Assembly (NCBI GenBank): GCA_963817525.1
Contig: CAWFOU010000001.1
Coordinates: 512,001-576,000 of the forward strand
Reading direction: 5' to 3'
Length of the DNA: 64,000 nt
Source of the DNA: an uncultured archaeon
Lineage (GTDB): Archaea > Thermoproteota > Nitrososphaeria > Nitrososphaerales > Gagatemarchaeaceae
Part shown: positions 1 through 64,000 of the stretch, piece after piece
How positions within the stretch are numbered: the first letter of the stretch is position 1
Layout: each line of letters begins with the position of its first letter
Notes under the pieces: model-generated
Databases searched by the model: none
Seen by the model: only the letters and a program-made list of their open reading frames with translations
What the model was told of the DNA's origin: nothing
Position numbers and translations under genes: made by a program

Positions 1-507
1 CGACTTCAGCACCCAACCTCGCCAGCGCTTGTATTGGCTCAGGATGCCAAGCATCTTCGCAGATTATCACGCCGAAGTTGCACTTGGGACTTGGGAAGAC
101 CTTCAAGTCAATCTTCGGATTGCCTGGCAGGAAGTATCGTAGCTCCTCAAAAAGTCCGTAGGTCGGCAGGAAGAACTTTGAGGTCGACCCCAGCACCTTT
201 CCGTCTCCTATGATAGCGGCAGAGTTCTGGATAAGGCCGAGAGAGTCTTGTTTGACATAGCCACAAATCACGCGTTGCCCCGTCGCCGTACTCCGAGCAA
301 GACCTGCTAACGCGACCTCGCAATCGCCCACCACCTCGTACGCCAAGTCCTTGAGCGAATAGCCCGAAAGGGACACTCCGGGAAGCAAGTCAAATGTACC
401 CCTTCGTCCCACGCCTTCTTCATCGTCTTGGCGTGCTTCTTCGCGTTTTCCTTCACACCGCCTATTCTGGAGGGTAGCTGGGCGAGACCGATCCTTGCCC
501 CTCTCAT
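1..507 (-). CDS. Carbon-nitrogen hydrolase (nitrilase/glutaminase-like) family protein; runs off window edge; 1-bp frameshift near 378
   Basis: N-terminus IGLAQL...TCFPE. After restoring one base it continues SLSGYSLKDL...NSAAII...KFFLPTYGLFEELRYF...GVIICEDAW, containing the nitrilase E-K-C triad motifs. Confidence 0.8.
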
Positions 508-1838
508 GGGTCAATGACCCTATTGGATACCATGTCCCGACCCAGAGCGATGTATTTGGAGGGTTCGCTCGGTCCGTTGCCGTCGAGCGTTCTCCAACAG
601 TCCACGACCACTTTCTTCGACAACGTGGATCTATCGATTTTTGAAAAGGCCGCCCAGGGAGTCCCTATCACGCACAGGTCGCTTTTTGCTACACACTTCT
701 CCGCCGTGGCCTCAAATTTCAGTTTCGAAGACCCTCGGAAGAGCCGCGGGTCAACTGCCGGGTCGTAGACGTGTACCTCGTAGCCCTCCTCAGCGAGGGC
801 CTCTGCGAGCATGAGAGACTGCGAGGCTTCAGTGACGTTCGTGTTGGGCTTGTAGGTAACGCCGAGTATCCCAATTCTCCTTAGACCTGCGGGAATGTTT
901 TGACCGACCAGCTTCTTGATCCGTTCAACCTGTCTTACGTTGACCTGGTCGGTCGCGCGAGCCAAGTCTGGTGCAACTCCCGCTCTCTTGGCGAATCTTA
1001 CGAAGGCGACGTTGTCTCTGGGGAAACATGGACCGCCGTATCCGATGGCTCCCTTCAGGTAGGCGGGGCCAATCCTCCTGTCCTTCCCTATGGCTTGGGT
1101 GATTGTGTCCACATCGCCGCCCGGAATTTTTTCGCATATCTCGGCCAAAGTGTTGGCAAAGCTCATTTTCATGGTTACGAAGGCGTTGACGGATATCTTC
1201 GCCACTTCGGCGTTCAAGAAAGACATCCGCTCCACCGGCGCGGAATTGCCGCACACCTGGCGATGAATGTCCGCCAAGACGTCTCCCGACCTCTTGTCAG
1301 ACTCCCCTACCAAGACGAGATCAGGATAGCGCAGGCCCTTGATTACATCCCCGAGGGCGATGAATTCGGGGTTGTAGCAAAGACCAAAATCCTTTCCGCA
1401 CTTCTTCCCCGACTCTTTCTCGAGTGTAGGAAGGACGTCTTTGTCCATCGACCCGGGCATGACGGTGCTGGTCAGGACGACTAGGTGGTATCCTGCCTTC
1501 TTTGAAATGGCCTTTCCCACGCGCCTCATCGCCCCTTTCACAAACTTCAGAGAGAATCCTCCCGACGCGTCGCTTGGGGTGGGCACGACCACGAAAGTCG
1601 CTTGAGTTTCGGCTATCGCCGCGTCGTAATTTGAGGTGGCCGCAAGCGAAGCGCGATTCAGAGCTATCATTTCGGCTAGACCTTTCTCGTATATTGGCGA
1701 CTCGGCCCTGTTGACAGCGGCGACCTTCGGTCCGTCCACATCCACACCGGTCACGTTGAAGCCTCGGTCAGCCAAGACGGCAGCCAAGCACAGTCCGAGC
1801 TTTCCCAAGCCTACTACCGAGATCCGTTTGACAATCAC
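504..1838 (-). CDS. UDP-glucose/GDP-mannose dehydrogenase family protein
   Basis: Rossmann VVGLGKLG, VPTP, YNPEF, catalytic GYGGPCFPRD, C-terminal LGVTYKPNT. Confidence 0.92.
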   Translation of the reverse strand: MIVKRISVVGLGKLGLCLAAVLADRGFNVTGVDVDGPKVAAVNRAESPIYEKGLAEMIALNRASLAATSNYDAAIAETQATFVVVPTPSDASGGFSLKFVKGAMRRVGKAISKKAGYHLVVLTSTVMPGSMDKDVLPTLEKESGKKCGKDFGLCYNPEFIALGDVIKGLRYPDLVLVGESDKRSGDVLADIHRQVCGNSAPVERMSFLNAEVAKISVNAFVTMKMSFANTLAEICEKIPGGDVDTITQAIGKDRRIGPAYLKGAIGYGGPCFPRDNVAFVRFAKRAGVAPDLARATDQVNVRQVERIKKLVGQNIPAGLRRIGILGVTYKPNTNVTEASQSLMLAEALAEEGYEVHVYDPAVDPRLFRGSSKLKFEATAEKCVAKSDLCVIGTPWAAFSKIDRSTLSKKVVVDCWRTLDGNGPSEPSKYIALGRDMVSNRVIDP

Positions 1839-1889
1839 CGTATCTGCTCACCCTCAAGGATGTCGCATCGGCGCAGATTCGCCACGACC

Positions 1890-2979
1890 TCACGCCCGTT
1901 CGACGCGAAGCAATGTGGGGCTCTTGCTTTCCGCCGGGTAGGGTTGGGCGATCGTCTGCGCCTTCGGCCCTCTGCGTTGTTCGCTGTGCCATTCAATCGT
2001 CCGTCGAAGACCTTCCTCGATGTCGATTTGCGGTTCCCATCCAAGATTCCTGGCCAGTGTTATGTCAAGAGCCCGACTGAATGGCCCCTCTGGCTTGCTC
2101 CTATCGTACCGAACCCGTTTTGGGCTGTGACCCGAAATCTGGAGTATTAGGTTGGCTACGTCCTTAATCCTGTATCTCTTGTCCCATCCAAGGTTCACGG
2201 GCGATGCGTCGTTGATCTTTTCGGCAGCCAATATGGAGCCATTGACGATATCGTCGACGTAGGTGAACCCCCTCTCCTGGTTCCCCGAACCCCATACCTC
2301 ATAGGGATCCATCCTATTCAGTGCCTTCTCTACGAGGCCGGCGATTGCGTGACTGGCGTCCAGCCCCAAGGCCCATAACTGTTAGGTACCGATTCACAGA
2401 TGACTTGAAACCGTGTTCGGTGTGGAACGCCGAAAGCTGCATCTCCCCCATTAGTTTCGCGAATCCGTACAAATTGTCGCTGCTCCGCCATCCTTCACCT
2501 CTGCTCAGAATGTCATCCTCGCTCAACAAATGCTCTGGATTGTTTAGAGAAGGCGGATACACGCAAGCGCTGGACGCGTAGTGGAGGTGCTCGATGCCTG
2601 CTTCGCATGACGCGCTAATCGCGTTATCGTCGATTGCGAGCATCCTCGAGCACTCGGACTGGTGCACATCAACAAACTCCCTTCCTCCGAACACTGCGGC
2701 AAGGTGAAACACGACATCATGGGCCTCCGCCAGCAACTGGAATCGGTCGCGCTCAGTCGAGAGATCAATGCATTTCAGCTGCGCCGTCTCAATTCCATGC
2801 CTCGAGTATATTTCGCTGAGTCGAGCTAGCTTTGCCTGCCAAATCCATGACTTTTCCATCGAGACCAGCTTGTCCACGACGGTGACCGATGCCCCCAACG
2901 CCAAGAGTCGGTCGACCAGCGAGCTTCCGATGAACCCGGCTCCGCCGGTCACGATCACACGGCGTTTTGACCAGTTCAA
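1890..2979 (-). CDS. NAD-dependent epimerase/dehydratase (extended SDR); frameshifted near 2365-2380
   Basis: VTGGAGFIG, VFHLAA, YASSACVY and YGFAK in ORF 2314-3168; VWGSGNQERGFTYVDD and NLG in ORF 1890-2369. The two halves join at the expected VYGP motif. Confidence 0.85.
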
Positions 2980-3103
2980 CCTTGCGATACAGCCCTCGGA
3001 AAAAGTCGAGGAAGTTGGCTTATAACTAGGGTAGGCGCCGAAATCCAGATTTCTAATCCGTAAGGAATAACTTTGCAAGTCCTTTGAAAGCGTCGAGGAC
3101 TCG

Positions 3104-4138
3104 ATGGTTTTTGCCGAAAGCAGGGTAAGCGACCTAGCGAGCGTCAGCGTCGTGGTCTCATTCCTCAATTCGGCCAGGACTGTAAGGGAATGCTTGATGA
3201 AGGTTCTTCGCCAAGATTATCCTGCTGACCTCTTTGAAGTAGTGGTCGTCGACGGTGGCTCCACCGACGGCTCTCTTGAAATCTGCAAGCAGTTGGAAAA
3301 GGAGTTCGACAATTTCAGGCTCATCGTGAGTCATGGCTGCAGCGAATCTGAAGGCCAGATGATTGGTACAGGAAGCTCTAACTCTGACGTAATCATGTTC
3401 ACGAATTCGGACATCTACGTGCCTGGTTCCTGGATCAAGAAACACGTGGATTGGTTGAAAGGCGGCTATGATTTGGTCGGAGGCAAAGTATTCTGGGGCG
3501 GGGATAAGTTCGCCTTCACCTGGAATATGCCCAAGCCTGATGCGCCGAGATTTGTACAGGAGCAGGGGCTTGGTTTGGGGTTCTCGAATTGCTCCATCAC
3601 AAGAGCGATGTTCAATCGGGTGGGCGGACTGAGCGACATGAAATCACAGCATGACACCGAGTTCGCTTTTCGAGTTGTGAGGTCTGGAGGAAAGATGGTG
3701 CTAGACCCAGATATTGAAGTGTATCATGATCACCCGTTCAAGTCATTTAAGGGGTCGTTCACTCGCTCATTCGGATATGCTGTCAATCATCTACTCGTAA
3801 TGCGAGTCGTTTACGGCAGGATAGTAACGGGCTCTGGGTCACCCACAATGCTGCCTATCGGCTCTCTGCTCAGAGAATGGACTTGTCTCGCTGGGATTCG
3901 GGCGTACAGAGAAAACAGGTCGAGAGCTCTTCAGGTCGGGATTAGTGTGGGTCTGCCCGAGTTCCTATTCATTAGGCTTTTCTCGACCAAGCTCGGGCAA
4001 ATGACGGGAGTGTTCGCAGGCGCAGTGAAGAGGAAGGGAAGCAAGTCGATAAGGGATCTCCACAGTCGGGCCGAGAAGCCGATTGCAGGGTTGGAAACGG
4101 GGCATCGAGAGATTGGGGAAATGCAGGTGACCGCATGA
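3104..4138 (+). CDS. Glycosyltransferase family 2
   Basis: SVVVSFLN, VVVDGGSTDGS, FTNSD, HDTEFAFR. Confidence 0.88.
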   Translation: MVFAESRVSDLASVSVVVSFLNSARTVRECLMKVLRQDYPADLFEVVVVDGGSTDGSLEICKQLEKEFDNFRLIVSHGCSESEGQMIGTGSSNSDVIMFTNSDIYVPGSWIKKHVDWLKGGYDLVGGKVFWGGDKFAFTWNMPKPDAPRFVQEQGLGLGFSNCSITRAMFNRVGGLSDMKSQHDTEFAFRVVRSGGKMVLDPDIEVYHDHPFKSFKGSFTRSFGYAVNHLLVMRVVYGRIVTGSGSPTMLPIGSLLREWTCLAGIRAYRENRSRALQVGISVGLPEFLFIRLFSTKLGQMTGVFAGAVKRKGSKSIRDLHSRAEKPIAGLETGHREIGEMQVTA

Positions 4139-4220
4139 GGCAGGAAGAGCGTGCAAACTCGCTCAGGTGGCCCAGGACGCTTACTTCTCTTGAAAAGCGT
4201 TCGAGCCAGGCTGGATCTTC

Positions 4221-5330
4221 GTGAAGATCTTGAAAGCCGAGCTGAGTCAGCAAGAAGGCTCCAGCCCCCAGCAAGAAATTAAGCAAGTTCGTTCGGACGC
4301 TATTCTGAAGGAAGAGAGGGGGATTACTGGAGCAAGAGGATTGGCCGCGCTCTATGTCTTCTTAGGGCACTTTGTATTCTATTCAGGTTTTACCCCGAAC
4401 CTAGTGACCAACGTTATTGTGTCCGGCGCTAGTGGGGTCGATTTCTTTTTCGTGCTCAGCGCGTATCTGCTGACGAAGAAGATGATGAGGGGCGATTACA
4501 AGAATAAGATGGTCTACTATGCAAGGCGAATCTTCCGTATCTGGCCCACTTACTTCGTCGCTGTGACCGCCTTTGCCGTCCTCGGATTGATGCCGTTCAA
4601 CGTCCTGACATACTTCTTCCTCGTGAACTATCTTCCGTCCACTTTCCTGGCATATCCAACCTGGACGCTCCTCATCGAGGAGCTGTTCTACCTAATCCTC
4701 CCATTGTGGCTCCTCGGTTTCGTGAAGGGAAGATGGAAGGTAGCTGTGCCGGTAATCCTCGCGTTTGAGATGGTCTTTCGAATCTGGGCGCAGCCGTTCT
4801 CAAATGTGACGAGCTACTACAATTGGAGCTTCGAGTCCCGGGTCTTCGACTACGCTCTTGGCACCGCTCTAGGATTGGGAGTTTCGGTTCAAAAGCTGAA
4901 ACAGCTTTCCTCTGGAAGGAGAACCCAACTCCTCAAGTTCGGGGTGGTTCTCGCATTTCTGGCCGCGGGAGAGGCCAGAGGCTGGAGCGATGGTTGGTAC
5001 ACTCCTATCTTGTATTCAGCGATATATTATTGTGCGATTTCCTTCTTCGCCAACTCTTCCTTCTTCACGAACCAGGTCACCCACTTCCTTGGTAGAATCA
5101 GCTATTCATGGTATCTCTATGGGTGGGGGATTACTTACTGGCTCTACTTGCACTCATTATTGACTTCCCAGATTGACTACGCGCTTGGAATCGGAGTCTG
5201 CGTTTTTGGAGCTTCTGTCGCGCTAGCATATGCCTCTTACAGGTTCTTGGAGAGGCCCCTAATCCACTATGGCAAGACACTTTTCGAACCGAAGAGTAAG
5301 CCCACCTTGCCCAATCCGGGAAAGGTTTAG
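4221..5330 (+). CDS. Acyltransferase 3 (OafA-like) membrane O-acyltransferase
   Basis: GARGLAALYVFLGH, GVDFFFVLSAYL, RRIFRIWP, WTLLIEELFY, LGRISYSWYL, SYRFLERP; multiple TM segments. Confidence 0.9.
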   Translation: MKILKAELSQQEGSSPQQEIKQVRSDAILKEERGITGARGLAALYVFLGHFVFYSGFTPNLVTNVIVSGASGVDFFFVLSAYLLTKKMMRGDYKNKMVYYARRIFRIWPTYFVAVTAFAVLGLMPFNVLTYFFLVNYLPSTFLAYPTWTLLIEELFYLILPLWLLGFVKGRWKVAVPVILAFEMVFRIWAQPFSNVTSYYNWSFESRVFDYALGTALGLGVSVQKLKQLSSGRRTQLLKFGVVLAFLAAGEARGWSDGWYTPILYSAIYYCAISFFANSSFFTNQVTHFLGRISYSWYLYGWGITYWLYLHSLLTSQIDYALGIGVCVFGASVALAYASYRFLERPLIHYGKTLFEPKSKPTLPNPGKV

Positions 5331-5382
5331 TCATCGAGCGGCGCTAATCTCGAATCTCAAAATGGCCGCGCAAAAGCACTTG

Positions 5383-6156
5383 CTAGGCGGTCACCGACTT
5401 CCTCCCCCTCACAATCAAGTGCCAGCCCAGCTCGTACTCGTCTGCAATGCCGACTTTCACCTTCCTTTGCTTCAACGTGTCGATGACGTCGTACCGGATC
5501 TGCATCGATATCTGTCGGAAGTGACCATCCAGCAATTCGCGAACATCATTCTTCGTATATGCTTTGGTGTAGGGGCACCCTTCCACCCTCTCAGAGTATC
5601 TCGAGACCAGCTCCTCCTCGCTGCGACCCGAGGTCCTATGCAGGGACAAGATTGAGTAGGCATAGAGCAGGCTGTCCTTGTTGTACAACATGCAGATCAA
5701 CTCGCCTCGTTTGGCCAGCTTCTTGGATATTTCCTTGATTACTGGTCCGGCCTCGCGGATGTGATGCAGGACCCCGAACGAATACACGCAATCAAAAACA
5801 CCATCTCTGAAAGGCAGGTTTTGCGCTGCGGCCCGTATCACGTTGAAGGATTTGACTTTGGCCTCGGCGAGGGTGTTTAGCGTGGCTTTCGTTCCCGTTT
5901 CAGTGAAGTCGAGGCATACAATATCCGCTCCATATTTGCCGAATTCGGCGGAATCTATCCCCGAGCCACTCCCAATCTCTAAGACTCGTTTTCCAGCAAA
6001 TTCGGTGAATGGGATGGCTCCGAGCATGTAATCCTGAAGCTCGTATCGCAGGCGTCTTCGCTCTTGGTAGGTGAGGTTCTCCTTATTGAACGTCCATGGC
6101 ACGGTCTTCTCCCAGTAGTCGACGAAAGCGACACCGTCCTTCGGGTTATCCTTCAT
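5383..6156 (-). CDS. Class I SAM-dependent methyltransferase
   Basis: VLEIGSGSG, LPFRDGVFDCVYSFGVLHH. Confidence 0.88.
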   Translation of the reverse strand: MKDNPKDGVAFVDYWEKTVPWTFNKENLTYQERRRLRYELQDYMLGAIPFTEFAGKRVLEIGSGSGIDSAEFGKYGADIVCLDFTETGTKATLNTLAEAKVKSFNVIRAAAQNLPFRDGVFDCVYSFGVLHHIREAGPVIKEISKKLAKRGELICMLYNKDSLLYAYSILSLHRTSGRSEEELVSRYSERVEGCPYTKAYTKNDVRELLDGHFRQISMQIRYDVIDTLKQRKVKVGIADEYELGWHLIVRGRKSVTA

Positions 6157-6249
6157 GTCTCATCCTAGATCACTTGGATGCAAGTGCGCCTGATGATGGG
6201 CGAAGACTGCGCCTAAAAGGCTAATGAATAATTTCGTCTGACCTTCGCT

Positions 6250-6290
6250 GAAAAGAAGGAGATTGAGGCCCTGCTCTGGCAGGATGCCTC
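6250..6290 (-). terminator. Putative hairpin plus T-tract terminator after pilin gene
   Basis: GAGGC-CCTGC/GCAGG-(AT)-GCCTC stem followed on the - strand by CTCCTTCTTTTC. Confidence 0.4.
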
Positions 6291-6312
6291 CCGTTTTCTC
6301 GGTGCGTCTCGT

Positions 6313-6804
6313 CTAGATGAAGGTGCCTGCGAAGATGAGGATGGCGCCGTTGCTCATGGTCACGGTGCCTGTGTAGGACGCGCCTGAGGTTGCGCCCGCG
6401 ACAGCGCCGTCAGTGAGCGTGACGACCATCGGGTTGCCCGTTGCCAGACCTGCCGCGGTCACGACACACGCCGCCGCGAAGGACCAGGTGTACACTGATC
6501 CGCCGTAGGTGATTGACACCGAGGTGGCTGAGGCGGCCGCGGTACCTGTGTTCGTCAAGACGATGTCGTTCGCTGAGGTGGCGGTGGCGCATGCTGCTGT
6601 GCCGGCGCCGGCCGTGCCCACGCCGGTGGCGGTGAGGGCGATTCCCGTGACTTGAATCTCACCGGAGTTGGACGAGGAGCCGAAGATGCCGAACACGAAG
6701 CCACCGATTGCTACTGCTGCAATCAGGGTGACCGCGATGATGAGCACCGTGGCTATGATTGGCGAGATGGCTTTCCTGTTTGAGAACCGTTGCGTGCTGA
6801 ACAT
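6313..6804 (-). CDS. Archaeal type IV pilin (candidate major pilin)
   Basis: Class III signal peptide RKA|ISPIIATVLIIAVTLIAAVAIGGFVFG followed by an Ala/Thr/Gly-rich beta domain. Confidence 0.9.
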   Translation of the reverse strand: MFSTQRFSNRKAISPIIATVLIIAVTLIAAVAIGGFVFGIFGSSSNSGEIQVTGIALTATGVGTAGAGTAACATATSANDIVLTNTGTAAASATSVSITYGGSVYTWSFAAACVVTAAGLATGNPMVVTLTDGAVAGATSGASYTGTVTMSNGAILIFAGTFI

Positions 6805-7040
6805 ATCTTCAGTCGCGCATAACAATTGTTGTCCCATATTTACTGCTTGTGAAAATCTAATCTAGAGCATTAACATACGCTATCAACTTTATGGAAATCG
6901 GTTAGCACTAGACCGCGGGCTGGCAAAATCCTTGCCAGTCTGGCTTAGGCCCCCTGGGTCCTTGTCCCGTAAGGCTTGAGACCTCGATTAAGCGGACGCC
7001 CGGACCTGCAACCTGAAAACATAGCTCACGCTGAGGCTAT

Positions 7041-7087
7041 TAAAATAAAAAAGGAGGAGGCTGGAATCCTGTTTTACCAGGATTCCA
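7041..7087 (-). terminator. Hairpin plus T-tract terminator after second pilin
   Basis: Perfect 10-bp stem TGGAATCCTG/CAGGATTCCA (7062-7087), then CCTTTTTTATTTTA on the - strand. Confidence 0.6.
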
Positions 7088-7109
7088 TCTGTACTTTAGT
7101 CCGTCTCGT

Positions 7110-7617
7110 CTAGATGAAGGTGCCTGTGAAGATGAGGATGGCGCCGTTGCTCATGGTCACGGTGCCGGTGTAGGACGCGCCTGTCATTGCGCCACGCGAT
7201 AGCGGCCGTCAGAGAGCGTGACGATCATCGGGTTGCCCGATAGCCTTCGCCTGCCTGCCGGTGCGACGACACACGCCGGCGCGAGAGGACCAGCGTGTAC
7301 ACTGATCCGCCGTACGTGATTGTCACCGACGGTGACTGACGGCGGCCGCGGTACCTGTGTTCGTCAAGACCGATGCTCGTTCGCTGAGCGTGCCGGTGGC
7401 GCATGCTGCTGTGCCGGTGCCGGCCGTGAGAGGTGCCGCGGTGAGGGCGATGTCCTGTGACTTGGACTTGGGCTGAGTTGGACGAGGAGCCGAAGATGCC
7501 GAACACGAAGCCACCGATTGCTACTGCTGCAATCAGGGTGACCGCGATGATGAGCACCGTGGCTATGATTGGCGAGATGGCTTTCCTTTGTGCGTACTTT
7601 CCGTTCCGTATTTTCAT
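7110..7617 (-). CDS. Archaeal type IV pilin, tandem paralogue of 6313-6804; multiple indels (assembly artefact or pseudogene)
   Basis: 113 bp (7475-7587) identical to 6665-6777; near-identical 3' end; many 1-2 bp indels in between. Confidence 0.75.
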
Positions 7618-7726
7618 TGGTGAGCTGTCTGAGCCCAGTTTGGTATATGAAGCGTGGGAATTACTAGTATGGTTTTCAGGTTCATAGGCCATTATATATG
7701 TCGCAAGCGGCGTTACGGCTCATCTC

Positions 7727-8161
7727 ATGAGTCGCCTCACCGACAGCATCCGAAAGGCGAACGAGAGAGACAGGGAGTTCATCATGAGCCTGAACCTGAA
7801 CTTCCTCGACAAAGTCCTACCGCCCCTATACGCGGCGTTCCTGTGCCTCGACTTCCTCGACGTCTACTCGACCCTCCTCGCGATGAAGAGCAGCTTCGAG
7901 TTCCACGAGCTGAACCCCATAGCGTCAGCCCTCTTCTCGATGAAGTTCGACGGGTTCCTCATTGCGATAGCGTTCAAGTACCTGCCCGCCATCCCGCTCT
8001 TCTACCTGGTCTACGTGAGAGACTCTTCCGGGGCGCACTCCTTCCAGATCCGGCTCGTCAGGTTCGTCGGCCTCGTCTCCCTGATAGCGGCAGACGGCCT
8101 CCTAGGCTACATAGTCGCTTGGAACAACATACCCATTCTCCTCGCGCAGTTCGGGCACTAA
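7727..8161 (+). CDS. Small membrane protein, DUF5658-like
   Basis: LDFLDVYST...HELNP motif and about 3 hydrophobic helices. Confidence 0.6.
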   Translation: MSRLTDSIRKANERDREFIMSLNLNFLDKVLPPLYAAFLCLDFLDVYSTLLAMKSSFEFHELNPIASALFSMKFDGFLIAIAFKYLPAIPLFYLVYVRDSSGAHSFQIRLVRFVGLVSLIAADGLLGYIVAWNNIPILLAQFGH

Positions 8162-8343
8162 CAAGCATATCTCCCGCCGCAAGCGCAGATGAAGTAGCCC
8201 GTCTGCAGATGCAGGAGGAGATGCCGGCGCTCTCTTGGACCCGAGCACGCCGGGCGCCGGGCCTATCTGGCCTTCGTGACTGTTCGTCGGCAGCGCACTC
8301 GTCCGTGCTCCTTTAATATCAGCGTGGAAGTAATCACGTAACC

Positions 8344-8685
8344 ATGGCGGAAAAGGCAATCAGCAGCTCACTTGGCACTCTGAAGAGGGCGGTCCAGCTG
8401 GCGCTGGGGCCCGACCTCGACGCCATCAGGAGGGACCTTGCTGACCTCAAGGGCGAGGTCAAGGTGATTGGAGTGAAGCAGGACGAGATGGACAAGAGGC
8501 TCAATGGCAAGATGGAGGAGATGGACAAGAGGCTCAATGGCAAGATGGAGGAGATGGACAAGAGGAACACTGTCCAGTTTGAATCGATACGAAGCGAACT
8601 AAGAGGGCTCTCCGAGAAAGTGGATTGGGCCAAAGACATAGAGAAGCTCAAGGTCGAAGTCGCCGAGCTGAAGAGGCGGCGGTAG
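8344..8685 (+). CDS. Coiled-coil protein with 11-residue tandem repeats
   Basis: EMDKRLNGKME repeated about 2.5 times; amphipathic helical sequence. Confidence 0.65.
   Translation: MAEKAISSSLGTLKRAVQLALGPDLDAIRRDLADLKGEVKVIGVKQDEMDKRLNGKMEEMDKRLNGKMEEMDKRNTVQFESIRSELRGLSEKVDWAKDIEKLKVEVAELKRRR
8485..8565 (+). repeat. 33-bp perfect tandem repeat (about 2.5 copies), in frame
   Basis: GAGATGGACAAGAGGCTCAATGGCAAGATGGAG at 8485 and 8518, partial copy at 8551. Confidence 0.9.
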
Positions 8686-8894
8686 CCACGTGCCGATTGC
8701 GCTGAAGAGCTAGCCCAGGCCCGCCCGTCCCCATCACACAAACGACCAGCTTCTGCTAGCCATAGGGAGCGTCCGAATGCCGCGCGTGGTGAGGAGAGGC
8801 TCTCCCTCTGCAGCCGAAGGGGCACCGGAGCGGGATCGAGCGCCTGTTGATGCTTTGTGCCTCGCCAAGCGCCCGCCGGGGTGAGAATAGACAT

Positions 8895-8921
8895 GAATTC
8901 CTGATACACAAACCTATTAAT
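8895..8921 (+). promoter_or_regulatory. Dyad motif plus TATA-like box
   Basis: GAAT-TCCTG-ATAC (8895-8907), 7 bp, TATTAAT. Confidence 0.5.
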
Positions 8922-8946
8922 CGGCGGGAGGACTCGCGTTCTGGTC

Positions 8947-9480
8947 TTGAAGGACAGGGATTCCCTGGCGGACGAGTTCGCCGACTCTTCGGGCAGCATA
9001 GTCAACGACCTGAACTCCCTCCAGAGCGAGTTCGCACAGCTCTCGGAGCTCGACGAGATGGAGCGCAACTACACGCGGAAGCTCATAGAGTCCCTCAAGA
9101 TGCTCCAGTCCGAGGTCGACGCGGCGATGCCGCTGAAGAAGGAGAGCCTCGGTCCGGCGTATTCGAACGCCAAGGAGGCATACCTGGCCTCCGATTGTGT
9201 CGTGGTCATAATGGGCATGGACGACAGCAAGACGTCCATCCCACTAGCAAAGTTCGAGCCGAAGTACGTGCTTTCGATCGTGAAGGAGGCGACGCCCGCA
9301 CTGGCGGCCATAATCTCGGAGCGCAGGAAGGACGTCGGGTCCAGGGTCGACCTGCTCGAGAGGATCCTGAAGGAGGTCAAGAAGGCGGGCAACATGGCCA
9401 AGCAGACAGAGAGGGTCGAGCGGGGCGCGCCCCAGGCGCCTGTGGAAGACCTAGTCCAAAACTCAATAACGAGCGAGTAA
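8947..9480 (+). CDS. Hypothetical helical/coiled-coil protein
   Basis: Strong GC3 codon bias, TATA-like box upstream, operonic with the next gene. Confidence 0.7.
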   Translation: MKDRDSLADEFADSSGSIVNDLNSLQSEFAQLSELDEMERNYTRKLIESLKMLQSEVDAAMPLKKESLGPAYSNAKEAYLASDCVVVIMGMDDSKTSIPLAKFEPKYVLSIVKEATPALAAIISERRKDVGSRVDLLERILKEVKKAGNMAKQTERVERGAPQAPVEDLVQNSITSE

Positions 9481-9498
9481 GCAGGCGGGGACGCGCAA

Positions 9499-10008
9499 TT
9501 GTCCCAGCGACGACCAGACCTCTCCACGGGCTTGATGAAGTTCTACACGCAGGCCGAGATCATCAAGTACATGAAGGAGGTGGCCGAATACTACCAAAAA
9601 GAGGCGGAGAAGTACGGGGACAAGCTCGGCGGCATGCTAAGGACGGGACCCGGCGAGGCCGCAAAGGAGGAGAAGAAGCAGGACAAGGGGGATAAGAAGA
9701 ACGACCAGAAGGGCAAGCCCAGCGGTGGAGGCGGATGGGTGAAGATGGGAACCCTCATGTTGAACACGGCCAACACCGGACCTGCCTCGACCGAGGTGAT
9801 GTACCAGATCCACGAGGACCTCAAGCTGAAGCTGGCGAGGACTAACGAGGCGCTAAAGTCGTTCGAGATGAACGCCAGCACCCTGATACCCCAGAACGCG
9901 GTCTTCCAGCTCTACGTGCGCAACGGGGTGCCAGAGCGCATAATCGTCGAGGCGGAGGAGGCAAAGAAGGCCGCCTTCAACTTCGACGGCAAGTTCAGGG
10001 TCGTCTAG
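9499..10008 (+). CDS. Hypothetical protein
   Basis: Strong codon bias, 18-bp gap from the previous gene. Confidence 0.7.
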   Translation: MSQRRPDLSTGLMKFYTQAEIIKYMKEVAEYYQKEAEKYGDKLGGMLRTGPGEAAKEEKKQDKGDKKNDQKGKPSGGGGWVKMGTLMLNTANTGPASTEVMYQIHEDLKLKLARTNEALKSFEMNASTLIPQNAVFQLYVRNGVPERIIVEAEEAKKAAFNFDGKFRVV

Positions 10009-10199
10009 GGGCCTTTTCGCCTTTGGACCCCTATAACCCTCCCAGGCCAGAAATCGGACCAAAGGCCCGCGCGTCTCCTAGAATCCGACATCATCGCAAC
10101 TTGCTCGTCCGGAGGGAGACCCTCGAGGATCCCCACGGACAAGAGATTGCCCGCTGAAACCTTATATCCGATTGGTTCCTGCTATCGGAATGACACATC

Positions 10200-10442
10200 A
10201 TGTCGGAAGAAGTTCTTCATGTCGGAAAGAAGGGAGAGATATACACCGACGAAAGGCTGCGCAAAGCTGCCGGGATAATCAAAGGCGGTCGCGTCAGAGC
10301 GACCGCGACCAAAGGACGGCTGGTCATAGAGCCGCTCCCGTCGTTGGAGGACCTCCTCAAGGGGCTCATGGTTACGGTCAGCCCTGAGGAGGCAGAACGA
10401 CTCAGCGAGGACGCCCAAAAGGAGGAGGGGCTCTTTGGTTGA
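10200..10442 (+). CDS. vapB: AbrB/MazE/SpoVT-type antitoxin
   Basis: VGKKGEIY...LRKAAGI..GGRV...GRLVIEP; overlaps the downstream PIN gene; inverted repeat TCCGAT/ATCGGA at 10167-10189. Confidence 0.8.
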   Translation: MSEEVLHVGKKGEIYTDERLRKAAGIIKGGRVRATATKGRLVIEPLPSLEDLLKGLMVTVSPEEAERLSEDAQKEEGLFG

Positions 10443-10899
10443 TATGCTGCTCGACACGACGTACCTGCTTCCCGCTTTCGGGGTCGCGGTGCGGCTGAAG
10501 GGATTCGAGGAGCGATTCCCGAAGCTACTGGAGAGATACTCGGTCAGCTACAACCCCATAAGCATAGTGGAGGTGAAGTGGATAGTCCTCAGACTCGCCC
10601 GTGAACGGGCGGCGGATCGGGACAGCCTTCTAGAGAGGTACAGGCTGGGGTTGAGGGTCATCCTCGAGGACGAAAGGCTGGCGCAGTCGAGCTTGACTAG
10701 CGAAGCAGTCGAGCGCATAGCGGACGGGCTCCTGGTCGAAAGCGGCGCCAAGGACTACTTCGACAGGACGATCTACGCCACGGCGTGCGCGAGCGACAGC
10801 GTTCTGCTCACGGAGGACGAGGAGCTGCGGGCGCTCAAGGCTAAGGAAGCAGCCCCTAGACCTAGCGACATCCTCGCCTGGAAGGACCTTGAACACTAG
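10435..10899 (+). CDS. vapC: PIN-domain toxin
   Basis: LLDTTYL, SIVE, DYFDRTIYATA, LLTED. Confidence 0.85.
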   Translation: MVDMLLDTTYLLPAFGVAVRLKGFEERFPKLLERYSVSYNPISIVEVKWIVLRLARERAADRDSLLERYRLGLRVILEDERLAQSSLTSEAVERIADGLLVESGAKDYFDRTIYATACASDSVLLTEDEELRALKAKEAAPRPSDILAWKDLEH

Positions 10900-11012
10900 A
10901 AGCTGTAGGAGAGCTCGAGGTGCGACTTTGCGAACGTCTTCATCATCTCGTAGGGCATGCTGAGGACGCAGTTCAAGGGGAAGAATATGCTTTGTTGCGA
11001 CGCTGTCCACGC
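10896..11012 (-). repeat. Degenerate direct duplicate of the VWA gene 3' end (second copy at 11931-12046)
   Basis: CTAGAAGCTGTAGGA.AGCTCGAGGT.CGACTTTGCGAACGTCTTCATCATCTCGTAGGGC.TGCTGAGGACGCAGTTCA... is present at both positions. Confidence 0.9.
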
Positions 11013-11095
11013 TCACCGGGTAAGTGTCGACTTTTACCCTTCATGATGTCATCTAGAGCTTTTCCGACCCGCGGCCTTTGGGCGGCCGCAATCCT

Positions 11096-11572
11096 TCATG
11101 GCACGGGGGTCCTGGTTGTCCGGCTTTCCGTGGCGAAGGGGTTCACGACCTTCACCCAGGGGATCTTCCTAAAGTCCTTCTCATTTTCAGTGTAGAGCGT
11201 GCCGACCCCGGCTTCCTTCATCGTCTCGGCTATCATGATGTCCCAGAACGACGTGTTTATCGTTCGCAGGTCTTCCAGGGCGTGTTTTACTGTGAGATGG
11301 CTGTAGTTCAGCTTTCCCCACTTTGGAGAGTCCACGAAGGCGTCCACTATCAGGCTTGCTTCCTCCTTCGGCAAGGGCTTGGCGACGTTTCTTGTCAAGA
11401 CCACGTAGAGCTCGCCAAGAACCTGGCTGGAGACGCAGTAGGGCGACTCCCCCTCAAAACCAGACCTCACGAGTCTCTCGCAGATCTTCCTTCGCTTCGG
11501 GTCGCTCTTGTCGTAGGCGTATGCAAGGATGTTGGTGTCGAGGACTGCGCGTTTGTCTCCTTCATCGCTCAT
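11096..11572 (-). CDS. vapC: PIN-domain toxin
   Basis: VLDTNILAY, QVLGE, SFWDIMIAET, LYTEN. Confidence 0.9.
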   Translation of the reverse strand: MSDEGDKRAVLDTNILAYAYDKSDPKRRKICERLVRSGFEGESPYCVSSQVLGELYVVLTRNVAKPLPKEEASLIVDAFVDSPKWGKLNYSHLTVKHALEDLRTINTSFWDIMIAETMKEAGVGTLYTENEKDFRKIPWVKVVNPFATESRTTRTPVP

Positions 11573-11807
11573 GAAGCTCGTCTCGATGCCCGTACTTTAT
11601 CCCGCCCATGTCAACTCCACGTTCCAGGAGCGCCATGGCCGCGGCGACCGTGTCCGCCCCTTCCATCTCTTTCGTCCACTTCTCCATGGCGTCCGTCAGC
11701 GCCCTGCCAAGGTATCCCTTCTTGCTGCCCTGCGCAAGTCTCGCCACCTTCCTGAACCTTCTCTCGACCTCGGCGTTGACGCTGAAGGTGAGGGTCTTCG
11801 TTGCCAT
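11562..11807 (-). CDS. vapB: Ribbon-helix-helix antitoxin
   Basis: TLTFSVNAEVERRFRK...ALTDAMEKW and C-terminal RDELHER; overlaps the PIN gene; palindrome ATCTTATAAGAT at 11837-11848. Confidence 0.75.
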   Translation of the reverse strand: MATKTLTFSVNAEVERRFRKVARLAQGSKKGYLGRALTDAMEKWTKEMEGADTVAAAMALLERGVDMGGIKYGHRDELHER

Positions 11808-11930
11808 GCAATGTATTTAGAACTTATATTATTTAAATCTTATAAGATGTAAGTAGAACCCTTATGCAAGCCTCCGCGCCTCTCGACCGCAGGGCGCGAG
11901 GATTGGAAGGCCGCGACGATGGGTCTCGCT

Positions 11931-13640
11931 CTAGAAGCTGTAGGACAGCTCGAGGTACGACTTTGCGAACGTCTTCATCATCTCGTAGGGCGTGCTGAGG
12001 ACGCAGTTCACCGGGAAGAACTGCTTTATCGCGCCGCTGTCCACGCCCACCCCCATGAGGTAGATGTCCGACTTGCCGAAGGTCTTGATCACGGATATCA
12101 GCTTCTTGTCGATGTCGTTGTATCCCGACGGGTACCCGTCGGAGACCACCACGAGGATGCGCACGCCGGCCTCCCTCGTGCTCAGGGCCTTGTGCGCGAC
12201 CTGGAGGGCGTCGGGAAGGAGGGTCGTGCTCCTCTGGGTGAGACCCCCGATCCTGCCCTTCGTGGTCATGTCGTAGTTCTCGCTAAAGTCCTTTATCACC
12301 TGGATCGAGTTGTTGAACGACAGCATCGCCCACTGGGTCCGCTGCCTCATCAGCTTCGTCGCGACCTCCGCGAGGCAGGTCGCTATCCCCCTGGTCTCCT
12401 GGGCGAAGGACGAGATGCTCTTGCTCGCGTCGATGAGTATCACCCACGCCTCGTCCTTGTACATGGGCTGGAGCTGCTCGAAGACGTCGGTCCTCGGGGA
12501 CTCCGTCGCCATCACCTGCATGACCGCCTGGGTGTCGAGCTGCGCGCCCGCGTCGTGTCCCGAGACGTCGTCCAGGACGTTCTTCACCATCATGAGCTGG
12601 TCCCTCACGTTCTTGATCGGCCCGGCCAGCTCGCTCCTCACCCGCTGGAAGGTGGCGAAGTCGCCCGGCGGGAACTCGATCCCGTCGAGCCTGGTGGGCG
12701 CTATCAGTCCCTCGTAGTAGGCCCTGATCTTGTCCGTCCTGGCGAGCGCGGCCTCTTCACTGGTCAGGACCTCTCGGGCTTCGGACAGGAATATCGAGTC
12801 GTTCGCCGTCGTGTCCTCGCTAAGACCCACCCTCGCGAGGGCGGACCTGAGCAACGAGTCGCTGACGCTCTGGTCGCGCTCTAGCAGCTTACCGTCGAAC
12901 AGGTCGCAGGGCCCGTGCGCCTCGGTGAAGGGGAAGTAGGGGATCTCGGAGAGCTGACCGCGGGAGCTGACCGCGGAGTAGACCTCCTGGGCGGCCTTCG
13001 CGAGGAGCTGCTTCTTCTCCGGCGCCCTGTCCTTCGCGTACTCCTCCACGTCGATCCTCACGCACTCGTCCACTCCGGCCACTTCCGTGTCCTCTTCCCG
13101 GGCCAGCCTGTCCCCGCTGGACTTGAAAACCCCTGCCGAGCTCAGGAGGAGCTTGGTCGCGACGCGGAGGGCGGAGTTGTCGATGCCCTCGGGGTCTGCC
13201 AGGCGCAGCGCGGAGATGTGGCTCGCGTAGGCCAGGTCGGCGAGGACTCCGCCCCACTTTAGCTTCGCCTCTGTGACGATGTGGACGTCCTCGACCAAGG
13301 ATACGGCGAAGGTCGCCGCGCCCACGTCCTTGCCCTTCGCCCAGGCCGCGTACCCCCTAAAGTCCGAGAAGGCGGCGTGGAGGGAAAGGTGGAAGACCGA
13401 CGCCCGAAAGTTGCGCCAGGTCGACTCCCAGCCTTTGGAGTCCTGGTCGGCGTAGAGGCCCTGGACCTGGTAGAACTTCTCTTCGACGATCCTGGGCGGC
13501 GGGAGCTTGACCACCAGGCCCCTGTTGTCGGCGGAGAGGACCGGGAACTTCAGGCCCTCATCGAGGATGAGCCTGAAGGTGTCGTAGTCGCGCTGCGCTA
13601 TGCTGGTCGCAGTGTTCCAAGCGTAGTCAAGGGTGTTCAG
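11931..13640 (-). CDS. VWA-domain protein (NorD/CbbO-like AAA+ adaptor)
   Basis: MIDAS residues ILIDASKS...T...VVSDGYP. The frame stays open upstream of the listed ORF to a CTG at 13640 that overlaps the AAA gene end. Confidence 0.85.
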   Translation of the reverse strand: MNTLDYAWNTATSIAQRDYDTFRLILDEGLKFPVLSADNRGLVVKLPPPRIVEEKFYQVQGLYADQDSKGWESTWRNFRASVFHLSLHAAFSDFRGYAAWAKGKDVGAATFAVSLVEDVHIVTEAKLKWGGVLADLAYASHISALRLADPEGIDNSALRVATKLLLSSAGVFKSSGDRLAREEDTEVAGVDECVRIDVEEYAKDRAPEKKQLLAKAAQEVYSAVSSRGQLSEIPYFPFTEAHGPCDLFDGKLLERDQSVSDSLLRSALARVGLSEDTTANDSIFLSEAREVLTSEEAALARTDKIRAYYEGLIAPTRLDGIEFPPGDFATFQRVRSELAGPIKNVRDQLMMVKNVLDDVSGHDAGAQLDTQAVMQVMATESPRTDVFEQLQPMYKDEAWVILIDASKSISSFAQETRGIATCLAEVATKLMRQRTQWAMLSFNNSIQVIKDFSENYDMTTKGRIGGLTQRSTTLLPDALQVAHKALSTREAGVRILVVVSDGYPSGYNDIDKKLISVIKTFGKSDIYLMGVGVDSGAIKQFFPVNCVLSTPYEMMKTFAKSYLELSYSF

Positions 13641-16062
13641 TCTTCTCTACCGGCTTCTTGCTCTCTCCGCCGCCGAACACCAGCGAGCATATCCTCCTCA
13701 CGATCTGCTGTATCTCGGCGTCGTCGGAGGTAAGCGCGACGAGGGTCTCGTCTGCGGCCGCCTTGGGGTCGAGGCCGTCGGCGATGAGGGTCGACCAGTT
13801 TAGAAGGTCTCCGACGGACGGGCCGTACGGGAGGTCGCCGCTCTTGTACCTCTTCCTGCACTCCGCCCCGACCCGGATCACCTTCTCCGCGATGTCCAGA
13901 GGTATCTTCGCCCGCTCCGCGAGCATCTTGACTTCCCTTGCAGATATCCTCGTCCCCACGCTCAGGTAGTCGAAGTCAATCCAGACGCTCATGCGGCGCC
14001 TGAAGGCCGCGTTGAGGGGCTTGGTGCCCGAGAACTCCGAGGAGAAGGGGTTCATGCTGATGACCACGTAGCCGAACGGGTGCCTCGGGATGACCTCGTT
14101 GTCCTTCTCGTTGAGGACCATGTGCCCTCTCGTGTCGAGGACGGGGTTGAGCCTGGTCGCGATGTCCTGCTTCATCATGTTCGCCTCGTCCAGGTAGAGT
14201 ATCCCGCCGTATCTCATCCATGAGACTATCGTCCCGTCGATCCAGTTGTCCTTGCCGAGGCCAACGAACCTCCCGAACATGTCGTAGACGGAGGTCTGGA
14301 GGCCGCAGTTGATCTCCCAGAGGGGGAGGCCCGCGATCTGGGCGACCAGGTAGACGATGTGGGTGTTGTGGGTAAGGACCCCGCCGAATCCCGCGGCAAA
14401 CGTCTCCGTCCCCGGAACCTGGAAGTCGTAGACCCAGCCGTCGTACGGGGTCTGCTCGACCCGCTTGACCGTGTCCCAGAGGACGTTCGACTCGGCCGTG
14501 CTGGCTAGCTCAGGGGACCTCAGGTCGCTTGCGATCCTTGCGAGGGTCCGGAGCCCAATCATTCCGGTTCTAGGATAGAGGGTCGATACCGTCCTCTTGT
14601 AATAGGCCTTGTTCTTGAATTCGCTGGGAAGTTTCCCGTATGCCCTCTTGGCGATTGAGAGCATCTCAGGGGTCACCTTGACCTTCTCAACGTGTCCTCT
14701 ATTGTCCGTCGCGCTAGTGAGCCCCGTGATTTTCACGCCGAGCTTCGCGGCCCCGTCCCTCGCCATCACGATAGAGTATGCGGTGGCGCCCTTGGTCTTT
14801 CTCACCCTGACCGTCGGGAAGATGTCGAGCTGCTCGCACAGCACCAAGAGCCCGTTTGCGAGCTCCCTGCTCGAGGTGCCAAGCAGTACCTCCGACCCCT
14901 CTTCTTCCCAACCGTCACCCTCCAGGAAGCCTCTGAGGAACGCAATCTTCGAGGCGTCGGACATGGCGAAGACAAAGCCGGGGACCTTCTTGTATCTGGC
15001 TTGCGACCCCTTCCCGGTGCCGACGCGCATGCTGACGGTAGCCAGGGAAAGCATCGAAACGAACGCCTTGCTGAACACCCGAAGCTCTGTCTGCCCCCTT
15101 TGCACTCTGGTCGAAGTCCGCAGACCCATCGAGCTGAGCAGCTTCGAGCACCTTTCGACCACCGAAGCCTCCTTCTGGTAGATTGACGCGAAGCCCTTGC
15201 CGTTGTAGCCCTCCGCGACGAAGAACCCCAAGAACCAGGAGAACTCTTCGGTGAGCGCGATTATTGGCGGCGCGGGAACTTGCAGGTCTTCCCTCGCTCC
15301 CACGACCACCCCCCCTTCCGTCAGCTTGGCACCGGGAACCAAGTCGGCCACTGCGATTTCCTCGAGCGGCGCGACTTCGATCTTGGGTATCCGGCGCATG
15401 ACCGGGATCATTGTTCCCGGCCTTACACGTCCGGCCTTCACTTCTTCCCCATCGGTGATGAAGGAATGCTCGGGGGTAGCCCTTATCGTCCGGTTCCTGG
15501 AAGTCGTGACCTCGACGACCGCCCCCTTGTAAGTCGAGCGCGCCAGCGCGTGGGCCCTCTTCCAGCAGGCACCGCCCGTAAGCCTGTCAATCGAGAGAAC
15601 CTTGAGGTCCACACCTGCGAGCACGATGGTCTCCCAGCCGTCCTCATGGAGCCCCACGGGGAGTCTTTGCCCGAGCTCCGCGAAAAGCGAATCGACCGTC
15701 GTAAGCCTGGGCTTGCCCTCCAAGAGCACAAAGACGGGTTCGCCCTGGCATACGCTCTTGCCCGTCCCCGATGGCCCGATCAGCGCGGTCTGCCTGAAGT
15801 AGTAGAGAGCGCGCATTATCCTTCCTACATAGCCCTCGCCTTCGTCCACATAGTCGGGGACGTTGCTGGGAATCATGCTCTTGAGCGCCTCCGGCACTGG
15901 ATACCCGACCCCCAAGTCGTACTTCGACACGGAGTACCTGTCCTTGAGAGACTGCTGACCGGTCCGGGGGGTGACGGAGAGCTTCACCGACAGGCGGGCC
16001 CCTTGCCCTTCGGAAGACGTGGTAATCGTCGTCTTGGAGATTTTATCGCTAGAATGACTCAA
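13627..16062 (-). CDS. CbbQ/NirQ/NorQ (MoxR-class) AAA+ ATPase interrupted by an intein
   Basis: Walker A GPSGTGK|T, Walker B LYLDEAN, SMNP, LNAAFRRR; spliced extein about 347 aa. Confidence 0.9.
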   Translation of the reverse strand: MSHSSDKISKTTITTSSEGQGARLSVKLSVTPRTGQQSLKDRYSVSKYDLGVGYPVPEALKSMIPSNVPDYVDEGEGYVGRIMRALYYFRQTALIGPSGTGKSVCQGEPVFVLLEGKPRLTTVDSLFAELGQRLPVGLHEDGWETIVLAGVDLKVLSIDRLTGGACWKRAHALARSTYKGAVVEVTTSRNRTIRATPEHSFITDGEEVKAGRVRPGTMIPVMRRIPKIEVAPLEEIAVADLVPGAKLTEGGVVVGAREDLQVPAPPIIALTEEFSWFLGFFVAEGYNGKGFASIYQKEASVVERCSKLLSSMGLRTSTRVQRGQTELRVFSKAFVSMLSLATVSMRVGTGKGSQARYKKVPGFVFAMSDASKIAFLRGFLEGDGWEEEGSEVLLGTSSRELANGLLVLCEQLDIFPTVRVRKTKGATAYSIVMARDGAAKLGVKITGLTSATDNRGHVEKVKVTPEMLSIAKRAYGKLPSEFKNKAYYKRTVSTLYPRTGMIGLRTLARIASDLRSPELASTAESNVLWDTVKRVEQTPYDGWVYDFQVPGTETFAAGFGGVLTHNTHIVYLVAQIAGLPLWEINCGLQTSVYDMFGRFVGLGKDNWIDGTIVSWMRYGGILYLDEANMMKQDIATRLNPVLDTRGHMVLNEKDNEVIPRHPFGYVVISMNPFSSEFSGTKPLNAAFRRRMSVWIDFDYLSVGTRISAREVKMLAERAKIPLDIAEKVIRVGAECRKRYKSGDLPYGPSVGDLLNWSTLIADGLDPKAAADETLVALTSDDAEIQQIVRRICSLVFGGGESKKPVEKTEHP
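14365..15756 (-). mobile_element. Intein with LAGLIDADG homing endonuclease (464 aa)
   Basis: Starts SVCQGEPV directly after the Walker A Lys; block B ATPEHSF; FLGFFVAEG and FLRGFLEGDG; block F VYDFQV; ends THN before Thr+1. Confidence 0.93.
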
Positions 16063-16090
16063 TGAGGATGAAAAAACGTGCAGAAGTTCT

Positions 16091-16121
16091 AATTAAATGG
16101 TTATGAATTCACAGTTCATAA
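16091..16121 (-). promoter_or_regulatory. Dyad motif plus TATA-like box for the AAA-VWA operon
   Basis: TTATGAA-N7-TTCATAA palindrome containing GAAT-TCACA-GTTC (16105-16117), 7 bp from TTTAATT on the - strand. Confidence 0.55.
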
Positions 16122-16190
16122 TCGTGGTTCGTATATCCTTAAATTGACTCAGCTCTCGTTCCTCCAACGGACGCGTAGGTCATATTTTCA

Positions 16191-16625
16191 ATGGTAGAAG
16201 TCGAAGTTCTCGTCAAGAATGTAGAGGCGAACCGGCTCAGCGACGAGGCCAAAGACGACACCAGCGTGACCTTCGACGTCGCCGCTTCTCTGACGGAGGT
16301 CGACCATCAGGCGGGTCAGTTCACCCTAAAGTACAGCATAGCGATAACTTCCCAGCCTCCCGTCGCAAGGATGGACGTCTCGGGGACCGCCAGGATAACG
16401 GGAGAGGAACCAGACATCCAGGAGCTCTTGAAGGCCGCCGAGGGAAACAACCCGCCTCCTGTGTTCATGAGCATCTACCAGAAGGTGTATGCGATACTCT
16501 ACCTCTTGTCGGGGTCGCTTAAGATCCCCTACCCCTCGCCCGGACTGATGAAGGTCGTCAAGATGGCCTCCCCCGGAGAGGTGGGCTCCGTCAAAGAAGA
16601 GAAGCCGCCCGCGATATCGGCCTAG
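16191..16625 (+). CDS. Hypothetical protein, possible SecB-like fold
   Basis: Four predicted beta strands (VKNVEANR...LKYSIAITSQPPVARMDVSG) then a helix ending LKIPYPSP; paralogous to the next gene. Confidence 0.55.
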   Translation: MVEVEVLVKNVEANRLSDEAKDDTSVTFDVAASLTEVDHQAGQFTLKYSIAITSQPPVARMDVSGTARITGEEPDIQELLKAAEGNNPPPVFMSIYQKVYAILYLLSGSLKIPYPSPGLMKVVKMASPGEVGSVKEEKPPAISA

Positions 16626-16706
16626 AGCCCTGGCGCGGAACCAGCGGCTGTTAGCATTCTGTAGGTCAGCTTAGACTGGAAGCGGCTGAGAATATCTAGA
16701 GCCCGG

Positions 16707-17210
16707 CTAGTGCGCTACCGGGGCGACTGTCTCGACCCGCGGTTCAACTTGCTGGGCGGCCCCAGCGGACTCCGCGACCTCGCCTGCGACCATGTGGACG
16801 TCCCGAATCAGGAGGGGGGAAGGAGCTATGAGGTCTGCGGTCTGGAAGGTAAGGTAGAGAGTCTCGTAGTTCTTGGCGTATATCTGCATCGCGATCTCGG
16901 AGATCTTGCCCTCGCCGAGCGCCTGCAGGTCGGTCACCGCGCTTATCGCCGGGCTCGTTATCGTGACCTCTCCCGAGAGCTCTGCCCGCTCCACGGCGGG
17001 GTTCGCGTCGAGGTAGAGGGTGTACTTCAACCGGAGCCTTCCCTTCACCGTCTCGATCTCCTTGATCTCCGCGCCCAAGTCGAAAGTGACCTTGGGCATC
17101 GCCGCCGTGTGTCCCAGAATCAGCTTGGCCACCTTCACCTTGGTCAGGGTGCAATGCAAGTCGCTCAGGTCGAGTTGGAAGGGCGCATCCCTGTTGCTGT
17201 GCATCATCAC
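16707..17210 (-). CDS. Hypothetical protein, paralogue of 16191-16625
   Basis: Shared VTFD..A...E, LKY.....P.V.R...SG, IY.K.Y..LYL......PSP pattern. Confidence 0.6.
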   Translation of the reverse strand: MMMHSNRDAPFQLDLSDLHCTLTKVKVAKLILGHTAAMPKVTFDLGAEIKEIETVKGRLRLKYTLYLDANPAVERAELSGEVTITSPAISAVTDLQALGEGKISEIAMQIYAKNYETLYLTFQTADLIAPSPLLIRDVHMVAGEVAESAGAAQQVEPRVETVAPVAH

Positions 17211-17462
17211 TGTATGAAGGGCGAAAACAGTTAAGCGATTTCGGGTTTAATCAGGATCTGGCCACCCCGCCTTCTGGAAGACGGCAACCTGATCTGGGCC
17301 GCAGGACGCCCAGACGCCTGGGCCGGCAGTCGCCATCGAACGCGTCAGCGTGCAAGTTCAAGCCGTCTTTTGTGGTTAGAAAAATTGGAAGGGAGGAGTC
17401 TTCCTCCTCCCCCTTCTTGCCTATGCTTCGTTTCAGCTACTGATGCAATCTGTCTGCTGAAG

Positions 17463-18434
17463 TCAGTTGTGGCCGTCGTTGCCGCTTTGAGCGACTGTGG
17501 CTGTGATCGATGTGCTGAAGGATACCGCGGGTGTGCCCCATGTGGTCGTGTAGCTGCCAGATATCGAGCCGGCCGTGAAGGTCCCGGTCGATTGGAAGCC
17601 CGTTAAGGTGCACGTCCCCTCGACACCCGTCGTGTATGAGGAGCAGTCCGAGGTTGGAAGGCGCTGGTGCCGGGATGGTTGACTGGCCTGTGTAGTTCCC
17701 GTTCGCGTTCAGAGACGAAGGCGTCATGCCTGTGAAGGACATGCTGCCCGAGTCCCGAGCCGTGCCTGCGACTAGGTTCTCCAGCTCGGCCCCGTTGAGG
17801 GTCATGGTGCCGGAAACTGCCTTGCCGCTTAGGGTGCCGACGAGCGGCCCCGGTCACCTGCGAGCCTAACCAGAGGATTGTCCCCTGATTGTAGGTCGCC
17901 ACGATGCCGATGTAGCCGTCATTGGACCCAATGACTATGGGGGCTCCGAACGGATTGAAGTATGGGTTCTCGATGTTGATTGACTCTGGGATGGTTTGTG
18001 TCTGGCGCCCGATCGTCACCTGGACGTTCGAGGTGTCCGTCACGAAGTAGAACGGGACTTCGCTGTTCCCGATTACTGCTCCGGGGACGCTGCCGACGAT
18101 GTTGAAGTTGCCCCTCATGGTGATGGGCACTCCTCCCATGGTCGTCCCGCTCAGGGTGAGGCTCGCGTAGCCTCTGGTCGTGAGCCCGGTCTGCGTCGCT
18201 ATCAGGTTGTACTGAAGCGTCGCTCCCGGATTAAACGATCTGCCCGAGGACTTCGGCGTAGCCGACGACCCCGCCGCTGACGTTGTAGATTTGGGTGCCA
18301 AGGTTGGTTACTCCCCCGGCTGGGATTGTCATGTTGAGGGTGCGTGGCGAGCTCGCGAAGGCCGCGGATGTCCCGCCGAGTAGGAATAGGATGGCGATGG
18401 ATGTCAGTGCTGTTCTGCGTACGTATGTCTTCAT
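17463..18434 (-). CDS. Secreted beta-rich (Thr/Gly) protein; about 3 frameshifts
   Basis: Signal peptide MKTYVRRTALTSIAILFLLGGTSAAFA. Coding continues through ORF pieces 18231-18803, 17603-18301 and 17437-17805, and ends ...ATVAQSGNDGHN in another frame. Confidence 0.65.
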
Positions 18435-18544
18435 TACTGGGCTGTGCGCTCCCGTCGAGGTATATCGATTCTTGGCGAAATCCAGAAGAAATCGGGGCGC
18501 CCCCAGCTTGACGCCTAGACGGCAGCCTTGTCGGCAGAACAGCG

Positions 18545-18925
18545 CTACTTTAGCTCTTCCAGCGGATTGGGGATGGCACCAGTCCTCGTCTCCATTTGCT
18601 TCTTCAATTTGACTCCTTTGACGTAGCCGCCCCATATCTCGGCAAACCTGGCAGTCCCGATGGCGAAGATGGACACGGATGCGAAGAGGGTGGCATCCCT
18701 GATCCCGCTCGTCTGTATCGAGACATCGCCCATGTAGTCGAAATAGGCGCCCTCGACCACCCACATCGCGAAGAAGAAACCCGCCATGCAGATCGGGATC
18801 CATTCGTACCTTAGCATGCTGAGCTCTTCGATGTTGTAGATCTGGTGGAGAGTCCTGACGAGATAGTAGCCGGGAGCGAGACAGGTTCCCGCGAGCAAAA
18901 CGTCAAAAAACGCGTTAAGATTCAA
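18545..18925 (-). CDS. Small membrane protein (about 3 TM)
   Basis: Hydrophobic helices; GAAC-TCTAC-GTCC dyad at 18963-18975, 7 bp from TTTTAAT. Confidence 0.65.
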   Translation of the reverse strand: MNLNAFFDVLLAGTCLAPGYYLVRTLHQIYNIEELSMLRYEWIPICMAGFFFAMWVVEGAYFDYMGDVSIQTSGIRDATLFASVSIFAIGTARFAEIWGGYVKGVKLKKQMETRTGAIPNPLEELK

Positions 18926-19035
18926 CGACTCGATAACCCCTCCAGATTATTAAAAGCGTTCTGAACTCTACGTCCATTCTCTGCGGATTTGCGCGCGAAC
19001 TTATCCAGGATCGCGCAGGTCAGGTCTCAGTCAGG

Positions 19036-19752
19036 CTAGGGTGAAAACGGAAGGATCTCCACGCCGTGCGGAGTGAAGAGGACGCTGTGGAACTTCCTGC
19101 TGTGCTCTGTCCCGCGGAGCTTTCTGATGAGGAACTGTGTCTTTATCTCGACGTCCCTCGAGATGTAGTTCCTCAGCTCGAAGATGCCGTCCGCGACGAA
19201 CTCCTCGACCCCAGTCTCGGGGGCTAGGGCGGTGCCCTGCGGCCTGCTTACGGTCATCAGCGTCGTCACGCCCTCCCGCTTTAGGGTCTTGTAGACCAAG
19301 TGCATTAGGAAGCTATAGTCGAACTTCTCCTGCGTCCCGCTCATGAACGCGGTCAGGGAGTCGACGACGAGCCTTCGGGCCCCGATGTCGTCAAGAGCCT
19401 TTAGCAGGGCCTCTATGTTCGACCCCATGCCCCTGCCTTCGAGCGCCTCGAGGTCGAGGACCTTGATCTTCCCCTCCTTCTCCAGGGCGTCAAAGTCCAT
19501 CCCGAAGCGGAGGAGGTTCCTCTTCAGGCTCTTGGTGTCCTCCTCGAATGTGGCGAACACGGCCTTCTCGTTGAAGAGCTTGGCGGAGTTGTACACGAAC
19601 TGCGAGGAGAATATCGTCTTTCCGGTCCCGAGGTCGCCGAGCAGGAGGATGAAGTCCCCCTTTTGCAGCCCTCCCCCTATCAGCGGGTCTAACCCGGGGA
19701 TGCCCGTCTTGAGCCTGACTTCGGCCGAAACAGTCGCCAAGATGGCGAGCAC
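19036..19752 (-). CDS. KaiC/RAD55-family ATPase (single domain)
   Basis: TGIPGLD, GDLGTGKT, TFEE, LVVDSLT, KLRGT. Confidence 0.92.
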   Translation of the reverse strand: MLAILATVSAEVRLKTGIPGLDPLIGGGLQKGDFILLLGDLGTGKTIFSSQFVYNSAKLFNEKAVFATFEEDTKSLKRNLLRFGMDFDALEKEGKIKVLDLEALEGRGMGSNIEALLKALDDIGARRLVVDSLTAFMSGTQEKFDYSFLMHLVYKTLKREGVTTLMTVSRPQGTALAPETGVEEFVADGIFELRNYISRDVEIKTQFLIRKLRGTEHSRKFHSVLFTPHGVEILPFSP

Positions 19753-19924
19753 AGGAATCCCCTCCTAAAATACGTTAGCGAGCCGGGCTCCAAAAATCGT
19801 GAGACTGGAATACATTCTATGCGTAAAATGGCCAGAATCTCCTGAATTCTTTCACTTTTCTCGAACATAGAGGAGAAATTCACATTGTTTTATTAGCCGA
19901 AAAGGCAAGTTGGACGGTTGCGCG

Positions 19925-21064
19925 ATGATGGAGTTTGAGCGGCTCAAGCGCCGCAACCAGGACTATCTCCTCATCGAGACCATCAAGCGCGTCGGGCCGT
20001 CGAACTACTCTCTGCTCGCAAGGCTGACTGGCCTCAACCCGGAGACGGTCAGGTACAAGATAAGCAAGCAACTCCCAAAGTACGGCCTCGGCCTGACGGT
20101 AAACATCAACTACGGCGAGCTCGGATTTGCGATGGGGCTCCTGAAGGTCAGGGCGAACTCCTCCTCGGGCAAGTCTTGGTTCGACCACACGCACTACCTC
20201 ATGTTGCTCTCCAAGGTGGTGGGGACCGACACCTACCTCTGCATCTACGGGATCCCGTTCAGGTTCAAGAAGAAGTACGCGGAGAGCCTCGAGGAGCTGA
20301 AGAAGAAGAAGCTCATAGACGACTACGAGATGACCGAGCTCTACTGGATGAGGTACCCCCCGTTCAGGTCGGAGCTCTACAACTTCGAGACAAAGTGCTG
20401 GACTGTCGACTGGAAGCGGATAGAGTCAACCACGCAGGAGGCCGGCGTCACTTCGTTCTCCGTCAACCACGCGCCCAAGGTCGACGACGTAGACATCAAG
20501 ATACTAAAGTACCTCAAGGAGGACCCGACGTACGGCCTCGCGAAGCTAGGCAAGGAGATCGGGGTCAACCCAAGGACGGTGAGGTACCACCACACCGAGC
20601 ACGTCGTGAAGGGCAACCTGATAATCGGGAACAACGTCCGGTGGACCTGGCCGCTCCAGCAGGGCAAGAGCTCAGAGATAATGCAGGTGATGGCCGGCTT
20701 CAAGGGCCTCGAGCAGGACGAGGTCGCCTCCGTGAGGAAGATGTTCAACAAGCTCCCATTCACTTGGGTCGAGGCCGGCACGGAGGGCAAGGACTACTTC
20801 GCGTTCATGGACGTCCCCATCCTGAGCTTCCACGACTGCGTGAGGTTCATCGAGACCAGCCTGGGTTCCTTGAGGAGCAAGCTCGAGATGTCCATCCTCG
20901 ACTCGGCGAAGACCCAGTACATGAGCGTCCCCGACGAGATGTTCGACAAGAGGCTTGGCTGGAGGCTGTTCGGGGTCGAGGACGGCCCTCATAACGGCGC
21001 CGCGACGGGCGAGCCCAGGGAGTCGCGCCACATCGGAGAGAGCGAGGCCGGGGCGGTCGAATGA
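19925..21064 (+). CDS. Lrp/AsnC-like transcription regulator with duplicated wHTH
   Basis: LLARLTGLNPETVRYKI and DDVDIKILKYLKED...LGKEIGVNPRTVRYH. Confidence 0.8.
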   Translation: MMEFERLKRRNQDYLLIETIKRVGPSNYSLLARLTGLNPETVRYKISKQLPKYGLGLTVNINYGELGFAMGLLKVRANSSSGKSWFDHTHYLMLLSKVVGTDTYLCIYGIPFRFKKKYAESLEELKKKKLIDDYEMTELYWMRYPPFRSELYNFETKCWTVDWKRIESTTQEAGVTSFSVNHAPKVDDVDIKILKYLKEDPTYGLAKLGKEIGVNPRTVRYHHTEHVVKGNLIIGNNVRWTWPLQQGKSSEIMQVMAGFKGLEQDEVASVRKMFNKLPFTWVEAGTEGKDYFAFMDVPILSFHDCVRFIETSLGSLRSKLEMSILDSAKTQYMSVPDEMFDKRLGWRLFGVEDGPHNGAATGEPRESRHIGESEAGAVE

Positions 21065-21927
21065 AGCCGCTCAGCGTCGCCTACAGGGAGCTGGTCCTCG
21101 GCGGGCACCTGCTTGCGCTCGGGACGGCCAGCATGGCCGGTGCCGCCGCGTACCTCTTCGGCAGGAGCCCGACCATAGTCCTGCTGGTCATGGCGTACCT
21201 CTTCTCGTTCGGCGCCTACATGATGAACCGGAGCGCCGAGATGGACCAGGACCTAGTATCCCACCCCGAGCGGACGAGCTACCTGGCGAGGCGACGGAAG
21301 GTCTTGCCCGCCGTGGTCGCCGCCTCGTTCCTGATAGGGTACGCGCTGGCGGCGACGGTGAGCCTGATATTCTTCGTGGCTCTGCTCGTCCCGCTCGCAC
21401 TGAGCCTGCTCTACAGCGTGGGGTCGAAGCAGCTGGTGAGGGTCATCGGGACGAGCAAGCTGAAGCAGAGGCTCCTCCTCAAGAACGTGTCAATCGCCTT
21501 CGGGTGGTCGCTCATACCCATCCTCGTCGGGCTATACTTCGGGGGCTTCGACGCGCCTCTTCTTCTCCTGGCGCCGTTCATCTTCCTGAGGCTCATGACG
21601 AACACGATCATCTTCGACATCAGGGACACGGAGGGGGACCGCGAGAACGCGGTGAGGACGCTCCCGACCGAGCTTGGCGTGTCCAAGTCGTTCAGCGTCG
21701 TCGGGTGGATCGACGCCCTCTCGGCGGTCTACCTCGTCGCGCTCCTGGCGATAGGCGCAGTGCCCCAGTTCGCGCTGACCCTGATGGCCCTCCCGATCTA
21801 TTCCACGATATACCGCGGGTTCGCGATGCAGAGCAACGCGAACCTTGGCTTCATCTGCGACGTCATCGCTGACGCCGAGTACATACTCTGGGGACCTTTG
21901 ATCTACATTGGCAAGATTCTCATCTAG
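21061..21927 (+). CDS. UbiA-family membrane prenyltransferase
   Basis: YMMNRSAEMDQD...HPER, LYS, KN, DIRDTEGDRENAVRTLP; multiple TM. Confidence 0.85.
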   Translation: MKPLSVAYRELVLGGHLLALGTASMAGAAAYLFGRSPTIVLLVMAYLFSFGAYMMNRSAEMDQDLVSHPERTSYLARRRKVLPAVVAASFLIGYALAATVSLIFFVALLVPLALSLLYSVGSKQLVRVIGTSKLKQRLLLKNVSIAFGWSLIPILVGLYFGGFDAPLLLLAPFIFLRLMTNTIIFDIRDTEGDRENAVRTLPTELGVSKSFSVVGWIDALSAVYLVALLAIGAVPQFALTLMALPIYSTIYRGFAMQSNANLGFICDVIADAEYILWGPLIYIGKILI

Positions 21928-22010
21928 CAGCGACGAGGCGGAGGGGAGGAAAGTACTGCAAGAGTCGCACCACAACCCCCAACCCGCTCCTCGCAAGGTA
22001 CAGGCAGGAG

Positions 22011-22958
22011 GTGGAGAAGCGGCTCTCGGAGATCTACAGCTCGGACGGATGGATATCCGCCGCGGCCAACGAGGCGATACGCGCGGGCGGCAAGAGGCTG
22101 AGGCCAATACTTGCGATCCTCACGTGCGAGGCGATATGCGGCAACCCGGAGCCCGCGTTCCCGGTCGCGATGGCCTACGAGCTCGCCCACTCCGCCTCCC
22201 TCATCCAGGACGACATAATCGACGAGTCGCCAGTCCGCCACGCGAGTCCCACGGCGTACAAGAGGTACGGGCTAGCCCGCGCGATAATGCTCTCCGACAG
22301 CATGATCTTCGAGATATTCACACTGATGGCCAGGTACAAGGACACAGACCTTCCCAAGGAGGGGCTGGTCAGGCTCCTCGAGTTCCTCGGGCGGGCCGCG
22401 AGCCTGGCGGCGGAGGGGGAGATGTCGGAGGTCGCACTCTCCAAGAGGGGCGACATCAAGACGGAGGAGTACACGAAGGTGATAGGGCAGAAGACGGGCG
22501 CACTCTTCGCCGCCAGCGCCGCCTCCGGCGCGGTAGTGGCCAGGGCAGACAGGGGCACCATAGACAAGATGTACGACTTTGGGCTCGCCCTCGGAGTCGC
22601 CTTCCAGATAGGCGACGACATCCTGGACATGACGGGGAACACGGAGAACACAGGGAAGCCGGTGTTCAAGGACATCGAGAACAACGCTGGGAACGTGGTC
22701 CTCCTTCACGCGCTATCCAACGCCAACATCGTCCAGAAGAACATGATCAACTCTCTGCTCTTCAAAAAGTGGTTCACCTCGATCGAGGCAGAGCGGCTCC
22801 TGGCCCTCCTGAACGAGCTGGGCTCCTTCAAGTACGCCTGGTCCCTGCTCAACTCGCAGACCTCCTACTGCAGGAACCTGCTCCAGTCCCTCCCCCCCTC
22901 CCACGCGAGGAACGCCCTAGAGGAGCTGACGCGGTCGATAGAGGCCAGAAAGGAGTAG
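22011..22958 (+). CDS. trans-polyprenyl diphosphate synthase (N-terminus may extend upstream)
   Basis: GGKRLRP, FARM LIQDDIID..R, KTGALF, SARM FQIGDDILD, GK...DI. Confidence 0.92.
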   Translation: MEKRLSEIYSSDGWISAAANEAIRAGGKRLRPILAILTCEAICGNPEPAFPVAMAYELAHSASLIQDDIIDESPVRHASPTAYKRYGLARAIMLSDSMIFEIFTLMARYKDTDLPKEGLVRLLEFLGRAASLAAEGEMSEVALSKRGDIKTEEYTKVIGQKTGALFAASAASGAVVARADRGTIDKMYDFGLALGVAFQIGDDILDMTGNTENTGKPVFKDIENNAGNVVLLHALSNANIVQKNMINSLLFKKWFTSIEAERLLALLNELGSFKYAWSLLNSQTSYCRNLLQSLPPSHARNALEELTRSIEARKE

Positions 22959-22959
22959 A

Positions 22960-23688
22960 GTGATAGTGGCCGAGCATCAAGCTGAAATAGTCTCGCCGGG
23001 AACGGGAGCGAACGCCATGAGCAGCGCCGGAAGGATACCCACTGGGATCGAGGGGCTCGATTCCCTGATAGAGGGGGGCCTCATCCGGGGCGATATGCAC
23101 CTCGTCGCCGGCGCGCCCGGCACGGGGAAGACGATCCTCGCCTCCACTTTCGCCTACAACGCGGTCACTACGCAGAAGGAGAAGGTCGTCTATGCCAGCT
23201 TCGAAGAGTCCACGGAGTACTTCGAGAGGAACATGAAGAAGCTAGGGATCGACCTGGCAGCGGCGGAGAAGACGGGCAACCTCACAGTTGTCGACCTGGA
23301 TGCGCTGAAGGGGAAGGAGCTGGAGAGCAACATCCAGTTGCTCATATCCGCCGTCAAGGAGACGAAGAGCACGATACTGGTGATCGACTCGCTCACCGCC
23401 CTCCTCCTCGCAACAGAGTCCAAGTTCGAGCTAAGGGCGTTCATGAAGAGCGTCTACAAGACCCTCAAGAACCAAGGCATCACCACGGTAATGACCATCA
23501 GCCAGACCCCAGGAATGGGGTTCGGGATCGAGGGGTTCGTCGCTGACTCGGTGATGCTCCTCGAGAACGTGGTCGAAAAGGACCAGTTCAAGACGCGCCT
23601 GATAATCCTGAAGATGAGGGGTACGGAGCACAGCAAGCGATACCACACGGTCGCGTTCGCGCCGAAGATGTCCGTTTCCAAGTACTAG
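22960..23688 (+). CDS. KaiC/RAD55-family ATPase
   Basis: TGIEGLD, GAPGTGKT, SFEE, LVIDSLT, KMRGT. Confidence 0.92.
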   Translation: MIVAEHQAEIVSPGTGANAMSSAGRIPTGIEGLDSLIEGGLIRGDMHLVAGAPGTGKTILASTFAYNAVTTQKEKVVYASFEESTEYFERNMKKLGIDLAAAEKTGNLTVVDLDALKGKELESNIQLLISAVKETKSTILVIDSLTALLLATESKFELRAFMKSVYKTLKNQGITTVMTISQTPGMGFGIEGFVADSVMLLENVVEKDQFKTRLIILKMRGTEHSKRYHTVAFAPKMSVSKY

Positions 23689-23909
23689 GCGCCTCCTCCC
23701 CTTGTCTGCAATCGCAGTCGAGGACGCGTCCTACGGTGTCATCGACTAGATTTCTGCTCCACTCGCCTTATAGCGCGAAGTTTAAGAAACTTGTAAGTTT
23801 CACGGGAAAAGGGCGAAAACATTGGCTCAATACGCCTCCGCGACGCATCCTTCGAGGACTTACCTCGACTCGTCTAGCGTAGCGGTCGAGCCGCGGAGGT
23901 AGGAAAGCG

Positions 23910-25311
23910 GTGGACTTGCTGGCTACGGTCGCCGCGACCCCGGACATCTTCCCCTACCTCCTATATCCGCTCGTCCACATCTTCACGCTCGAGATCACAG
24001 GCCTCTCGGCGTATTACATCTACAGGCAGAAGATAACGGCATACCAGTACACGAAGGGGCTCCTGCTCGCGGTCCACATACTATTCATGGGAGTAGTAGT
24101 CTTCGAGTTCCTCCGGACAGCCCTCCTCTCCCTCGACTTCATCACCGCATACACGATAGGCGGGACCACGCTGGTCCTCGCCGACGTTGTGCTGCTAACC
24201 CTCCTGGCGGTCACGGTATACCTCGTCCCTTCGGGGATTGGGAACAAGAGCATCGCCAAGCTGCTCTGGGAGAACAAGCCGCAGGTGGTCCTCTTCGCGG
24301 CCTACACCGCGTTCATCGTGTACGCCGCCGCCTACCTCAGCCTAGAGGAGCCGTTCACCAGCAGCTTTGCGTCCAGCGTGAGCGGAGCGCTGGTCCCCAT
24401 CACCGTCTTCAACTCCTACTATCTCGTCGCGCTCCTCATCGTCCTCGCCGTCTTCATCCTATATCCGTCCGCGCTACTGCTCCTTGCCTCGAGGAAGGTC
24501 AAGGACCCCTCGGTCGGGCAGGGTCCTGAGGGTCCTGCCGGTCATCTGGAGCGGCATCGGCGTCGACCTCCTGTTCTTCAACGGGTACCTGCTCTCGAGG
24601 AACTACGACGCGACGCCCTTCGGCTACCTCATCGCCTCGGTGGCGTTCGGGATAAGCGCGCTGGTGTTCAGGAGGGCGTCCCTCCTCACGGCGTTCTTCG
24701 AGCCGGTCAGGCCCACGGGGAAGACGGCCGCCGAGTTCCCGTTCACCGAGCGCCTCGGCGTCCCGTCCGACTTCCTGTCCGGGAGGAGCCTCCTGCTCGA
24801 GACCGACCCGTCCATGCCCTACGAGCAGATCGTCACGGACTTCGCGCGGCAGTCCATCTCGAACACTAGCACGGTCTATGTGTTCACCGCAAAGGGGAGC
24901 CCGATATTCAACGCCCTGAGCAAGACCGCCGGGGTGAGGTTCTACATTCTCTCGGCCAAGGTGTCGTACCCCAAGCCCGAGGAGAACGAGCCTTCCCAGA
25001 TACTCATCCCGAGCAACGACCAAGCTGTCATGCTCGACCTCATCGACAAGACCGTCTCTGCAGCGACCGCGCCTGCCCAAGTCGCCATCGTCTTCGACAG
25101 CATCTCCGACATGGTACTGTCGGCGGGGTTCGAGGCCACCTACAAGTTCGTCAAGCAGGTGAACGAGACCACCGGGAACGGCAGGACGTCCGCCCTGTTC
25201 CTGATGACCCTCGGGGCGCACGACGAGAAGGTCGTCAGCTTTGTGAGGAGCCTCTTCCCGACCCAGCTAGTGGACGACGCCAGCGGCCTCAAGATGACGC
25301 GCTCCCAGTAG
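23910..25311 (+). CDS. Multi-TM sensor fused to an inactivated KaiC-like (DUF835-like) domain; frameshift near 24515
   Basis: About 7 hydrophobic helices, then GRSLLLETDPS (eroded P-loop), IVFDSISD, GAHDEKVVSFVRSLF. Confidence 0.7.
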
Positions 25312-25375
25312 AAGCCCGGCCGACGGACGATCACTCCAAAGCACATATATCTCGGGTCGGCGACTCCGACAGCCG

Positions 25376-25684
25376 ATGGCGACCATTGCGGTCCCTGACC
25401 TGTCCACTGCATTTCTCGTGGCCGCGATAGTTCCCCTCATCCTGGGGTTCCTCGTGGGGACCGTGATAAAACAGACCCTCAAGGTAGGGGCGGTGATAGC
25501 GATAATCATCCTCGTGCTCATCTTCATCGGGGCCCTCACGCCCTCGCAGGTCATCGACCCGATCCTGAGCGCCTTCAAAGGCTCGGGCCCCCAGGTGCTG
25601 ACACAGGCGAAGCGGCTTTCGAGCTATCTGCCCTACTCCTCTATCACCTTCCTGATAGGGCTGGCCGTCGGCTTTTACAAGTAG
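25376..25684 (+). CDS. Small membrane protein (FUN14-like)
   Basis: LGFLVGTVIKQTLKV...GAL and C-terminal FLIGLAVGF. Confidence 0.55.
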   Translation: MATIAVPDLSTAFLVAAIVPLILGFLVGTVIKQTLKVGAVIAIIILVLIFIGALTPSQVIDPILSAFKGSGPQVLTQAKRLSSYLPYSSITFLIGLAVGFYK

Positions 25685-25687
25685 GCC

Positions 25688-25951
25688 CTAGAGCAGCCAT
25701 TCTTTCGGCGGGCCTTGGACACCGGCGCAGTGGACCTCGCCGGTCACCCTGCGTATGAAGGACGGGCACAGGAAGCACACCAAGAACCCCACCTCTCCGT
25801 TCACCACGGGGCAGTCGACGCTCTCTTTCTTCATCCTCGCAATGGCCTTGGCCCCGGCCACCCCCTTGAGCTGGGCGGAGACCTCCTTGGGTATCCTCTT
25901 GGGCTTGGCCGCCTCCCTGACCTTCACGACGAACTTGTAGTCGACAGACAA
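25688..25951 (-). CDS. Small basic 4-Cys (putative metal-binding) protein
   Basis: DCPV...CFLC...RRVTGEVHCAG; TTG start at 25951. Confidence 0.65.
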   Translation of the reverse strand: MSVDYKFVVKVREAAKPKRIPKEVSAQLKGVAGAKAIARMKKESVDCPVVNGEVGFLVCFLCPSFIRRVTGEVHCAGVQGPPKEWLL

Positions 25952-26001
25952 ACGCGTCTGGTATCGCCGATAGTCGGATAAAAGTTTGAGGAATCTGTCG
26001 T

Positions 26002-26670
26002 CTATCCGCCTATCGTGAACGGGATCCACTTCGGCGACAGGGGGGTCGCAGAGAGCCTGCTGACCATCATGAAACGGCCCTGCTCCGAGAACTTCATCCT
26101 GACCGTCCCGTCGGTCGCGTATTCGACGGACTTTACGGTCTTCTCGTCGTGGACCCCCTCCTCCAGGAGCACGAGCCCCGTCACCCCGCGCGTCTGGAGC
26201 TTCGTGTGGACGGTGTCGAGGAGCCTGAGCGCCCTCTCGGCGCCCCCGTAGTTGATCACGTCGGTGAACGAGTCTATCACCATCCTCGAGTCGTCCTCAG
26301 GCAGGACCCCGGCGTCGTCTATTATCGAGGTTATCCCGACGGAGACGTCGGTGAGGGACGCGAGGCTCGCCGAGTGCTTTGACTTACTCTTGCCCGACTT
26401 CCACGAGTAGCAGTCGAGGAAGTGCATGTGCTTCTCCAAGCCCTTGTTCCACTTGAAGGTCTCCATGGTCTCAAGCGCCCTGTCCTCCCCCTCGCTCGTG
26501 GCGACCAGGAACGAATCCTTCTTCGCCTCGATCCCGGTGTAGAGGAAGCGCTTGCTCAGGATGCTCTTCCCCGCGCCCGGGGGTCCCAGGACCAAGCAGA
26601 GAGAGCCCACGGGAATCCCCCCGAGCATCATCTGGTCCATGTCAGGGACCCCTATCGGTAGGCGCTTCAT
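26002..26670 (-). CDS. KaiC/RAD55-family ATPase lacking the C-terminal KxR motif
   Basis: GPPGAGKS, DCYSW, MVIDSFT, GVHDEKTVKSVEYATDG. Confidence 0.88.
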   Translation of the reverse strand: MKRLPIGVPDMDQMMLGGIPVGSLCLVLGPPGAGKSILSKRFLYTGIEAKKDSFLVATSEGEDRALETMETFKWNKGLEKHMHFLDCYSWKSGKSKSKHSASLASLTDVSVGITSIIDDAGVLPEDDSRMVIDSFTDVINYGGAERALRLLDTVHTKLQTRGVTGLVLLEEGVHDEKTVKSVEYATDGTVRMKFSEQGRFMMVSRLSATPLSPKWIPFTIGG

Positions 26671-26708
26671 CTAGTCCACAGGTGGATGTCCGGTCGTTAT
26701 TAAGAACC

Positions 26709-27443
26709 CTAGAAAATCTGTTCGGTCGGGAAGACCTCTATCCCCTGCTCGGTGATGCGATAGGGGTGGGGCTGGGTGTCGTGGGCGACCCCGCGCATCT
26801 TCTCGATACTGAACACCCGCGTGAAGGTCGACCCCGCCAGTATCTTCGACATCACGATGACCCCCTGGGTGAGGAACTCTTCGAAGACGTGGGGGCGCTG
26901 GAGCTGGGCGTCGTTGAGCTCGTCGACGAAGATGGTCGTGCACTTTGTCTTGTTGGCCGCGGCGATGAGGTCGAGGAATGCGATCCGCCTGGTGTACTCG
27001 TCGCTAAAGTGCACTATGAGGGTGGAGATCGGGTCGATCACGAGGCGGGTGGCCCCCACCTTCTTCACGGCGTCCGCCAGCGACGATATCATCGTTGAGA
27101 GCGCGAACTCATGGCCCCCCACCTCCGCCCCGCCAAGTTTGATCTTCGCCGGGAGGAGCCTTATCGGGGACGCGTCCACGATGGCTATCTTGCCCTCCTT
27201 GACCGGTTTCGCCAGGTCGACCCCCATTTGCTTTGCGTTTGCAAGCAGCCTTTCGGGGTCTTCGTCCATGGAGAGATATACGCCGTTCTCGCCCGAGGAG
27301 ACCCCGGATTGCAAGAATTGCAGGCTGAAGATGGTCTTCCCGCTCCCGGGGGCGCCTAGCAGGAGCACGGACGAGCCCGTGGGCACGCCCTTGCCGTCAA
27401 GAAGGGAATCGACTCCCTTGATCCCCATCGGCGCGTAGGACAA
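26709..27443 (-). CDS. KaiC/RAD55-family ATPase
   Basis: GAPGSGKT, SMDE, LVIDPIS, KMRG. Confidence 0.92.
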   Translation of the reverse strand: MSYAPMGIKGVDSLLDGKGVPTGSSVLLLGAPGSGKTIFSLQFLQSGVSSGENGVYLSMDEDPERLLANAKQMGVDLAKPVKEGKIAIVDASPIRLLPAKIKLGGAEVGGHEFALSTMISSLADAVKKVGATRLVIDPISTLIVHFSDEYTRRIAFLDLIAAANKTKCTTIFVDELNDAQLQRPHVFEEFLTQGVIVMSKILAGSTFTRVFSIEKMRGVAHDTQPHPYRITEQGIEVFPTEQIF

Positions 27444-27446
27444 GGT

Positions 27447-27935
27447 CTAGCTCGGGCTCTTCGGGAGGTGGCCCTTGAGCGTCTGCTCCCACGCCCTCGG
27501 ATTCTGGACCTCGAAGCGGGCTATCTCCACCCCTCCCTCGGTCTCGGTCTCGATCGTCAGCATGAGCGTGGAGTAGGTCTCGGACTCGTCGAGGAGGCCG
27601 GGATGGGAGTTGATTGGGCGCTCCCCTGAGCACTTCTTCTCATAGTCGTCCTTGTTCTTCCAGTTGGGGCGGCTCCTCCTGGACCGAGTGCCCGACTCGA
27701 CCGAGACGTCGATGACCGTGTCGATGGCGATGGACATTACCCTCCCCGTCGAGCTCAACCTTCCCGTCTGAAGGACCCCGGAATACCGGGGCTCGTAGGC
27801 GTGGAAGATGAGGTATCTCGGGTTTAGCATGAGCTTTCCGACCATCACCTGGGGATAGGAGGCAAGGTGGCCCTCATAATAGACGAAGGTGCCCGGGGCG
27901 AGGTTCGAGGTCTCGAGGGTCTTCTGGCTCGTCTC
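27447..27935 (-). CDS. Hypothetical protein, possible PH-like domain (start uncertain)
   Basis: Frame is open upstream of the listed ORF: YYEGHLASYPQVMVGKLML...LIF...SIAIDTVIDVSVE. Confidence 0.5.
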   Translation of the reverse strand, partial: ETSQKTLETSNLAPGTFVYYEGHLASYPQVMVGKLMLNPRYLIFHAYEPRYSGVLQTGRLSSTGRVMSIAIDTVIDVSVESGTRSRRSRPNWKNKDDYEKKCSGERPINSHPGLLDESETYSTLMLTIETETEGGVEIARFEVQNPRAWEQTLKGHLPKSPS

Positions 27936-28401
27936 ACTCGCCCCCGGCCTGCTGCTCGATTGTGAGCTCCCTTCTCTTCTTCGCGGCGAAGGGCTCGAAG
28001 GCGGATATCGACTCGACGTCGTGGATGCCCCTCGCGGCGACCAGGCAGCCCCCTAGCGTAAGGACCGCGCACGCCCCCGCAAGGGGGACCGGGAACAGGA
28101 GGCCGACTAACCCCGTCTCGGCGGCCAGGGTCCCCGACGCCCCGAGGAGAAGGGTCACCTGGCTAAGGAAGGAGCGGCTCCTATGCGCCGAGAAGATAAG
28201 CAAAACTGCGCTCAGCGAGAGGCCCGAGACGGCCAAGTAGAGCCACTGGGCGGAGAGGACGACGGTCGCGACGGTCGTGACCATGAAGATGAAGCTGCCG
28301 GCGAGAGAAAGGGCGAAGCCCCTGAGCTTCCTGTTCCTGCCTTCCATCTCCGGGTATAGCTCCGGGTACATTGGCCTTCGGTAGCGCACCCGAAACTTCA
28401 C
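27934..28401 (-). CDS. Membrane protein (about 4 TM)
   Basis: Hydrophobic helices; first gene of the apparent operon that includes two KaiC genes. Confidence 0.65.
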   Translation of the reverse strand: MKFRVRYRRPMYPELYPEMEGRNRKLRGFALSLAGSFIFMVTTVATVVLSAQWLYLAVSGLSLSAVLLIFSAHRSRSFLSQVTLLLGASGTLAAETGLVGLLFPVPLAGACAVLTLGGCLVAARGIHDVESISAFEPFAAKKRRELTIEQQAGGE

Positions 28402-28539
28402 CGCGAGTGTTTAGAAGTTTAGACTTCTAGGTAAGAAACTGGCTCACTTTGCGAGCATCAGCCAGAAACGAGCCCGGGCTGCCCTCCTTTCGGGGAATCT
28501 ACAGTCGCCAGTGATTGGAGATTAGGACTAATTTCCGTG

Positions 28540-29106
28540 CTACGATATGGAGTGCTGGTGGAGCTTGAAGTTTGCGAGCCTTGCTGCAAGAAAAGCGCCG
28601 GTGGCCGCAGCGGAAATAATCAGCAAGTCTTGGTTGGAGAACCATCCCAGCCCGAGTTCATATTGGAAATTTGTGACGTGCATGCCAAGGAATCCGGGGC
28701 TCACAAGGGTGAGGCCGACCTCGAAAACGAGCATGATTGAAGACCCCGCTGTTGCAAGTCGCTTCAAGACCTGTAGGCGACCCTTTTTTCGCCAGATAAC
28801 TGTGAGACTCACCATCAATAGGACGAAGTAGATCAGGGCAAATGCGTCGAGGAAGGGTATTACGAGGAAAAGACCCATGGGGAAGAAGGGTCTGAACAAT
28901 GCCCAGTGGATGTTCCAGACCGTTTGGAGCAAGTTATTGAGCGCAGTCGCCCCTTGAAGGTTGTACCAGGGATTTCCTCCTGCCTCGCTGACCAGGTAAT
29001 CGTCTCCTATGGTTGCGAGCAATCCAAACACGGATATTCCGAGAACCGCGAAGGCTAGAGCATCTGGGATGGCTGCGCGCAAAACAACCCTTGCCTCTTT
29101 GTCCAT
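28540..29106 (-). CDS. Hypothetical membrane protein
   Basis: 4-5 hydrophobic segments; atypical codon usage by eye. Confidence 0.6.
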   Translation of the reverse strand: MDKEARVVLRAAIPDALAFAVLGISVFGLLATIGDDYLVSEAGGNPWYNLQGATALNNLLQTVWNIHWALFRPFFPMGLFLVIPFLDAFALIYFVLLMVSLTVIWRKKGRLQVLKRLATAGSSIMLVFEVGLTLVSPGFLGMHVTNFQYELGLGWFSNQDLLIISAAATGAFLAARLANFKLHQHSIS

Positions 29107-29269
29107 TTTTTCGCTCTCCCATCCAATCGCTCGATTCGTCTTTCCAAAACTTAGATTTGGGTAGATTAGGGTTGTGAACCAGGAAACCATCGGGATTTCG
29201 ATCATTTTGAGGCAGACCACCCACTCGGGGTCTAGCCAACAATCAGAAGTTTAGACTGTTGAGTCGATT

Positions 29270-29298
29270 CGGAGGCGCAATTAACCCTAATGCACGGC
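29270..29298 (+). repeat. Inter-gene repeat copy 1
   Basis: CGGAGGCGCAATTAACCCTAATGCACGGC. Confidence 0.7.
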
Positions 29299-29373
29299 AA
29301 CCCACGCTTCCCTCGGCGCTTCGAGGTTTGTTCCATCGGGTTCAATAGCCACCGACCTCATCATCAATCTTGA

Positions 29374-31080
29374 GTGACGATGAAGAGAAGCTCAATCGTC
29401 GCCCTTGCCGTGGCATTGGCAGCGGTTGTTGCGGTCGTTGCAATCACCGCGATGCCTCCGAGCTCTAGCTCAAGTACGGCTTCGTCTGTTTCGTCCAGCC
29501 AGTCTGGTACTGCCACCCCAATCACAGGCCAGCTAGGCTCCTGGAACCGCACGAACAGCTATCCGCTTCCCGTTGTCGCCATGGGGTGCGTGACTTCAGA
29601 GGGATTCGCCTACTGCGTAGGAGGGGGCGACGAGGCCGCGCCAAGGGGTTCTGGCGGCTTGAACAACACCTACTACGCCTCCCTATCGGCTTCAGGCCTT
29701 GGTCCATGGATCAGAACCGCTGACTATCCGTCGTCGATACTGAATCCTAGCTGCACCGCAACCTCCGGGTACATTTACTGCGTGAGCGGCACTGCCGGCC
29801 AGACGAGCAGCACCAGTCTCAATCTCACCGGCGATGTCTTTTACGCTCCTCTGTCGCCGACAGGCATCGGCCGGTGGGCAAAGACAACTCCATTCCCAAA
29901 CCCGATAAGCCCGCCTCGTTGTGTCGTAGACTCGGGCTTCATCTACTGCGTCACCCAGAATTCGACCGGTCCCTCCTTGCCCGCGGGCAACACCTACTTC
30001 GCGCGCCTATCATCTGCAGGGGTCGGCAAGTGGACGGAATCCACGCAGATCCCGAGTAACCCTCTGGGCTGCGTCGCAAGCGGGGGGTACGCCTACTGTT
30101 TCGGCGGAGCCTGTCCTCCCTTTCCGACCCAGTGCACGACTCCTTCGTATTACGCCCCGCTGTCTTCTCAGGGAATAGGCCGCTGGACTCAAACCTCTAG
30201 TTTACCGACGGCGGCGCAGGACATCTACGCGGCTGGCGATTCCTACCTTTACTTCTTCGCCACCCCGAACCCTCTCGTGGCCCATCTTTCGTCGAGCGGG
30301 ATTGGGTCGTGGAACGCCACGACACCATATCCTGAAGAAAGCCCGGCAGGTTGCGTTACGAGCGGCGAATACATGTACTGTATAGGCAGTGACAGAATCG
30401 ATTTCACGCCATCACAAAACGTCTATTTCACGAGGATGGGCTTCGTTGGTGCGCCGAATAGCGGGGCGAGCGGAGTCGGTGCCTCAACGGTCGCGTCCGA
30501 CGGACTCAAGTTATCGACCTCGATAAACGCGACCGAGCTTAACGTAGGACAGAGGCTGGGTGTCTCGATTTCGTTGTACAATACACTTGCCGGAGTCAAT
30601 ACAGTCAATACATCAGCGAACTGGCCATTCAATGGAGTTGCCCTGCAACTGTGGCCGTATTGCTATGGCGTCCCTGCGCGGATAGCCATCCTCGAAGGCA
30701 ATTACAGCATGCAGGAACTTCTGGCGGTTACGAACGTCACCTTCCAATTCATGTGCTCGGGAGGTCCAGCGTACATCGATTCCGCCGTCTTTCAGCCGAT
30801 GAGCGATCAGGTCAACCTCACAGGGACCTATTGTGCGCCGCCCGGCCCGCCTGCCGGCTGCGCGAACGGGACCGACGGCCCGTATTTTCTATCTCTCAAT
30901 TTCACGACTAGCGGCTACTACGACCTTGGAAACCTCTCCCAACAGGCCTTCGAGCCGGTCATTAGTCAACCAAGCGGGCCACCTGTCCCTACCATCTCCT
31001 TCACTCCAGGAATCTACACAGTCGCGGTGGCGGACGAGTGGGGGCAGGCTGTCGTGCTTCACTTCACCGTGACCAGCTGA
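29374..31080 (+). CDS. Secreted/anchored protein with six Cys-containing Kelch-like blades plus a C-terminal domain
   Basis: N-terminal hydrophobic helix; repeated W..T..YP......C....G(Y/F).YC...YYA.LS..G.G.W. Confidence 0.8.
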   Translation: MTMKRSSIVALAVALAAVVAVVAITAMPPSSSSSTASSVSSSQSGTATPITGQLGSWNRTNSYPLPVVAMGCVTSEGFAYCVGGGDEAAPRGSGGLNNTYYASLSASGLGPWIRTADYPSSILNPSCTATSGYIYCVSGTAGQTSSTSLNLTGDVFYAPLSPTGIGRWAKTTPFPNPISPPRCVVDSGFIYCVTQNSTGPSLPAGNTYFARLSSAGVGKWTESTQIPSNPLGCVASGGYAYCFGGACPPFPTQCTTPSYYAPLSSQGIGRWTQTSSLPTAAQDIYAAGDSYLYFFATPNPLVAHLSSSGIGSWNATTPYPEESPAGCVTSGEYMYCIGSDRIDFTPSQNVYFTRMGFVGAPNSGASGVGASTVASDGLKLSTSINATELNVGQRLGVSISLYNTLAGVNTVNTSANWPFNGVALQLWPYCYGVPARIAILEGNYSMQELLAVTNVTFQFMCSGGPAYIDSAVFQPMSDQVNLTGTYCAPPGPPAGCANGTDGPYFLSLNFTTSGYYDLGNLSQQAFEPVISQPSGPPVPTISFTPGIYTVAVADEWGQAVVLHFTVTS

Positions 31081-31087
31081 TCAAATC

Positions 31088-31123
31088 CCCCGGCGGAGGC
31101 GCATTGAACCCCTATGCATGGCG
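31088..31123 (+). repeat. Inter-gene repeat copy 2
   Basis: CCCCGGCGGAGGCGCATTGAACCCCTATGCATGGCG. Confidence 0.85.
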
Positions 31124-31157
31124 GCTTTGCACACCACTAGTGAACCCGTGCAGCTCT

Positions 31158-32105
31158 CTACCCTGCCACAACGGTGGTAGAGACGGTAGTCTCGCCCAGG
31201 GATCCCCATGCGGCCGCCACGAACGTCAGGACGTAGGCATCGCCTCTCACCACCGAGAGCCTCCCCGGCCCGTCAATCGCCAACTCATAGGAGACGCTGA
31301 ACCGGTCTGGCGCGCCGGGAGAGAGCGTGTCGTGTCCGACTCCCGCTGTCCCGATATATGTCCCGTTGACCAAAAAGTCGACCTCCTCGATTTGGCTGGT
31401 CGAGTTGAACGACAATGCCGCGGACAGCGTTGGTACGCTCCCGGACAGCAGCGAGGCGCCTCGTAGCGACACTATGGGGGCGGGGGCTGTCGCCGTAGTG
31501 GTGAACCCTCCTCCTTGAGGCTCGCGCAAGGACGTGGTCGAGCCGTCAGCAGCTATGACCGTGCACGTCAGGCCGCCCTGGGGCATGTAGTACACGCCGG
31601 AGCCCCCAGTGAAGATGGCTGTGGTGTTGGCCTCCTGCCCCGGTTGTACCGGGTTACTCGGCGATACGTCCAGCTGAATCGTCGTCGCGCTCGCATCCGT
31701 GATGAGGCCCTCGTCGGTGGCGTTGGCGGCGACGAAGCCGACCGCCTCGACGCAGACGGCGGCAATCTGCACCGGGGAGCCGCCGGTGTTGTTCCAGCCC
31801 ACGCTCAGCACCGAGGGGCCTGTGCCCACCGCACCCGTCCCCACCAGGCTGGCGGCCGCATCGCCGGTGAGCGGGATGGCCGAGGAGTTGGAGCAGAAGC
31901 GCGAGACGAACGTGCCGTTCACGGCGTACGCCACGGGCACAGATTGGACTGCGCTGGTCACGCTCTGGCCAGCGGTACTGGACGATTCCACGCTGGCGCT
32001 TTCGGTCAAGCTCGAGACTTGTCCGCCTCGCGGGGCGGCAATCGCCACAACGCCAATCGCCACTACAAGGATCACGACTACCGCGACGGCGAGTCTGGGG
32101 CGCAC
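31158..32105 (-). CDS. Secreted/anchored beta-rich protein
   Basis: N-terminal hydrophobic helix, Ser/Thr linker, several N-x-S/T sequons. Confidence 0.7.
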   Translation of the reverse strand: MRPRLAVAVVVILVVAIGVVAIAAPRGGQVSSLTESASVESSSTAGQSVTSAVQSVPVAYAVNGTFVSRFCSNSSAIPLTGDAAASLVGTGAVGTGPSVLSVGWNNTGGSPVQIAAVCVEAVGFVAANATDEGLITDASATTIQLDVSPSNPVQPGQEANTTAIFTGGSGVYYMPQGGLTCTVIAADGSTTSLREPQGGGFTTTATAPAPIVSLRGASLLSGSVPTLSAALSFNSTSQIEEVDFLVNGTYIGTAGVGHDTLSPGAPDRFSVSYELAIDGPGRLSVVRGDAYVLTFVAAAWGSLGETTVSTTVVAG

Positions 32106-32157
32106 AACTTTCCGAAATGGTGCGCAACGCGATTTATAGTTTTGTCCGACAGCCACG

Positions 32158-32194
32158 CCCCGGCGGAGGCGCAATGAACCATTATGCGCGGCGA
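32158..32194 (+). repeat. Inter-gene repeat copy 3
   Basis: CCCCGGCGGAGGCGCAATGAACCATTATGCGCGGCGA. Confidence 0.85.
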
Positions 32195-32279
32195 AGCCTT
32201 CTACCTCATTTTAGACAAGAGCTAGCGGAGGCTGGAGCGTTCGGACAAAGCCATTAATCATACAGGTTCACACTAGACC

Positions 32280-32555
32280 ATGATGAAGAGACGGTCAAAG
32301 GCGGCAATACTCCTTGTCGCCGCAATTGCTTTCGCCTTGGGCGCGCTGATTCCCGTGCTTCCGGGTCCGGGTTCCGCCTGCGGCGGGCCGCCTGGACCGG
32401 GCGGGCCCGGGTGCATCCCCGACCAAAAGCTCTCCGTGACCGCAGCCTATCTCGGCTTTGGCTCAGGCAGCTCCTACAACGGGACCTTCTACGGCCTCTG
32501 CGCGCCGCCCAACTTCGAAGGGCTGACCCACCTTTCCCCATGCGGGGCGCAATGA
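32280..32555 (+). CDS. Small secreted Gly/Pro/Cys-rich protein
   Basis: Signal-like N-terminus and 4 Cys; stop codon lies inside repeat copy 4. Confidence 0.55.
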   Translation: MMKRRSKAAILLVAAIAFALGALIPVLPGPGSACGGPPGPGGPGCIPDQKLSVTAAYLGFGSGSSYNGTFYGLCAPPNFEGLTHLSPCGAQ

Positions 32556-32572
32556 ACCTCTATGCGCGGCGA
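32536..32572 (+). repeat. Inter-gene repeat copy 4
   Basis: CCCCATGCGGGGCGCAATGAACCTCTATGCGCGGCGA. Confidence 0.85.
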
Positions 32573-32623
32573 CAAGCCCTTCCCGATAATCCAGAACGCG
32601 GCGGATGGGCAAATCAGAATCGG

Positions 32624-32911
32624 ATGATGACCATGGAAGAATTGCGTAGCGCTCAGAGCGCGGGCTTGTTCTTTGCCTTTGGACTCCTTGGTCTGGAAAT
32701 TTTCACATTCAAATTACTTGGTGCGTTGGGAATTCTCGACATAGCCCCTTACCTGATCTATTGGGACGGATTGGGGGCCTTACTCCTCTTCATCGCCTTG
32801 GTTGTTGTAAACGGCTTCATAGCCTATCAAATAGTGAAGAAGCTTGGCTTCAGATTCGATGTCCCGAGGGTCGACACCCCTAAGAACTCAGAGCGTGGCC
32901 CATGGACTTGA
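32624..32911 (+). CDS. Small membrane protein
   Basis: Two hydrophobic helices; AT-richer by eye. Confidence 0.5.
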   Translation: MMTMEELRSAQSAGLFFAFGLLGLEIFTFKLLGALGILDIAPYLIYWDGLGALLLFIALVVVNGFIAYQIVKKLGFRFDVPRVDTPKNSERGPWT

Positions 32912-32938
32912 CAGAACCCTTTCTTGGGTTCTGGTAAC

Positions 32939-33127
32939 TCAACTGGTGCTCGACATCTCGCTGCTAACCCTCTGGTGCTCTTTCCTACGACGAGAAATGC
33001 GTCCCAACGTGTAAATCGAAACGTCTGTGACGATTGAGGCAGAGAATAGTAATGGATTGAATGTGTTAGAGGAGCTCATTGTTACTACCGCCAAGACCCA
33101 CAACAAAGCCCCCCATAGCAAGACCAA
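32939..33127 (-). CDS. Small 2-TM protein (start uncertain)
   Basis: Two hydrophobic segments followed by a basic tail. Confidence 0.35.
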   Translation of the reverse strand: MVLLWGALLWVLAVVTMSSSNTFNPLLFSASIVTDVSIYTLGRISRRRKEHQRVSSEMSSTS

Positions 33128-33299
33128 GAACCGCCAGCTTGAAGCTTCTTGTGTAGCGGTCAGACATCACTAGACTTCTCCCTTGAAGTTGAGTGTGCCG
33201 CGTTCTGAATCAGCGTCATCCATTTGTTCTGACCCTCGATTCCTCGATTCCTCGATTCCTCCCCAGATAGAGTCATCGTTCTTGAAGGGCAGTCGGCCC

Positions 33300-33797
33300 C
33301 TAAAACGCCGTGAGGATATGGAGTATCTTGCCTATTTCTCCGAAGAAGGACCGCCCCAAAAGAAATGGGGGGGTCGGGGAGTAGGCCTTATGATTTGCAA
33401 GCGACAACAAGACTGGACATCCCACCGCGGCAAATCGCCTCGTCAGCGACTCTTTCCGCACCCAATTCTTCAACTCTTCTGTAAAGTCGTCCGATACCAT
33501 CACTCCGAGAGCCAAGAATCCCATAGGACCCGGGCCCTTGTCCAACGCGTAGCTCAAGCTCTTCTCGCCATAATCCTTCGCGGTCGGGATATCAACCCCT
33601 TCAATCGAAGTGGCCAAAACGTACCGCGTCAATACGCCCCCAAGCTTCAAGACAAGACCCGTCTTTCTTCCCACGACCCTTATGTCGTATCTTATGCCGT
33701 ACTTACTGAGAACAACGCCCCGCTCCGTACTGTATCCCTTATCGCCTAAACGCGTAGCGAGTCCGTCGAAGAATTCCCCCAAGGCGCTATCGTCCAA
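33300..33797 (-). CDS. Hypothetical protein (possible degenerate restriction-endonuclease-like fold)
   Basis: LGDKGYSTERGV...YDIRVVGRK pattern. Confidence 0.5.
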   Translation of the reverse strand: MDDSALGEFFDGLATRLGDKGYSTERGVVLSKYGIRYDIRVVGRKTGLVLKLGGVLTRYVLATSIEGVDIPTAKDYGEKSLSYALDKGPGPMGFLALGVMVSDDFTEELKNWVRKESLTRRFAAVGCPVLLSLANHKAYSPTPPFLLGRSFFGEIGKILHILTAF

Positions 33798-33977
33798 GCT
33801 CTGGATCCCACGTTCGTAATTGGTCTTCTGAACCGTCCGTCATGAATGCGCTCTTTTCCCTGAAAGGGTTCTTCGTGCCTCCGGGCATGGTCTACGTCAA
33901 GAAAAGTGTTCTCAATCCAGTCGGCCGGCGACGTAGCTCGGGTGAATCGACGGCGTCGAGGCGCCTAGAGCACTGCA

Positions 33978-34709
33978 CTATCCGTCCACGTCGTTCTGCC
34001 CGAGTGGGGATATCCTCTGGTAGAACGGGTCGCCCTCGTCAGTATCGGCCTTTCTGATCAGGCCCATCCCCACAAGCTTGTCGCAGCCGGCGACGACGTC
34101 GTCAGGGTCGAGGTCCAAATGGTACCTCTCTTCGACCTCTTCCTCTATGGTCAGCGCCCCCTTCTCTTGCATGTCCCCCAAAGCGCGATATATCCGCCCC
34201 TCCAGCGTCCCTTCTGAGGGGGCGCCGGGGAACTCGATGAGCTTGACCTGGCCGGCCTTGAGCTCTCTTATCATCTGCGCCCAGTCGTTGAGGTTCTTCT
34301 TTCTCGACGCTCCCGTGATCTGCTCGACGAACTCTGTCGAACAAGTCTCGCCGGATTGGATGGTGTACTGGAGCTCTAGCTTGGGAGCTATCGCGTCCTT
34401 TCCTCCATGGCCTTCGACTCGCACTATCTGCGAAAGCGGGATCTCGAGGCCTTCGGAGTCATTGCCAATGGAGTCTAAACCCTCGATATCGTCGATGAAG
34501 AGGGACTTGTAGGTGAAAATCCCCACTGGGAGGTCGACCTCCTCTTCGGCCGCCTTGTGGGCGTAGATGAGCCGTTGGTTGGTCAAGACGAGAGTCCCCT
34601 CGGTCTCGCCAAAGCCGAAGGCGCCTTCGACCTCTTTCTTGAAGCCGGTCCCCCGATGGATGACGGCCTGCTCTTCTGCGAGCATCACTTCGGACTGGCC
34701 CTCTGACAA
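33978..34709 (-). CDS. PH-like domain protein with C-terminal winged-helix-like region
   Basis: GTLVLTNQRLIY...EIPLSQIVRVE; C-terminal DDVVAGCDKLVGMGLI. Confidence 0.6.
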   Translation of the reverse strand: MSEGQSEVMLAEEQAVIHRGTGFKKEVEGAFGFGETEGTLVLTNQRLIYAHKAAEEEVDLPVGIFTYKSLFIDDIEGLDSIGNDSEGLEIPLSQIVRVEGHGGKDAIAPKLELQYTIQSGETCSTEFVEQITGASRKKNLNDWAQMIRELKAGQVKLIEFPGAPSEGTLEGRIYRALGDMQEKGALTIEEEVEERYHLDLDPDDVVAGCDKLVGMGLIRKADTDEGDPFYQRISPLGQNDVDG

Positions 34710-34916
34710 ACGTAGACAAACGTGTGACTCGTAGAGTCTATTAAAAGAGATGAGGCCGTGTCGACGTTCGTAGCGCGCCGTTAAGCCGAGTTGCACCACA
34801 ATAAGGTCCTAGAGGCCTATCACCCTAAGACCCACCAGAGCCATTCGGTTTCTGATTCTACGTATGGAAAAGCCCGTAAATACTGATTTTTCTATACACA
34901 CTGGTATGGTCGAATC

Positions 34917-35333
34917 TTATCCCAGCCATGAAACCGTGTTGAGTCGATTCGGGCTATTCACCTTCGACTCGATGGGCACGAGCTCGGGAGAGATCATCCC
35001 CTGCAGTTCGATGTACTTCGCCACGAAGCCCGTCCCCTTGGGCGTGGCGAGGAACACTATGTTGCCCTCGTCGTGGACGGAGTCCAATAGGCCCGTCTCC
35101 GTGAGCTTCTCTATCATCCTCGTCGCGACTATGCTGTTCACGTTCGCGAAGAGCATGATGTGGCTCTTGCTGGAGTGCGACCTGCAGCAGTTCAGGACGT
35201 CTGCCATCACGTCTATCCTCCCCCTGTTCTTCGCATGGGACGGCTTTGTCGGCCTTTGCTCCGCGGCTTCCGTTGTTGCGAGGCCGTGCTGCGCCTGTGG
35301 CTGTGCTCCCCGTGCCTGCTCGAATGACTGCAT
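34917..35333 (-). CDS. Archaeal winged-helix transcription regulator (HTH_45-like)
   Basis: RGRIDVMADVL...KSHIMLFANVN...LTETGLL...ATPKG. Confidence 0.8.
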   Translation of the reverse strand: MQSFEQARGAQPQAQHGLATTEAAEQRPTKPSHAKNRGRIDVMADVLNCCRSHSSKSHIMLFANVNSIVATRMIEKLTETGLLDSVHDEGNIVFLATPKGTGFVAKYIELQGMISPELVPIESKVNSPNRLNTVSWLG

Positions 35334-35791
35334 TGCAGTGCAGGAGAAGAAGAGGACGCGATTAGAACGGGTGTCGTGCAACGGAGGGGCGAGCGACCCG
35401 GAGGCCTGTCTGTAACATCGGGCGTTGCACCGAACCCCTCGGAACGACGGCGGGGGACCAGCTGGGCGAATACGGCTCCAACATCGCATCTCCCAGGCGC
35501 AGGCGGGCGTATTCATGACGTCTGCGTTCTCATGGCAAGGAATGACGCCATCGCACTTGGCCTCAGCGCCGAAGTGTCGCGGACATCGTCACCCGGACCC
35601 GTCGCCTATTCGCGCGACATGACTCTGTGGAAGAATTGCCAGATCGCTGCGCAGGATTCAGCCTAGGTCGATTCGGCCATCGACCCCTTCGTCGATGATG
35701 CTCTTGATGTTGACGTTCCTCTCGACCTTGCAGGCGCTCGTCGCGACGAAGCGGTCAATGTAGCTGCCGCTCGGAGGCGTGGCTTTGTCCG

Positions 35792-36103
35792 TCAATCTCT
35801 TCTGGCGACCGCCCTCTCAATCTCTGCTTCCGCGTCAGCCATCGAGTACTTTAGCGCCACCTTCCTCTGTCTGAGCTCGTCGAGGAATCTCCAGAGCGAC
35901 ACCCCCGCTAGGGCGGACGATTGCTCCAAGGATGACCTCTCCTTGATGTATCGGTCCACCGCGATGTCCATCTTGGCGTCGGCCACGCCCCTGTCGACCA
36001 GCTTTCTCAGGAGGCTCGACTGGTCATCCCCAGTCAGTTCCTGCAAATCCCTGAGAGACTTCTTGAGGTGCTTTGGTATCACGAAGGATATTCGTTCGCT
36101 CAA
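35792..36103 (-). CDS. UPF0175-like antitoxin
   Basis: RHH-like N-terminus, SLEQSSALAGVSLWRFLDELRQR; overlaps the PIN gene. Confidence 0.75.
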   Translation of the reverse strand: MSERISFVIPKHLKKSLRDLQELTGDDQSSLLRKLVDRGVADAKMDIAVDRYIKERSSLEQSSALAGVSLWRFLDELRQRKVALKYSMADAEAEIERAVARRD

Positions 36104-36603
36104 AGAGCTTCCCCCCTTTCGATGAACTCCTGGATTATGTCGCCGCTTATCCAGCCCTGAGAGGCGTAGTTCTTCACGTTGCTCTTGTAGTCGACCTTCG
36201 TGAGGGCTCGAACCGCGAGCAGCTCGAGCATAAGGCCCAGCGTGGTCGTCGTCTCCACTCCGTAGAATTCCGCCGCTCTCCTCCCCTTGAGGTCGTCGAT
36301 GAAGAGCCTCTCCTTCCGCTCGAGAGCCAGCGCGATTGCCTCGGCCTCTCCGGCACCCACGGCATCAGAAAGCCCCTTCGCTACGGCCGCCGAGCGTGGC
36401 GAGAGCTCGCACGTCTTCAGCCAGCCTTCCTTTTCTAGCTGCTCGAGCATGAGCGCATCACCATATCCCTCGGATTTGCCCCTCGCTATCGTCTCAACCC
36501 TGACCGCGGGGGGTATCGCGACCGACGAAAAGGCCCGCCTCGCGTAGGCCAACTTCCCCAGCCTTGACAGGTGAATCAGCGGGCTGGAGTTGCTGACAGG
36601 CAT
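36100..36603 (-). CDS. PIN-domain (DUF3368-like) toxin
   Basis: VSNSSPLIHL, GAGEAEAIALA, IDDLKGRR; palindrome TACGAT-N7-ATCGTA upstream (36637-36655). Confidence 0.85.
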   Translation of the reverse strand: MPVSNSSPLIHLSRLGKLAYARRAFSSVAIPPAVRVETIARGKSEGYGDALMLEQLEKEGWLKTCELSPRSAAVAKGLSDAVGAGEAEAIALALERKERLFIDDLKGRRAAEFYGVETTTTLGLMLELLAVRALTKVDYKSNVKNYASQGWISGDIIQEFIERGEAL

Positions 36604-36725
36604 GGTCGCCTGAGGCGGCACGGGGCTCTTAAGTATTACGATGTATGTAATCGTATCACTGCGAGGCCAATCCGGGCCGGCGCATGGAACTGGCTGGACA
36701 TCCAGCTTGCTCCTTGCGTGCGGGT

Positions 36726-37502
36726 CTAGCCTATTCTGGCGGTGGTCTCTACGACCAGGCCGTCGGACTGGACCACGTGCCTGAAGCTCTTGGACTTGGG
36801 CAAGACTCTACGGAGCTTCTGTATGTCGACTTCGCCCTCCGTCTGCTGGAAGCCTTCGATGAACTTGAAGCTCAAGACCCCGTCGACCAGGTTCTTCAGG
36901 AATGTCACCTGTCTCTCGTCGTGCGCTCCCTGAAGCATGAGCACAAAGTGGACGCCCCCGTACTTGTGGACTGCGTTCACCCAGAACAGCATCAAGTCGT
37001 TTATCTCCTGGGAAGTGTACTGGTTCATGAGGTATGAGATGTTGAGTATGCTCCAGCGCTCCTCCTTGAGCCTGGTGAGGAAGTCCCTCGTGAGGCTCCC
37101 CAGGCCGCCTGAGGACAGGTTGAGGATCTGCTCCGTGGGGACGCGGGGCATAAGGCCCACGAGACCCTGGAGCGACGGGGACAGCGGCCTCACGAAGACG
37201 AGGCTTCCGTCGTCCACGTGGCTGCGGTAGTCCCACCCGTAGAGCTCGGCGTCCTGCTCGATCTCCGTGCTGGAGATCTCCGAGGTGTAGTAGACCGCCT
37301 TGCCCTTCCTCTCGAGGTGGCTGAAAATGGCCTGCTGGGCGAAGGTCGGATAGTACGTGCCCGGCAGCCCTGTTAGGAGGTACACGCTGTCCTCCGGGAC
37401 GCCTCCCCCCGTGACGAACTCCAGTCCGGGGATGCCGAGGTTGCTGAGCTTTACCTGATTTTCCGCCGAGACAGCGTCAGATCGCTGGCCTGTATAGGCC
37501 AA
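36726..37502 (-). CDS. KaiC/RAD55-like protein with degenerate Walker A/B
   Basis: GIPGLE, GLPGTYYPT (no Lys), GAHDERQV...LVDGVL, KLRR. Confidence 0.85.
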   Translation of the reverse strand: MAYTGQRSDAVSAENQVKLSNLGIPGLEFVTGGGVPEDSVYLLTGLPGTYYPTFAQQAIFSHLERKGKAVYYTSEISSTEIEQDAELYGWDYRSHVDDGSLVFVRPLSPSLQGLVGLMPRVPTEQILNLSSGGLGSLTRDFLTRLKEERWSILNISYLMNQYTSQEINDLMLFWVNAVHKYGGVHFVLMLQGAHDERQVTFLKNLVDGVLSFKFIEGFQQTEGEVDIQKLRRVLPKSKSFRHVVQSDGLVVETTARIG

Positions 37503-37641
37503 AAAGGATTACAGAGTAATGTTCTAGTTGACTTCTACTTAAGCTAAGCTATAATTATTGCACTATCGCACCTTAAGAACGTGGAAAAATAGCAAGAACG
37601 AGCAGCCAGAGTCGACCAAGACCGACCGGAGCGCGTTGTCT

Positions 37642-38403
37642 TTACTTTACTTCGTGATAGAGCTCGACAGCCCTGTCGAGCGCCGCCATGTCCCCGTCCA
37701 CTCCTGCCTGGGCGATCTCTCCTCCTAGCAGCCCCTTTACCGTGTTCCTGAGGTCCCTGTCCGGGAGCTCCTCGAACCCCAGGTACTGCCTGGCGGCTTC
37801 GAACCGCCCGTCGTTCCAGACGTGGATGGCCTCCTTCGTCATCTGTTTGACGCGCTGCGGGTTATAGTCGTCCAGCATCAAGAGCAGCCTCGGGAGGAAC
37901 CGCTCGTTCTCGTACTGGGGGTCTTCGTACATCTTGCGGATCCTTTCGCTGAATATCGGCCTTGCCATCTCGAGGGCGCTGTTTCCGCCCTTTGTGAGGA
38001 CGAGCACGAGGACTCCCAGGCTCGCCCGGGCGTACGCGGGGTCGCTCAGGCCCTTTGCGATCTCCTGCAGGAGCATGTAGACGCGTATCCTCATGTCCCC
38101 GGTCCAGGCCCTGATGTCCGGGGAAAGCTCGTAGATCAGCGGTTTCATCTTCTCGAGGGTCTCGAGCCTCGACCTCGAGCCTTGGCGCGACAACATCTCG
38201 GCGAATGCCCGGTCGTACCTTTTCATGAGCCGCTCCTTCTCGAGGGACTTTGGCTTGGGGACGGGTACCTTGTCGCGCCTCTTCGCGAGGACGCCTGGAA
38301 GCACGCCCACCTCTCCTATAGGCTTCTGCTTGTGCCCCGAAATGAATGCAACTGACGTCTTGACTGCTTCGCTTGCCGAGTTTAGCAGCTTCAAACTGAA
38401 CAA
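37642..38403 (-). CDS. Hypothetical alpha-helical protein
   Basis: Long ORF with host-like codon bias. Confidence 0.65.
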   Translation of the reverse strand: MFSLKLLNSASEAVKTSVAFISGHKQKPIGEVGVLPGVLAKRRDKVPVPKPKSLEKERLMKRYDRAFAEMLSRQGSRSRLETLEKMKPLIYELSPDIRAWTGDMRIRVYMLLQEIAKGLSDPAYARASLGVLVLVLTKGGNSALEMARPIFSERIRKMYEDPQYENERFLPRLLLMLDDYNPQRVKQMTKEAIHVWNDGRFEAARQYLGFEELPDRDLRNTVKGLLGGEIAQAGVDGDMAALDRAVELYHEVK

Positions 38404-38619
38404 ACGATATAGATTCCAGACTCAGATTTAAGGGACGTGAAATTCTACTCTATCCAGAATTGCCATTTGGCAGGTCCAAGCGCCTAATTTTGTTGAGCGT
38501 TATCCTGATTATTCAACAGGAATCGCAATCTTTGAAAGAATTGCAGGGAATCCGGAGTCCCCAGACGTAAAGTTGCGATTCGGGGTTCGTCTGAGGCGGC
38601 GGAAGAAGGGAAAAGCGCC

Positions 38620-39141
38620 CTACTGGCTGCTGCCGGCGGTTATCGTGAAGGAAAACAGCCCGCCCGTAGCAGTGACGATTTTCACCGTGTTGGTCGACCC
38701 CCCGACGATTCCTGTTGGAGCGCCGGTGTAGCCGGTGCCTCCTGTCCCGGTACTAGCGAGCCCGAGTCCTGCACAGTCACTATCGACCGTAAGAGTGCTG
38801 CAACCCGATTGAGCGCCTTCTAGCGTCAGCGCTTGCCCGTTGACGTATATCGAGTCTATCGTCGCAGAGGAGCCTCCAGTATTCTTGAATGAGATGACGA
38901 TGCATGTACCGTCCGCGGTAACGCCGGTCAGTGAGCCGCAAGTCGTACCACTCGACGTGCTGAATGCATACGAAGTTAGCTCAATCTGCTGCGCCGTCTG
39001 CTGCCCTCCGCCCTGGGTAAGGTTCCCTACCGTCCCGCTGACGAAGACGTACACGATGACACCCGCTGCGACTGTGATAGCAATGAGGAGGAGCGTCGCG
39101 ATGATGGGCGACACGCCACTAGGCGGCCTGCGGTAATCCAT
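38620..39141 (-). CDS. Archaeal type IV pilin
   Basis: RRPPSG|VSPIIATLLLIAITVAAG; KNTG...IDSIYVNG; VKIVTATGG. Confidence 0.88.
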   Translation of the reverse strand: MDYRRPPSGVSPIIATLLLIAITVAAGVIVYVFVSGTVGNLTQGGGQQTAQQIELTSYAFSTSSGTTCGSLTGVTADGTCIVISFKNTGGSSATIDSIYVNGQALTLEGAQSGCSTLTVDSDCAGLGLASTGTGGTGYTGAPTGIVGGSTNTVKIVTATGGLFSFTITAGSSQ

Positions 39142-39163
39142 ACCCTCAGACTTCCCCCTTGCG

Positions 39164-39190
39164 CATATAACTCGGCTGAAGAAGTTGTTC
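39164..39190 (-). promoter_or_regulatory. Dyad motif plus TATA box
   Basis: GAAGAAGTTGTTC (39178-39190), 7 bp, TTATATG; 37 bp from ATG. Confidence 0.7.
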
Positions 39191-39395
39191 AATTCGAGGG
39201 TGTCGATGACTCGCCGCTCGCGAGTACATCACTTCGAGATCCGGACTCTGGGCCAGGGAGACCTTGACGAGGAATGACGTGGTCCATGGTGCTGGAGTCC
39301 TAGACGACCCGCGTTCCCATATGGCCGGGAGGGTATCCTGAACTCTGACGGTTCGATTGGGACGAGAAAACAAGGAAGGAGAAGGCATCGGACCT

Positions 39396-40061
39396 TTACC
39401 CAGTCCTGCCAGCTACGACTGTGAATACTGACACTCCGCCGTTCGCCGTCACGACTTTGATCGTGTGGCTCGTTCCGGAGGTCGCGGCTGAGTTGAGCCC
39501 GAAGAGCAGCTGGACTGAGGACAGAGGTGCCAACGTCAGTGTCGGGGTCTGCCCGCTAGCAGTGTTGAGGCAAGTGACGGTGGCGCATGTGGTCGCGGCC
39601 GCCTCAGTGCCGCAAGCCGTAGCGATGCCTGACGCTGGTTGGGAAGTGCCCAAGATGTACGCGGTGATCGTGGTGGACGGCGGCAGGAGAGCGAAGCAGG
39701 CGCCTCCCGAGGTGGGCACCACGAAGTATTGTTCGTACGCTGGTGTGCCGGTCGCGTACCACTGTGTGAGTGCAGTCCCGTCGAAGTAGATCGAGCTTAT
39801 TGTTATCGATGAGCTGCCGGTGTTCTCGAGGAACGCCTCGCCCACGACTCCGTTGGACGACACCGACGTGCTGGCTACCCCCGTGAAGCTGTAAGCCTGA
39901 AGTTGGAGTTGCTGAGAGACTTGGCTTCCTCCCCCGCTCGTGAGGCCGCCGGCCAGGCTGTTGACGTAGACGTAAACGATGATGCCCGCGGCCACTGCTA
40001 TTGCGATGAGCAGGAGCGTTGCGATGATCGGTGAGATGGCTCGTCTGTGGGTGAACTTCAT
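39396..40061 (-). CDS. Archaeal type IV pilin
   Basis: HRRA|ISPIIATLLLIAIAVAAG. Confidence 0.9.
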   Translation of the reverse strand: MKFTHRRAISPIIATLLLIAIAVAAGIIVYVYVNSLAGGLTSGGGSQVSQQLQLQAYSFTGVASTSVSSNGVVGEAFLENTGSSSITISSIYFDGTALTQWYATGTPAYEQYFVVPTSGGACFALLPPSTTITAYILGTSQPASGIATACGTEAAATTCATVTCLNTASGQTPTLTLAPLSSVQLLFGLNSAATSGTSHTIKVVTANGGVSVFTVVAGRTG

Positions 40062-40063
40062 GT

Positions 40064-40528
40064 CTATCCGGTCCTCCCTGCGATCACTGTTATCACAGAG
40101 GTGCCTCCAGAGGTGGTCAGGATCTTGATGGTGTGGCTCGTGCCTGCCGAAGGTGCCGTGCCCGGAGTCAGGGTGAACGAGCAAGTACCCGTTGGAGCTA
40201 TTGATACGGTGCCTATGGCGCAAGTGGCCGGGTTTTGATTGGTCAAGCTCCCGCTTGGGATCAAGGCGCCGTCGAAGAAGATCGAGTTTATCGTGACAGT
40301 GGTCGAACCCACGTCTCTTATGGTCAGGGTCACGCCGCTTCCGATTGTGCCGTAGTTGTATGCGTCCATGGAGAGCTGATCTGATACCTGCTGGCCGCCG
40401 CCGCTCGTGAGGCCGCCGGCCAGGCTGTTGACGTAGACGTAAACGATGATGCCCGCGGCCACTGCTATTGCGATGAGCAGGAGCGTTGCGATGATGGGGT
40501 CAACTGCCTTTCGAGCAGTCATTTTCAT
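40064..40528 (-). CDS. Archaeal type IV pilin
   Basis: ARKA|VDPIIATLLLIAIAVAAG. Confidence 0.9.
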   Translation of the reverse strand: MKMTARKAVDPIIATLLLIAIAVAAGIIVYVYVNSLAGGLTSGGGQQVSDQLSMDAYNYGTIGSGVTLTIRDVGSTTVTINSIFFDGALIPSGSLTNQNPATCAIGTVSIAPTGTCSFTLTPGTAPSAGTSHTIKILTTSGGTSVITVIAGRTG

Positions 40529-40551
40529 GAGCCTGGAAAACCCCTGGACGG

Positions 40552-40578
40552 TATATATTGCGGGTGAACAACTTCTTC
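40552..40578 (-). promoter_or_regulatory. Dyad motif plus TATA box
   Basis: GAACAACTTCTTC (40566-40578), 7 bp, ATATATA; 38 bp from ATG. Confidence 0.7.
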
Positions 40579-40776
40579 AATTGAGTCCGGTGTATCGCAG
40601 AGTCGGGAAGTGTGGAGGCGAGTGGTCTTCGTTGCGGACGCTCGCCAGGACAAATCTAACTTCGAACCAGGTCTGACCCATTTATGCACAGTAGGCGCCG
40701 GAACCCGGACCGTGGATCCATCCCAGATGAGCAAGGCGACAGAGAGTTTGAACTTGGGCTACGGTGAGCCGCGATT

Positions 40777-41385
40777 CTAGCCCGTTCTGCCTGCGGAGAC
40801 GGAGAAGACGTTGGTTGCGCCAGTGCTGCTTACGACCTTGACGGTGTGGCTGGTGCCCGCGACGGGGGCCCCGCCGGAGCTGAATGTGATCACGATCTGC
40901 CCGGTGGTCCCGGCCGCGTAGGTCAGGTTGGTGGTCGCAGCGCTGAAGCAGAACTGCCCTGTCCCTCCGTTGACGCTGCTACAAGTAGTGGTATAATCAA
41001 GGAGCTCCGTAAGCGTTGGAGCCGTGTACACAAAGTCGTTCGCCGCGCTGAGGGTTATAGCGCCAGTGGTTTGGGTGGTAAGGGTCAGGAGGGTCCCATC
41101 GAAGTATATCGCGCTGATCGTCGAGGACGACGAGGCTGAGTTAAGAAGGAATATCTGCAGAATCTGCCCCGAGCACGTGCAGGATCCGCCCGTAGATGGG
41201 CTGGCGGCGAAGTTGTAGCCTTGCATCTGGAGCCTCTCGGTGGTCTGTTGCCCACCGCCTTGGGTCAGGCCGCCTGCGAGGCTGTTCACGAATACGTATA
41301 CTATTATGCTCGCGGCAACGGCGATAGCGATCAGTAGCAGGGTCGCAATGATGGGTGAGATTGCCCCGCGCTTTTGGAACTTCAT
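40777..41385 (-). CDS. Archaeal type IV pilin
   Basis: KRGA|ISPIIATLLLIAIAVAAS. Confidence 0.9.
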   Translation of the reverse strand: MKFQKRGAISPIIATLLLIAIAVAASIIVYVFVNSLAGGLTQGGGQQTTERLQMQGYNFAASPSTGGSCTCSGQILQIFLLNSASSSSTISAIYFDGTLLTLTTQTTGAITLSAANDFVYTAPTLTELLDYTTTCSSVNGGTGQFCFSAATTNLTYAAGTTGQIVITFSSGGAPVAGTSHTVKVVSSTGATNVFSVSAGRTG

Positions 41386-41389
41386 TTGT

Positions 41390-41869
41390 CTAGCCTGACC
41401 TCCCTGCTATCAATGTGAACGTGAAGGTTCCTCCATCCGATGTCACGACTCGAATCAGGTTTGCCGTCCCGCTAACCGCGGCTGTGGGTAACGTGAGTGT
41501 GAGCTGGGTGTATTGACCCGCCATGCAGGTCGAAGTGGCGCCAGTCGTGCACGTCCCTGAAGCGAAGGCCGGAACATTGCAGAGTGTGCCGGTGGCGGTT
41601 TGGCACAGATTTCCGTTGTAGTAGATGTAGCTGATGACAACCGAGGAGCTCCCCACGTTACGCAGCACCATTATTGGCTGAGTCAAGGTCGAAAAAGTGT
41701 ATGCGTCCATGGAGACCTGGTCAGCCACCTGCTGCCCACCCTGCTGGGTGAGGTTCCCCGTGAGACTGTTGACGAAGACGTAGACGATTATGCTGGCCGC
41801 GACCGCTATTGCGATCAAGAGGAGCGTCGCAATGATGGGCGAGACTGCCCTTCGTCTCGTGAATCGCAT
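41390..41869 (-). CDS. Archaeal type IV pilin
   Basis: RRRA|VSPIIATLLLIAIAVAAS. Confidence 0.9.
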   Translation of the reverse strand: MRFTRRRAVSPIIATLLLIAIAVAASIIVYVFVNSLTGNLTQQGGQQVADQVSMDAYTFSTLTQPIMVLRNVGSSSVVISYIYYNGNLCQTATGTLCNVPAFASGTCTTGATSTCMAGQYTQLTLTLPTAAVSGTANLIRVVTSDGGTFTFTLIAGRSG

Positions 41870-41892
41870 AGGGTGAAGTGAGCGTTTCAGAA

Positions 41893-41919
41893 TATATAAT
41901 GGACCGGAACAACTTGTTC
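41893..41919 (-). promoter_or_regulatory. Perfect dyad motif plus TATA box
   Basis: GAACAACTTGTTC (41907-41919), 7 bp, TTATATA; 38 bp from ATG. Confidence 0.75.
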
Positions 41920-41981
41920 GGCTCCTTGCTCAGTTTACCCACGGGACAACGCGGTCGAGGCCTTCGCCGATGCCAGTCCGC

Positions 41982-42542
41982 TCAGCCGCTTATCCCAGCC
42001 TCGACTGTAAAGAGGTTCTGCGCACCCGTGGTGCTCACCACCTTGATGGTGTGCCCCGACCCATAAGTCGCGGCCGCGGTGAACGTTATGACCAGCTGAC
42101 CGACGCTCGTGACAGTGTAGGTGCTGAACTGAGTGTTTGCAGAGAAGTAGATGTCTCCCGCCACCGTCGACTCGAGGATGCTCGACGACGGCACCACGTA
42201 GAACGCGTCGTTGACTAGCGCGGTGTTGGCCGTGGGCGGCGTGGTCAGCGTCAGCAGCACGCCGTCGAAGTAGACGGCGCTGATCGTGGTCGTGGCAGGC
42301 CCTGGGTTGAGGAGGAACGTTTCGAGCACCTCCTGGGAGCACCCGCAGCTCCCCGGGCTGATCTGGAAGTTGAACGACTGGATGTTCAGCTTCTCATTGA
42401 CCGACTGGCCCCCGACTCGGGTCAGGTTGCCGGCGAGCCCGCCTACGAAGACGTAGAGGATCACGGCCGCGCTCACGGTTATCGCGATCAGGAGCAGCGT
42501 CGCTATGATGACCGAGACACCCCGCCTCCTCTGGAACTTCAT
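41982..42542 (-). CDS. Archaeal type IV pilin
   Basis: RRRG|VSVIIATLLLIAITVSAA. Confidence 0.9.
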   Translation of the reverse strand: MKFQRRRGVSVIIATLLLIAITVSAAVILYVFVGGLAGNLTRVGGQSVNEKLNIQSFNFQISPGSCGCSQEVLETFLLNPGPATTTISAVYFDGVLLTLTTPPTANTALVNDAFYVVPSSSILESTVAGDIYFSANTQFSTYTVTSVGQLVITFTAAATYGSGHTIKVVSTTGAQNLFTVEAGISG

Positions 42543-42599
42543 GGCCGGGAAGCTCCGCCTTGGGTCGTCCTCAAGATAAAACGCATAGCGACTACCAAC

Positions 42600-45500
42600 C
42601 TAGACGGCCTCGGTGACCTGAAGCTGCGGAAGTGAGTTTGCGCCGGTCGTGACGGAGTTGGTGCACTCAAAGTCGAACCAGTACTCCGTGGCGTGGCTCA
42701 GGGCAATGGTCACGGTGACTGTCTCTTGGATGGAGCCCGCCACCGCTGCCGTGTTCGTGTATGTGTAGGCGTTGCCCACAAGCGTCAGGGTGACTCCAGA
42801 GGCTAGCGCGGTGCAGGCCGGGTTCGCCGTCCCATCCGTCACTTTGCCGTAGGCCAGCTGCCACGCATAGGTGCTGCCGGCCGTGGCAGCCGTCGTGGTC
42901 TCAATCGACATGGTCAGGCTGACCACTCCCGTCCCGTAGCTCGTCGTCAGGTACTCCATGGGCGGGTTGGCTGTGGTGGGAATCACGGCCATGCCCCCCA
43001 TGCGGGCGCTGGTCGCCGTGCCTATCGTGCAAGCGGGAGCGTTGCCCGTCAGTTGGATGAGGTTGTTGTGCAGGGTGGTCGCGGGCTGGACGTCGGTGAT
43101 GGTAAGTTCTGGCACGCTGTAGGTTGCCGTGAAGGCGGCCCCTGTGTTCGTCACCTGAAGGTCGAACCAGTAGGTGTGCCCCGGCGTGAGCCCCGTTATC
43201 ACGAACTGGAGCTCTTGGGCCTCGGAATAGGCGGTGGCGGAGACGGCCTTGGTGGTGTACAACTGCATGTTGGTCGTGGTCCCGGCGGCCGCCGCGGCGC
43301 ACGCCGGCATGGCTGTGACCGAGACGTCCGCGTACGCCAGCTTCCACGCCGACGTGTCGCCGGCCGCGATTGTCCCTGAGGCAAGCACGTTGAAGGCCAG
43401 CGTTCCGTGAATCGTGCCGGTGCTGCTCGAGGTCAGGGTGTAGAGCTCCCTGAGCCCGGCCATCGAGGTCGCCGCGGCGGTCGTGGCGCAGCCCGCGGTC
43501 TGGGCGGAGAGAGGATAGACGGTGTTGTCGGGGATGCCAGACACCGTGTTCGGCTCCTCCGCCACGGACAGCGTCGGGGCCGAGGCGATCCACTGGTTTG
43601 CTGAGGAGTCGGTGAACTCGATGTCGAACCAGTACGTCGTGGAGGGAGACAGCCCGTCAAGGACGATAGCGCCGCTCTGCTCGAGCGACATCACCGCCGC
43701 GGCCTCGCTCTCAACCGTGTACTGCTTGCCGACCAGGGTCCCGGCGGCCGCGGCGTTGCAGGCGGGTGCGGTTCCCGTCCCGTAGGCTATCTGCCATTTG
43801 TCTGTGACCGCGCTCGTCGCTGGGGACTGGAGGCCGAAGGCGAGCGAGACCCTCAAGTTGCCGGAGCCGATCGAGGATGACATGGTGGTGTAAGTGACGC
43901 CTAGCCCGGCCATGAGCGCCGATGCCGCGGCGGTGTGCGTGCATGTGTTGGTGTTGTCCTGCTCCGCCACGTTCGGAAGCGAATTGGTCGAGGACTGGAC
44001 GTCGGTGACCGAAAGCGCCTGGTTGGAGTAGATCCAGGTGGCCGCCGTGCTGTCAGTGACCTGGACGTCGAACCAGTAAGTGGTGCTCGGCGAGAGCCCC
44101 GAGACGGCCACCGCGATCGTCTGCCCCCAGCTCCCGGCCGCGGCGACCTGCGTTTCGATGGTGTAGGGCTGCCCTATCGTGGTGCCCAGCCCGGTCGTCG
44201 CGGCGCAGGCGGGGGCTGTCCCCGTCCCGTACATGAACTGCCACTTGCTGGTTAGGGCGGTGGTGGCCGGAGACGCGACGTTGAAGGTCAGGTCTACTTC
44301 CAGATTCCCCGACGACCCTGACGTGGTGGTGTACGTCAGAGGCGTGGTGAAGCCCGCGCTGGTCGTCGCCGAGGAGACGCTGCAGGTGTTGGCGCTGGAC
44401 TGGTAGCTGAGCACAGGGGAGGCGTTCGCAGGAACGCTTGAGCACGTCTCGGCGGGAGATATCTGGGAGAGGAAGGAGCCCGCGGAGCAGGAGGTCGACG
44501 ACGTGCCGGGGAGGGAGGTGAGGCTGAGCTGGGCGGTCACCCCGGTGTCAGTCGAGACCGTCACCAGGTACGTGGTGCTAGCGGCCCAAACAAAGCGGAC
44601 CGGGATCGCGTCGGTCGCTCCCTGGCCGACGTAGTAGTCGAATTCCTCCGTCGAGTTGTAGTAGTAGTGCGCGACCAGGGAGTTGGACGACGGGTTGTAT
44701 ACGTACAGGTCGACCAGATGGACGGCGAACGGGCTGCTATTGGTCACCGTGAAGCTCGAAAGCGCCGCGAACCTCACGTTGTAGGGGCTAGCATTCACCC
44801 AGGTCACCGCGAAGGCGCCCGAGGCGGGCGCGAGGCCGTTTATCGCAGTCTCGGAGGAGTCGAGGAGCATCGCGCTGCTCCAGATGGATCCCAGCGTCGC
44901 CGAGGAGTAGTACTGTATGCACGTGTCGCCCGCAGGACACGTGTCTATGCCGGCGGGCGGCGTGTCGAAGAGGACCAAAGTGGAATCCTCATAGGTGAGG
45001 GCGGCCTGCCATGCGATAGCCCCCAGGCCGATGGCCTCTATGACCGTCTGCGCCGAGGGGGTGGCCGCGGCCATCGACGTGAAGGGGAGCGACCAAAAGT
45101 CCAGGCTGCCAGTCGTCGCCCCCACCGTCCCGGTGAGCCCCGCGAAGTAGAAGGTCGTGCCTATCACGGCCCCCGAGGAGGCGGTGAGCGAGTAGGCGCT
45201 GATCCCGGTGAGGGTGATGGTGTTCCAAGTGGTGCTCGCGAGCGAGGTCTGCGTCACCAGCCCCAGGGTGCCGACCGTCCCCGCAGTGGCAGACCCGTAT
45301 TCATACAGAAGAATGACGCCTGTCGTGCTGTAGGAGCTGATGGCTGGAATGATTATCGTGTGGGTGTTGACGGAGAGCGTGCCCAGCGCGGTCGGCGCGT
45401 AGTTGGTCGGGCCGGTCGTGCTCGTGCATGTGTTAGGCTCCCACCCCGAAGTCGAGGACGTCGCGCAGGCCTGGTGCTCATAGATACCGATCGCGCAGTT

Positions 45501-46187
45501 CGTCGTCGTCGTGCACGTCCCTTGGACGAGGGCAATCCACTGGTCCCCCGCGTCGTCTATTGCCATGTTGATGGGGCCGAGGGCGTTCGTCGTCCCTGCC
45601 ACCACCGTCGCGGGGGCATCGGTCCATGTTATTGTGCCTGCAGGGCTCGAGTCCGTCCCCCCCGCCGCGAGCGTGCCGGCTCCAAGCTGGAAGTCCGGCG
45701 ACCCCACCTTGGCGATAGCAAGGTAGAACGCGGTGCCCACCACCTCGACGTCGAAGTACGGCCCGACCGTATATCCCGAGGTTATCAGGTTGGGTATCGA
45801 GGTCTCGGCTGACCAGGTCACGCCATCGTAGGAGGTCGAGTACTGGAAGGCGCCGTTGCACGTGTAAAAGTCCCACCACATGTCCGCGGCGTAGAAGGTC
45901 TTCTCCCTGTTGGTGGGAGAGGTCGACGTCGACAAGCACGCCGTGGCGACGTTGAAGCTGGACGTCGAGGATGGTGGGAATGCTCCGAACTGCCCGTTGG
46001 AGACCGAGAGCTGGGTGTCCTGGGCGGCCACCTGCGCGCTGCCCGCCTGTGAGACCTGGGTATTGTAGGAGGTGAAGGAGTTGAATATCGTCACAAGGGA
46101 GCCTATGGCCACGATCATTATCAGGATGAAAAATATCGAGCCCACTATGGAAGAGACTCCGGTCCTCCGCCTGGAGACGAAGCGCAA
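42600..46187 (-). CDS. Giant minor pilin/adhesin (about 1195 aa) with four C-terminal repeats
   Basis: RRRTG|VSSIVGSIFFILIMIVAIG; four repeats of about 150 aa containing W...Y....PAC and YWFD. Confidence 0.85.
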   Translation of the reverse strand: MRFVSRRRTGVSSIVGSIFFILIMIVAIGSLVTIFNSFTSYNTQVSQAGSAQVAAQDTQLSVSNGQFGAFPPSSTSSFNVATACLSTSTSPTNREKTFYAADMWWDFYTCNGAFQYSTSYDGVTWSAETSIPNLITSGYTVGPYFDVEVVGTAFYLAIAKVGSPDFQLGAGTLAAGGTDSSPAGTITWTDAPATVVAGTTNALGPINMAIDDAGDQWIALVQGTCTTTTNCAIGIYEHQACATSSTSGWEPNTCTSTTGPTNYAPTALGTLSVNTHTIIIPAISSYSTTGVILLYEYGSATAGTVGTLGLVTQTSLASTTWNTITLTGISAYSLTASSGAVIGTTFYFAGLTGTVGATTGSLDFWSLPFTSMAAATPSAQTVIEAIGLGAIAWQAALTYEDSTLVLFDTPPAGIDTCPAGDTCIQYYSSATLGSIWSSAMLLDSSETAINGLAPASGAFAVTWVNASPYNVRFAALSSFTVTNSSPFAVHLVDLYVYNPSSNSLVAHYYYNSTEEFDYYVGQGATDAIPVRFVWAASTTYLVTVSTDTGVTAQLSLTSLPGTSSTSCSAGSFLSQISPAETCSSVPANASPVLSYQSSANTCSVSSATTSAGFTTPLTYTTTSGSSGNLEVDLTFNVASPATTALTSKWQFMYGTGTAPACAATTGLGTTIGQPYTIETQVAAAGSWGQTIAVAVSGLSPSTTYWFDVQVTDSTAATWIYSNQALSVTDVQSSTNSLPNVAEQDNTNTCTHTAAASALMAGLGVTYTTMSSSIGSGNLRVSLAFGLQSPATSAVTDKWQIAYGTGTAPACNAAAAGTLVGKQYTVESEAAAVMSLEQSGAIVLDGLSPSTTYWFDIEFTDSSANQWIASAPTLSVAEEPNTVSGIPDNTVYPLSAQTAGCATTAAATSMAGLRELYTLTSSSTGTIHGTLAFNVLASGTIAAGDTSAWKLAYADVSVTAMPACAAAAAGTTTNMQLYTTKAVSATAYSEAQELQFVITGLTPGHTYWFDLQVTNTGAAFTATYSVPELTITDVQPATTLHNNLIQLTGNAPACTIGTATSARMGGMAVIPTTANPPMEYLTTSYGTGVVSLTMSIETTTAATAGSTYAWQLAYGKVTDGTANPACTALASGVTLTLVGNAYTYTNTAAVAGSIQETVTVTIALSHATEYWFDFECTNSVTTGANSLPQLQVTEAV

Positions 46188-46188
46188 G

Positions 46189-46650
46189 CTATAGCGCCTC
46201 CGCGTCGTACACGACGCTGTTCCCAAGGGAAGAGCTCACGGTGAAGGAGTAGGTTTGGTAGAGCACGGGCGTGAAGCTGAGGGTGGCGTGGGGGATGTCG
46301 ACGAAAGTGCCCACGTCCACGGTGTCGCTGATCGTAAACTGCGATACGAAGGCGTCAGTGGTCGTGTCGGTGATATAGACCGAGACGAGCGTCGTCTGAA
46401 TGCCACCCACGTTCCTCACGTAGACGTCGGCGCCCTCCGTGCCCGACGTGGTGAACGTCACCTGCTCTACCAAGAACTTCTCCGAGGCAGCCTTCGTGTC
46501 GCCCGTCTTTGCGTTCGCGTAGTTCTCGCTCAGGCTCTTCATACCTCCGCTCGCGAAGGCATAGACCAGAGCCCCCAAGGTCACAACTATCGCCAGCATC
46601 AGTAGCATCCCGACTACCTCGCTTACGCCCCGCCGCCTTTGGAGTCTCAT
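46189..46650 (-). CDS. Minor type IV pilin
   Basis: RRRG|VSEVVGMLLMLAIVV. Confidence 0.88.
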   Translation of the reverse strand: MRLQRRRGVSEVVGMLLMLAIVVTLGALVYAFASGGMKSLSENYANAKTGDTKAASEKFLVEQVTFTTSGTEGADVYVRNVGGIQTTLVSVYITDTTTDAFVSQFTISDTVDVGTFVDIPHATLSFTPVLYQTYSFTVSSSLGNSVVYDAEAL

Positions 46651-46653
46651 CTG

Positions 46654-48192
46654 CTACGGAGCCACCTCGATGTAGGTCGCGCTGTTCCCCAAGGAGGAGG
46701 TCACCTTGAAGAAGTAGGCCTCGCCGGCCGTTGGGCTGAAGTCGAGGCCCGTGTAGGTCAGGTGGGAGATGTCCACCAACGCGCCCGCGCTCACGGTGGA
46801 GCTGATCGGCACCTGCCCGACGAGGGCTCCTGTGGACTCGTCGACTATGAAGACCGAGACGAGGTTCGACGACAGGGTCCCCGTGTTCCTGACATAGAGG
46901 TCAGCCCCGGGGCTCGAGGAAGACGGGGTTCCCGGGGTCACCGTGGGCATGACCCCAGCCGGGGGGTAGTATCGCGCCCGCATGAAGTTGTACTCTACGT
47001 TGACCGCTGCAAGCCCTCCGATTGAGCCCATGTAGAGGTCGGTCGCCGCGCTCAGGGGGTTGGCGACCGTCTCGGTCCCGGAATAGCCCGTGGCGGCGGT
47101 CTGTCCCGGGACGCCGTAGAGCGCGGGCGTCGTCTGCGCGTAGAATGAGGCCTCGCCGGCTCCGGTGTAGGTCAGGCTGCTGTATAGCCAGGTCGCCGCT
47201 GCTGGCGCCGCCCCGGCGCCGTTTAGAGGGATGTTGATCGCGCTGGCGATGTCCGTGCCCTGGTAGAAGTAATCACCACCGTCGCCCATACCGACGCTTA
47301 TCCCGTTTGTGATGCTGTTTGCGGTCGCGGAGTTCACGAGCCCGGTGGTCCCAGTCGCGTCCCCCGTGTCCGCCGCGAGCGCGAAGCTGGTCTCGACTAT
47401 CAAGCCCGTGTTGCTGAGGGCGGTGTCGAACGAAAAGCTGGGGTCGTGGGCCGCGGTGTTTCCGGTGATTTGGATCGCGTTGATGGTCGTTGCTCCGGGA
47501 CCCGTGACGCTCGCCGCCTGTCCGAGGGCGAGGCCGGTGAACACGGTGAAGTCTGAGGTGGGGGTGTTCCCGTCGAAGTAGGCCGCGAAGACGTTCGCCC
47601 CGTTGTCATACTCGGCGTAGATCGGGCTCAGCTGGGGCGCCTCTCCCCAGTAGTCGCCGTCGAATGTGGTGCTCGTGGATTCGAAGACCATGTATATGGT
47701 GAGAGTGCCGCCGTTGGCAGCCACCGTCAGCGACCCCAGGTCGACCCACGCCGTGGCGGAGGTGGAGGTGGACCCTCCCGTGCTGCACGTACCGGAGCAG
47801 GACTCTAGCCATGCAAAGAGCTCCGTAGCGCAGCTCGAGGACGAGCAGAACCGGATGTTGCCCAGGTTCGTCGCTTCGTAGGTTGAGTAGGTGGCTGGGT
47901 CCCAGGTTATCATCTGTTGGAAGGACGCCGGGGTCGCCGAGGTCTGGCTGTTTGCGAGCGTGATCGGCAGTGCCTCCAGCCCCGAGCCCTCGAACGCGAC
48001 CTGCTCCACCACGAAGTCCTCCGCGGCCGAGTTCCCCTGGCCCGATACGAGGCCTGCGGCCCCCTGGGCAAACGCGGTGAAGCTGCCGCTCGCGAACGCA
48101 TACGCGAGCACACCCATGCCTACGACTATCGCGACAAGGAGGAGGGCTGTGACAATCTCGTCGATGCCTCGCCTCTTTCGGAAGAGCGCCAT
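46654..48192 (-). CDS. Minor pilin with inserted DUF2341-like domain
   Basis: KRRG|IDEIVTALLLVAIVV; PITLAN.Q...TP..FQQMI...NIRF...LFAWLES...GEAPQLSPIYAEYDNGANVF. Confidence 0.85.
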   Translation of the reverse strand: MALFRKRRGIDEIVTALLLVAIVVGMGVLAYAFASGSFTAFAQGAAGLVSGQGNSAAEDFVVEQVAFEGSGLEALPITLANSQTSATPASFQQMITWDPATYSTYEATNLGNIRFCSSSSCATELFAWLESCSGTCSTGGSTSTSATAWVDLGSLTVAANGGTLTIYMVFESTSTTFDGDYWGEAPQLSPIYAEYDNGANVFAAYFDGNTPTSDFTVFTGLALGQAASVTGPGATTINAIQITGNTAAHDPSFSFDTALSNTGLIVETSFALAADTGDATGTTGLVNSATANSITNGISVGMGDGGDYFYQGTDIASAINIPLNGAGAAPAAATWLYSSLTYTGAGEASFYAQTTPALYGVPGQTAATGYSGTETVANPLSAATDLYMGSIGGLAAVNVEYNFMRARYYPPAGVMPTVTPGTPSSSSPGADLYVRNTGTLSSNLVSVFIVDESTGALVGQVPISSTVSAGALVDISHLTYTGLDFSPTAGEAYFFKVTSSLGNSATYIEVAP

Positions 48193-48194
48193 CG

Positions 48195-48701
48195 CTAGGT
48201 CGCCTCCGCGTCGAAGGTGACGCTGTTGCCAAGAATCGAAGTGACGGAGATCAGGTAGGTGTTGCCGTGGCTGGGGGTGAAGGTGAGGGTGGTGTAGGGG
48301 ATCTCCACTACGGCGCCCGCGTTCAGAGTGGTGCTTATGGCGACCTGTGTGACGAAGCTGTTGGTGGATTCGTCCACGATATATACGTCGGCGAGCGTCG
48401 AGGAGATGGCCCCCACGTTCCTCACGTAGACGTTGGCGCCCGTCCCGCTGCTGCACCCTGTCTGTGCGGTCGATTCGCAAAACGTCACCTGCTCGATGAC
48501 AAAGTGCTCCGCGGCGGCGTTTCCCTTGTTTGAGATGAGACCGGTGAAGCCCCCGGTAAGCGAGGTGATGGCTCCACTGGCGAACGTGAAGACTACGACG
48601 CCGAGCGATACCACGATCGCCACAAGGAGGAGCGTAGAGACTATTTCGCTCACAGCCCTGCGCTCCCGGCGTTTGCCTCGATTACTGGTCCTCATTCTCA
48701 T
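48195..48701 (-). CDS. Minor type IV pilin
   Basis: ERRA|VSEIVSTLLLVAIVV. Confidence 0.88.
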   Translation of the reverse strand: MRMRTSNRGKRRERRAVSEIVSTLLLVAIVVSLGVVVFTFASGAITSLTGGFTGLISNKGNAAAEHFVIEQVTFCESTAQTGCSSGTGANVYVRNVGAISSTLADVYIVDESTNSFVTQVAISTTLNAGAVVEIPYTTLTFTPSHGNTYLISVTSILGNSVTFDAEAT

Positions 48702-48713
48702 CCCGCCTCCCAC

Positions 48714-49715
48714 CTACGGCGCGCTGACCTTGCCCGACGACTCGAGCAGCGCCTTTACCTTCTGGACCGCCCCGGAGCCGTCCGAGTCCTCCACCAGGGT
48801 GATCCCGTATCCCGCGTTGATCTGCTTGGCGGCCTCCGAGGCGGAAGGTATGGTGATGAGTATCGAGAGCTTGGGCCTCAGGTCGTATGTCTTCGCGAAG
48901 AACGAGATGACCGCGCTTGGCTCCACAGGCCCGGCGTCCACGGCTATCTGGATCGCCACGTCTCCGTCCTGTCCGCTGGCGTCTATGGGCTTCTTGGCGT
49001 AGACGTCGAGGGTGTGGTTGGTCCCGGAACGCCCCTGGAGCGTCGCGGGGGAGGTGACGGAGTAGCCGGAATGAGCGAGGAGTTCGACCAGCGCGGGCGC
49101 GAGGATGAGGGTGTTCTTGAGCTGCGCCACCACCGACTCCTCGACCGCGAACGTGTAGGCCGCCGCAAGGAGTATGTCCGAGGTGCTGAACTCGTGCCCG
49201 TCCCTGCACTTGAACACCACCTTGGGAAGGCTTGTCTTCGTGAGGCAGTTCTGGCATTCGAACCACACCCCGGAGGTCCTCATCTCGTCTGCCTTGCGTA
49301 TCGGGCGCTTGCAGTTGGGGCATACGAGATAGCCGTTCTTGTCGAACTTCGAGTCGGCGTCTATGTAGCCGCAGTATAGGTGCTCCACGAGGGTGGTCTT
49401 CCTCATCTTCCGCGCCTTGCACTTCAGGCACTCGAGCTGGATGAGAGGGTCGGCCCTGAGGTGGGCGGGGCAGGTCACGAAGTCCTTGTAGGTGGTCCTC
49501 TTGAGTATCCCGTCCGCGAGCATATGTTCGATCCAGACTTCCGTGGCCGCGGAGCCTCCGAGCACCTCCTCGGCGGCCATGTAGTGGAGCAGGCCGTCGG
49601 CGCCCACCTCGGGGGAGAGGGACTTGTCGTCTACGATGAGCCGTCTCAGGAGCTCCCTGGTCTTCGGGTCGCTCAGGAGCTTCTGCCTTTCGGACTTGTC
49701 GGACGATACTTGCAT
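48714..49715 (-). CDS. TackOD1-like multi-Zn-ribbon protein with C-terminal Mrr-like (probably inactive) domain
   Basis: CPAH, CLKC, EHLYCG, CPNC, CQNC, C..GH; then GYSV......GRSGTNHTLDV. Confidence 0.7.
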   Translation of the reverse strand: MQVSSDKSERQKLLSDPKTRELLRRLIVDDKSLSPEVGADGLLHYMAAEEVLGGSAATEVWIEHMLADGILKRTTYKDFVTCPAHLRADPLIQLECLKCKARKMRKTTLVEHLYCGYIDADSKFDKNGYLVCPNCKRPIRKADEMRTSGVWFECQNCLTKTSLPKVVFKCRDGHEFSTSDILLAAAYTFAVEESVVAQLKNTLILAPALVELLAHSGYSVTSPATLQGRSGTNHTLDVYAKKPIDASGQDGDVAIQIAVDAGPVEPSAVISFFAKTYDLRPKLSILITIPSASEAAKQINAGYGITLVEDSDGSGAVQKVKALLESSGKVSAP

Positions 49716-49723
49716 CTATTGTC

Positions 49724-50587
49724 TCATCTCACGAAGATCGTGAAGACCACGATGTTCAGGACTGCGAGTATTATCACGTGCTTGAACCCGGCCGCGAACG
49801 AGGCCTCGCCGAGCTTGCCAGCCCCGAGCCCGCCGAAGACCGACTCCATGAGCCCCATCTGCAGGAAGGCCTGTTTCAGCGCGGGGAGGCTAAGGCCCCC
49901 AAGGCCCGCGAAGATGCTGACCCCCTGCCCCGCCTTGGCAGAGGACGCGAATATCTGTGCGAAAAAGGTGTCTATGAGCACCACGGAGATGGCGAGGAAT
50001 ATGCCCACCGCGATGTAGATGGTGGCGACGTAGGGCCGGAGGGCGTTCTTGGTCTCCTTCTCGATGTTGTGAAGCTCCATGGTGTGCTGCTGGATCGCGT
50101 CGAGGACGTCCTGCGTGTTCCCCCCCGACACGCTCGCCTGGGCGAGGGAGGCGAAGGTGCGCTTCGCAAGCTGCGAGTCCACCCGCTTCTCCTGGTTCTG
50201 CATCACCTGCTCGAAGGTGAGGCCCCACGAGAGCTGGACCTTGTCTATCCTCAACTGCTCCGTGAGAGGGCCGTAGTCCGTGTCCGCCGCGAGCTCCATC
50301 GCCCGCGTGATGTTGAACCCGCTCCTCACGCTGCCCGCCACGTCCGCGAGCATGTTGGGGATGTTGTCGTCTATCTTGGTCCGCCACCTGTTGTACGACC
50401 TCTCGGCGAGCCCCGGGAAGATGAAGCAGGCTATCGCGGCCAGGGTGGCCGTTGTGGCGAGCGGGAAGGGCAGAGGCACCTTCAACACCAGGTTGGTCAC
50501 GACGAGGATGGAGGCCGCCAGCGCGGAGCACGCGGCCGTGACCCCGTACATGAGCGGCCGCCTGTAGTGGAACTCGCGGAGCTTCAT
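49724..50587 (-). CDS. Type IV pilus platform protein (T2SSF, TadC/FlaJ-like)
   Basis: IDDNIPNMLADVA..RSG..ITRAME....DYGPL; TM helices. Confidence 0.9.
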   Translation of the reverse strand: MKLREFHYRRPLMYGVTAACSALAASILVVTNLVLKVPLPFPLATTATLAAIACFIFPGLAERSYNRWRTKIDDNIPNMLADVAGSVRSGFNITRAMELAADTDYGPLTEQLRIDKVQLSWGLTFEQVMQNQEKRVDSQLAKRTFASLAQASVSGGNTQDVLDAIQQHTMELHNIEKETKNALRPYVATIYIAVGIFLAISVVLIDTFFAQIFASSAKAGQGVSIFAGLGGLSLPALKQAFLQMGLMESVFGGLGAGKLGEASFAAGFKHVIILAVLNIVVFTIFVR

Positions 50588-50593
50588 GCTCTC

Positions 50594-51496
50594 CTACGCT
50601 ACCTCCTTGCTGATGGTCGAGTCAGCGACGACGAGCACCGCCAGGCCCCCGAGGGGCACGAGGGCGTAGGTGATGAGGTAGATCAGGGTGAGGATTCCGA
50701 AGCCTCCGATGCTCCCTGAGATTATCCCTATCACCGAGAACATGATGAGGAGTAGGAGAGGCGTGACGACGAGCAGGATGGTGTAGAGCTCCGCGACGAA
50801 TCCGACCGACTCTCCTATCGTCCGGGCCTTTAGCCTCTTGTCGAGCATGAGGGAGGAGGCCGACCTGAGGAGGTATGACTTCACCTCGCCTCCGGTCTTC
50901 GACGCGGAGATGAAGCCGTCGAGGAAGTCAGCGAAGTTATCGGACGGCGACCTCTTCTCCTCGGCCTCGAGCGCGTGCTCCAGGTCCATCCCGAGGAGAG
51001 ACATGTCTCTGACTATCATCTTCGCCTCTTGGTTCACGACGTCGGAGGTGTCCTCCTTCGCGAGCGAATGGAACATGCTCTCGGGGGTCATGCCGGCCGA
51101 CGCGAGGACGGCCATGTGCCCCACCGTGAAGGAGAGCTGCGAGTCGAGCTTCCTCCTCCGTGACCCCGCCACGAACTGCGGGTAGAGGTAGAAGCCGATG
51201 AACGCGGCGACGCCCACCAGGAGGGCGAACCCGAACGGGAGGAGGATACGAAAGAGCAGGAAGCTCTTCAGGAACACCGCGACGAGGAAGCCCGCCAGCG
51301 CGCCGCCGACGACCCCGATGAGCGAGGCCGCGACCATGCCGGCCACATAGGCGTCGAAGGGGATCCGAAGCCCGGCCTTGGAGAGCTGCGGCCCGAGCTC
51401 CGCGAAGTACTTGTCGAAGCCCTTCAGGGAGGACCCCAGCAGGATGTAGGAGGTCCCGAAGAAGTTGGTGCTGGAGCCCGCTCCCTTCGCCTTCAT
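50594..51496 (-). CDS. Type IV pilus platform protein (T2SSF, TadB/C-like)
   Basis: LSKAGLRI, MAVLASAGMTP, LLGMDLEHALE...SPS. Confidence 0.9.
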   Translation of the reverse strand: MKAKGAGSSTNFFGTSYILLGSSLKGFDKYFAELGPQLSKAGLRIPFDAYVAGMVAASLIGVVGGALAGFLVAVFLKSFLLFRILLPFGFALLVGVAAFIGFYLYPQFVAGSRRRKLDSQLSFTVGHMAVLASAGMTPESMFHSLAKEDTSDVVNQEAKMIVRDMSLLGMDLEHALEAEEKRSPSDNFADFLDGFISASKTGGEVKSYLLRSASSLMLDKRLKARTIGESVGFVAELYTILLVVTPLLLLIMFSVIGIISGSIGGFGILTLIYLITYALVPLGGLAVLVVADSTISKEVA

Positions 51497-53331
51497 GCCC
51501 TCAGGCCCTCCAGCTCGACCTTCGCCTTGTTGATGACAGAGTAAGGCCCCGCGTAGAACTCCTTGACCTGCTCGGAGACCTCGGTGTGGCTCCTGATGTT
51601 CTTCGCGGCGAGCCAGTCTAGGAAGGTCTTCCTCCCGTCGATCTCTATCCGTATCTCCTCAGGCCGGGTCCCGAACTTCTGGGTGATCTTGTCGAAGAGC
51701 TTGCTCCGCCCGGTGAAGGAGAACTTGTCGACGACCGGGTCCCACTTGAAGGCGTCGTTGAGCACTATCTCGTCGGTGCGGGGGTCGTGCCCCACCACCT
51801 CTGTGACCGCGACGACCCTGCGGACAGACCTGTCCGCGAGCCGGATCTTGAGCTGCATCACGACGCAGTCGAGGGTCGTCCCCACGAGGCTCCGGGGGAT
51901 GTTCATGGGCTCCGAAGTGAGCCTGTTTATCACCGCCTCGACCGAGTCGGCGTGGATGGTCGCTAGACCGCCGTGACCTGTGGCGATGGACTGGAACAGA
52001 GTGAACGCCTCCTCGCCTCGGACCTCGCCGACGATGAGGACGTCCGGTCGCTGCCTCAGCGAGGCCTTGATGAGGTCGAACATGGTTATCTCGCCGGCCG
52101 TGCCTACTCCCCTGGTCACGGATTGGACCCAGTTCTCGTGGGGGATGTTGATCTCGGGCGTGTCCTCGACGGAGACTATCTTCTCTCCCGGGGCGATGAA
52201 CATCGAGAGCGCGTTGAGGGAGGTCGTTTTTCCCGAAGCGGTGCCCCCCGCTATCAGCAGGGCCAGCTTCTTCTCGATGAGGTACCAGAGGTAAGCGGCG
52301 ACGTCGGAGCTGAGGGTGTTGTACCTGATGAGGTCGACGATGGTGAGCGGGTCGACCTTGAACTTCCTTATCGTGAAGGTGCTCCCCTTTTGCGTGATCT
52401 CCTTCCCGTAGGTGAGGTGGAGCCTGCTCCCGTCGGCCAGGGACGCGTCCACGATGGGCTCCGCGAGGGAGACGTGCTTTCCCGCGGAGTAGGCGAGCTT
52501 GGAGACGAAGGTGTCGAGCTCATCCTCAGTCTCGAACTTGATGTTGGTGGGGATCGACTCGTAGTCGCGATACCAGATGTAGATCGGGATTCCCGCCCCG
52601 TCGCAGCTGATGTCCTCGATCAGCTTGTCCCGCATGAGGGGCTCGATCTTCCCGAGGTGGATGAAGTCCCTGTTGAGGTAGTAGAGGAGCTTGGTCATGG
52701 TGGACGGCGGGATCCTGTAGCCGTACTTCCTCGAGAGCTCCTTCACCTTGGAAGAGAGGTAGCGCTCGGCCTTTTCGGCCGTGTCGATGCTGCGGAGGTC
52801 GACGTCGAGCGTGTCCACGAGCAGCTTCTTCAGGCTCTCGAGGCGCGCCTTCTCGGCCTCTGAGAGGGTGGGCTCGATGACCACGTAGGTATAGCCCTCG
52901 CGGCCCTCCTCTTTGGTGACTGCGGCGTAGATGTTGAGGGGAAATCCCTCGAGCTGGACGACGTCCACGAACGGGTGGGCCTCGGCGCTCTCGGTGAACT
53001 GCAGCTCCCCCACCTTCATTGCGCCGTCCTTGCGGACCTCGCTGGGCTCCGCGAGCTCGCTTGGCACCGGCTCGACCGCGACGGTCGGGGCGACGAGGCG
53101 CCTGGAGAACCAGTAGAAGAAGCCCCCCGCGAAGGCTACCGCAATCGCCGCCAAGATGGTCCCGGCGAAGAGGGGCGCGAGCCCCACCCTGTCCACGAGG
53201 ATCGAGGTGAAAGGAAGGCCGTAGCGCGCTCCCGTGAAGGAGTCGAGGCTCTCCACGGTTAGGTAGCCGATGAGAGCAACGGCCAGGACCGCCAGCGATA
53301 ACACTAGCGGACTGACCCTAGGGAGCTTCAC
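51493..53331 (-). CDS. Type IV pilus assembly ATPase (TadA/FlaI/PilB-like) with two N-terminal hydrophobic helices
   Basis: IEDISCDG, FTIRKF, GGTASGKTT, EDTPE, LRQRPD.LIVGEVRG, HGGLATIHA. Confidence 0.93.
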   Translation of the reverse strand: MKLPRVSPLVLSLAVLAVALIGYLTVESLDSFTGARYGLPFTSILVDRVGLAPLFAGTILAAIAVAFAGGFFYWFSRRLVAPTVAVEPVPSELAEPSEVRKDGAMKVGELQFTESAEAHPFVDVVQLEGFPLNIYAAVTKEEGREGYTYVVIEPTLSEAEKARLESLKKLLVDTLDVDLRSIDTAEKAERYLSSKVKELSRKYGYRIPPSTMTKLLYYLNRDFIHLGKIEPLMRDKLIEDISCDGAGIPIYIWYRDYESIPTNIKFETEDELDTFVSKLAYSAGKHVSLAEPIVDASLADGSRLHLTYGKEITQKGSTFTIRKFKVDPLTIVDLIRYNTLSSDVAAYLWYLIEKKLALLIAGGTASGKTTSLNALSMFIAPGEKIVSVEDTPEINIPHENWVQSVTRGVGTAGEITMFDLIKASLRQRPDVLIVGEVRGEEAFTLFQSIATGHGGLATIHADSVEAVINRLTSEPMNIPRSLVGTTLDCVVMQLKIRLADRSVRRVVAVTEVVGHDPRTDEIVLNDAFKWDPVVDKFSFTGRSKLFDKITQKFGTRPEEIRIEIDGRKTFLDWLAAKNIRSHTEVSEQVKEFYAGPYSVINKAKVELEGLRA

Positions 53332-53663
53332 GATTATTTCCGATGAAATACCCCTAGTTAGTTAGAAAAGCGTGTGTAACAGCAGACCGGACAGACGGGC
53401 CTCTGGGCCCCCGACGATGCCCCGCCTAATTCAGGCCGATGTCAGGGAACTTGGCGGTAGGGAGGCCGAGTTCGGATTGGAGGGTCCTGATCCTCTCTGC
53501 GTACTTTAGCATGTTGGGCTTGTCGTCTTGGACCTTTGCGATCTTGTAGGCTCTCCACGCCTTCTTGAGTGCGGCCCAGGACTGCCCGGCGCTGTAAGAC
53601 ATTGTCTGTGCTGGGCTCTTCCCGTCTGGTAGCTATTTAACGCTAATCGCGCGCCAGGGCTCT

Positions 53664-55169
53664 CTAGGAGGTGACGTCGGTCTCGGGCTGCGAGTCGGAC
53701 TCCGATCCTGATCCGGACGCGGGGCCTCCCTCTCTCATGCTCCTTACGAGGTTCGTCAGGAGGAGAAACCGCCTCTCCCAGACCGCCTTCTGGTCGGTTG
53801 CGCCGGTGCGTTCCTCCTGCAGTTCCCTTGTGAGCTCCTCGACCTTCTGCTCGAGCAGCCGCGTCCTCTCGGGGTCGTCGACGAGGGGGACCTCCGGGTC
53901 TGGCCTGCGCTTGAACCAGGCTGTCGGCTTTCCGTTGGTGACAGTCATGGCCGATAGCTTGTACCCCGCGTTCTCCACCTGCTTCACGAGATTCCCGCTT
54001 ATCTCGCCCTTGTTCGTCTCCACGCTGAGGTTGTCTTCGACTATCACGCCGATGGTGTACACCGGCTCCACGTTCCACCTGAATGCCTTTAGGACCTTCG
54101 AGATGCGGAAGGCCTCGTTCATGCTCTCCTCTCCCTCCTGTATGTACGAGGACTTTGCAAGGAGCAAGGTCTCGTGGTTCTTCTTCGGCTTGTCGACCTT
54201 CTCTACCTTTTCCACTTTCTCGGCCTTCTCTACCCTCTTTGCCTTCTCGGTGGCAGCCGGAGCGAGGACAGGAGGGGGTACTGGAACGACAGCTGGAGGA
54301 GGGGGCGGGGCTGCGGCGGGAGCTGGAGGCTCCAAGCTGGGAGGCGCGCGCTCGACCCGCGTCTCGACGATCTGTGGTCTGGCTCGTTTCGGCCTTTCGG
54401 CCCGCTTCTGGGCAGGCTCCGGCGCCGGCAGGGATTCCGGGACGGGAGTGGGGGCCTCTTCGGGGAAGATGCCTTCAAGGGAGGAGGCGACGGAGTCTAC
54501 AGGCGGGGCGGTTTGTGGCTGCTGCAGGAAGTCCGTCTCTCGTGGCTCCGCCTTCTTGGGCTCGGGAGGCGCGCTCCGCTCGGTCGGGTCCTGCTCGAAG
54601 CTTATCGTGTCGGTCTCCCAGGTATAGACGAGGTTCGCGTCTTGGTCCACGAAGCGTGTGCTCCCCAGGAACTCCCTCATCTTTCCGGCTTCCTCGGGCT
54701 TGAATAGGCGCGCGAAGGTCCGGCCGTCCTCTCTCAAGCCTCTGACCCTGATGACGGGCAGGCCGTCGATGGGCGAAGCCCTGGTGTCCACGAGGACTCT
54801 GTCGACCTTGAGGACGGTGGGCGGCTCTTCGCGGGCGGGGGCAGCGAGCGCCGGAGGCTCCCGCTCTTCTCTCTCTTCCCGTTCTGCTCGGGCTTCTCGC
54901 AGGGATGTCGGCGCGGGCTCTGGGTTCTGAGCCTCCGTCTCCTCCTGCGCGAGAGAAGGGGCGCTCTTGGTGACCTGCTGCTCTGCGCTTGGCGCCACGG
55001 GAGGGGCGGCCCTAGGGCCGGCTTCGACGAGTTCATGCCCCGCGTGCTTGAGCCGGAAGTAGCCCACGCTGAGCTCAGAGTAGAAGGTCTCGGTCAAACC
55101 GCAGGTCTTACAGGTGATCGAGAACTTGTGGGACGCCAAGTGCAGATAGTCCGGGTTATTGTTTGCCAT
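53664..55169 (-). CDS. Hypothetical protein: N-terminal C2H2-like Zn finger, Pro/Glu-rich linkers, C-terminal coiled coil
   Basis: CKTC...HAGH; low-complexity PE/PA tracts. Confidence 0.7.
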   Translation of the reverse strand: MANNNPDYLHLASHKFSITCKTCGLTETFYSELSVGYFRLKHAGHELVEAGPRAAPPVAPSAEQQVTKSAPSLAQEETEAQNPEPAPTSLREARAEREEREEREPPALAAPAREEPPTVLKVDRVLVDTRASPIDGLPVIRVRGLREDGRTFARLFKPEEAGKMREFLGSTRFVDQDANLVYTWETDTISFEQDPTERSAPPEPKKAEPRETDFLQQPQTAPPVDSVASSLEGIFPEEAPTPVPESLPAPEPAQKRAERPKRARPQIVETRVERAPPSLEPPAPAAAPPPPPAVVPVPPPVLAPAATEKAKRVEKAEKVEKVEKVDKPKKNHETLLLAKSSYIQEGEESMNEAFRISKVLKAFRWNVEPVYTIGVIVEDNLSVETNKGEISGNLVKQVENAGYKLSAMTVTNGKPTAWFKRRPDPEVPLVDDPERTRLLEQKVEELTRELQEERTGATDQKAVWERRFLLLTNLVRSMREGGPASGSGSESDSQPETDVTS

Positions 55170-55347
55170 GGAGCCTTTCCTGCCGGGCTGGAAGTGTCCC
55201 GAGGAGGCTCGGGGCGGGTCTCCGCGCGGCGTGCTTCATGGCCCGCCCGCACTCTTCGTCACCTGGGGCGGCGGCCTTCAGAGCTCTAGATTGCAATTTC
55301 TAACAACCACGCTAGCTGATTCTGTCGAGGTCTGTGTGCCCTCTGGA

Positions 55348-55500
55348 CTTAAAATCCTTGCGAACAAGTTCGTCGGCGGCCACCCGTGCCCTTGCCGGGC
55401 GCGCGGCCACCATGCACAACAGAGCATGGATGGTGTCCAGGTCCGTCTCATGGGTCCACCCGGCCCGCCGTGAGAACAAGTTGTTCGTCCCCGTTATATG
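55348..55500. promoter_or_regulatory. Divergent promoters, each with dyad motif plus TATA-like box
   Basis: GAACAAGTTCGTC (55362-55374), 7 bp from TTTTAAG (-); GAACAAGTTGTTC (55474-55486), 7 bp from TTATATG (+), 38 bp from ATG 55524. Confidence 0.7.
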
Positions 55501-55523
55501 TGAAACGAGGGTCACTCCGCCCG

Positions 55524-55877
55524 ATGGCTGAGCATCTCGAGACTTTTACAATCGATGCGAGGCGGTCTGACGTCAGGGACCTCTGCGTCAAGTACCTCAC
55601 CGGTTTCAAATACAAGTTCATAGGCGAGGAGGATCAGTCGCTGCTCTTCGAGAAGGGCTCGAAGAGGAAGAACGTCTACACCTTCTCGTTCGACGACGCA
55701 TACAAGAAGGTCAAGCTTTCGGTGGTGGGGAGCGACAAGGTGCCCGTCACCACGGTCTGTGTCCTTTTCACGCTGCCTTTCCTCAGGATGCGAAGGGACG
55801 AGATCGACGGGATAAGGTCGCTCACAAAGGCCCTTCACGAGTTCATCCTCATCACCGTGGGCTACCAGACGGCCTGA
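55524..55877 (+). CDS. Hypothetical protein
   Basis: Codon bias; promoter architecture same as the pilin genes. Confidence 0.7.
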   Translation: MAEHLETFTIDARRSDVRDLCVKYLTGFKYKFIGEEDQSLLFEKGSKRKNVYTFSFDDAYKKVKLSVVGSDKVPVTTVCVLFTLPFLRMRRDEIDGIRSLTKALHEFILITVGYQTA

Positions 55878-55894
55878 GCGCGCAGTAAGCAGCC

Positions 55895-57091
55895 CTAGGC
55901 CGTTCCGACCTCCTTCCTCAGCCTCGCCGCTGCGGCCACCGGGTCAGCGCCGTCTATCAGCAGCACCCCGACCAGGTTCGCGAGGCGCTCGAGCTCGTCT
56001 CCGCTGTATGGAGAGGCGATGACCACGAGGCGCGGGGACTTGATCTCAATGCCCTTCATCACGGCGGCGATAATCGGTTCCCGGGTGGTCTCTTCTTCGT
56101 TTCCCATCACCACCTCGACCGCGAACCCTTTGGAGCCGAGGCTCAGCAGCGCGCCCACCTCGTACTCGGCCCCGGATGCGCCCTTCGCCCGCCCGGGTGC
56201 CTCGACGCTCCACCCCTCGAGGGGGAGCGAGGCCTTCACGATGTCGATCATCGCCCTTGCCCTCTCCTCGGCCTTTCTGCCCGTCTTCAGCTCCCTTAGC
56301 TTTTCGCGCGCCTCCGTGCTGCCCGCGAAGGCCTTGTCGAACATCGGGACCATGGTCGCGGCGTAGTCGCCGCTGTTGGTCCATATGGCGACGTCCCTCT
56401 CGTTCTTCCGCCCCACGACGTCGTCGAGGACGAGCGAGACGAGGACTTGGGCCGCGTCCGCGACCACGATCCTGCTCTTGGCAAAGTCCTCAGAGTGGCG
56501 CATCTCGGTGACGCGGAGGACCGCGTCTGAAGCCTCCGTCGTCTGGTGGTCGCAGACGCTTATGACCCTCGCCTTCACGCCGCGCTTCCTCGCCTCCTTC
56601 AGGGCGTCGGCGAGCCCCAAGAGGTGGAGCTGTAGCAGGTCATTGCGGGTGAGGACCATGTCCAGGCTCGCCGAGGCGGCAGCGACCATCCTTAGGATCT
56701 GGCTGTAGATCTGCTCCCTCCCCTGCACCATCTTGAAGCTGTAGTCCTCGCGCTGCTTCCCCGAAGGGGTCATCGTCCTCCCGATGGAGACGACCTCGGC
56801 CCTCCCCTTCTCCATCTCATCCAGCTTCTTCATCTGGCGGTCCATCATCATGGCCACCACCTGCTCGATGGGCTCTCCTGTGTACTTGACCGGGTTTCCG
56901 GGGCTTGCGATCACGACTCCCGATTCCGCGAGCCTCTTGATTATGCGGTAGGCCTCCATCCTTCGTATCTGCACTGCCTTGGCTATCTCTCCGGCGCTCT
57001 GCGTCCCGTTGGCGAGGAGGCTCAGGTAGACGAGGGACTCCCTGTCGGAGAGGCCGTACTGCATGAGGAGCTTCTGGGCCCTTTCGTCCAA
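55895..57091 (-). CDS. TrmB-family transcription regulator with extra C-terminal Mrr-like domain
   Basis: YGLSDRESLVYLSLL...AGEIAK..QIRRMEAYRII..L...G; KRGVKARVI; IVVAD; C-terminal GWSVE......GASGAEY. Confidence 0.85.
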   Translation of the reverse strand: MDERAQKLLMQYGLSDRESLVYLSLLANGTQSAGEIAKAVQIRRMEAYRIIKRLAESGVVIASPGNPVKYTGEPIEQVVAMMMDRQMKKLDEMEKGRAEVVSIGRTMTPSGKQREDYSFKMVQGREQIYSQILRMVAAASASLDMVLTRNDLLQLHLLGLADALKEARKRGVKARVISVCDHQTTEASDAVLRVTEMRHSEDFAKSRIVVADAAQVLVSLVLDDVVGRKNERDVAIWTNSGDYAATMVPMFDKAFAGSTEAREKLRELKTGRKAEERARAMIDIVKASLPLEGWSVEAPGRAKGASGAEYEVGALLSLGSKGFAVEVVMGNEEETTREPIIAAVMKGIEIKSPRLVVIASPYSGDELERLANLVGVLLIDGADPVAAAARLRKEVGTA

Positions 57092-57149
57092 CTGCGTTGG
57101 AAAGGAGACCCCGGGTTGATAAGTCTACTTCCGGAAGATGGTGCCAGGA

Positions 57150-59624
57150 TTAGCCGGCATCCTTCTCCTCGATTTCGTCGGCGGCGACCCCCCGCTTCTT
57201 GATGACCTTCCTGACGCCTAAGACGACGATTGCGATGACCGCTACCACGAGCACTATCGGAAGGATGGTCCCCAGTATGCCCAGGCCATTGGACGTGGAG
57301 CCACCCACTCCCCCTCCCCCGGGAGGAGCGACGAGGATGTTGGTCCCGGCCGTCTGGTTGCCCAGCACCGGGTCCTGGACGAGGGCGGTGATCGTCGCGA
57401 CGCCGTTCTGCGTCGGGATGAAGGTGTCCGTGAACTGACCTGCGGCGTCGGTGGTACCGCCAGGTGAGCTCATCGACCCCGATGTGGCGGTGACGGTGAC
57501 GTTCGCGCCTTGCAGGGGCGAGCCCATGACCTGGACTTGTACCTGCACGATGGCGGGGGTGCCTATCGCCACCACGGGGGCGGAGCTGGTCAGGGTCACG
57601 GACACTGGAGTTGCTATCACCGAAAGCGTTGCGGTCGCAGAGGCGAGCCCGCCCGCGGACGCTGTCAGGACGGTCGAACCCGCCTGTGCGGCCGATACCA
57701 GGGTCCAGGCGTAGTCGGCCCCGGCGGGGACGTCGAGCGTGATGGGCTTCGCTATGACGCTGTCGTTTGCGCTCGTCACAGTGACCGGCGTGTCCTGGCG
57801 CGCCCTCGCCGGAGAGGATGTAGAGTCCTGCAACTGGACGGCGAGGACGGCGTCGCCGCCCCTGCCCAAGGACTGGATTCCGGCCGAGGGGGCCAGGTAC
57901 ATCCCTATCTGGGAGGGCGCGGGGCTGGCGGTGGTCACAGTCGTCGATGACGACTGGAAGCCCGAGGAGCTCGCGCTGATGGTGGCGGTCCCTGGGGATA
58001 TCGTCGTCCCGATGTCCGTGAGCACGAAAGACTGGCCCGCTGGTATCACGACGGTCGAGCTCACCGTCGCTATGCCCGTGGCGGAGCTCGCTAGCTGGAC
58101 GGGCACGCCTGCGGGGGCGACCGCCGGCTGGCCGCCGGCGTCCTGGAGGATCACCTCCAGCGCGGAGTACGTCCCTCCGTCGGCAGGAAGCGTGGACGGG
58201 AGCGCTTGGACGGCCACCTCGGTCGGGACGGGCCCGTAGCTGCTCAAGGAGATGGTGGCGGATTGGAGGTTCTGGGCGGAGGCGGTGATGAACGTGCTAC
58301 CGACGAAGTACGTGGACGAGAAGGTCGCTACCCCGTAGCTCGAGCCAGACGGGATGTCCAGGCTGGCGGTGACGTTCCCCACCGCAGAGTCGGAAGAGGT
58401 GAGCGCGACCGAGACGCCGGATGACGCGACGGCGGGGTTGCCCCTCGCGTCGGTGAGCAGGACGACGACCGAATGGTATGCCGACTGGTCGGCGAGCACC
58501 GGGCTGGGCGCTGCGACTAGGCTAAGCTGTGTGGGCGCGACGGCGACCGAGACAGTGACCAGGGCGAAGGCAGACACCAGCCCGGGGGAGGACGCGGTGA
58601 GGTTGGCCATCCCAGCGGTGGAGCCCGAGGTGAACGACGCGACCGTGTAGATCTGGCCCATTGAGACGGTCGCGGTCTCGGCCGATGCGATCACGCTCGT
58701 GTTCGACGAAGTGATCGTCACGGAGATGGCGGCCGGGGCGGGGGCGGGGTCTCCGCTTGGGTCGGTGAGGGTCACCACCAGGCGACCGGTGGTCGAGGTC
58801 GCGAGGGGGTCGGGCTGGGCGAACATCTTCAAGGCGAAGGGAGAGGCACCTTCCACCGTCACCGTTCCGGACCCCGATCTGAAACCGGAGGCGGAGCCCG
58901 TTATGGTTGCGGCGCCAGGCAAGAGCCCTACGTCGTAGGGGACAGAGGAGAGCACCGCTCCGCTCTGGATGGTGAGGGAGCCGGAGGGTAGGCTCACCAC
59001 GTTGTTGTCGGATGACGAGAGCGTGACGTCGATGTCAGAGCTGGCCTGTGCAGGGAAGCCCGCGGCATCCAGGGTCTCGACCAAGAGCGCCCCCTGGCCG
59101 GACTGGCCGACCTCTTGGGCGCCCGGCACCGGGATGACGCTCAGGGTGGTCGCGAACCCGCTGGGAGTAGACGTGGTGACCTGGCCCGAAGCGGCCGCAA
59201 GGCCGCTCGAGGAGGCAGAGATCGAGGTGACGCCCGGCGTATCGCTTGTCGTGAAGTTTGCGACCGCGAACCCTGCTCCCCGGGCGATGGTGACGGCGGC
59301 GGTGACGTTGCCCACGCTCGCCTCGGAGGAGGTGAGGAAGACGAGCGTTGCGTTCAGCGCGAGGGTGGCGGACCCCACAGAGTTTTCGAGCGAGACTATC
59401 ACTGCTTGGTAGGTGCCCCCGTCAGCCGGGAGGTCCGGAGGGACGACCGAGACCAGAAGAGAGGCGGGCGTCCCACCCGCGGAAGAGGACGGCGCCGAGG
59501 ACGAAGTGGTCGTCGTGATGGTGGAGGAAGCCGCCGCCATGGCTTGGAAGGCTTGGGTCGAGAGCAGCATCACGACGCAGACGGCGAGGGTGGACACTAG
59601 CCCCCGTCTCGACCTTGCCCTCAT
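57150..59624 (-). CDS. Surface protein with tandem Ig-like (invasin/Big-like) repeats and C-terminal TM anchor
   Basis: Signal peptide; repeats V.L.D..G.PA.A...V.L.SS...V.......I..G........G.A.I.AS; C-terminal hydrophobic helix plus basic tail. Confidence 0.85.
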   Translation of the reverse strand: MRARSRRGLVSTLAVCVVMLLSTQAFQAMAAASSTITTTTSSSAPSSSAGGTPASLLVSVVPPDLPADGGTYQAVIVSLENSVGSATLALNATLVFLTSSEASVGNVTAAVTIARGAGFAVANFTTSDTPGVTSISASSSGLAAASGQVTTSTPSGFATTLSVIPVPGAQEVGQSGQGALLVETLDAAGFPAQASSDIDVTLSSSDNNVVSLPSGSLTIQSGAVLSSVPYDVGLLPGAATITGSASGFRSGSGTVTVEGASPFALKMFAQPDPLATSTTGRLVVTLTDPSGDPAPAPAAISVTITSSNTSVIASAETATVSMGQIYTVASFTSGSTAGMANLTASSPGLVSAFALVTVSVAVAPTQLSLVAAPSPVLADQSAYHSVVVLLTDARGNPAVASSGVSVALTSSDSAVGNVTASLDIPSGSSYGVATFSSTYFVGSTFITASAQNLQSATISLSSYGPVPTEVAVQALPSTLPADGGTYSALEVILQDAGGQPAVAPAGVPVQLASSATGIATVSSTVVIPAGQSFVLTDIGTTISPGTATISASSSGFQSSSTTVTTASPAPSQIGMYLAPSAGIQSLGRGGDAVLAVQLQDSTSSPARARQDTPVTVTSANDSVIAKPITLDVPAGADYAWTLVSAAQAGSTVLTASAGGLASATATLSVIATPVSVTLTSSAPVVAIGTPAIVQVQVQVMGSPLQGANVTVTATSGSMSSPGGTTDAAGQFTDTFIPTQNGVATITALVQDPVLGNQTAGTNILVAPPGGGGVGGSTSNGLGILGTILPIVLVVAVIAIVVLGVRKVIKKRGVAADEIEEKDAG

Positions 59625-59668
59625 TCTGTCTCGCCCTGCGCCCCGCACTGATATTAGGGGATGGGATG

Positions 59669-62600
59669 TCACTTTGATTCGGACACCTTTCCGCCCGGCT
59701 TCTTTGCCCGCTTTCTCATGCGGTAGACGAAGAACCCAGTCGAACCGGCGGCCGCAGCGACGGCTATGATGACGAGGACCATTATCAGGCTCAGGGCGAC
59801 CTTTCCCACCGCGACGGACAGGCCCGAGGCTGAGTCACCTCTGATCTGGACGCTCGTCCCCAGGCTCGTGACCTTGGCCGTGTACGTCCCGACCGGGATC
59901 AGCCCCGCGGAGAATGTCCCCTGCTTGCTTGTCGTCCCGGTAAGCGTCGTCCCGTTGGCGAGGGCCATCGAGACCTGCGCCCCCGAGACAGGCAGCCCGA
60001 AGGGATCGACCACGCTCAGCGAAGCGGGATACACCTGGGTGTCCAGCGTGACGTTCAAGGGCGCCCCCTTCACGTGATACGACGGAGGCGGGCTCGGCCC
60101 CACGCTCGCGCCCTCCCATGAGACGTTGACCAGAGTGAAGGTGGTCCCGTTCTCCAGCCAGACGGAAGGCCCCTCGAGGTTGACGGTGGAGTTCCCGATG
60201 CCGAGGACGACCGCGCTGGGCTGGATCGGGACGCTGCCCAAGCCGTCGAAGAACTGGAACTCGACCTGGTATCCGGTCTCGGCGTAGAAGTCCAGCGTTT
60301 GAGGCTGGGTGAACGTGATTGTCGGGGTCGTGAAAGCCGCTGCGGTGGCGGACTGTGGCACGTTGACTAGCGTGACCCCGTCGAGGGCGTAAGACGTCAG
60401 CGTCTCGCGCGTCCCGGCCCCGGAGGTCCCGTTCCAGGTTCTCGGGACCGTGACAGTCACCTTCGTGCCCGCGTCGAAGTAGGAGTCGCCCGTCTGGGAG
60501 GGCGGACTCGTGGTAGGGCGCGTTGGCCCCACGACCGTGAGGAGGTACTGAGTCACCGAGGTCAGCACGATGTCCTGGGCCCCGGTCATCGAGAAGGCGA
60601 CGGTGAACGTCGCGTTGTCGGAGCGCGTCAGGTCGGTCTTCCCGCCGCCGTTCAGGGCGTAGCTGACCACGTCCTCCCTCGAACCCGAGGAGGTCTGGTT
60701 CCAGACCGAGTCGAAGACGGCGCTCACCTTTGTGCCAGCGTCGAACCATCCGGGCGCGTCTCCTGGGAGGGTGGAGTTGGTAGCCGAGACCCAAGCAAGG
60801 GGTGAGGATTTGAGGTGATACTGGACGACTGTCTGCGTCGTGATCGACTCTGGTGTCGAGATGGCCGGCACGGAGAGCACCTGCACCGGCGAGGAGGACA
60901 GCACGGAGGTGGACTTGCCCAAGTTCAACGAAAACGATACCAGCCTCGCCCCCGTCGTCGCCGTCCTTCCCCATATGCCGTCGAGCGTAACGGAGACAGA
61001 GGTCCCGCTGTCGTACCAGTAGCCGTCCTTGGGAATCGGGGTTGGGGTGATGGAAGAGAGCGAGGCGCTCGCTCCTGGATCGAGCGTCACCTCGTACTGC
61101 GTCACGACGGCGGTTGTGACCGCCTCGGGTGATGTGATCGCCATGAGGTTCAACACCTCTACCTGGCCCGTCGACGCGACCAGCACCTCGGCCCCGCCGT
61201 TGAGCGAGTAGCCAGCGAGCCTCTCTCCCGTGCCCGCCGACCTGTCCCACGATCCTTTCAAGATCAGCCCCACCGGACTGGAGGCATCATACCAGCCCGT
61301 GTCGAGCGGGATGGACGGGTTGGTGACGGAGACTAGCGCCGAGGAGGCTCCCTTGTCGTAGGTGACCTGATACTGGGTCACGCTCGTAGCGTTCACGAAC
61401 TGCGGGGCGTTCATCGCCTTGGTAACGATGGTGATAGGTCCGGTCTGGGCGACCTTGTCCACCGGGCCGGAGTCAAGCTCCCACGAGGCGGTCCTCAGGC
61501 CGGTCCCATCCGCGCGCGAGTATGCGCCGCTGAGGACCACTGTCACCGCCGGAGAGCCGGAGTCATACCAGAACGTGTCGTTCGGGAAGGTCGAGGGCGG
61601 CGAGATGGAAGAGAATGCCCCTAGCGCCGCGCCGTTGAGGACCACCTCGTACTGAGTCACGCTGGTGGTCGTGATCGAGATGGGTGTGTCCAGCGAAGAC
61701 GAGTTGTAAGCCTGGATCGCCCCTATCGTGTCGACCGGGATGGTGCGCTGGGCGGTTGCCGAGATGGAAGTGATCCGGTGGCCAACCCCGTCTGCCCTCC
61801 CCCACGTGCCGTTAAGCACGAGCTGGATCGGAGTCCCGCTGTCGTACCAATAGTCGTCTCCCTGGATCGTCGGAGCCGTTATTGAGCGGACGGCGCCCGC
61901 CGCACCCTGGTCCAACGAGATCTGGAACTGGGTCACCGAACTGAACTGGACGGTGTGCGGGCCTTCCATGGATATCGGGATGGTGAGATTCGCTTCCGGC
62001 TTGGCTATTCTGACCACGCTACCCGAGTCGATCTGATAGGAAACGATCCTGTATCCCGTCCCTGCAGACCTGTCGTAGACTCCCGGGGTGCTGACCGTGG
62101 CGTTGTTGCCCGCGTCCACCCACTGATTCGGAAGCGCCCCGTCCACGATCGTCAGCAGGTACTGCTGGTCGTAGACTACGAGGACGTAGTTGTTGGGGTC
62201 GGGCCCCACGATGGTTCCCGTGGCCAACGGGGCGAACCATCTTTCGCTCGACGTCGAAGCTGAGAGCGTGCTCTCCGTGGTATAGGTCGAGTTGTCGTCC
62301 GCCCAGAAGGTCTGGGGCGTCAGCGAGAGGGTGATGTGTTGGGCGTTCCCCGCCGCGAAGTACGTGAGATCCGGCTGCCCCGAGGGTGACGGGGGCTGCG
62401 CCCCCATGACCGAGAACCAGAAGGACTCGAAGTACTGGTGGAAGTAGGTCGCGCTCACCGTCGTGGGGGCGTTGAGCGTGACGGCCGTGGAGTTGTAGAG
62501 CACCCACCGCTCTGTGCTCGGCGAAGCCGTGCAGCAGAGGGCCGAGGGCAGCGAGTACTGCGTGCCGCTGTCGACCCAGACCGCCCCGTCCTTGCTGAGG

Positions 62601-63618
62601 GAGGTCTTGTTCCCAAAGTACTGATATGTGAACGAGGGCTGCGTGAGGCTGCTCGCGTTCCCGCCGACGAAATTAAAGTCGACACCGACGAAGTACTGGT
62701 GGTAGAAGACGGGAGTGATCGAGAGCGGACCTGTGACCGTGCCGTTGTTGTCCTTGGACAGGAGGGTCCCCGAAGGGGTCTGCACCAGGACGGTCCCGAT
62801 CCACGTCTCGTTCGCCCTGGGGGCGCTCGACGCCAGGGGCGAAGTGAACGTGTATTTCGCCCCAGAGTCCAGCCAGGTCGTCTGCGTGAACGAGGTCATG
62901 GCCAGCTCGTCTGGGGCCCCCAGCGAGGTGCTCGTGAGCGCGGGGGGCTGCGGGCCCCCCCGCCGACTATCGAGAAGCTCGAGGACACCAAGAACTGGTG
63001 GTAGTACGTCTCGTTGACTGTCTCGGCTTGGCTGATGGTCCCGCTGCCGGCGGTCTCCAAGATCCACCTCTCGCTCGAGGTCGAACCCTGGAGCTGAGAC
63101 GGGTAGGAGAAGGCCGAAGAGGCGTCGACCCACACCGTCCCCGGCGAGGGTGAAGAGGTCTGCGTGCCCATCTGGAGGAAGCTCACGCTAGGGCCGGAAT
63201 AACCCGTCCCGCCGTCCGTGACGTTGTAGTCGAAGTTGACGCGATATTGGTTGTAGTACGAGAAGGCGACGGTCAATGACGACGATATGTTCCCGGAGAC
63301 GTCCTGGCTCGTTACCCACCTCTCGCTCACGGTAGAGCCCGTGAGGATGGCCTGTGCGCTCCATGTGCTCCCGGCGTCCGCCATGTAGACCGTCGGCGAG
63401 GTGGTGAGGGGCACGACCTCCTGGTCCCCACCGCTCATGTAGGTCAGCTCGTCCTTTACGCCCGTCCCGCCACCTCCGATGATGGAGTAGCTGGCGGTAA
63501 GGGCTACCTGGGAGGGCTGGGCGTGGGCGAGTCCCGACGAGCCGGCGGCGCCCGTCATGAGCAGGCCCCACAAGGCAAAGACCCCGAGACCCATTGTCAA
63601 GACCGCGAGAAGTCTCAA
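59669..63618 (-). CDS. Large surface glycoprotein with thermopsin-like C-terminal repeats; frameshift in a G-run near 62950
   Basis: Signal peptide in ORF 62896-63618; repeats QY.V...W(Y/V)D.G continue in ORF 59669-63133; C-terminal TM and basic tail. Confidence 0.8.
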
Positions 63619-63783
63619 ATCAAGTCACCTTTCAGCAGTCGGCGGGGCACTAGACTCTCTCCCCTGGGCGTCAACAAGGCGAAGGCGCCTCCGAGGGACA
63701 GGTTTGCGCGGCCGCCCGCGCGAAGGAGAACCTCATACCCACTGCTCCAAGGAGCTTAACCAGGCCTCAAATATTTAGAAAAT

Positions 63784-63810
63784 GTATGCCAGATTCATCA
63801 CACTTTTATC
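63784..63810 (+). promoter_or_regulatory. Dyad motif plus TATA-like box
   Basis: GTAT-GCCAG-ATTC (63784-63796), 7 bp, TTTTATC. Confidence 0.5.
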
Positions 63811-63843
63811 ATTCGCAAGAGCGATTCCTGCGGAACGCATCTT

Positions 63844-64000
63844 TTGAGACCCAGGATGCTCAACATCGCGACGCCTTTTCACAAAGACGTGTACGAGCTC
63901 CATCTCAGCGTCGAATCGAAGATAGGCGTGCTCCACGAGATTACGGGCTTCCTTTCTGAGCAGAAGGTCGACATCGTCTCCATGCACATCGAAGCGGCGA
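63844..64000 (+). CDS. ACT-domain protein, truncated by window edge
   Basis: Manual translation: RPRMLNIATPFHKDVYELHLSVESKIGVLHEITGFLSEQKVDIVSMHIE. Confidence 0.65.
   Translation, partial: MRPRMLNIATPFHKDVYELHLSVESKIGVLHEITGFLSEQKVDIVSMHIEAA

Follow-up and report, generated by a model that had tools for sequence, protein, structure and literature searches.

The direct repeats in this window (the whole stretch of DNA analyzed, 64,000 nucleotides from an uncultured member of the Gagatemarchaeaceae) almost certainly duplicate the 3′ strand of the bulge-helix-bulge (BHB) processing stem of 23S rRNA and serve as borders of gene cassettes, and the window holds a four-repeat satellite of a main 23S-linked array. 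The cassettes occur in differing order from genome to genome. That new ones enter at the native site behind the 23S with no dedicated integrase is a tentative proposal that we consider only slightly short of an even call.

Searching the window with the repeat pattern of the initial annotation gave four exact matches, all on the + strand, bearing out its four same-orientation copies, whereas shuffled sequences matched in 0 of 100 trials even with 2 mismatches (0 expected by chance); independent repeat finding over the window returned the same repeat family. The repeats and the genes between them are as follows.

29274-29298, +: repeat 1, a copy of the 23S processing-stem 3′ strand, its left part truncated by the island junction
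29380-31080, +: cassette 1 gene, 566 aa, with an N-terminal signal-like stretch
31098-31122, +: repeat 2, sitting between convergent genes
31158-32105, −: cassette 2 gene, ~315 aa, a Ser/Thr-rich secreted-like orphan
32168-32192, +: repeat 3, a pattern match
32280-32555, +: cassette 3 gene, a 91-aa secreted-like orphan whose TGA stop lies inside repeat 4
32546-32570, +: repeat 4, a pattern match

No fifth repeat site was found in the window, and therefore the ORF at 32627-32911 is without a downstream repeat. The described position of copy 2 between convergent genes and the stop codon supplied by copy 4 to the 91-aa ORF were both seen again. Exactly one gene had been claimed between successive copies, which holds in the window (three ORFs in three intervals) but not family-wide, where 176 of 339 cassette units contain one ORF and 100 contain two by a crude ORF caller. 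The GCGCA..TGCRY dyad is not a fixed feature: its right arm is present in only 180 of 375 sites, and the distance from right arm to GAACC varies from 1 to 5 nt across this set. The cassette 1 protein has repeated four-strand blades and is predicted, with low confidence, to be Kelch-like; the Kelch_1 profile matches a paralogue at E 1e-4 and the protein itself at E 0.04, and the single-sequence structure model is poor (pLDDT 47). The cassette 2 gene has a TATA-like box at ~32132-32140. Atlas searches with cassette genes 1 and 2 gave no usable match, the best for gene 2 (0.80) being a lead only.

What is the repeat? The native site directly adjoins the 23S 3′ end wherever a region includes an assembled operon (nine of nine), and it pairs with the spacer strand upstream of the 23S as helix-bulge-4bp-bulge-helix, the computed BHB fold having −54.7 kcal/mol compared to −54.8 kcal/mol for the best fold. 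The copies track the host's own 23S end, a stem change in one genome (G027) being found on both strands, and they carry up to 70-160 nt of the 23S 3′ end. Within the core, variation is greatest at bulge positions 6 and 8 (45 and 44 of 375 sites), and the ~45 nt that follow repeat 3 in the window look like the rRNA trailer found at first sites in relatives. Archaeal pre-rRNA is known to be cleaved and ligated at BHB motifs (PMC10351888); the repeat is the 3′ strand of the pre-23S stem described there, with the first copy predicted to be the working one, and the difference is that such a stem is normally present once per operon, whereas here it is reused as a DNA cassette border. The search of the genome and its relatives suggested by the initial annotation found 27 to 28 copies in G000 and sites in many relatives; two genomes (G030 and G069) have one exact 12-mer each, a single stem-strand copy. 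The pattern is absent from 24 genomes of other families, which shows only that the stem sequence differs there, and the exact 19-mer has 0 matches in viral contigs.

This identity leaves hardly any room for reading the repeats as dif-like Xer sites, regulator boxes or promoters. The right arm of copy 3 presumably resembles part of the XerC arm of E. coli dif, but the repeat equals the rRNA stem strand base by base, so that the dif/Xer likeness is not supported. The long stretches of 23S end carried by the copies and the lack of an 11-6-11 geometry across sites argue in the same direction, as does the differing content between sites among genomes. XerA_Arch reached at best 73 bits against a cut-off of 220 in the 4 of 16 recombinase-like ORFs scanned. 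pdif/Xer modules likewise place gene modules between short related sites, but the arrays described here have no XerC/D-type geometry, their sites are all in direct orientation, and no XerA-grade enzyme was found.

The main array begins at the 23S 3′ end in all nine regions, the largest comprising 70 sites over 97 kb; the median cassette unit is 900 bp. The core-to-core cassette is the moving unit. All 37 full-length homologous cassette pairs keep the same orientation, and their testable neighbors differ in 35 of 35 cases upstream and 34 of 34 downstream, the pairs not being independent and those of low identity possibly representing gene families. At one orthologous locus, G000, G012 and G022 have different cassettes between the same two sites. 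The farther a site lies from the 23S, the more mismatches its core tends to have (pooled rho 0.29, p 1.4e-6, n=274), a polarity that is significant in only some genomes. The length of flank homology is continuously variable, from 0 to 160 nt of the 23S end and from 0 to 100 nt of the trailer; by eye, the divergence between homologous cassettes is greatest over the 10-30 nt next to the core, and their flanks are often of host type. The right flanks of adjacent sites show no more similarity than those of random sites (p 0.88). The core halves are kept, with 81 of 123 left-anchored sites running through the whole 13-bp core and nearly all right-anchored sites reaching core position 3 or further left, and the shared derived bases among homologous cassettes are too few to place the crossover. 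The reading of the initial annotation is upheld as to individually exchangeable cassettes with no adjoining recombinase. Its dif/Xer sites and its cargo of surface proteins only are not supported, nor is build-up in place for the block in the window: G007 cassettes, judged by eye, also hold toxin-antitoxin-like pairs, methyltransferase-like and other small genes, and the block is acquired or lost as a single 6.5-kb island, the right end of which is off-repeat.

This island is absent from seven relatives and is accompanied by 13- and 15-bp target duplications.

28413..28425, +: left copy of the 13-bp target duplication, which in the empty allele forms the 3′ end of a wHTH gene
28426..29244: insertion X1, holding a 226-aa membrane-protein-like ORF (28540-29220, −)
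29245..29272, +: intact 28-bp copy of the empty site (13-bp + 15-bp duplications), joined to repeat 1 via a shared CGG
29273..34937: insertion X2, beginning within repeat 1 and ending away from any repeat
32627..34799: remainder of X2, with small ORFs 32627-32911 (+), 33300-33797 (−) and 33978-34799 (−) and no repeat
34938..34952, +: right 15-bp target duplication copy, located within the wHTH 3′ end
34917-35516, −: wHTH gene (PF14947), its last codons replaced by the island insertion

The 226-aa ORF of X1 has no Pfam match, and no terminal inverted repeat was seen by eye at the island ends. Duplicating insertions in the same genome occur at unrelated targets, namely, this wHTH 3′ end and a TATA box. 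Contigs of four soil sequencing runs contain the joint that skips the island; no skip of a single cassette was seen, at a depth too low to carry any weight. Cassette blocks are later carried to other loci within larger islands, as seen for this window.

How do cassettes enter the array? Host homology-driven recombination and repair anchored on the 23S is a possible enzymology that we would put somewhat below an even call. The series of events starts from a native site that abuts the 23S 3′ end and pairs with the upstream spacer strand, followed by core-to-core cassettes that are more decayed with distance. The first cassette would be foreign DNA joined into a break at the site, the joining duplicating both flanks at variable length (0-160 nt of the 23S end, 0-100 nt of the trailer). 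DNA from kin could then use the long 23S match as an anchor and the short repeat as a second crossover, which would add the donor's first cassette, fix its orientation and rewrite the repeat flanks to host type. Insertions would survive only if the first copy still pairs, and rRNA processing would thereby be kept; blocks are afterwards carried inside larger islands, as seen for the window. The variable flank homology, the host-type flanks, the duplicating insertions at unrelated targets and the finding that no candidate enzyme is present in all array genomes count for this reading. Against it, 13 to 50 bp is short for RadA, and both halves of the 13-bp core persist regardless of which flank is long, a pattern more like specific recognition than plain homology; no DprA was found in G000, so that DNA uptake is a putative step.

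A giant Cas1-like protein could act in trans as an integrase and add gene-sized pieces with a 13-15 bp core duplication, a gene-scale counterpart of CRISPR spacer acquisition or casposon insertion, which we consider unlikely. The protein (820-920 aa) comprises a winged-helix-like part, Cys-rich motifs and a C-terminal Cas1 domain, and its gene belongs to a module of three genes, with the repeat at the module's own borders. Its profile matches solved Cas1 structures (E 4e-6, second hit 6OPM), and the putative catalytic E, H and D positions of Cas1 can be aligned in it. The gene is present in 18 of 81 family genomes and in 1 of 39 from genus g9, where repeats are scarce, and 121 genomes from other families of the order have none. 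Sites are more numerous in carriers (Mann-Whitney p 3.5e-4; medians, counted by hand, 16 compared to 2), although kinship and assembly quality confound this correlation. Of 16 loci, 8 (5 independent) have a site at the module or no more than ~1 kb away, including one at the stop codon in G032; taken together, G009, G022, G012 and G000 show sites on both sides. The window island, with its 13- and 15-bp duplications, has one end inside the core. However, the other 8 loci have no site within windows of 12-20 kb, and the three second copies of the gene have none within 1.5 kb. A deeper profile likewise failed to recover the gene from G007 (a single contig with 42 sites), G018, G010, G003 and G002, it was never inside the 23S-linked arrays examined and may be cargo, and the copy in G000 (at C7) is split near its 3′ end. 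Pfam Cas1 as such occurs in 12 of 71 genomes, not in all array genomes. Furthermore, adjacent sites are not alike as copied CRISPR repeats would be, and a duplication of fixed length does not explain flanks of up to 160 nt. It is less likely still that such an integrase uses the 23S stem strand as repeat, the rRNA operon as leader and genes as spacers, moving itself as a cassette; if true, this would be a third programmed gene-capture platform beside integrons and CRISPR, and the protein a natural gene-sized, site-specific Cas1 integrase.

CRISPR, casposons and Asgard aCas1 (PMC10691335) share with the arrays direct repeats, polar growth and inserts in either orientation, as well as a solo Cas1-like gene beside some sites, whose distant homologues carry helicase, HTH and Cas1 as aCas1 does. 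The differences are that gene-sized inserts here keep their orientation relative to the repeat and that new repeats are not copies of their neighbors; a CRISPR array does not fit the 900-bp median unit and the unlike adjacent flanks. The catalytic residues of casposase and aCas1 are, by alignment, present in the Cas1-like protein, but it is absent from array-bearing G007 and G018, and neither terminal inverted repeats nor a protein-primed PolB was seen in the module ORF lists or, by eye, at the window island.

A route through RNA is highly improbable: the splicing endonuclease EndA would cut successive repeats in read-through transcripts, RtcB would circularize cassette RNA, and reverse splicing with reverse transcription would restore DNA. 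It would suit a conserved core centered on the predicted EndA bulge, with positions 6 and 8 most variable, and the established BHB cleavage and ligation of pre-rRNA (PMC10351888). It is disfavored by the lack of wobble bias at paired positions (C>T 26 versus G>A 27 in 245 sites), by the 55 of 176 single-gene cassettes that are antisense, by promoter-like boxes in cassettes, and by the distribution of reverse transcriptase, found in 8 of 61 genomes and absent from five array-rich ones (G000, G009, G018, G021 and G027).

Integrons are among the closest known parallels. Sedentary integrons, CALINs and archaeal integrons (Ghaly et al. 2022, PMC9668308) also form long polar arrays whose cassettes hold one or two genes and move individually; orphan and toxin-antitoxin-like cargo and satellite clusters lacking an integrase are further points in common. 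The main text of that paper contains no mention of rRNA or Nitrososphaer-. Here, cassettes are individually mobile within a polar array, but what borders them copies an rRNA processing-stem strand and is no self-folding attC, one third of the single genes run antisense, flank length is variable, and IntI was not found: TIGR02249 gave at best 20 bits against a cut-off of 265 in 4 of the 16 recombinase-like ORFs, and crude ORF lists show no IntI beside the arrays in G000, G007 and G032. An alignment of 33 sites folds, on the given strand, to 3 pairs with no covariation, unlike an attC-type hairpin with R and L boxes. As in the initial annotation, neither attC nor CRISPR fits the repeat. The arrays would represent an integron-like system with an origin separate from that of IntI and attC, in which an essential RNA-processing signal is reused as a DNA border, and at 40-100 kb they put a large share of the accessory genome behind the rRNA operon in abundant soil archaea. 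To our knowledge, how cassettes are first made is an open question for integrons; the arrays offer a view of this step, since cassette flanks still carry pieces of the target. No description of a 23S-anchored array was found in the main texts covered (most subscription papers being outside this scope), and that of PMC10640624 contains no 23S, repeat, integron or cassette.

Tandem accretion at tRNA or gene 3′ ends in Thaumarchaeota is another relative. As described in Krupovic et al. 2019 (PMC6563490), its repeats likewise copy the target, its att sites or TSDs are short, and insertion at the 3′ end of a protein gene with stop codon replacement matches the window island. Direct repeats copying the target and units added at one end are found here too; the arrays differ in their ~0.9-kb units without an integrase, up to 70 per array, and in the 23S trailer as target. 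A tyrosine integrase of a mobile element could, by the same principle, act in trans on the core, which is improbable. Variable, host-type flanks do not fit one fixed crossover, arm spacing varies, roughly half of the sites lack the right arm, and none of the 68 thaumarchaeal targets in the main text of that paper is an rRNA flank. G000 has 16 tyrosine-recombinase-like ORFs; a quick tree shows no clade common to G000, G007, G009, G015 and G021, and G027 has only a contig-end fragment. One recombinase (C8) adjoins two sites, but a tRNA-like stretch lies next to it and its clade is patchy, and it was rejected as the cognate enzyme; no serine recombinase was found in G000. In favor of an integrase acting in trans, att sites in Thaumarchaeota are short, with a median length of 17 bp, and arrays formed by site re-use are known (PMC6563490). 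A parallel case occurs in G000 itself, where the tRNA-Gln 3′ end is present in ten copies as an array without an integrase.

Four exact matches to the repeat pattern of the initial annotation occur in the window, all on the plus strand (29274, 31098, 32168 and 32546), against 0 in 100 shuffles of the window, and a sequence-only model found no fifth site there. The accompanying description also holds: one ORF lies in each interval between successive copies, copy 2 stands between convergent genes by ORF position, and copy 4 ends a 91-aa ORF. The three cassette genes have Pfam matches no better than E 0.02. A search of the genome and its relatives, proposed at the same time, returned 27 to 28 copies in the genome containing the window (G000; HMM search, duplicate contig C13 left out, best score on reversed sequence 8.7 bits).

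The largest array in G000 starts at the Rfam-defined end of the 23S rRNA, and its first copy pairs with a stretch ahead of the 23S that matches it in inverted orientation, giving a helix, a 3-nt bulge, a 4-bp helix, another 3-nt bulge and a closing helix. This bulge-helix-bulge fold has an energy of -54.7 kcal/mol, versus -54.8 kcal/mol for the best fold, and stems of this kind are described in part of the text of PMC10351888 as substrates of the splicing endonuclease. The repeat is thus, as read from sequence, a strand of the 23S bulge-helix-bulge stem predicted to be cut by that enzyme. Site 1 directly abuts the 23S end in all nine fetched regions with an assembled operon. Some 23S genes are themselves interrupted (L026, L029, L036-L037), with ~680 extra bases in G000; that of the relative G007 contains a group I intron, and that of G032 has several insertions carrying ORFs.

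Across 375 sites, the conserved core is GGCGCAATGAACC, with 86 to 98% conservation per position. On the left, sites match the 23S end of their own host over about 6 to 70 nt (142 sites), reaching 100 to 160 nt in three cases, and on the right homology covers 0 to about 100 nt; both core halves are kept regardless of which flank is long. The consensus of each genome tracks the host's own stem, and a change in G027 is matched on the opposite strand. The sites show neither a G-U wobble bias (26 versus 27) nor a conserved self-hairpin.

The 18-nt pattern, with one mismatch allowed, matches in 29 of 36 other family genomes and in 0 of 24 genomes from other families of the order; by hand count of those 36, 24 have three or more copies. 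Arrays in the family reach 70 sites across 97 kb, and two complete genomes of the repeat-poor genus g9 (G030 and G069) carry the native site alone. Among 80 listed of >162 loci with the exact 21-mer, those with a name belong to Nitrososphaerales-type archaea, among them Ca. Gagatemarchaeum stordalenia, which makes Gagatemarchaeaceae the likely family (PMC10640624); one exact match lies in a bin labelled Acidimicrobiales (L126), the others listed being archaeal, and is probably on a mis-binned contig.

Among 350 core-to-core units, the median is 900 bp. Cassette pairs with homology covering 85% or more of the unit (72 partial pairs left out; pairs not independent) have the same orientation in 37/37 cases, and their testable neighbors differ in 35/35 cases upstream and 34/34 downstream. 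Gene content also varies between genomes: at an orthologous locus far from rRNA, one pair of sites encloses other genes in each of G000, G012 and G022, and G009 has five genes there without a detected site. Cores that lie farther from the 23S carry more mismatches (pooled rho 0.29, p 1.4e-6, n=274), a trend clear in G000 and G021 but not in G009, G015, G018 and G032. In their right flanks, neighboring sites resemble each other no more than two sites picked at random do (p 0.88), indicating that a new repeat is not copied from its neighbor. Between homologous cassettes, divergence is greatest next to the core, and the flanks are often host-type (judged by eye, shared derived bases being too scarce to place the crossover).

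The array behaves as a sedentary integron does, but neither the IntI nor the attC test identifies it as one. Candidate identities as dif, CRISPR and retroelement were likewise rejected on their own tests, and the dif/Xer resemblance noted in the initial annotation was not supported. G000 has 16 tyrosine-recombinase-like ORFs, and the four scanned fall far below the IntI and XerA cut-offs. Closest in origin are att arrays at tRNA ends. G000 has one (L323, C1:773832-794400), in which the tRNA-Gln 3' end, bearing a T-arm mimic, is repeated ten times in direct orientation and separates gene blocks that lack an integrase; it encloses one 23S-type cassette on the opposite strand, and a toxin-antitoxin-like block recurs at C1:83439-84197. 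No published description of a 23S-anchored cassette array was found in the literature covered (supplements and most subscription papers outside the scope). The array is a real feature and, as far as the tests reach, categorically new.

How does such an array grow? Host homology-driven capture is our tentative answer for the enzymology, held at somewhat less than an even chance. Duplicating repair at the native site would create cassettes, and exchange with kin DNA, anchored in 23S and closed in the repeat, would add them at the front. Such capture would account for the polarity and the fixed orientation, for flanks that vary and are of the host type, and for no enzyme being universal. No tyrosine-recombinase clade in a quick tree is common to G000 and five array-rich genomes, G027 having a contig-end fragment only; reverse transcriptase is present in 8/61 and Pfam Cas1 in 12/71 family genomes, and resolvase and DprA have no matches in G000. 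Two gene sets of G000 are leads:

C7:660958-665737 (L322, L407) and C2:334-5041, three-gene module of ~414 aa, 147 aa and a giant Cas1-like protein of 850-920 aa
C7:505022-506413 (L364), operon that pairs a minimal ATP-dependent DNA ligase (279 aa) with a minimal PolX (180 aa)

The constant retention of both core halves, which homology-driven capture explains poorly, fits better with the giant Cas1-like protein acting as an integrase at the core, an alternative we consider somewhat less likely; its gene was not found in G007 or G018. The protein's catalytic residues align with those of Cas1, it occurs in 18/81 family genomes versus 0/121 of other families, and a site lies at or near the module in 8/16 loci, five of them independent. 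Within the order the module is restricted to the family, and distant relatives, some of which carry a DEAD helicase, span 1100-2000 aa. The gene may be cargo. The ligase-PolX operon is a candidate for error-prone joining and a second, weaker lead; the ligase is found in 25/36 family genomes and 1/24 others, and not in G032.

In seven relatives, window position 28425 is joined directly to 34937 (junction sequences for six), as in a contig of the soil sequencing run X1; G020 has a short, different insert. Within the island, at 29245-29272, the 28-bp empty site is itself present intact, so that the whole is read as a pair of insertions in the 3' end of a wHTH gene, with 13- and 15-bp duplications; the second insertion starts within repeat 1 and ends 2.4 kb past repeat 4. 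It resembles in its target, the 3' end of a protein gene, the Thaumarchaeota insertions described in part of PMC6563490. Absent as a whole from relatives and built of two duplicating insertions, it makes the four-repeat block, on this comparison, a transported satellite, and no in-place turnover of the block's own cassettes was seen. Of the initial proposal, the comparison of genomes supports the repeat as a border of individually exchangeable cassettes; the window block was gained or lost as part of an island.

Contig C13 has a second copy of window 26679-34939 (99.5% identical, same four repeats), and stretches of C1 and C7 recur on several small G000 contigs, indicating that the bin mixes strains. 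An 8-bp unit occurs in three tandem copies at window 33234-33260, within the island. Another island of secreted-protein genes (L321, 17 kb, C1:349881 to about 367000), absent from five relatives, has three 23S-type sites in opposing orientations and an end with 76 bp in common with window 34823-34898. A further island (L324, C7:589666-595180) lies with a short duplication at a TATA box flanked by pyrH-like and eRF1-like genes, where G022 has tandem islands, each with a box copy (L401). Outside the island, six archaeal type IV pilin-like genes of one family lie in tandem in the window (38620-42512; N-terminal motif judged by eye), with several KaiC-like ATPase genes nearby (22960-27443 and 36726-37502).
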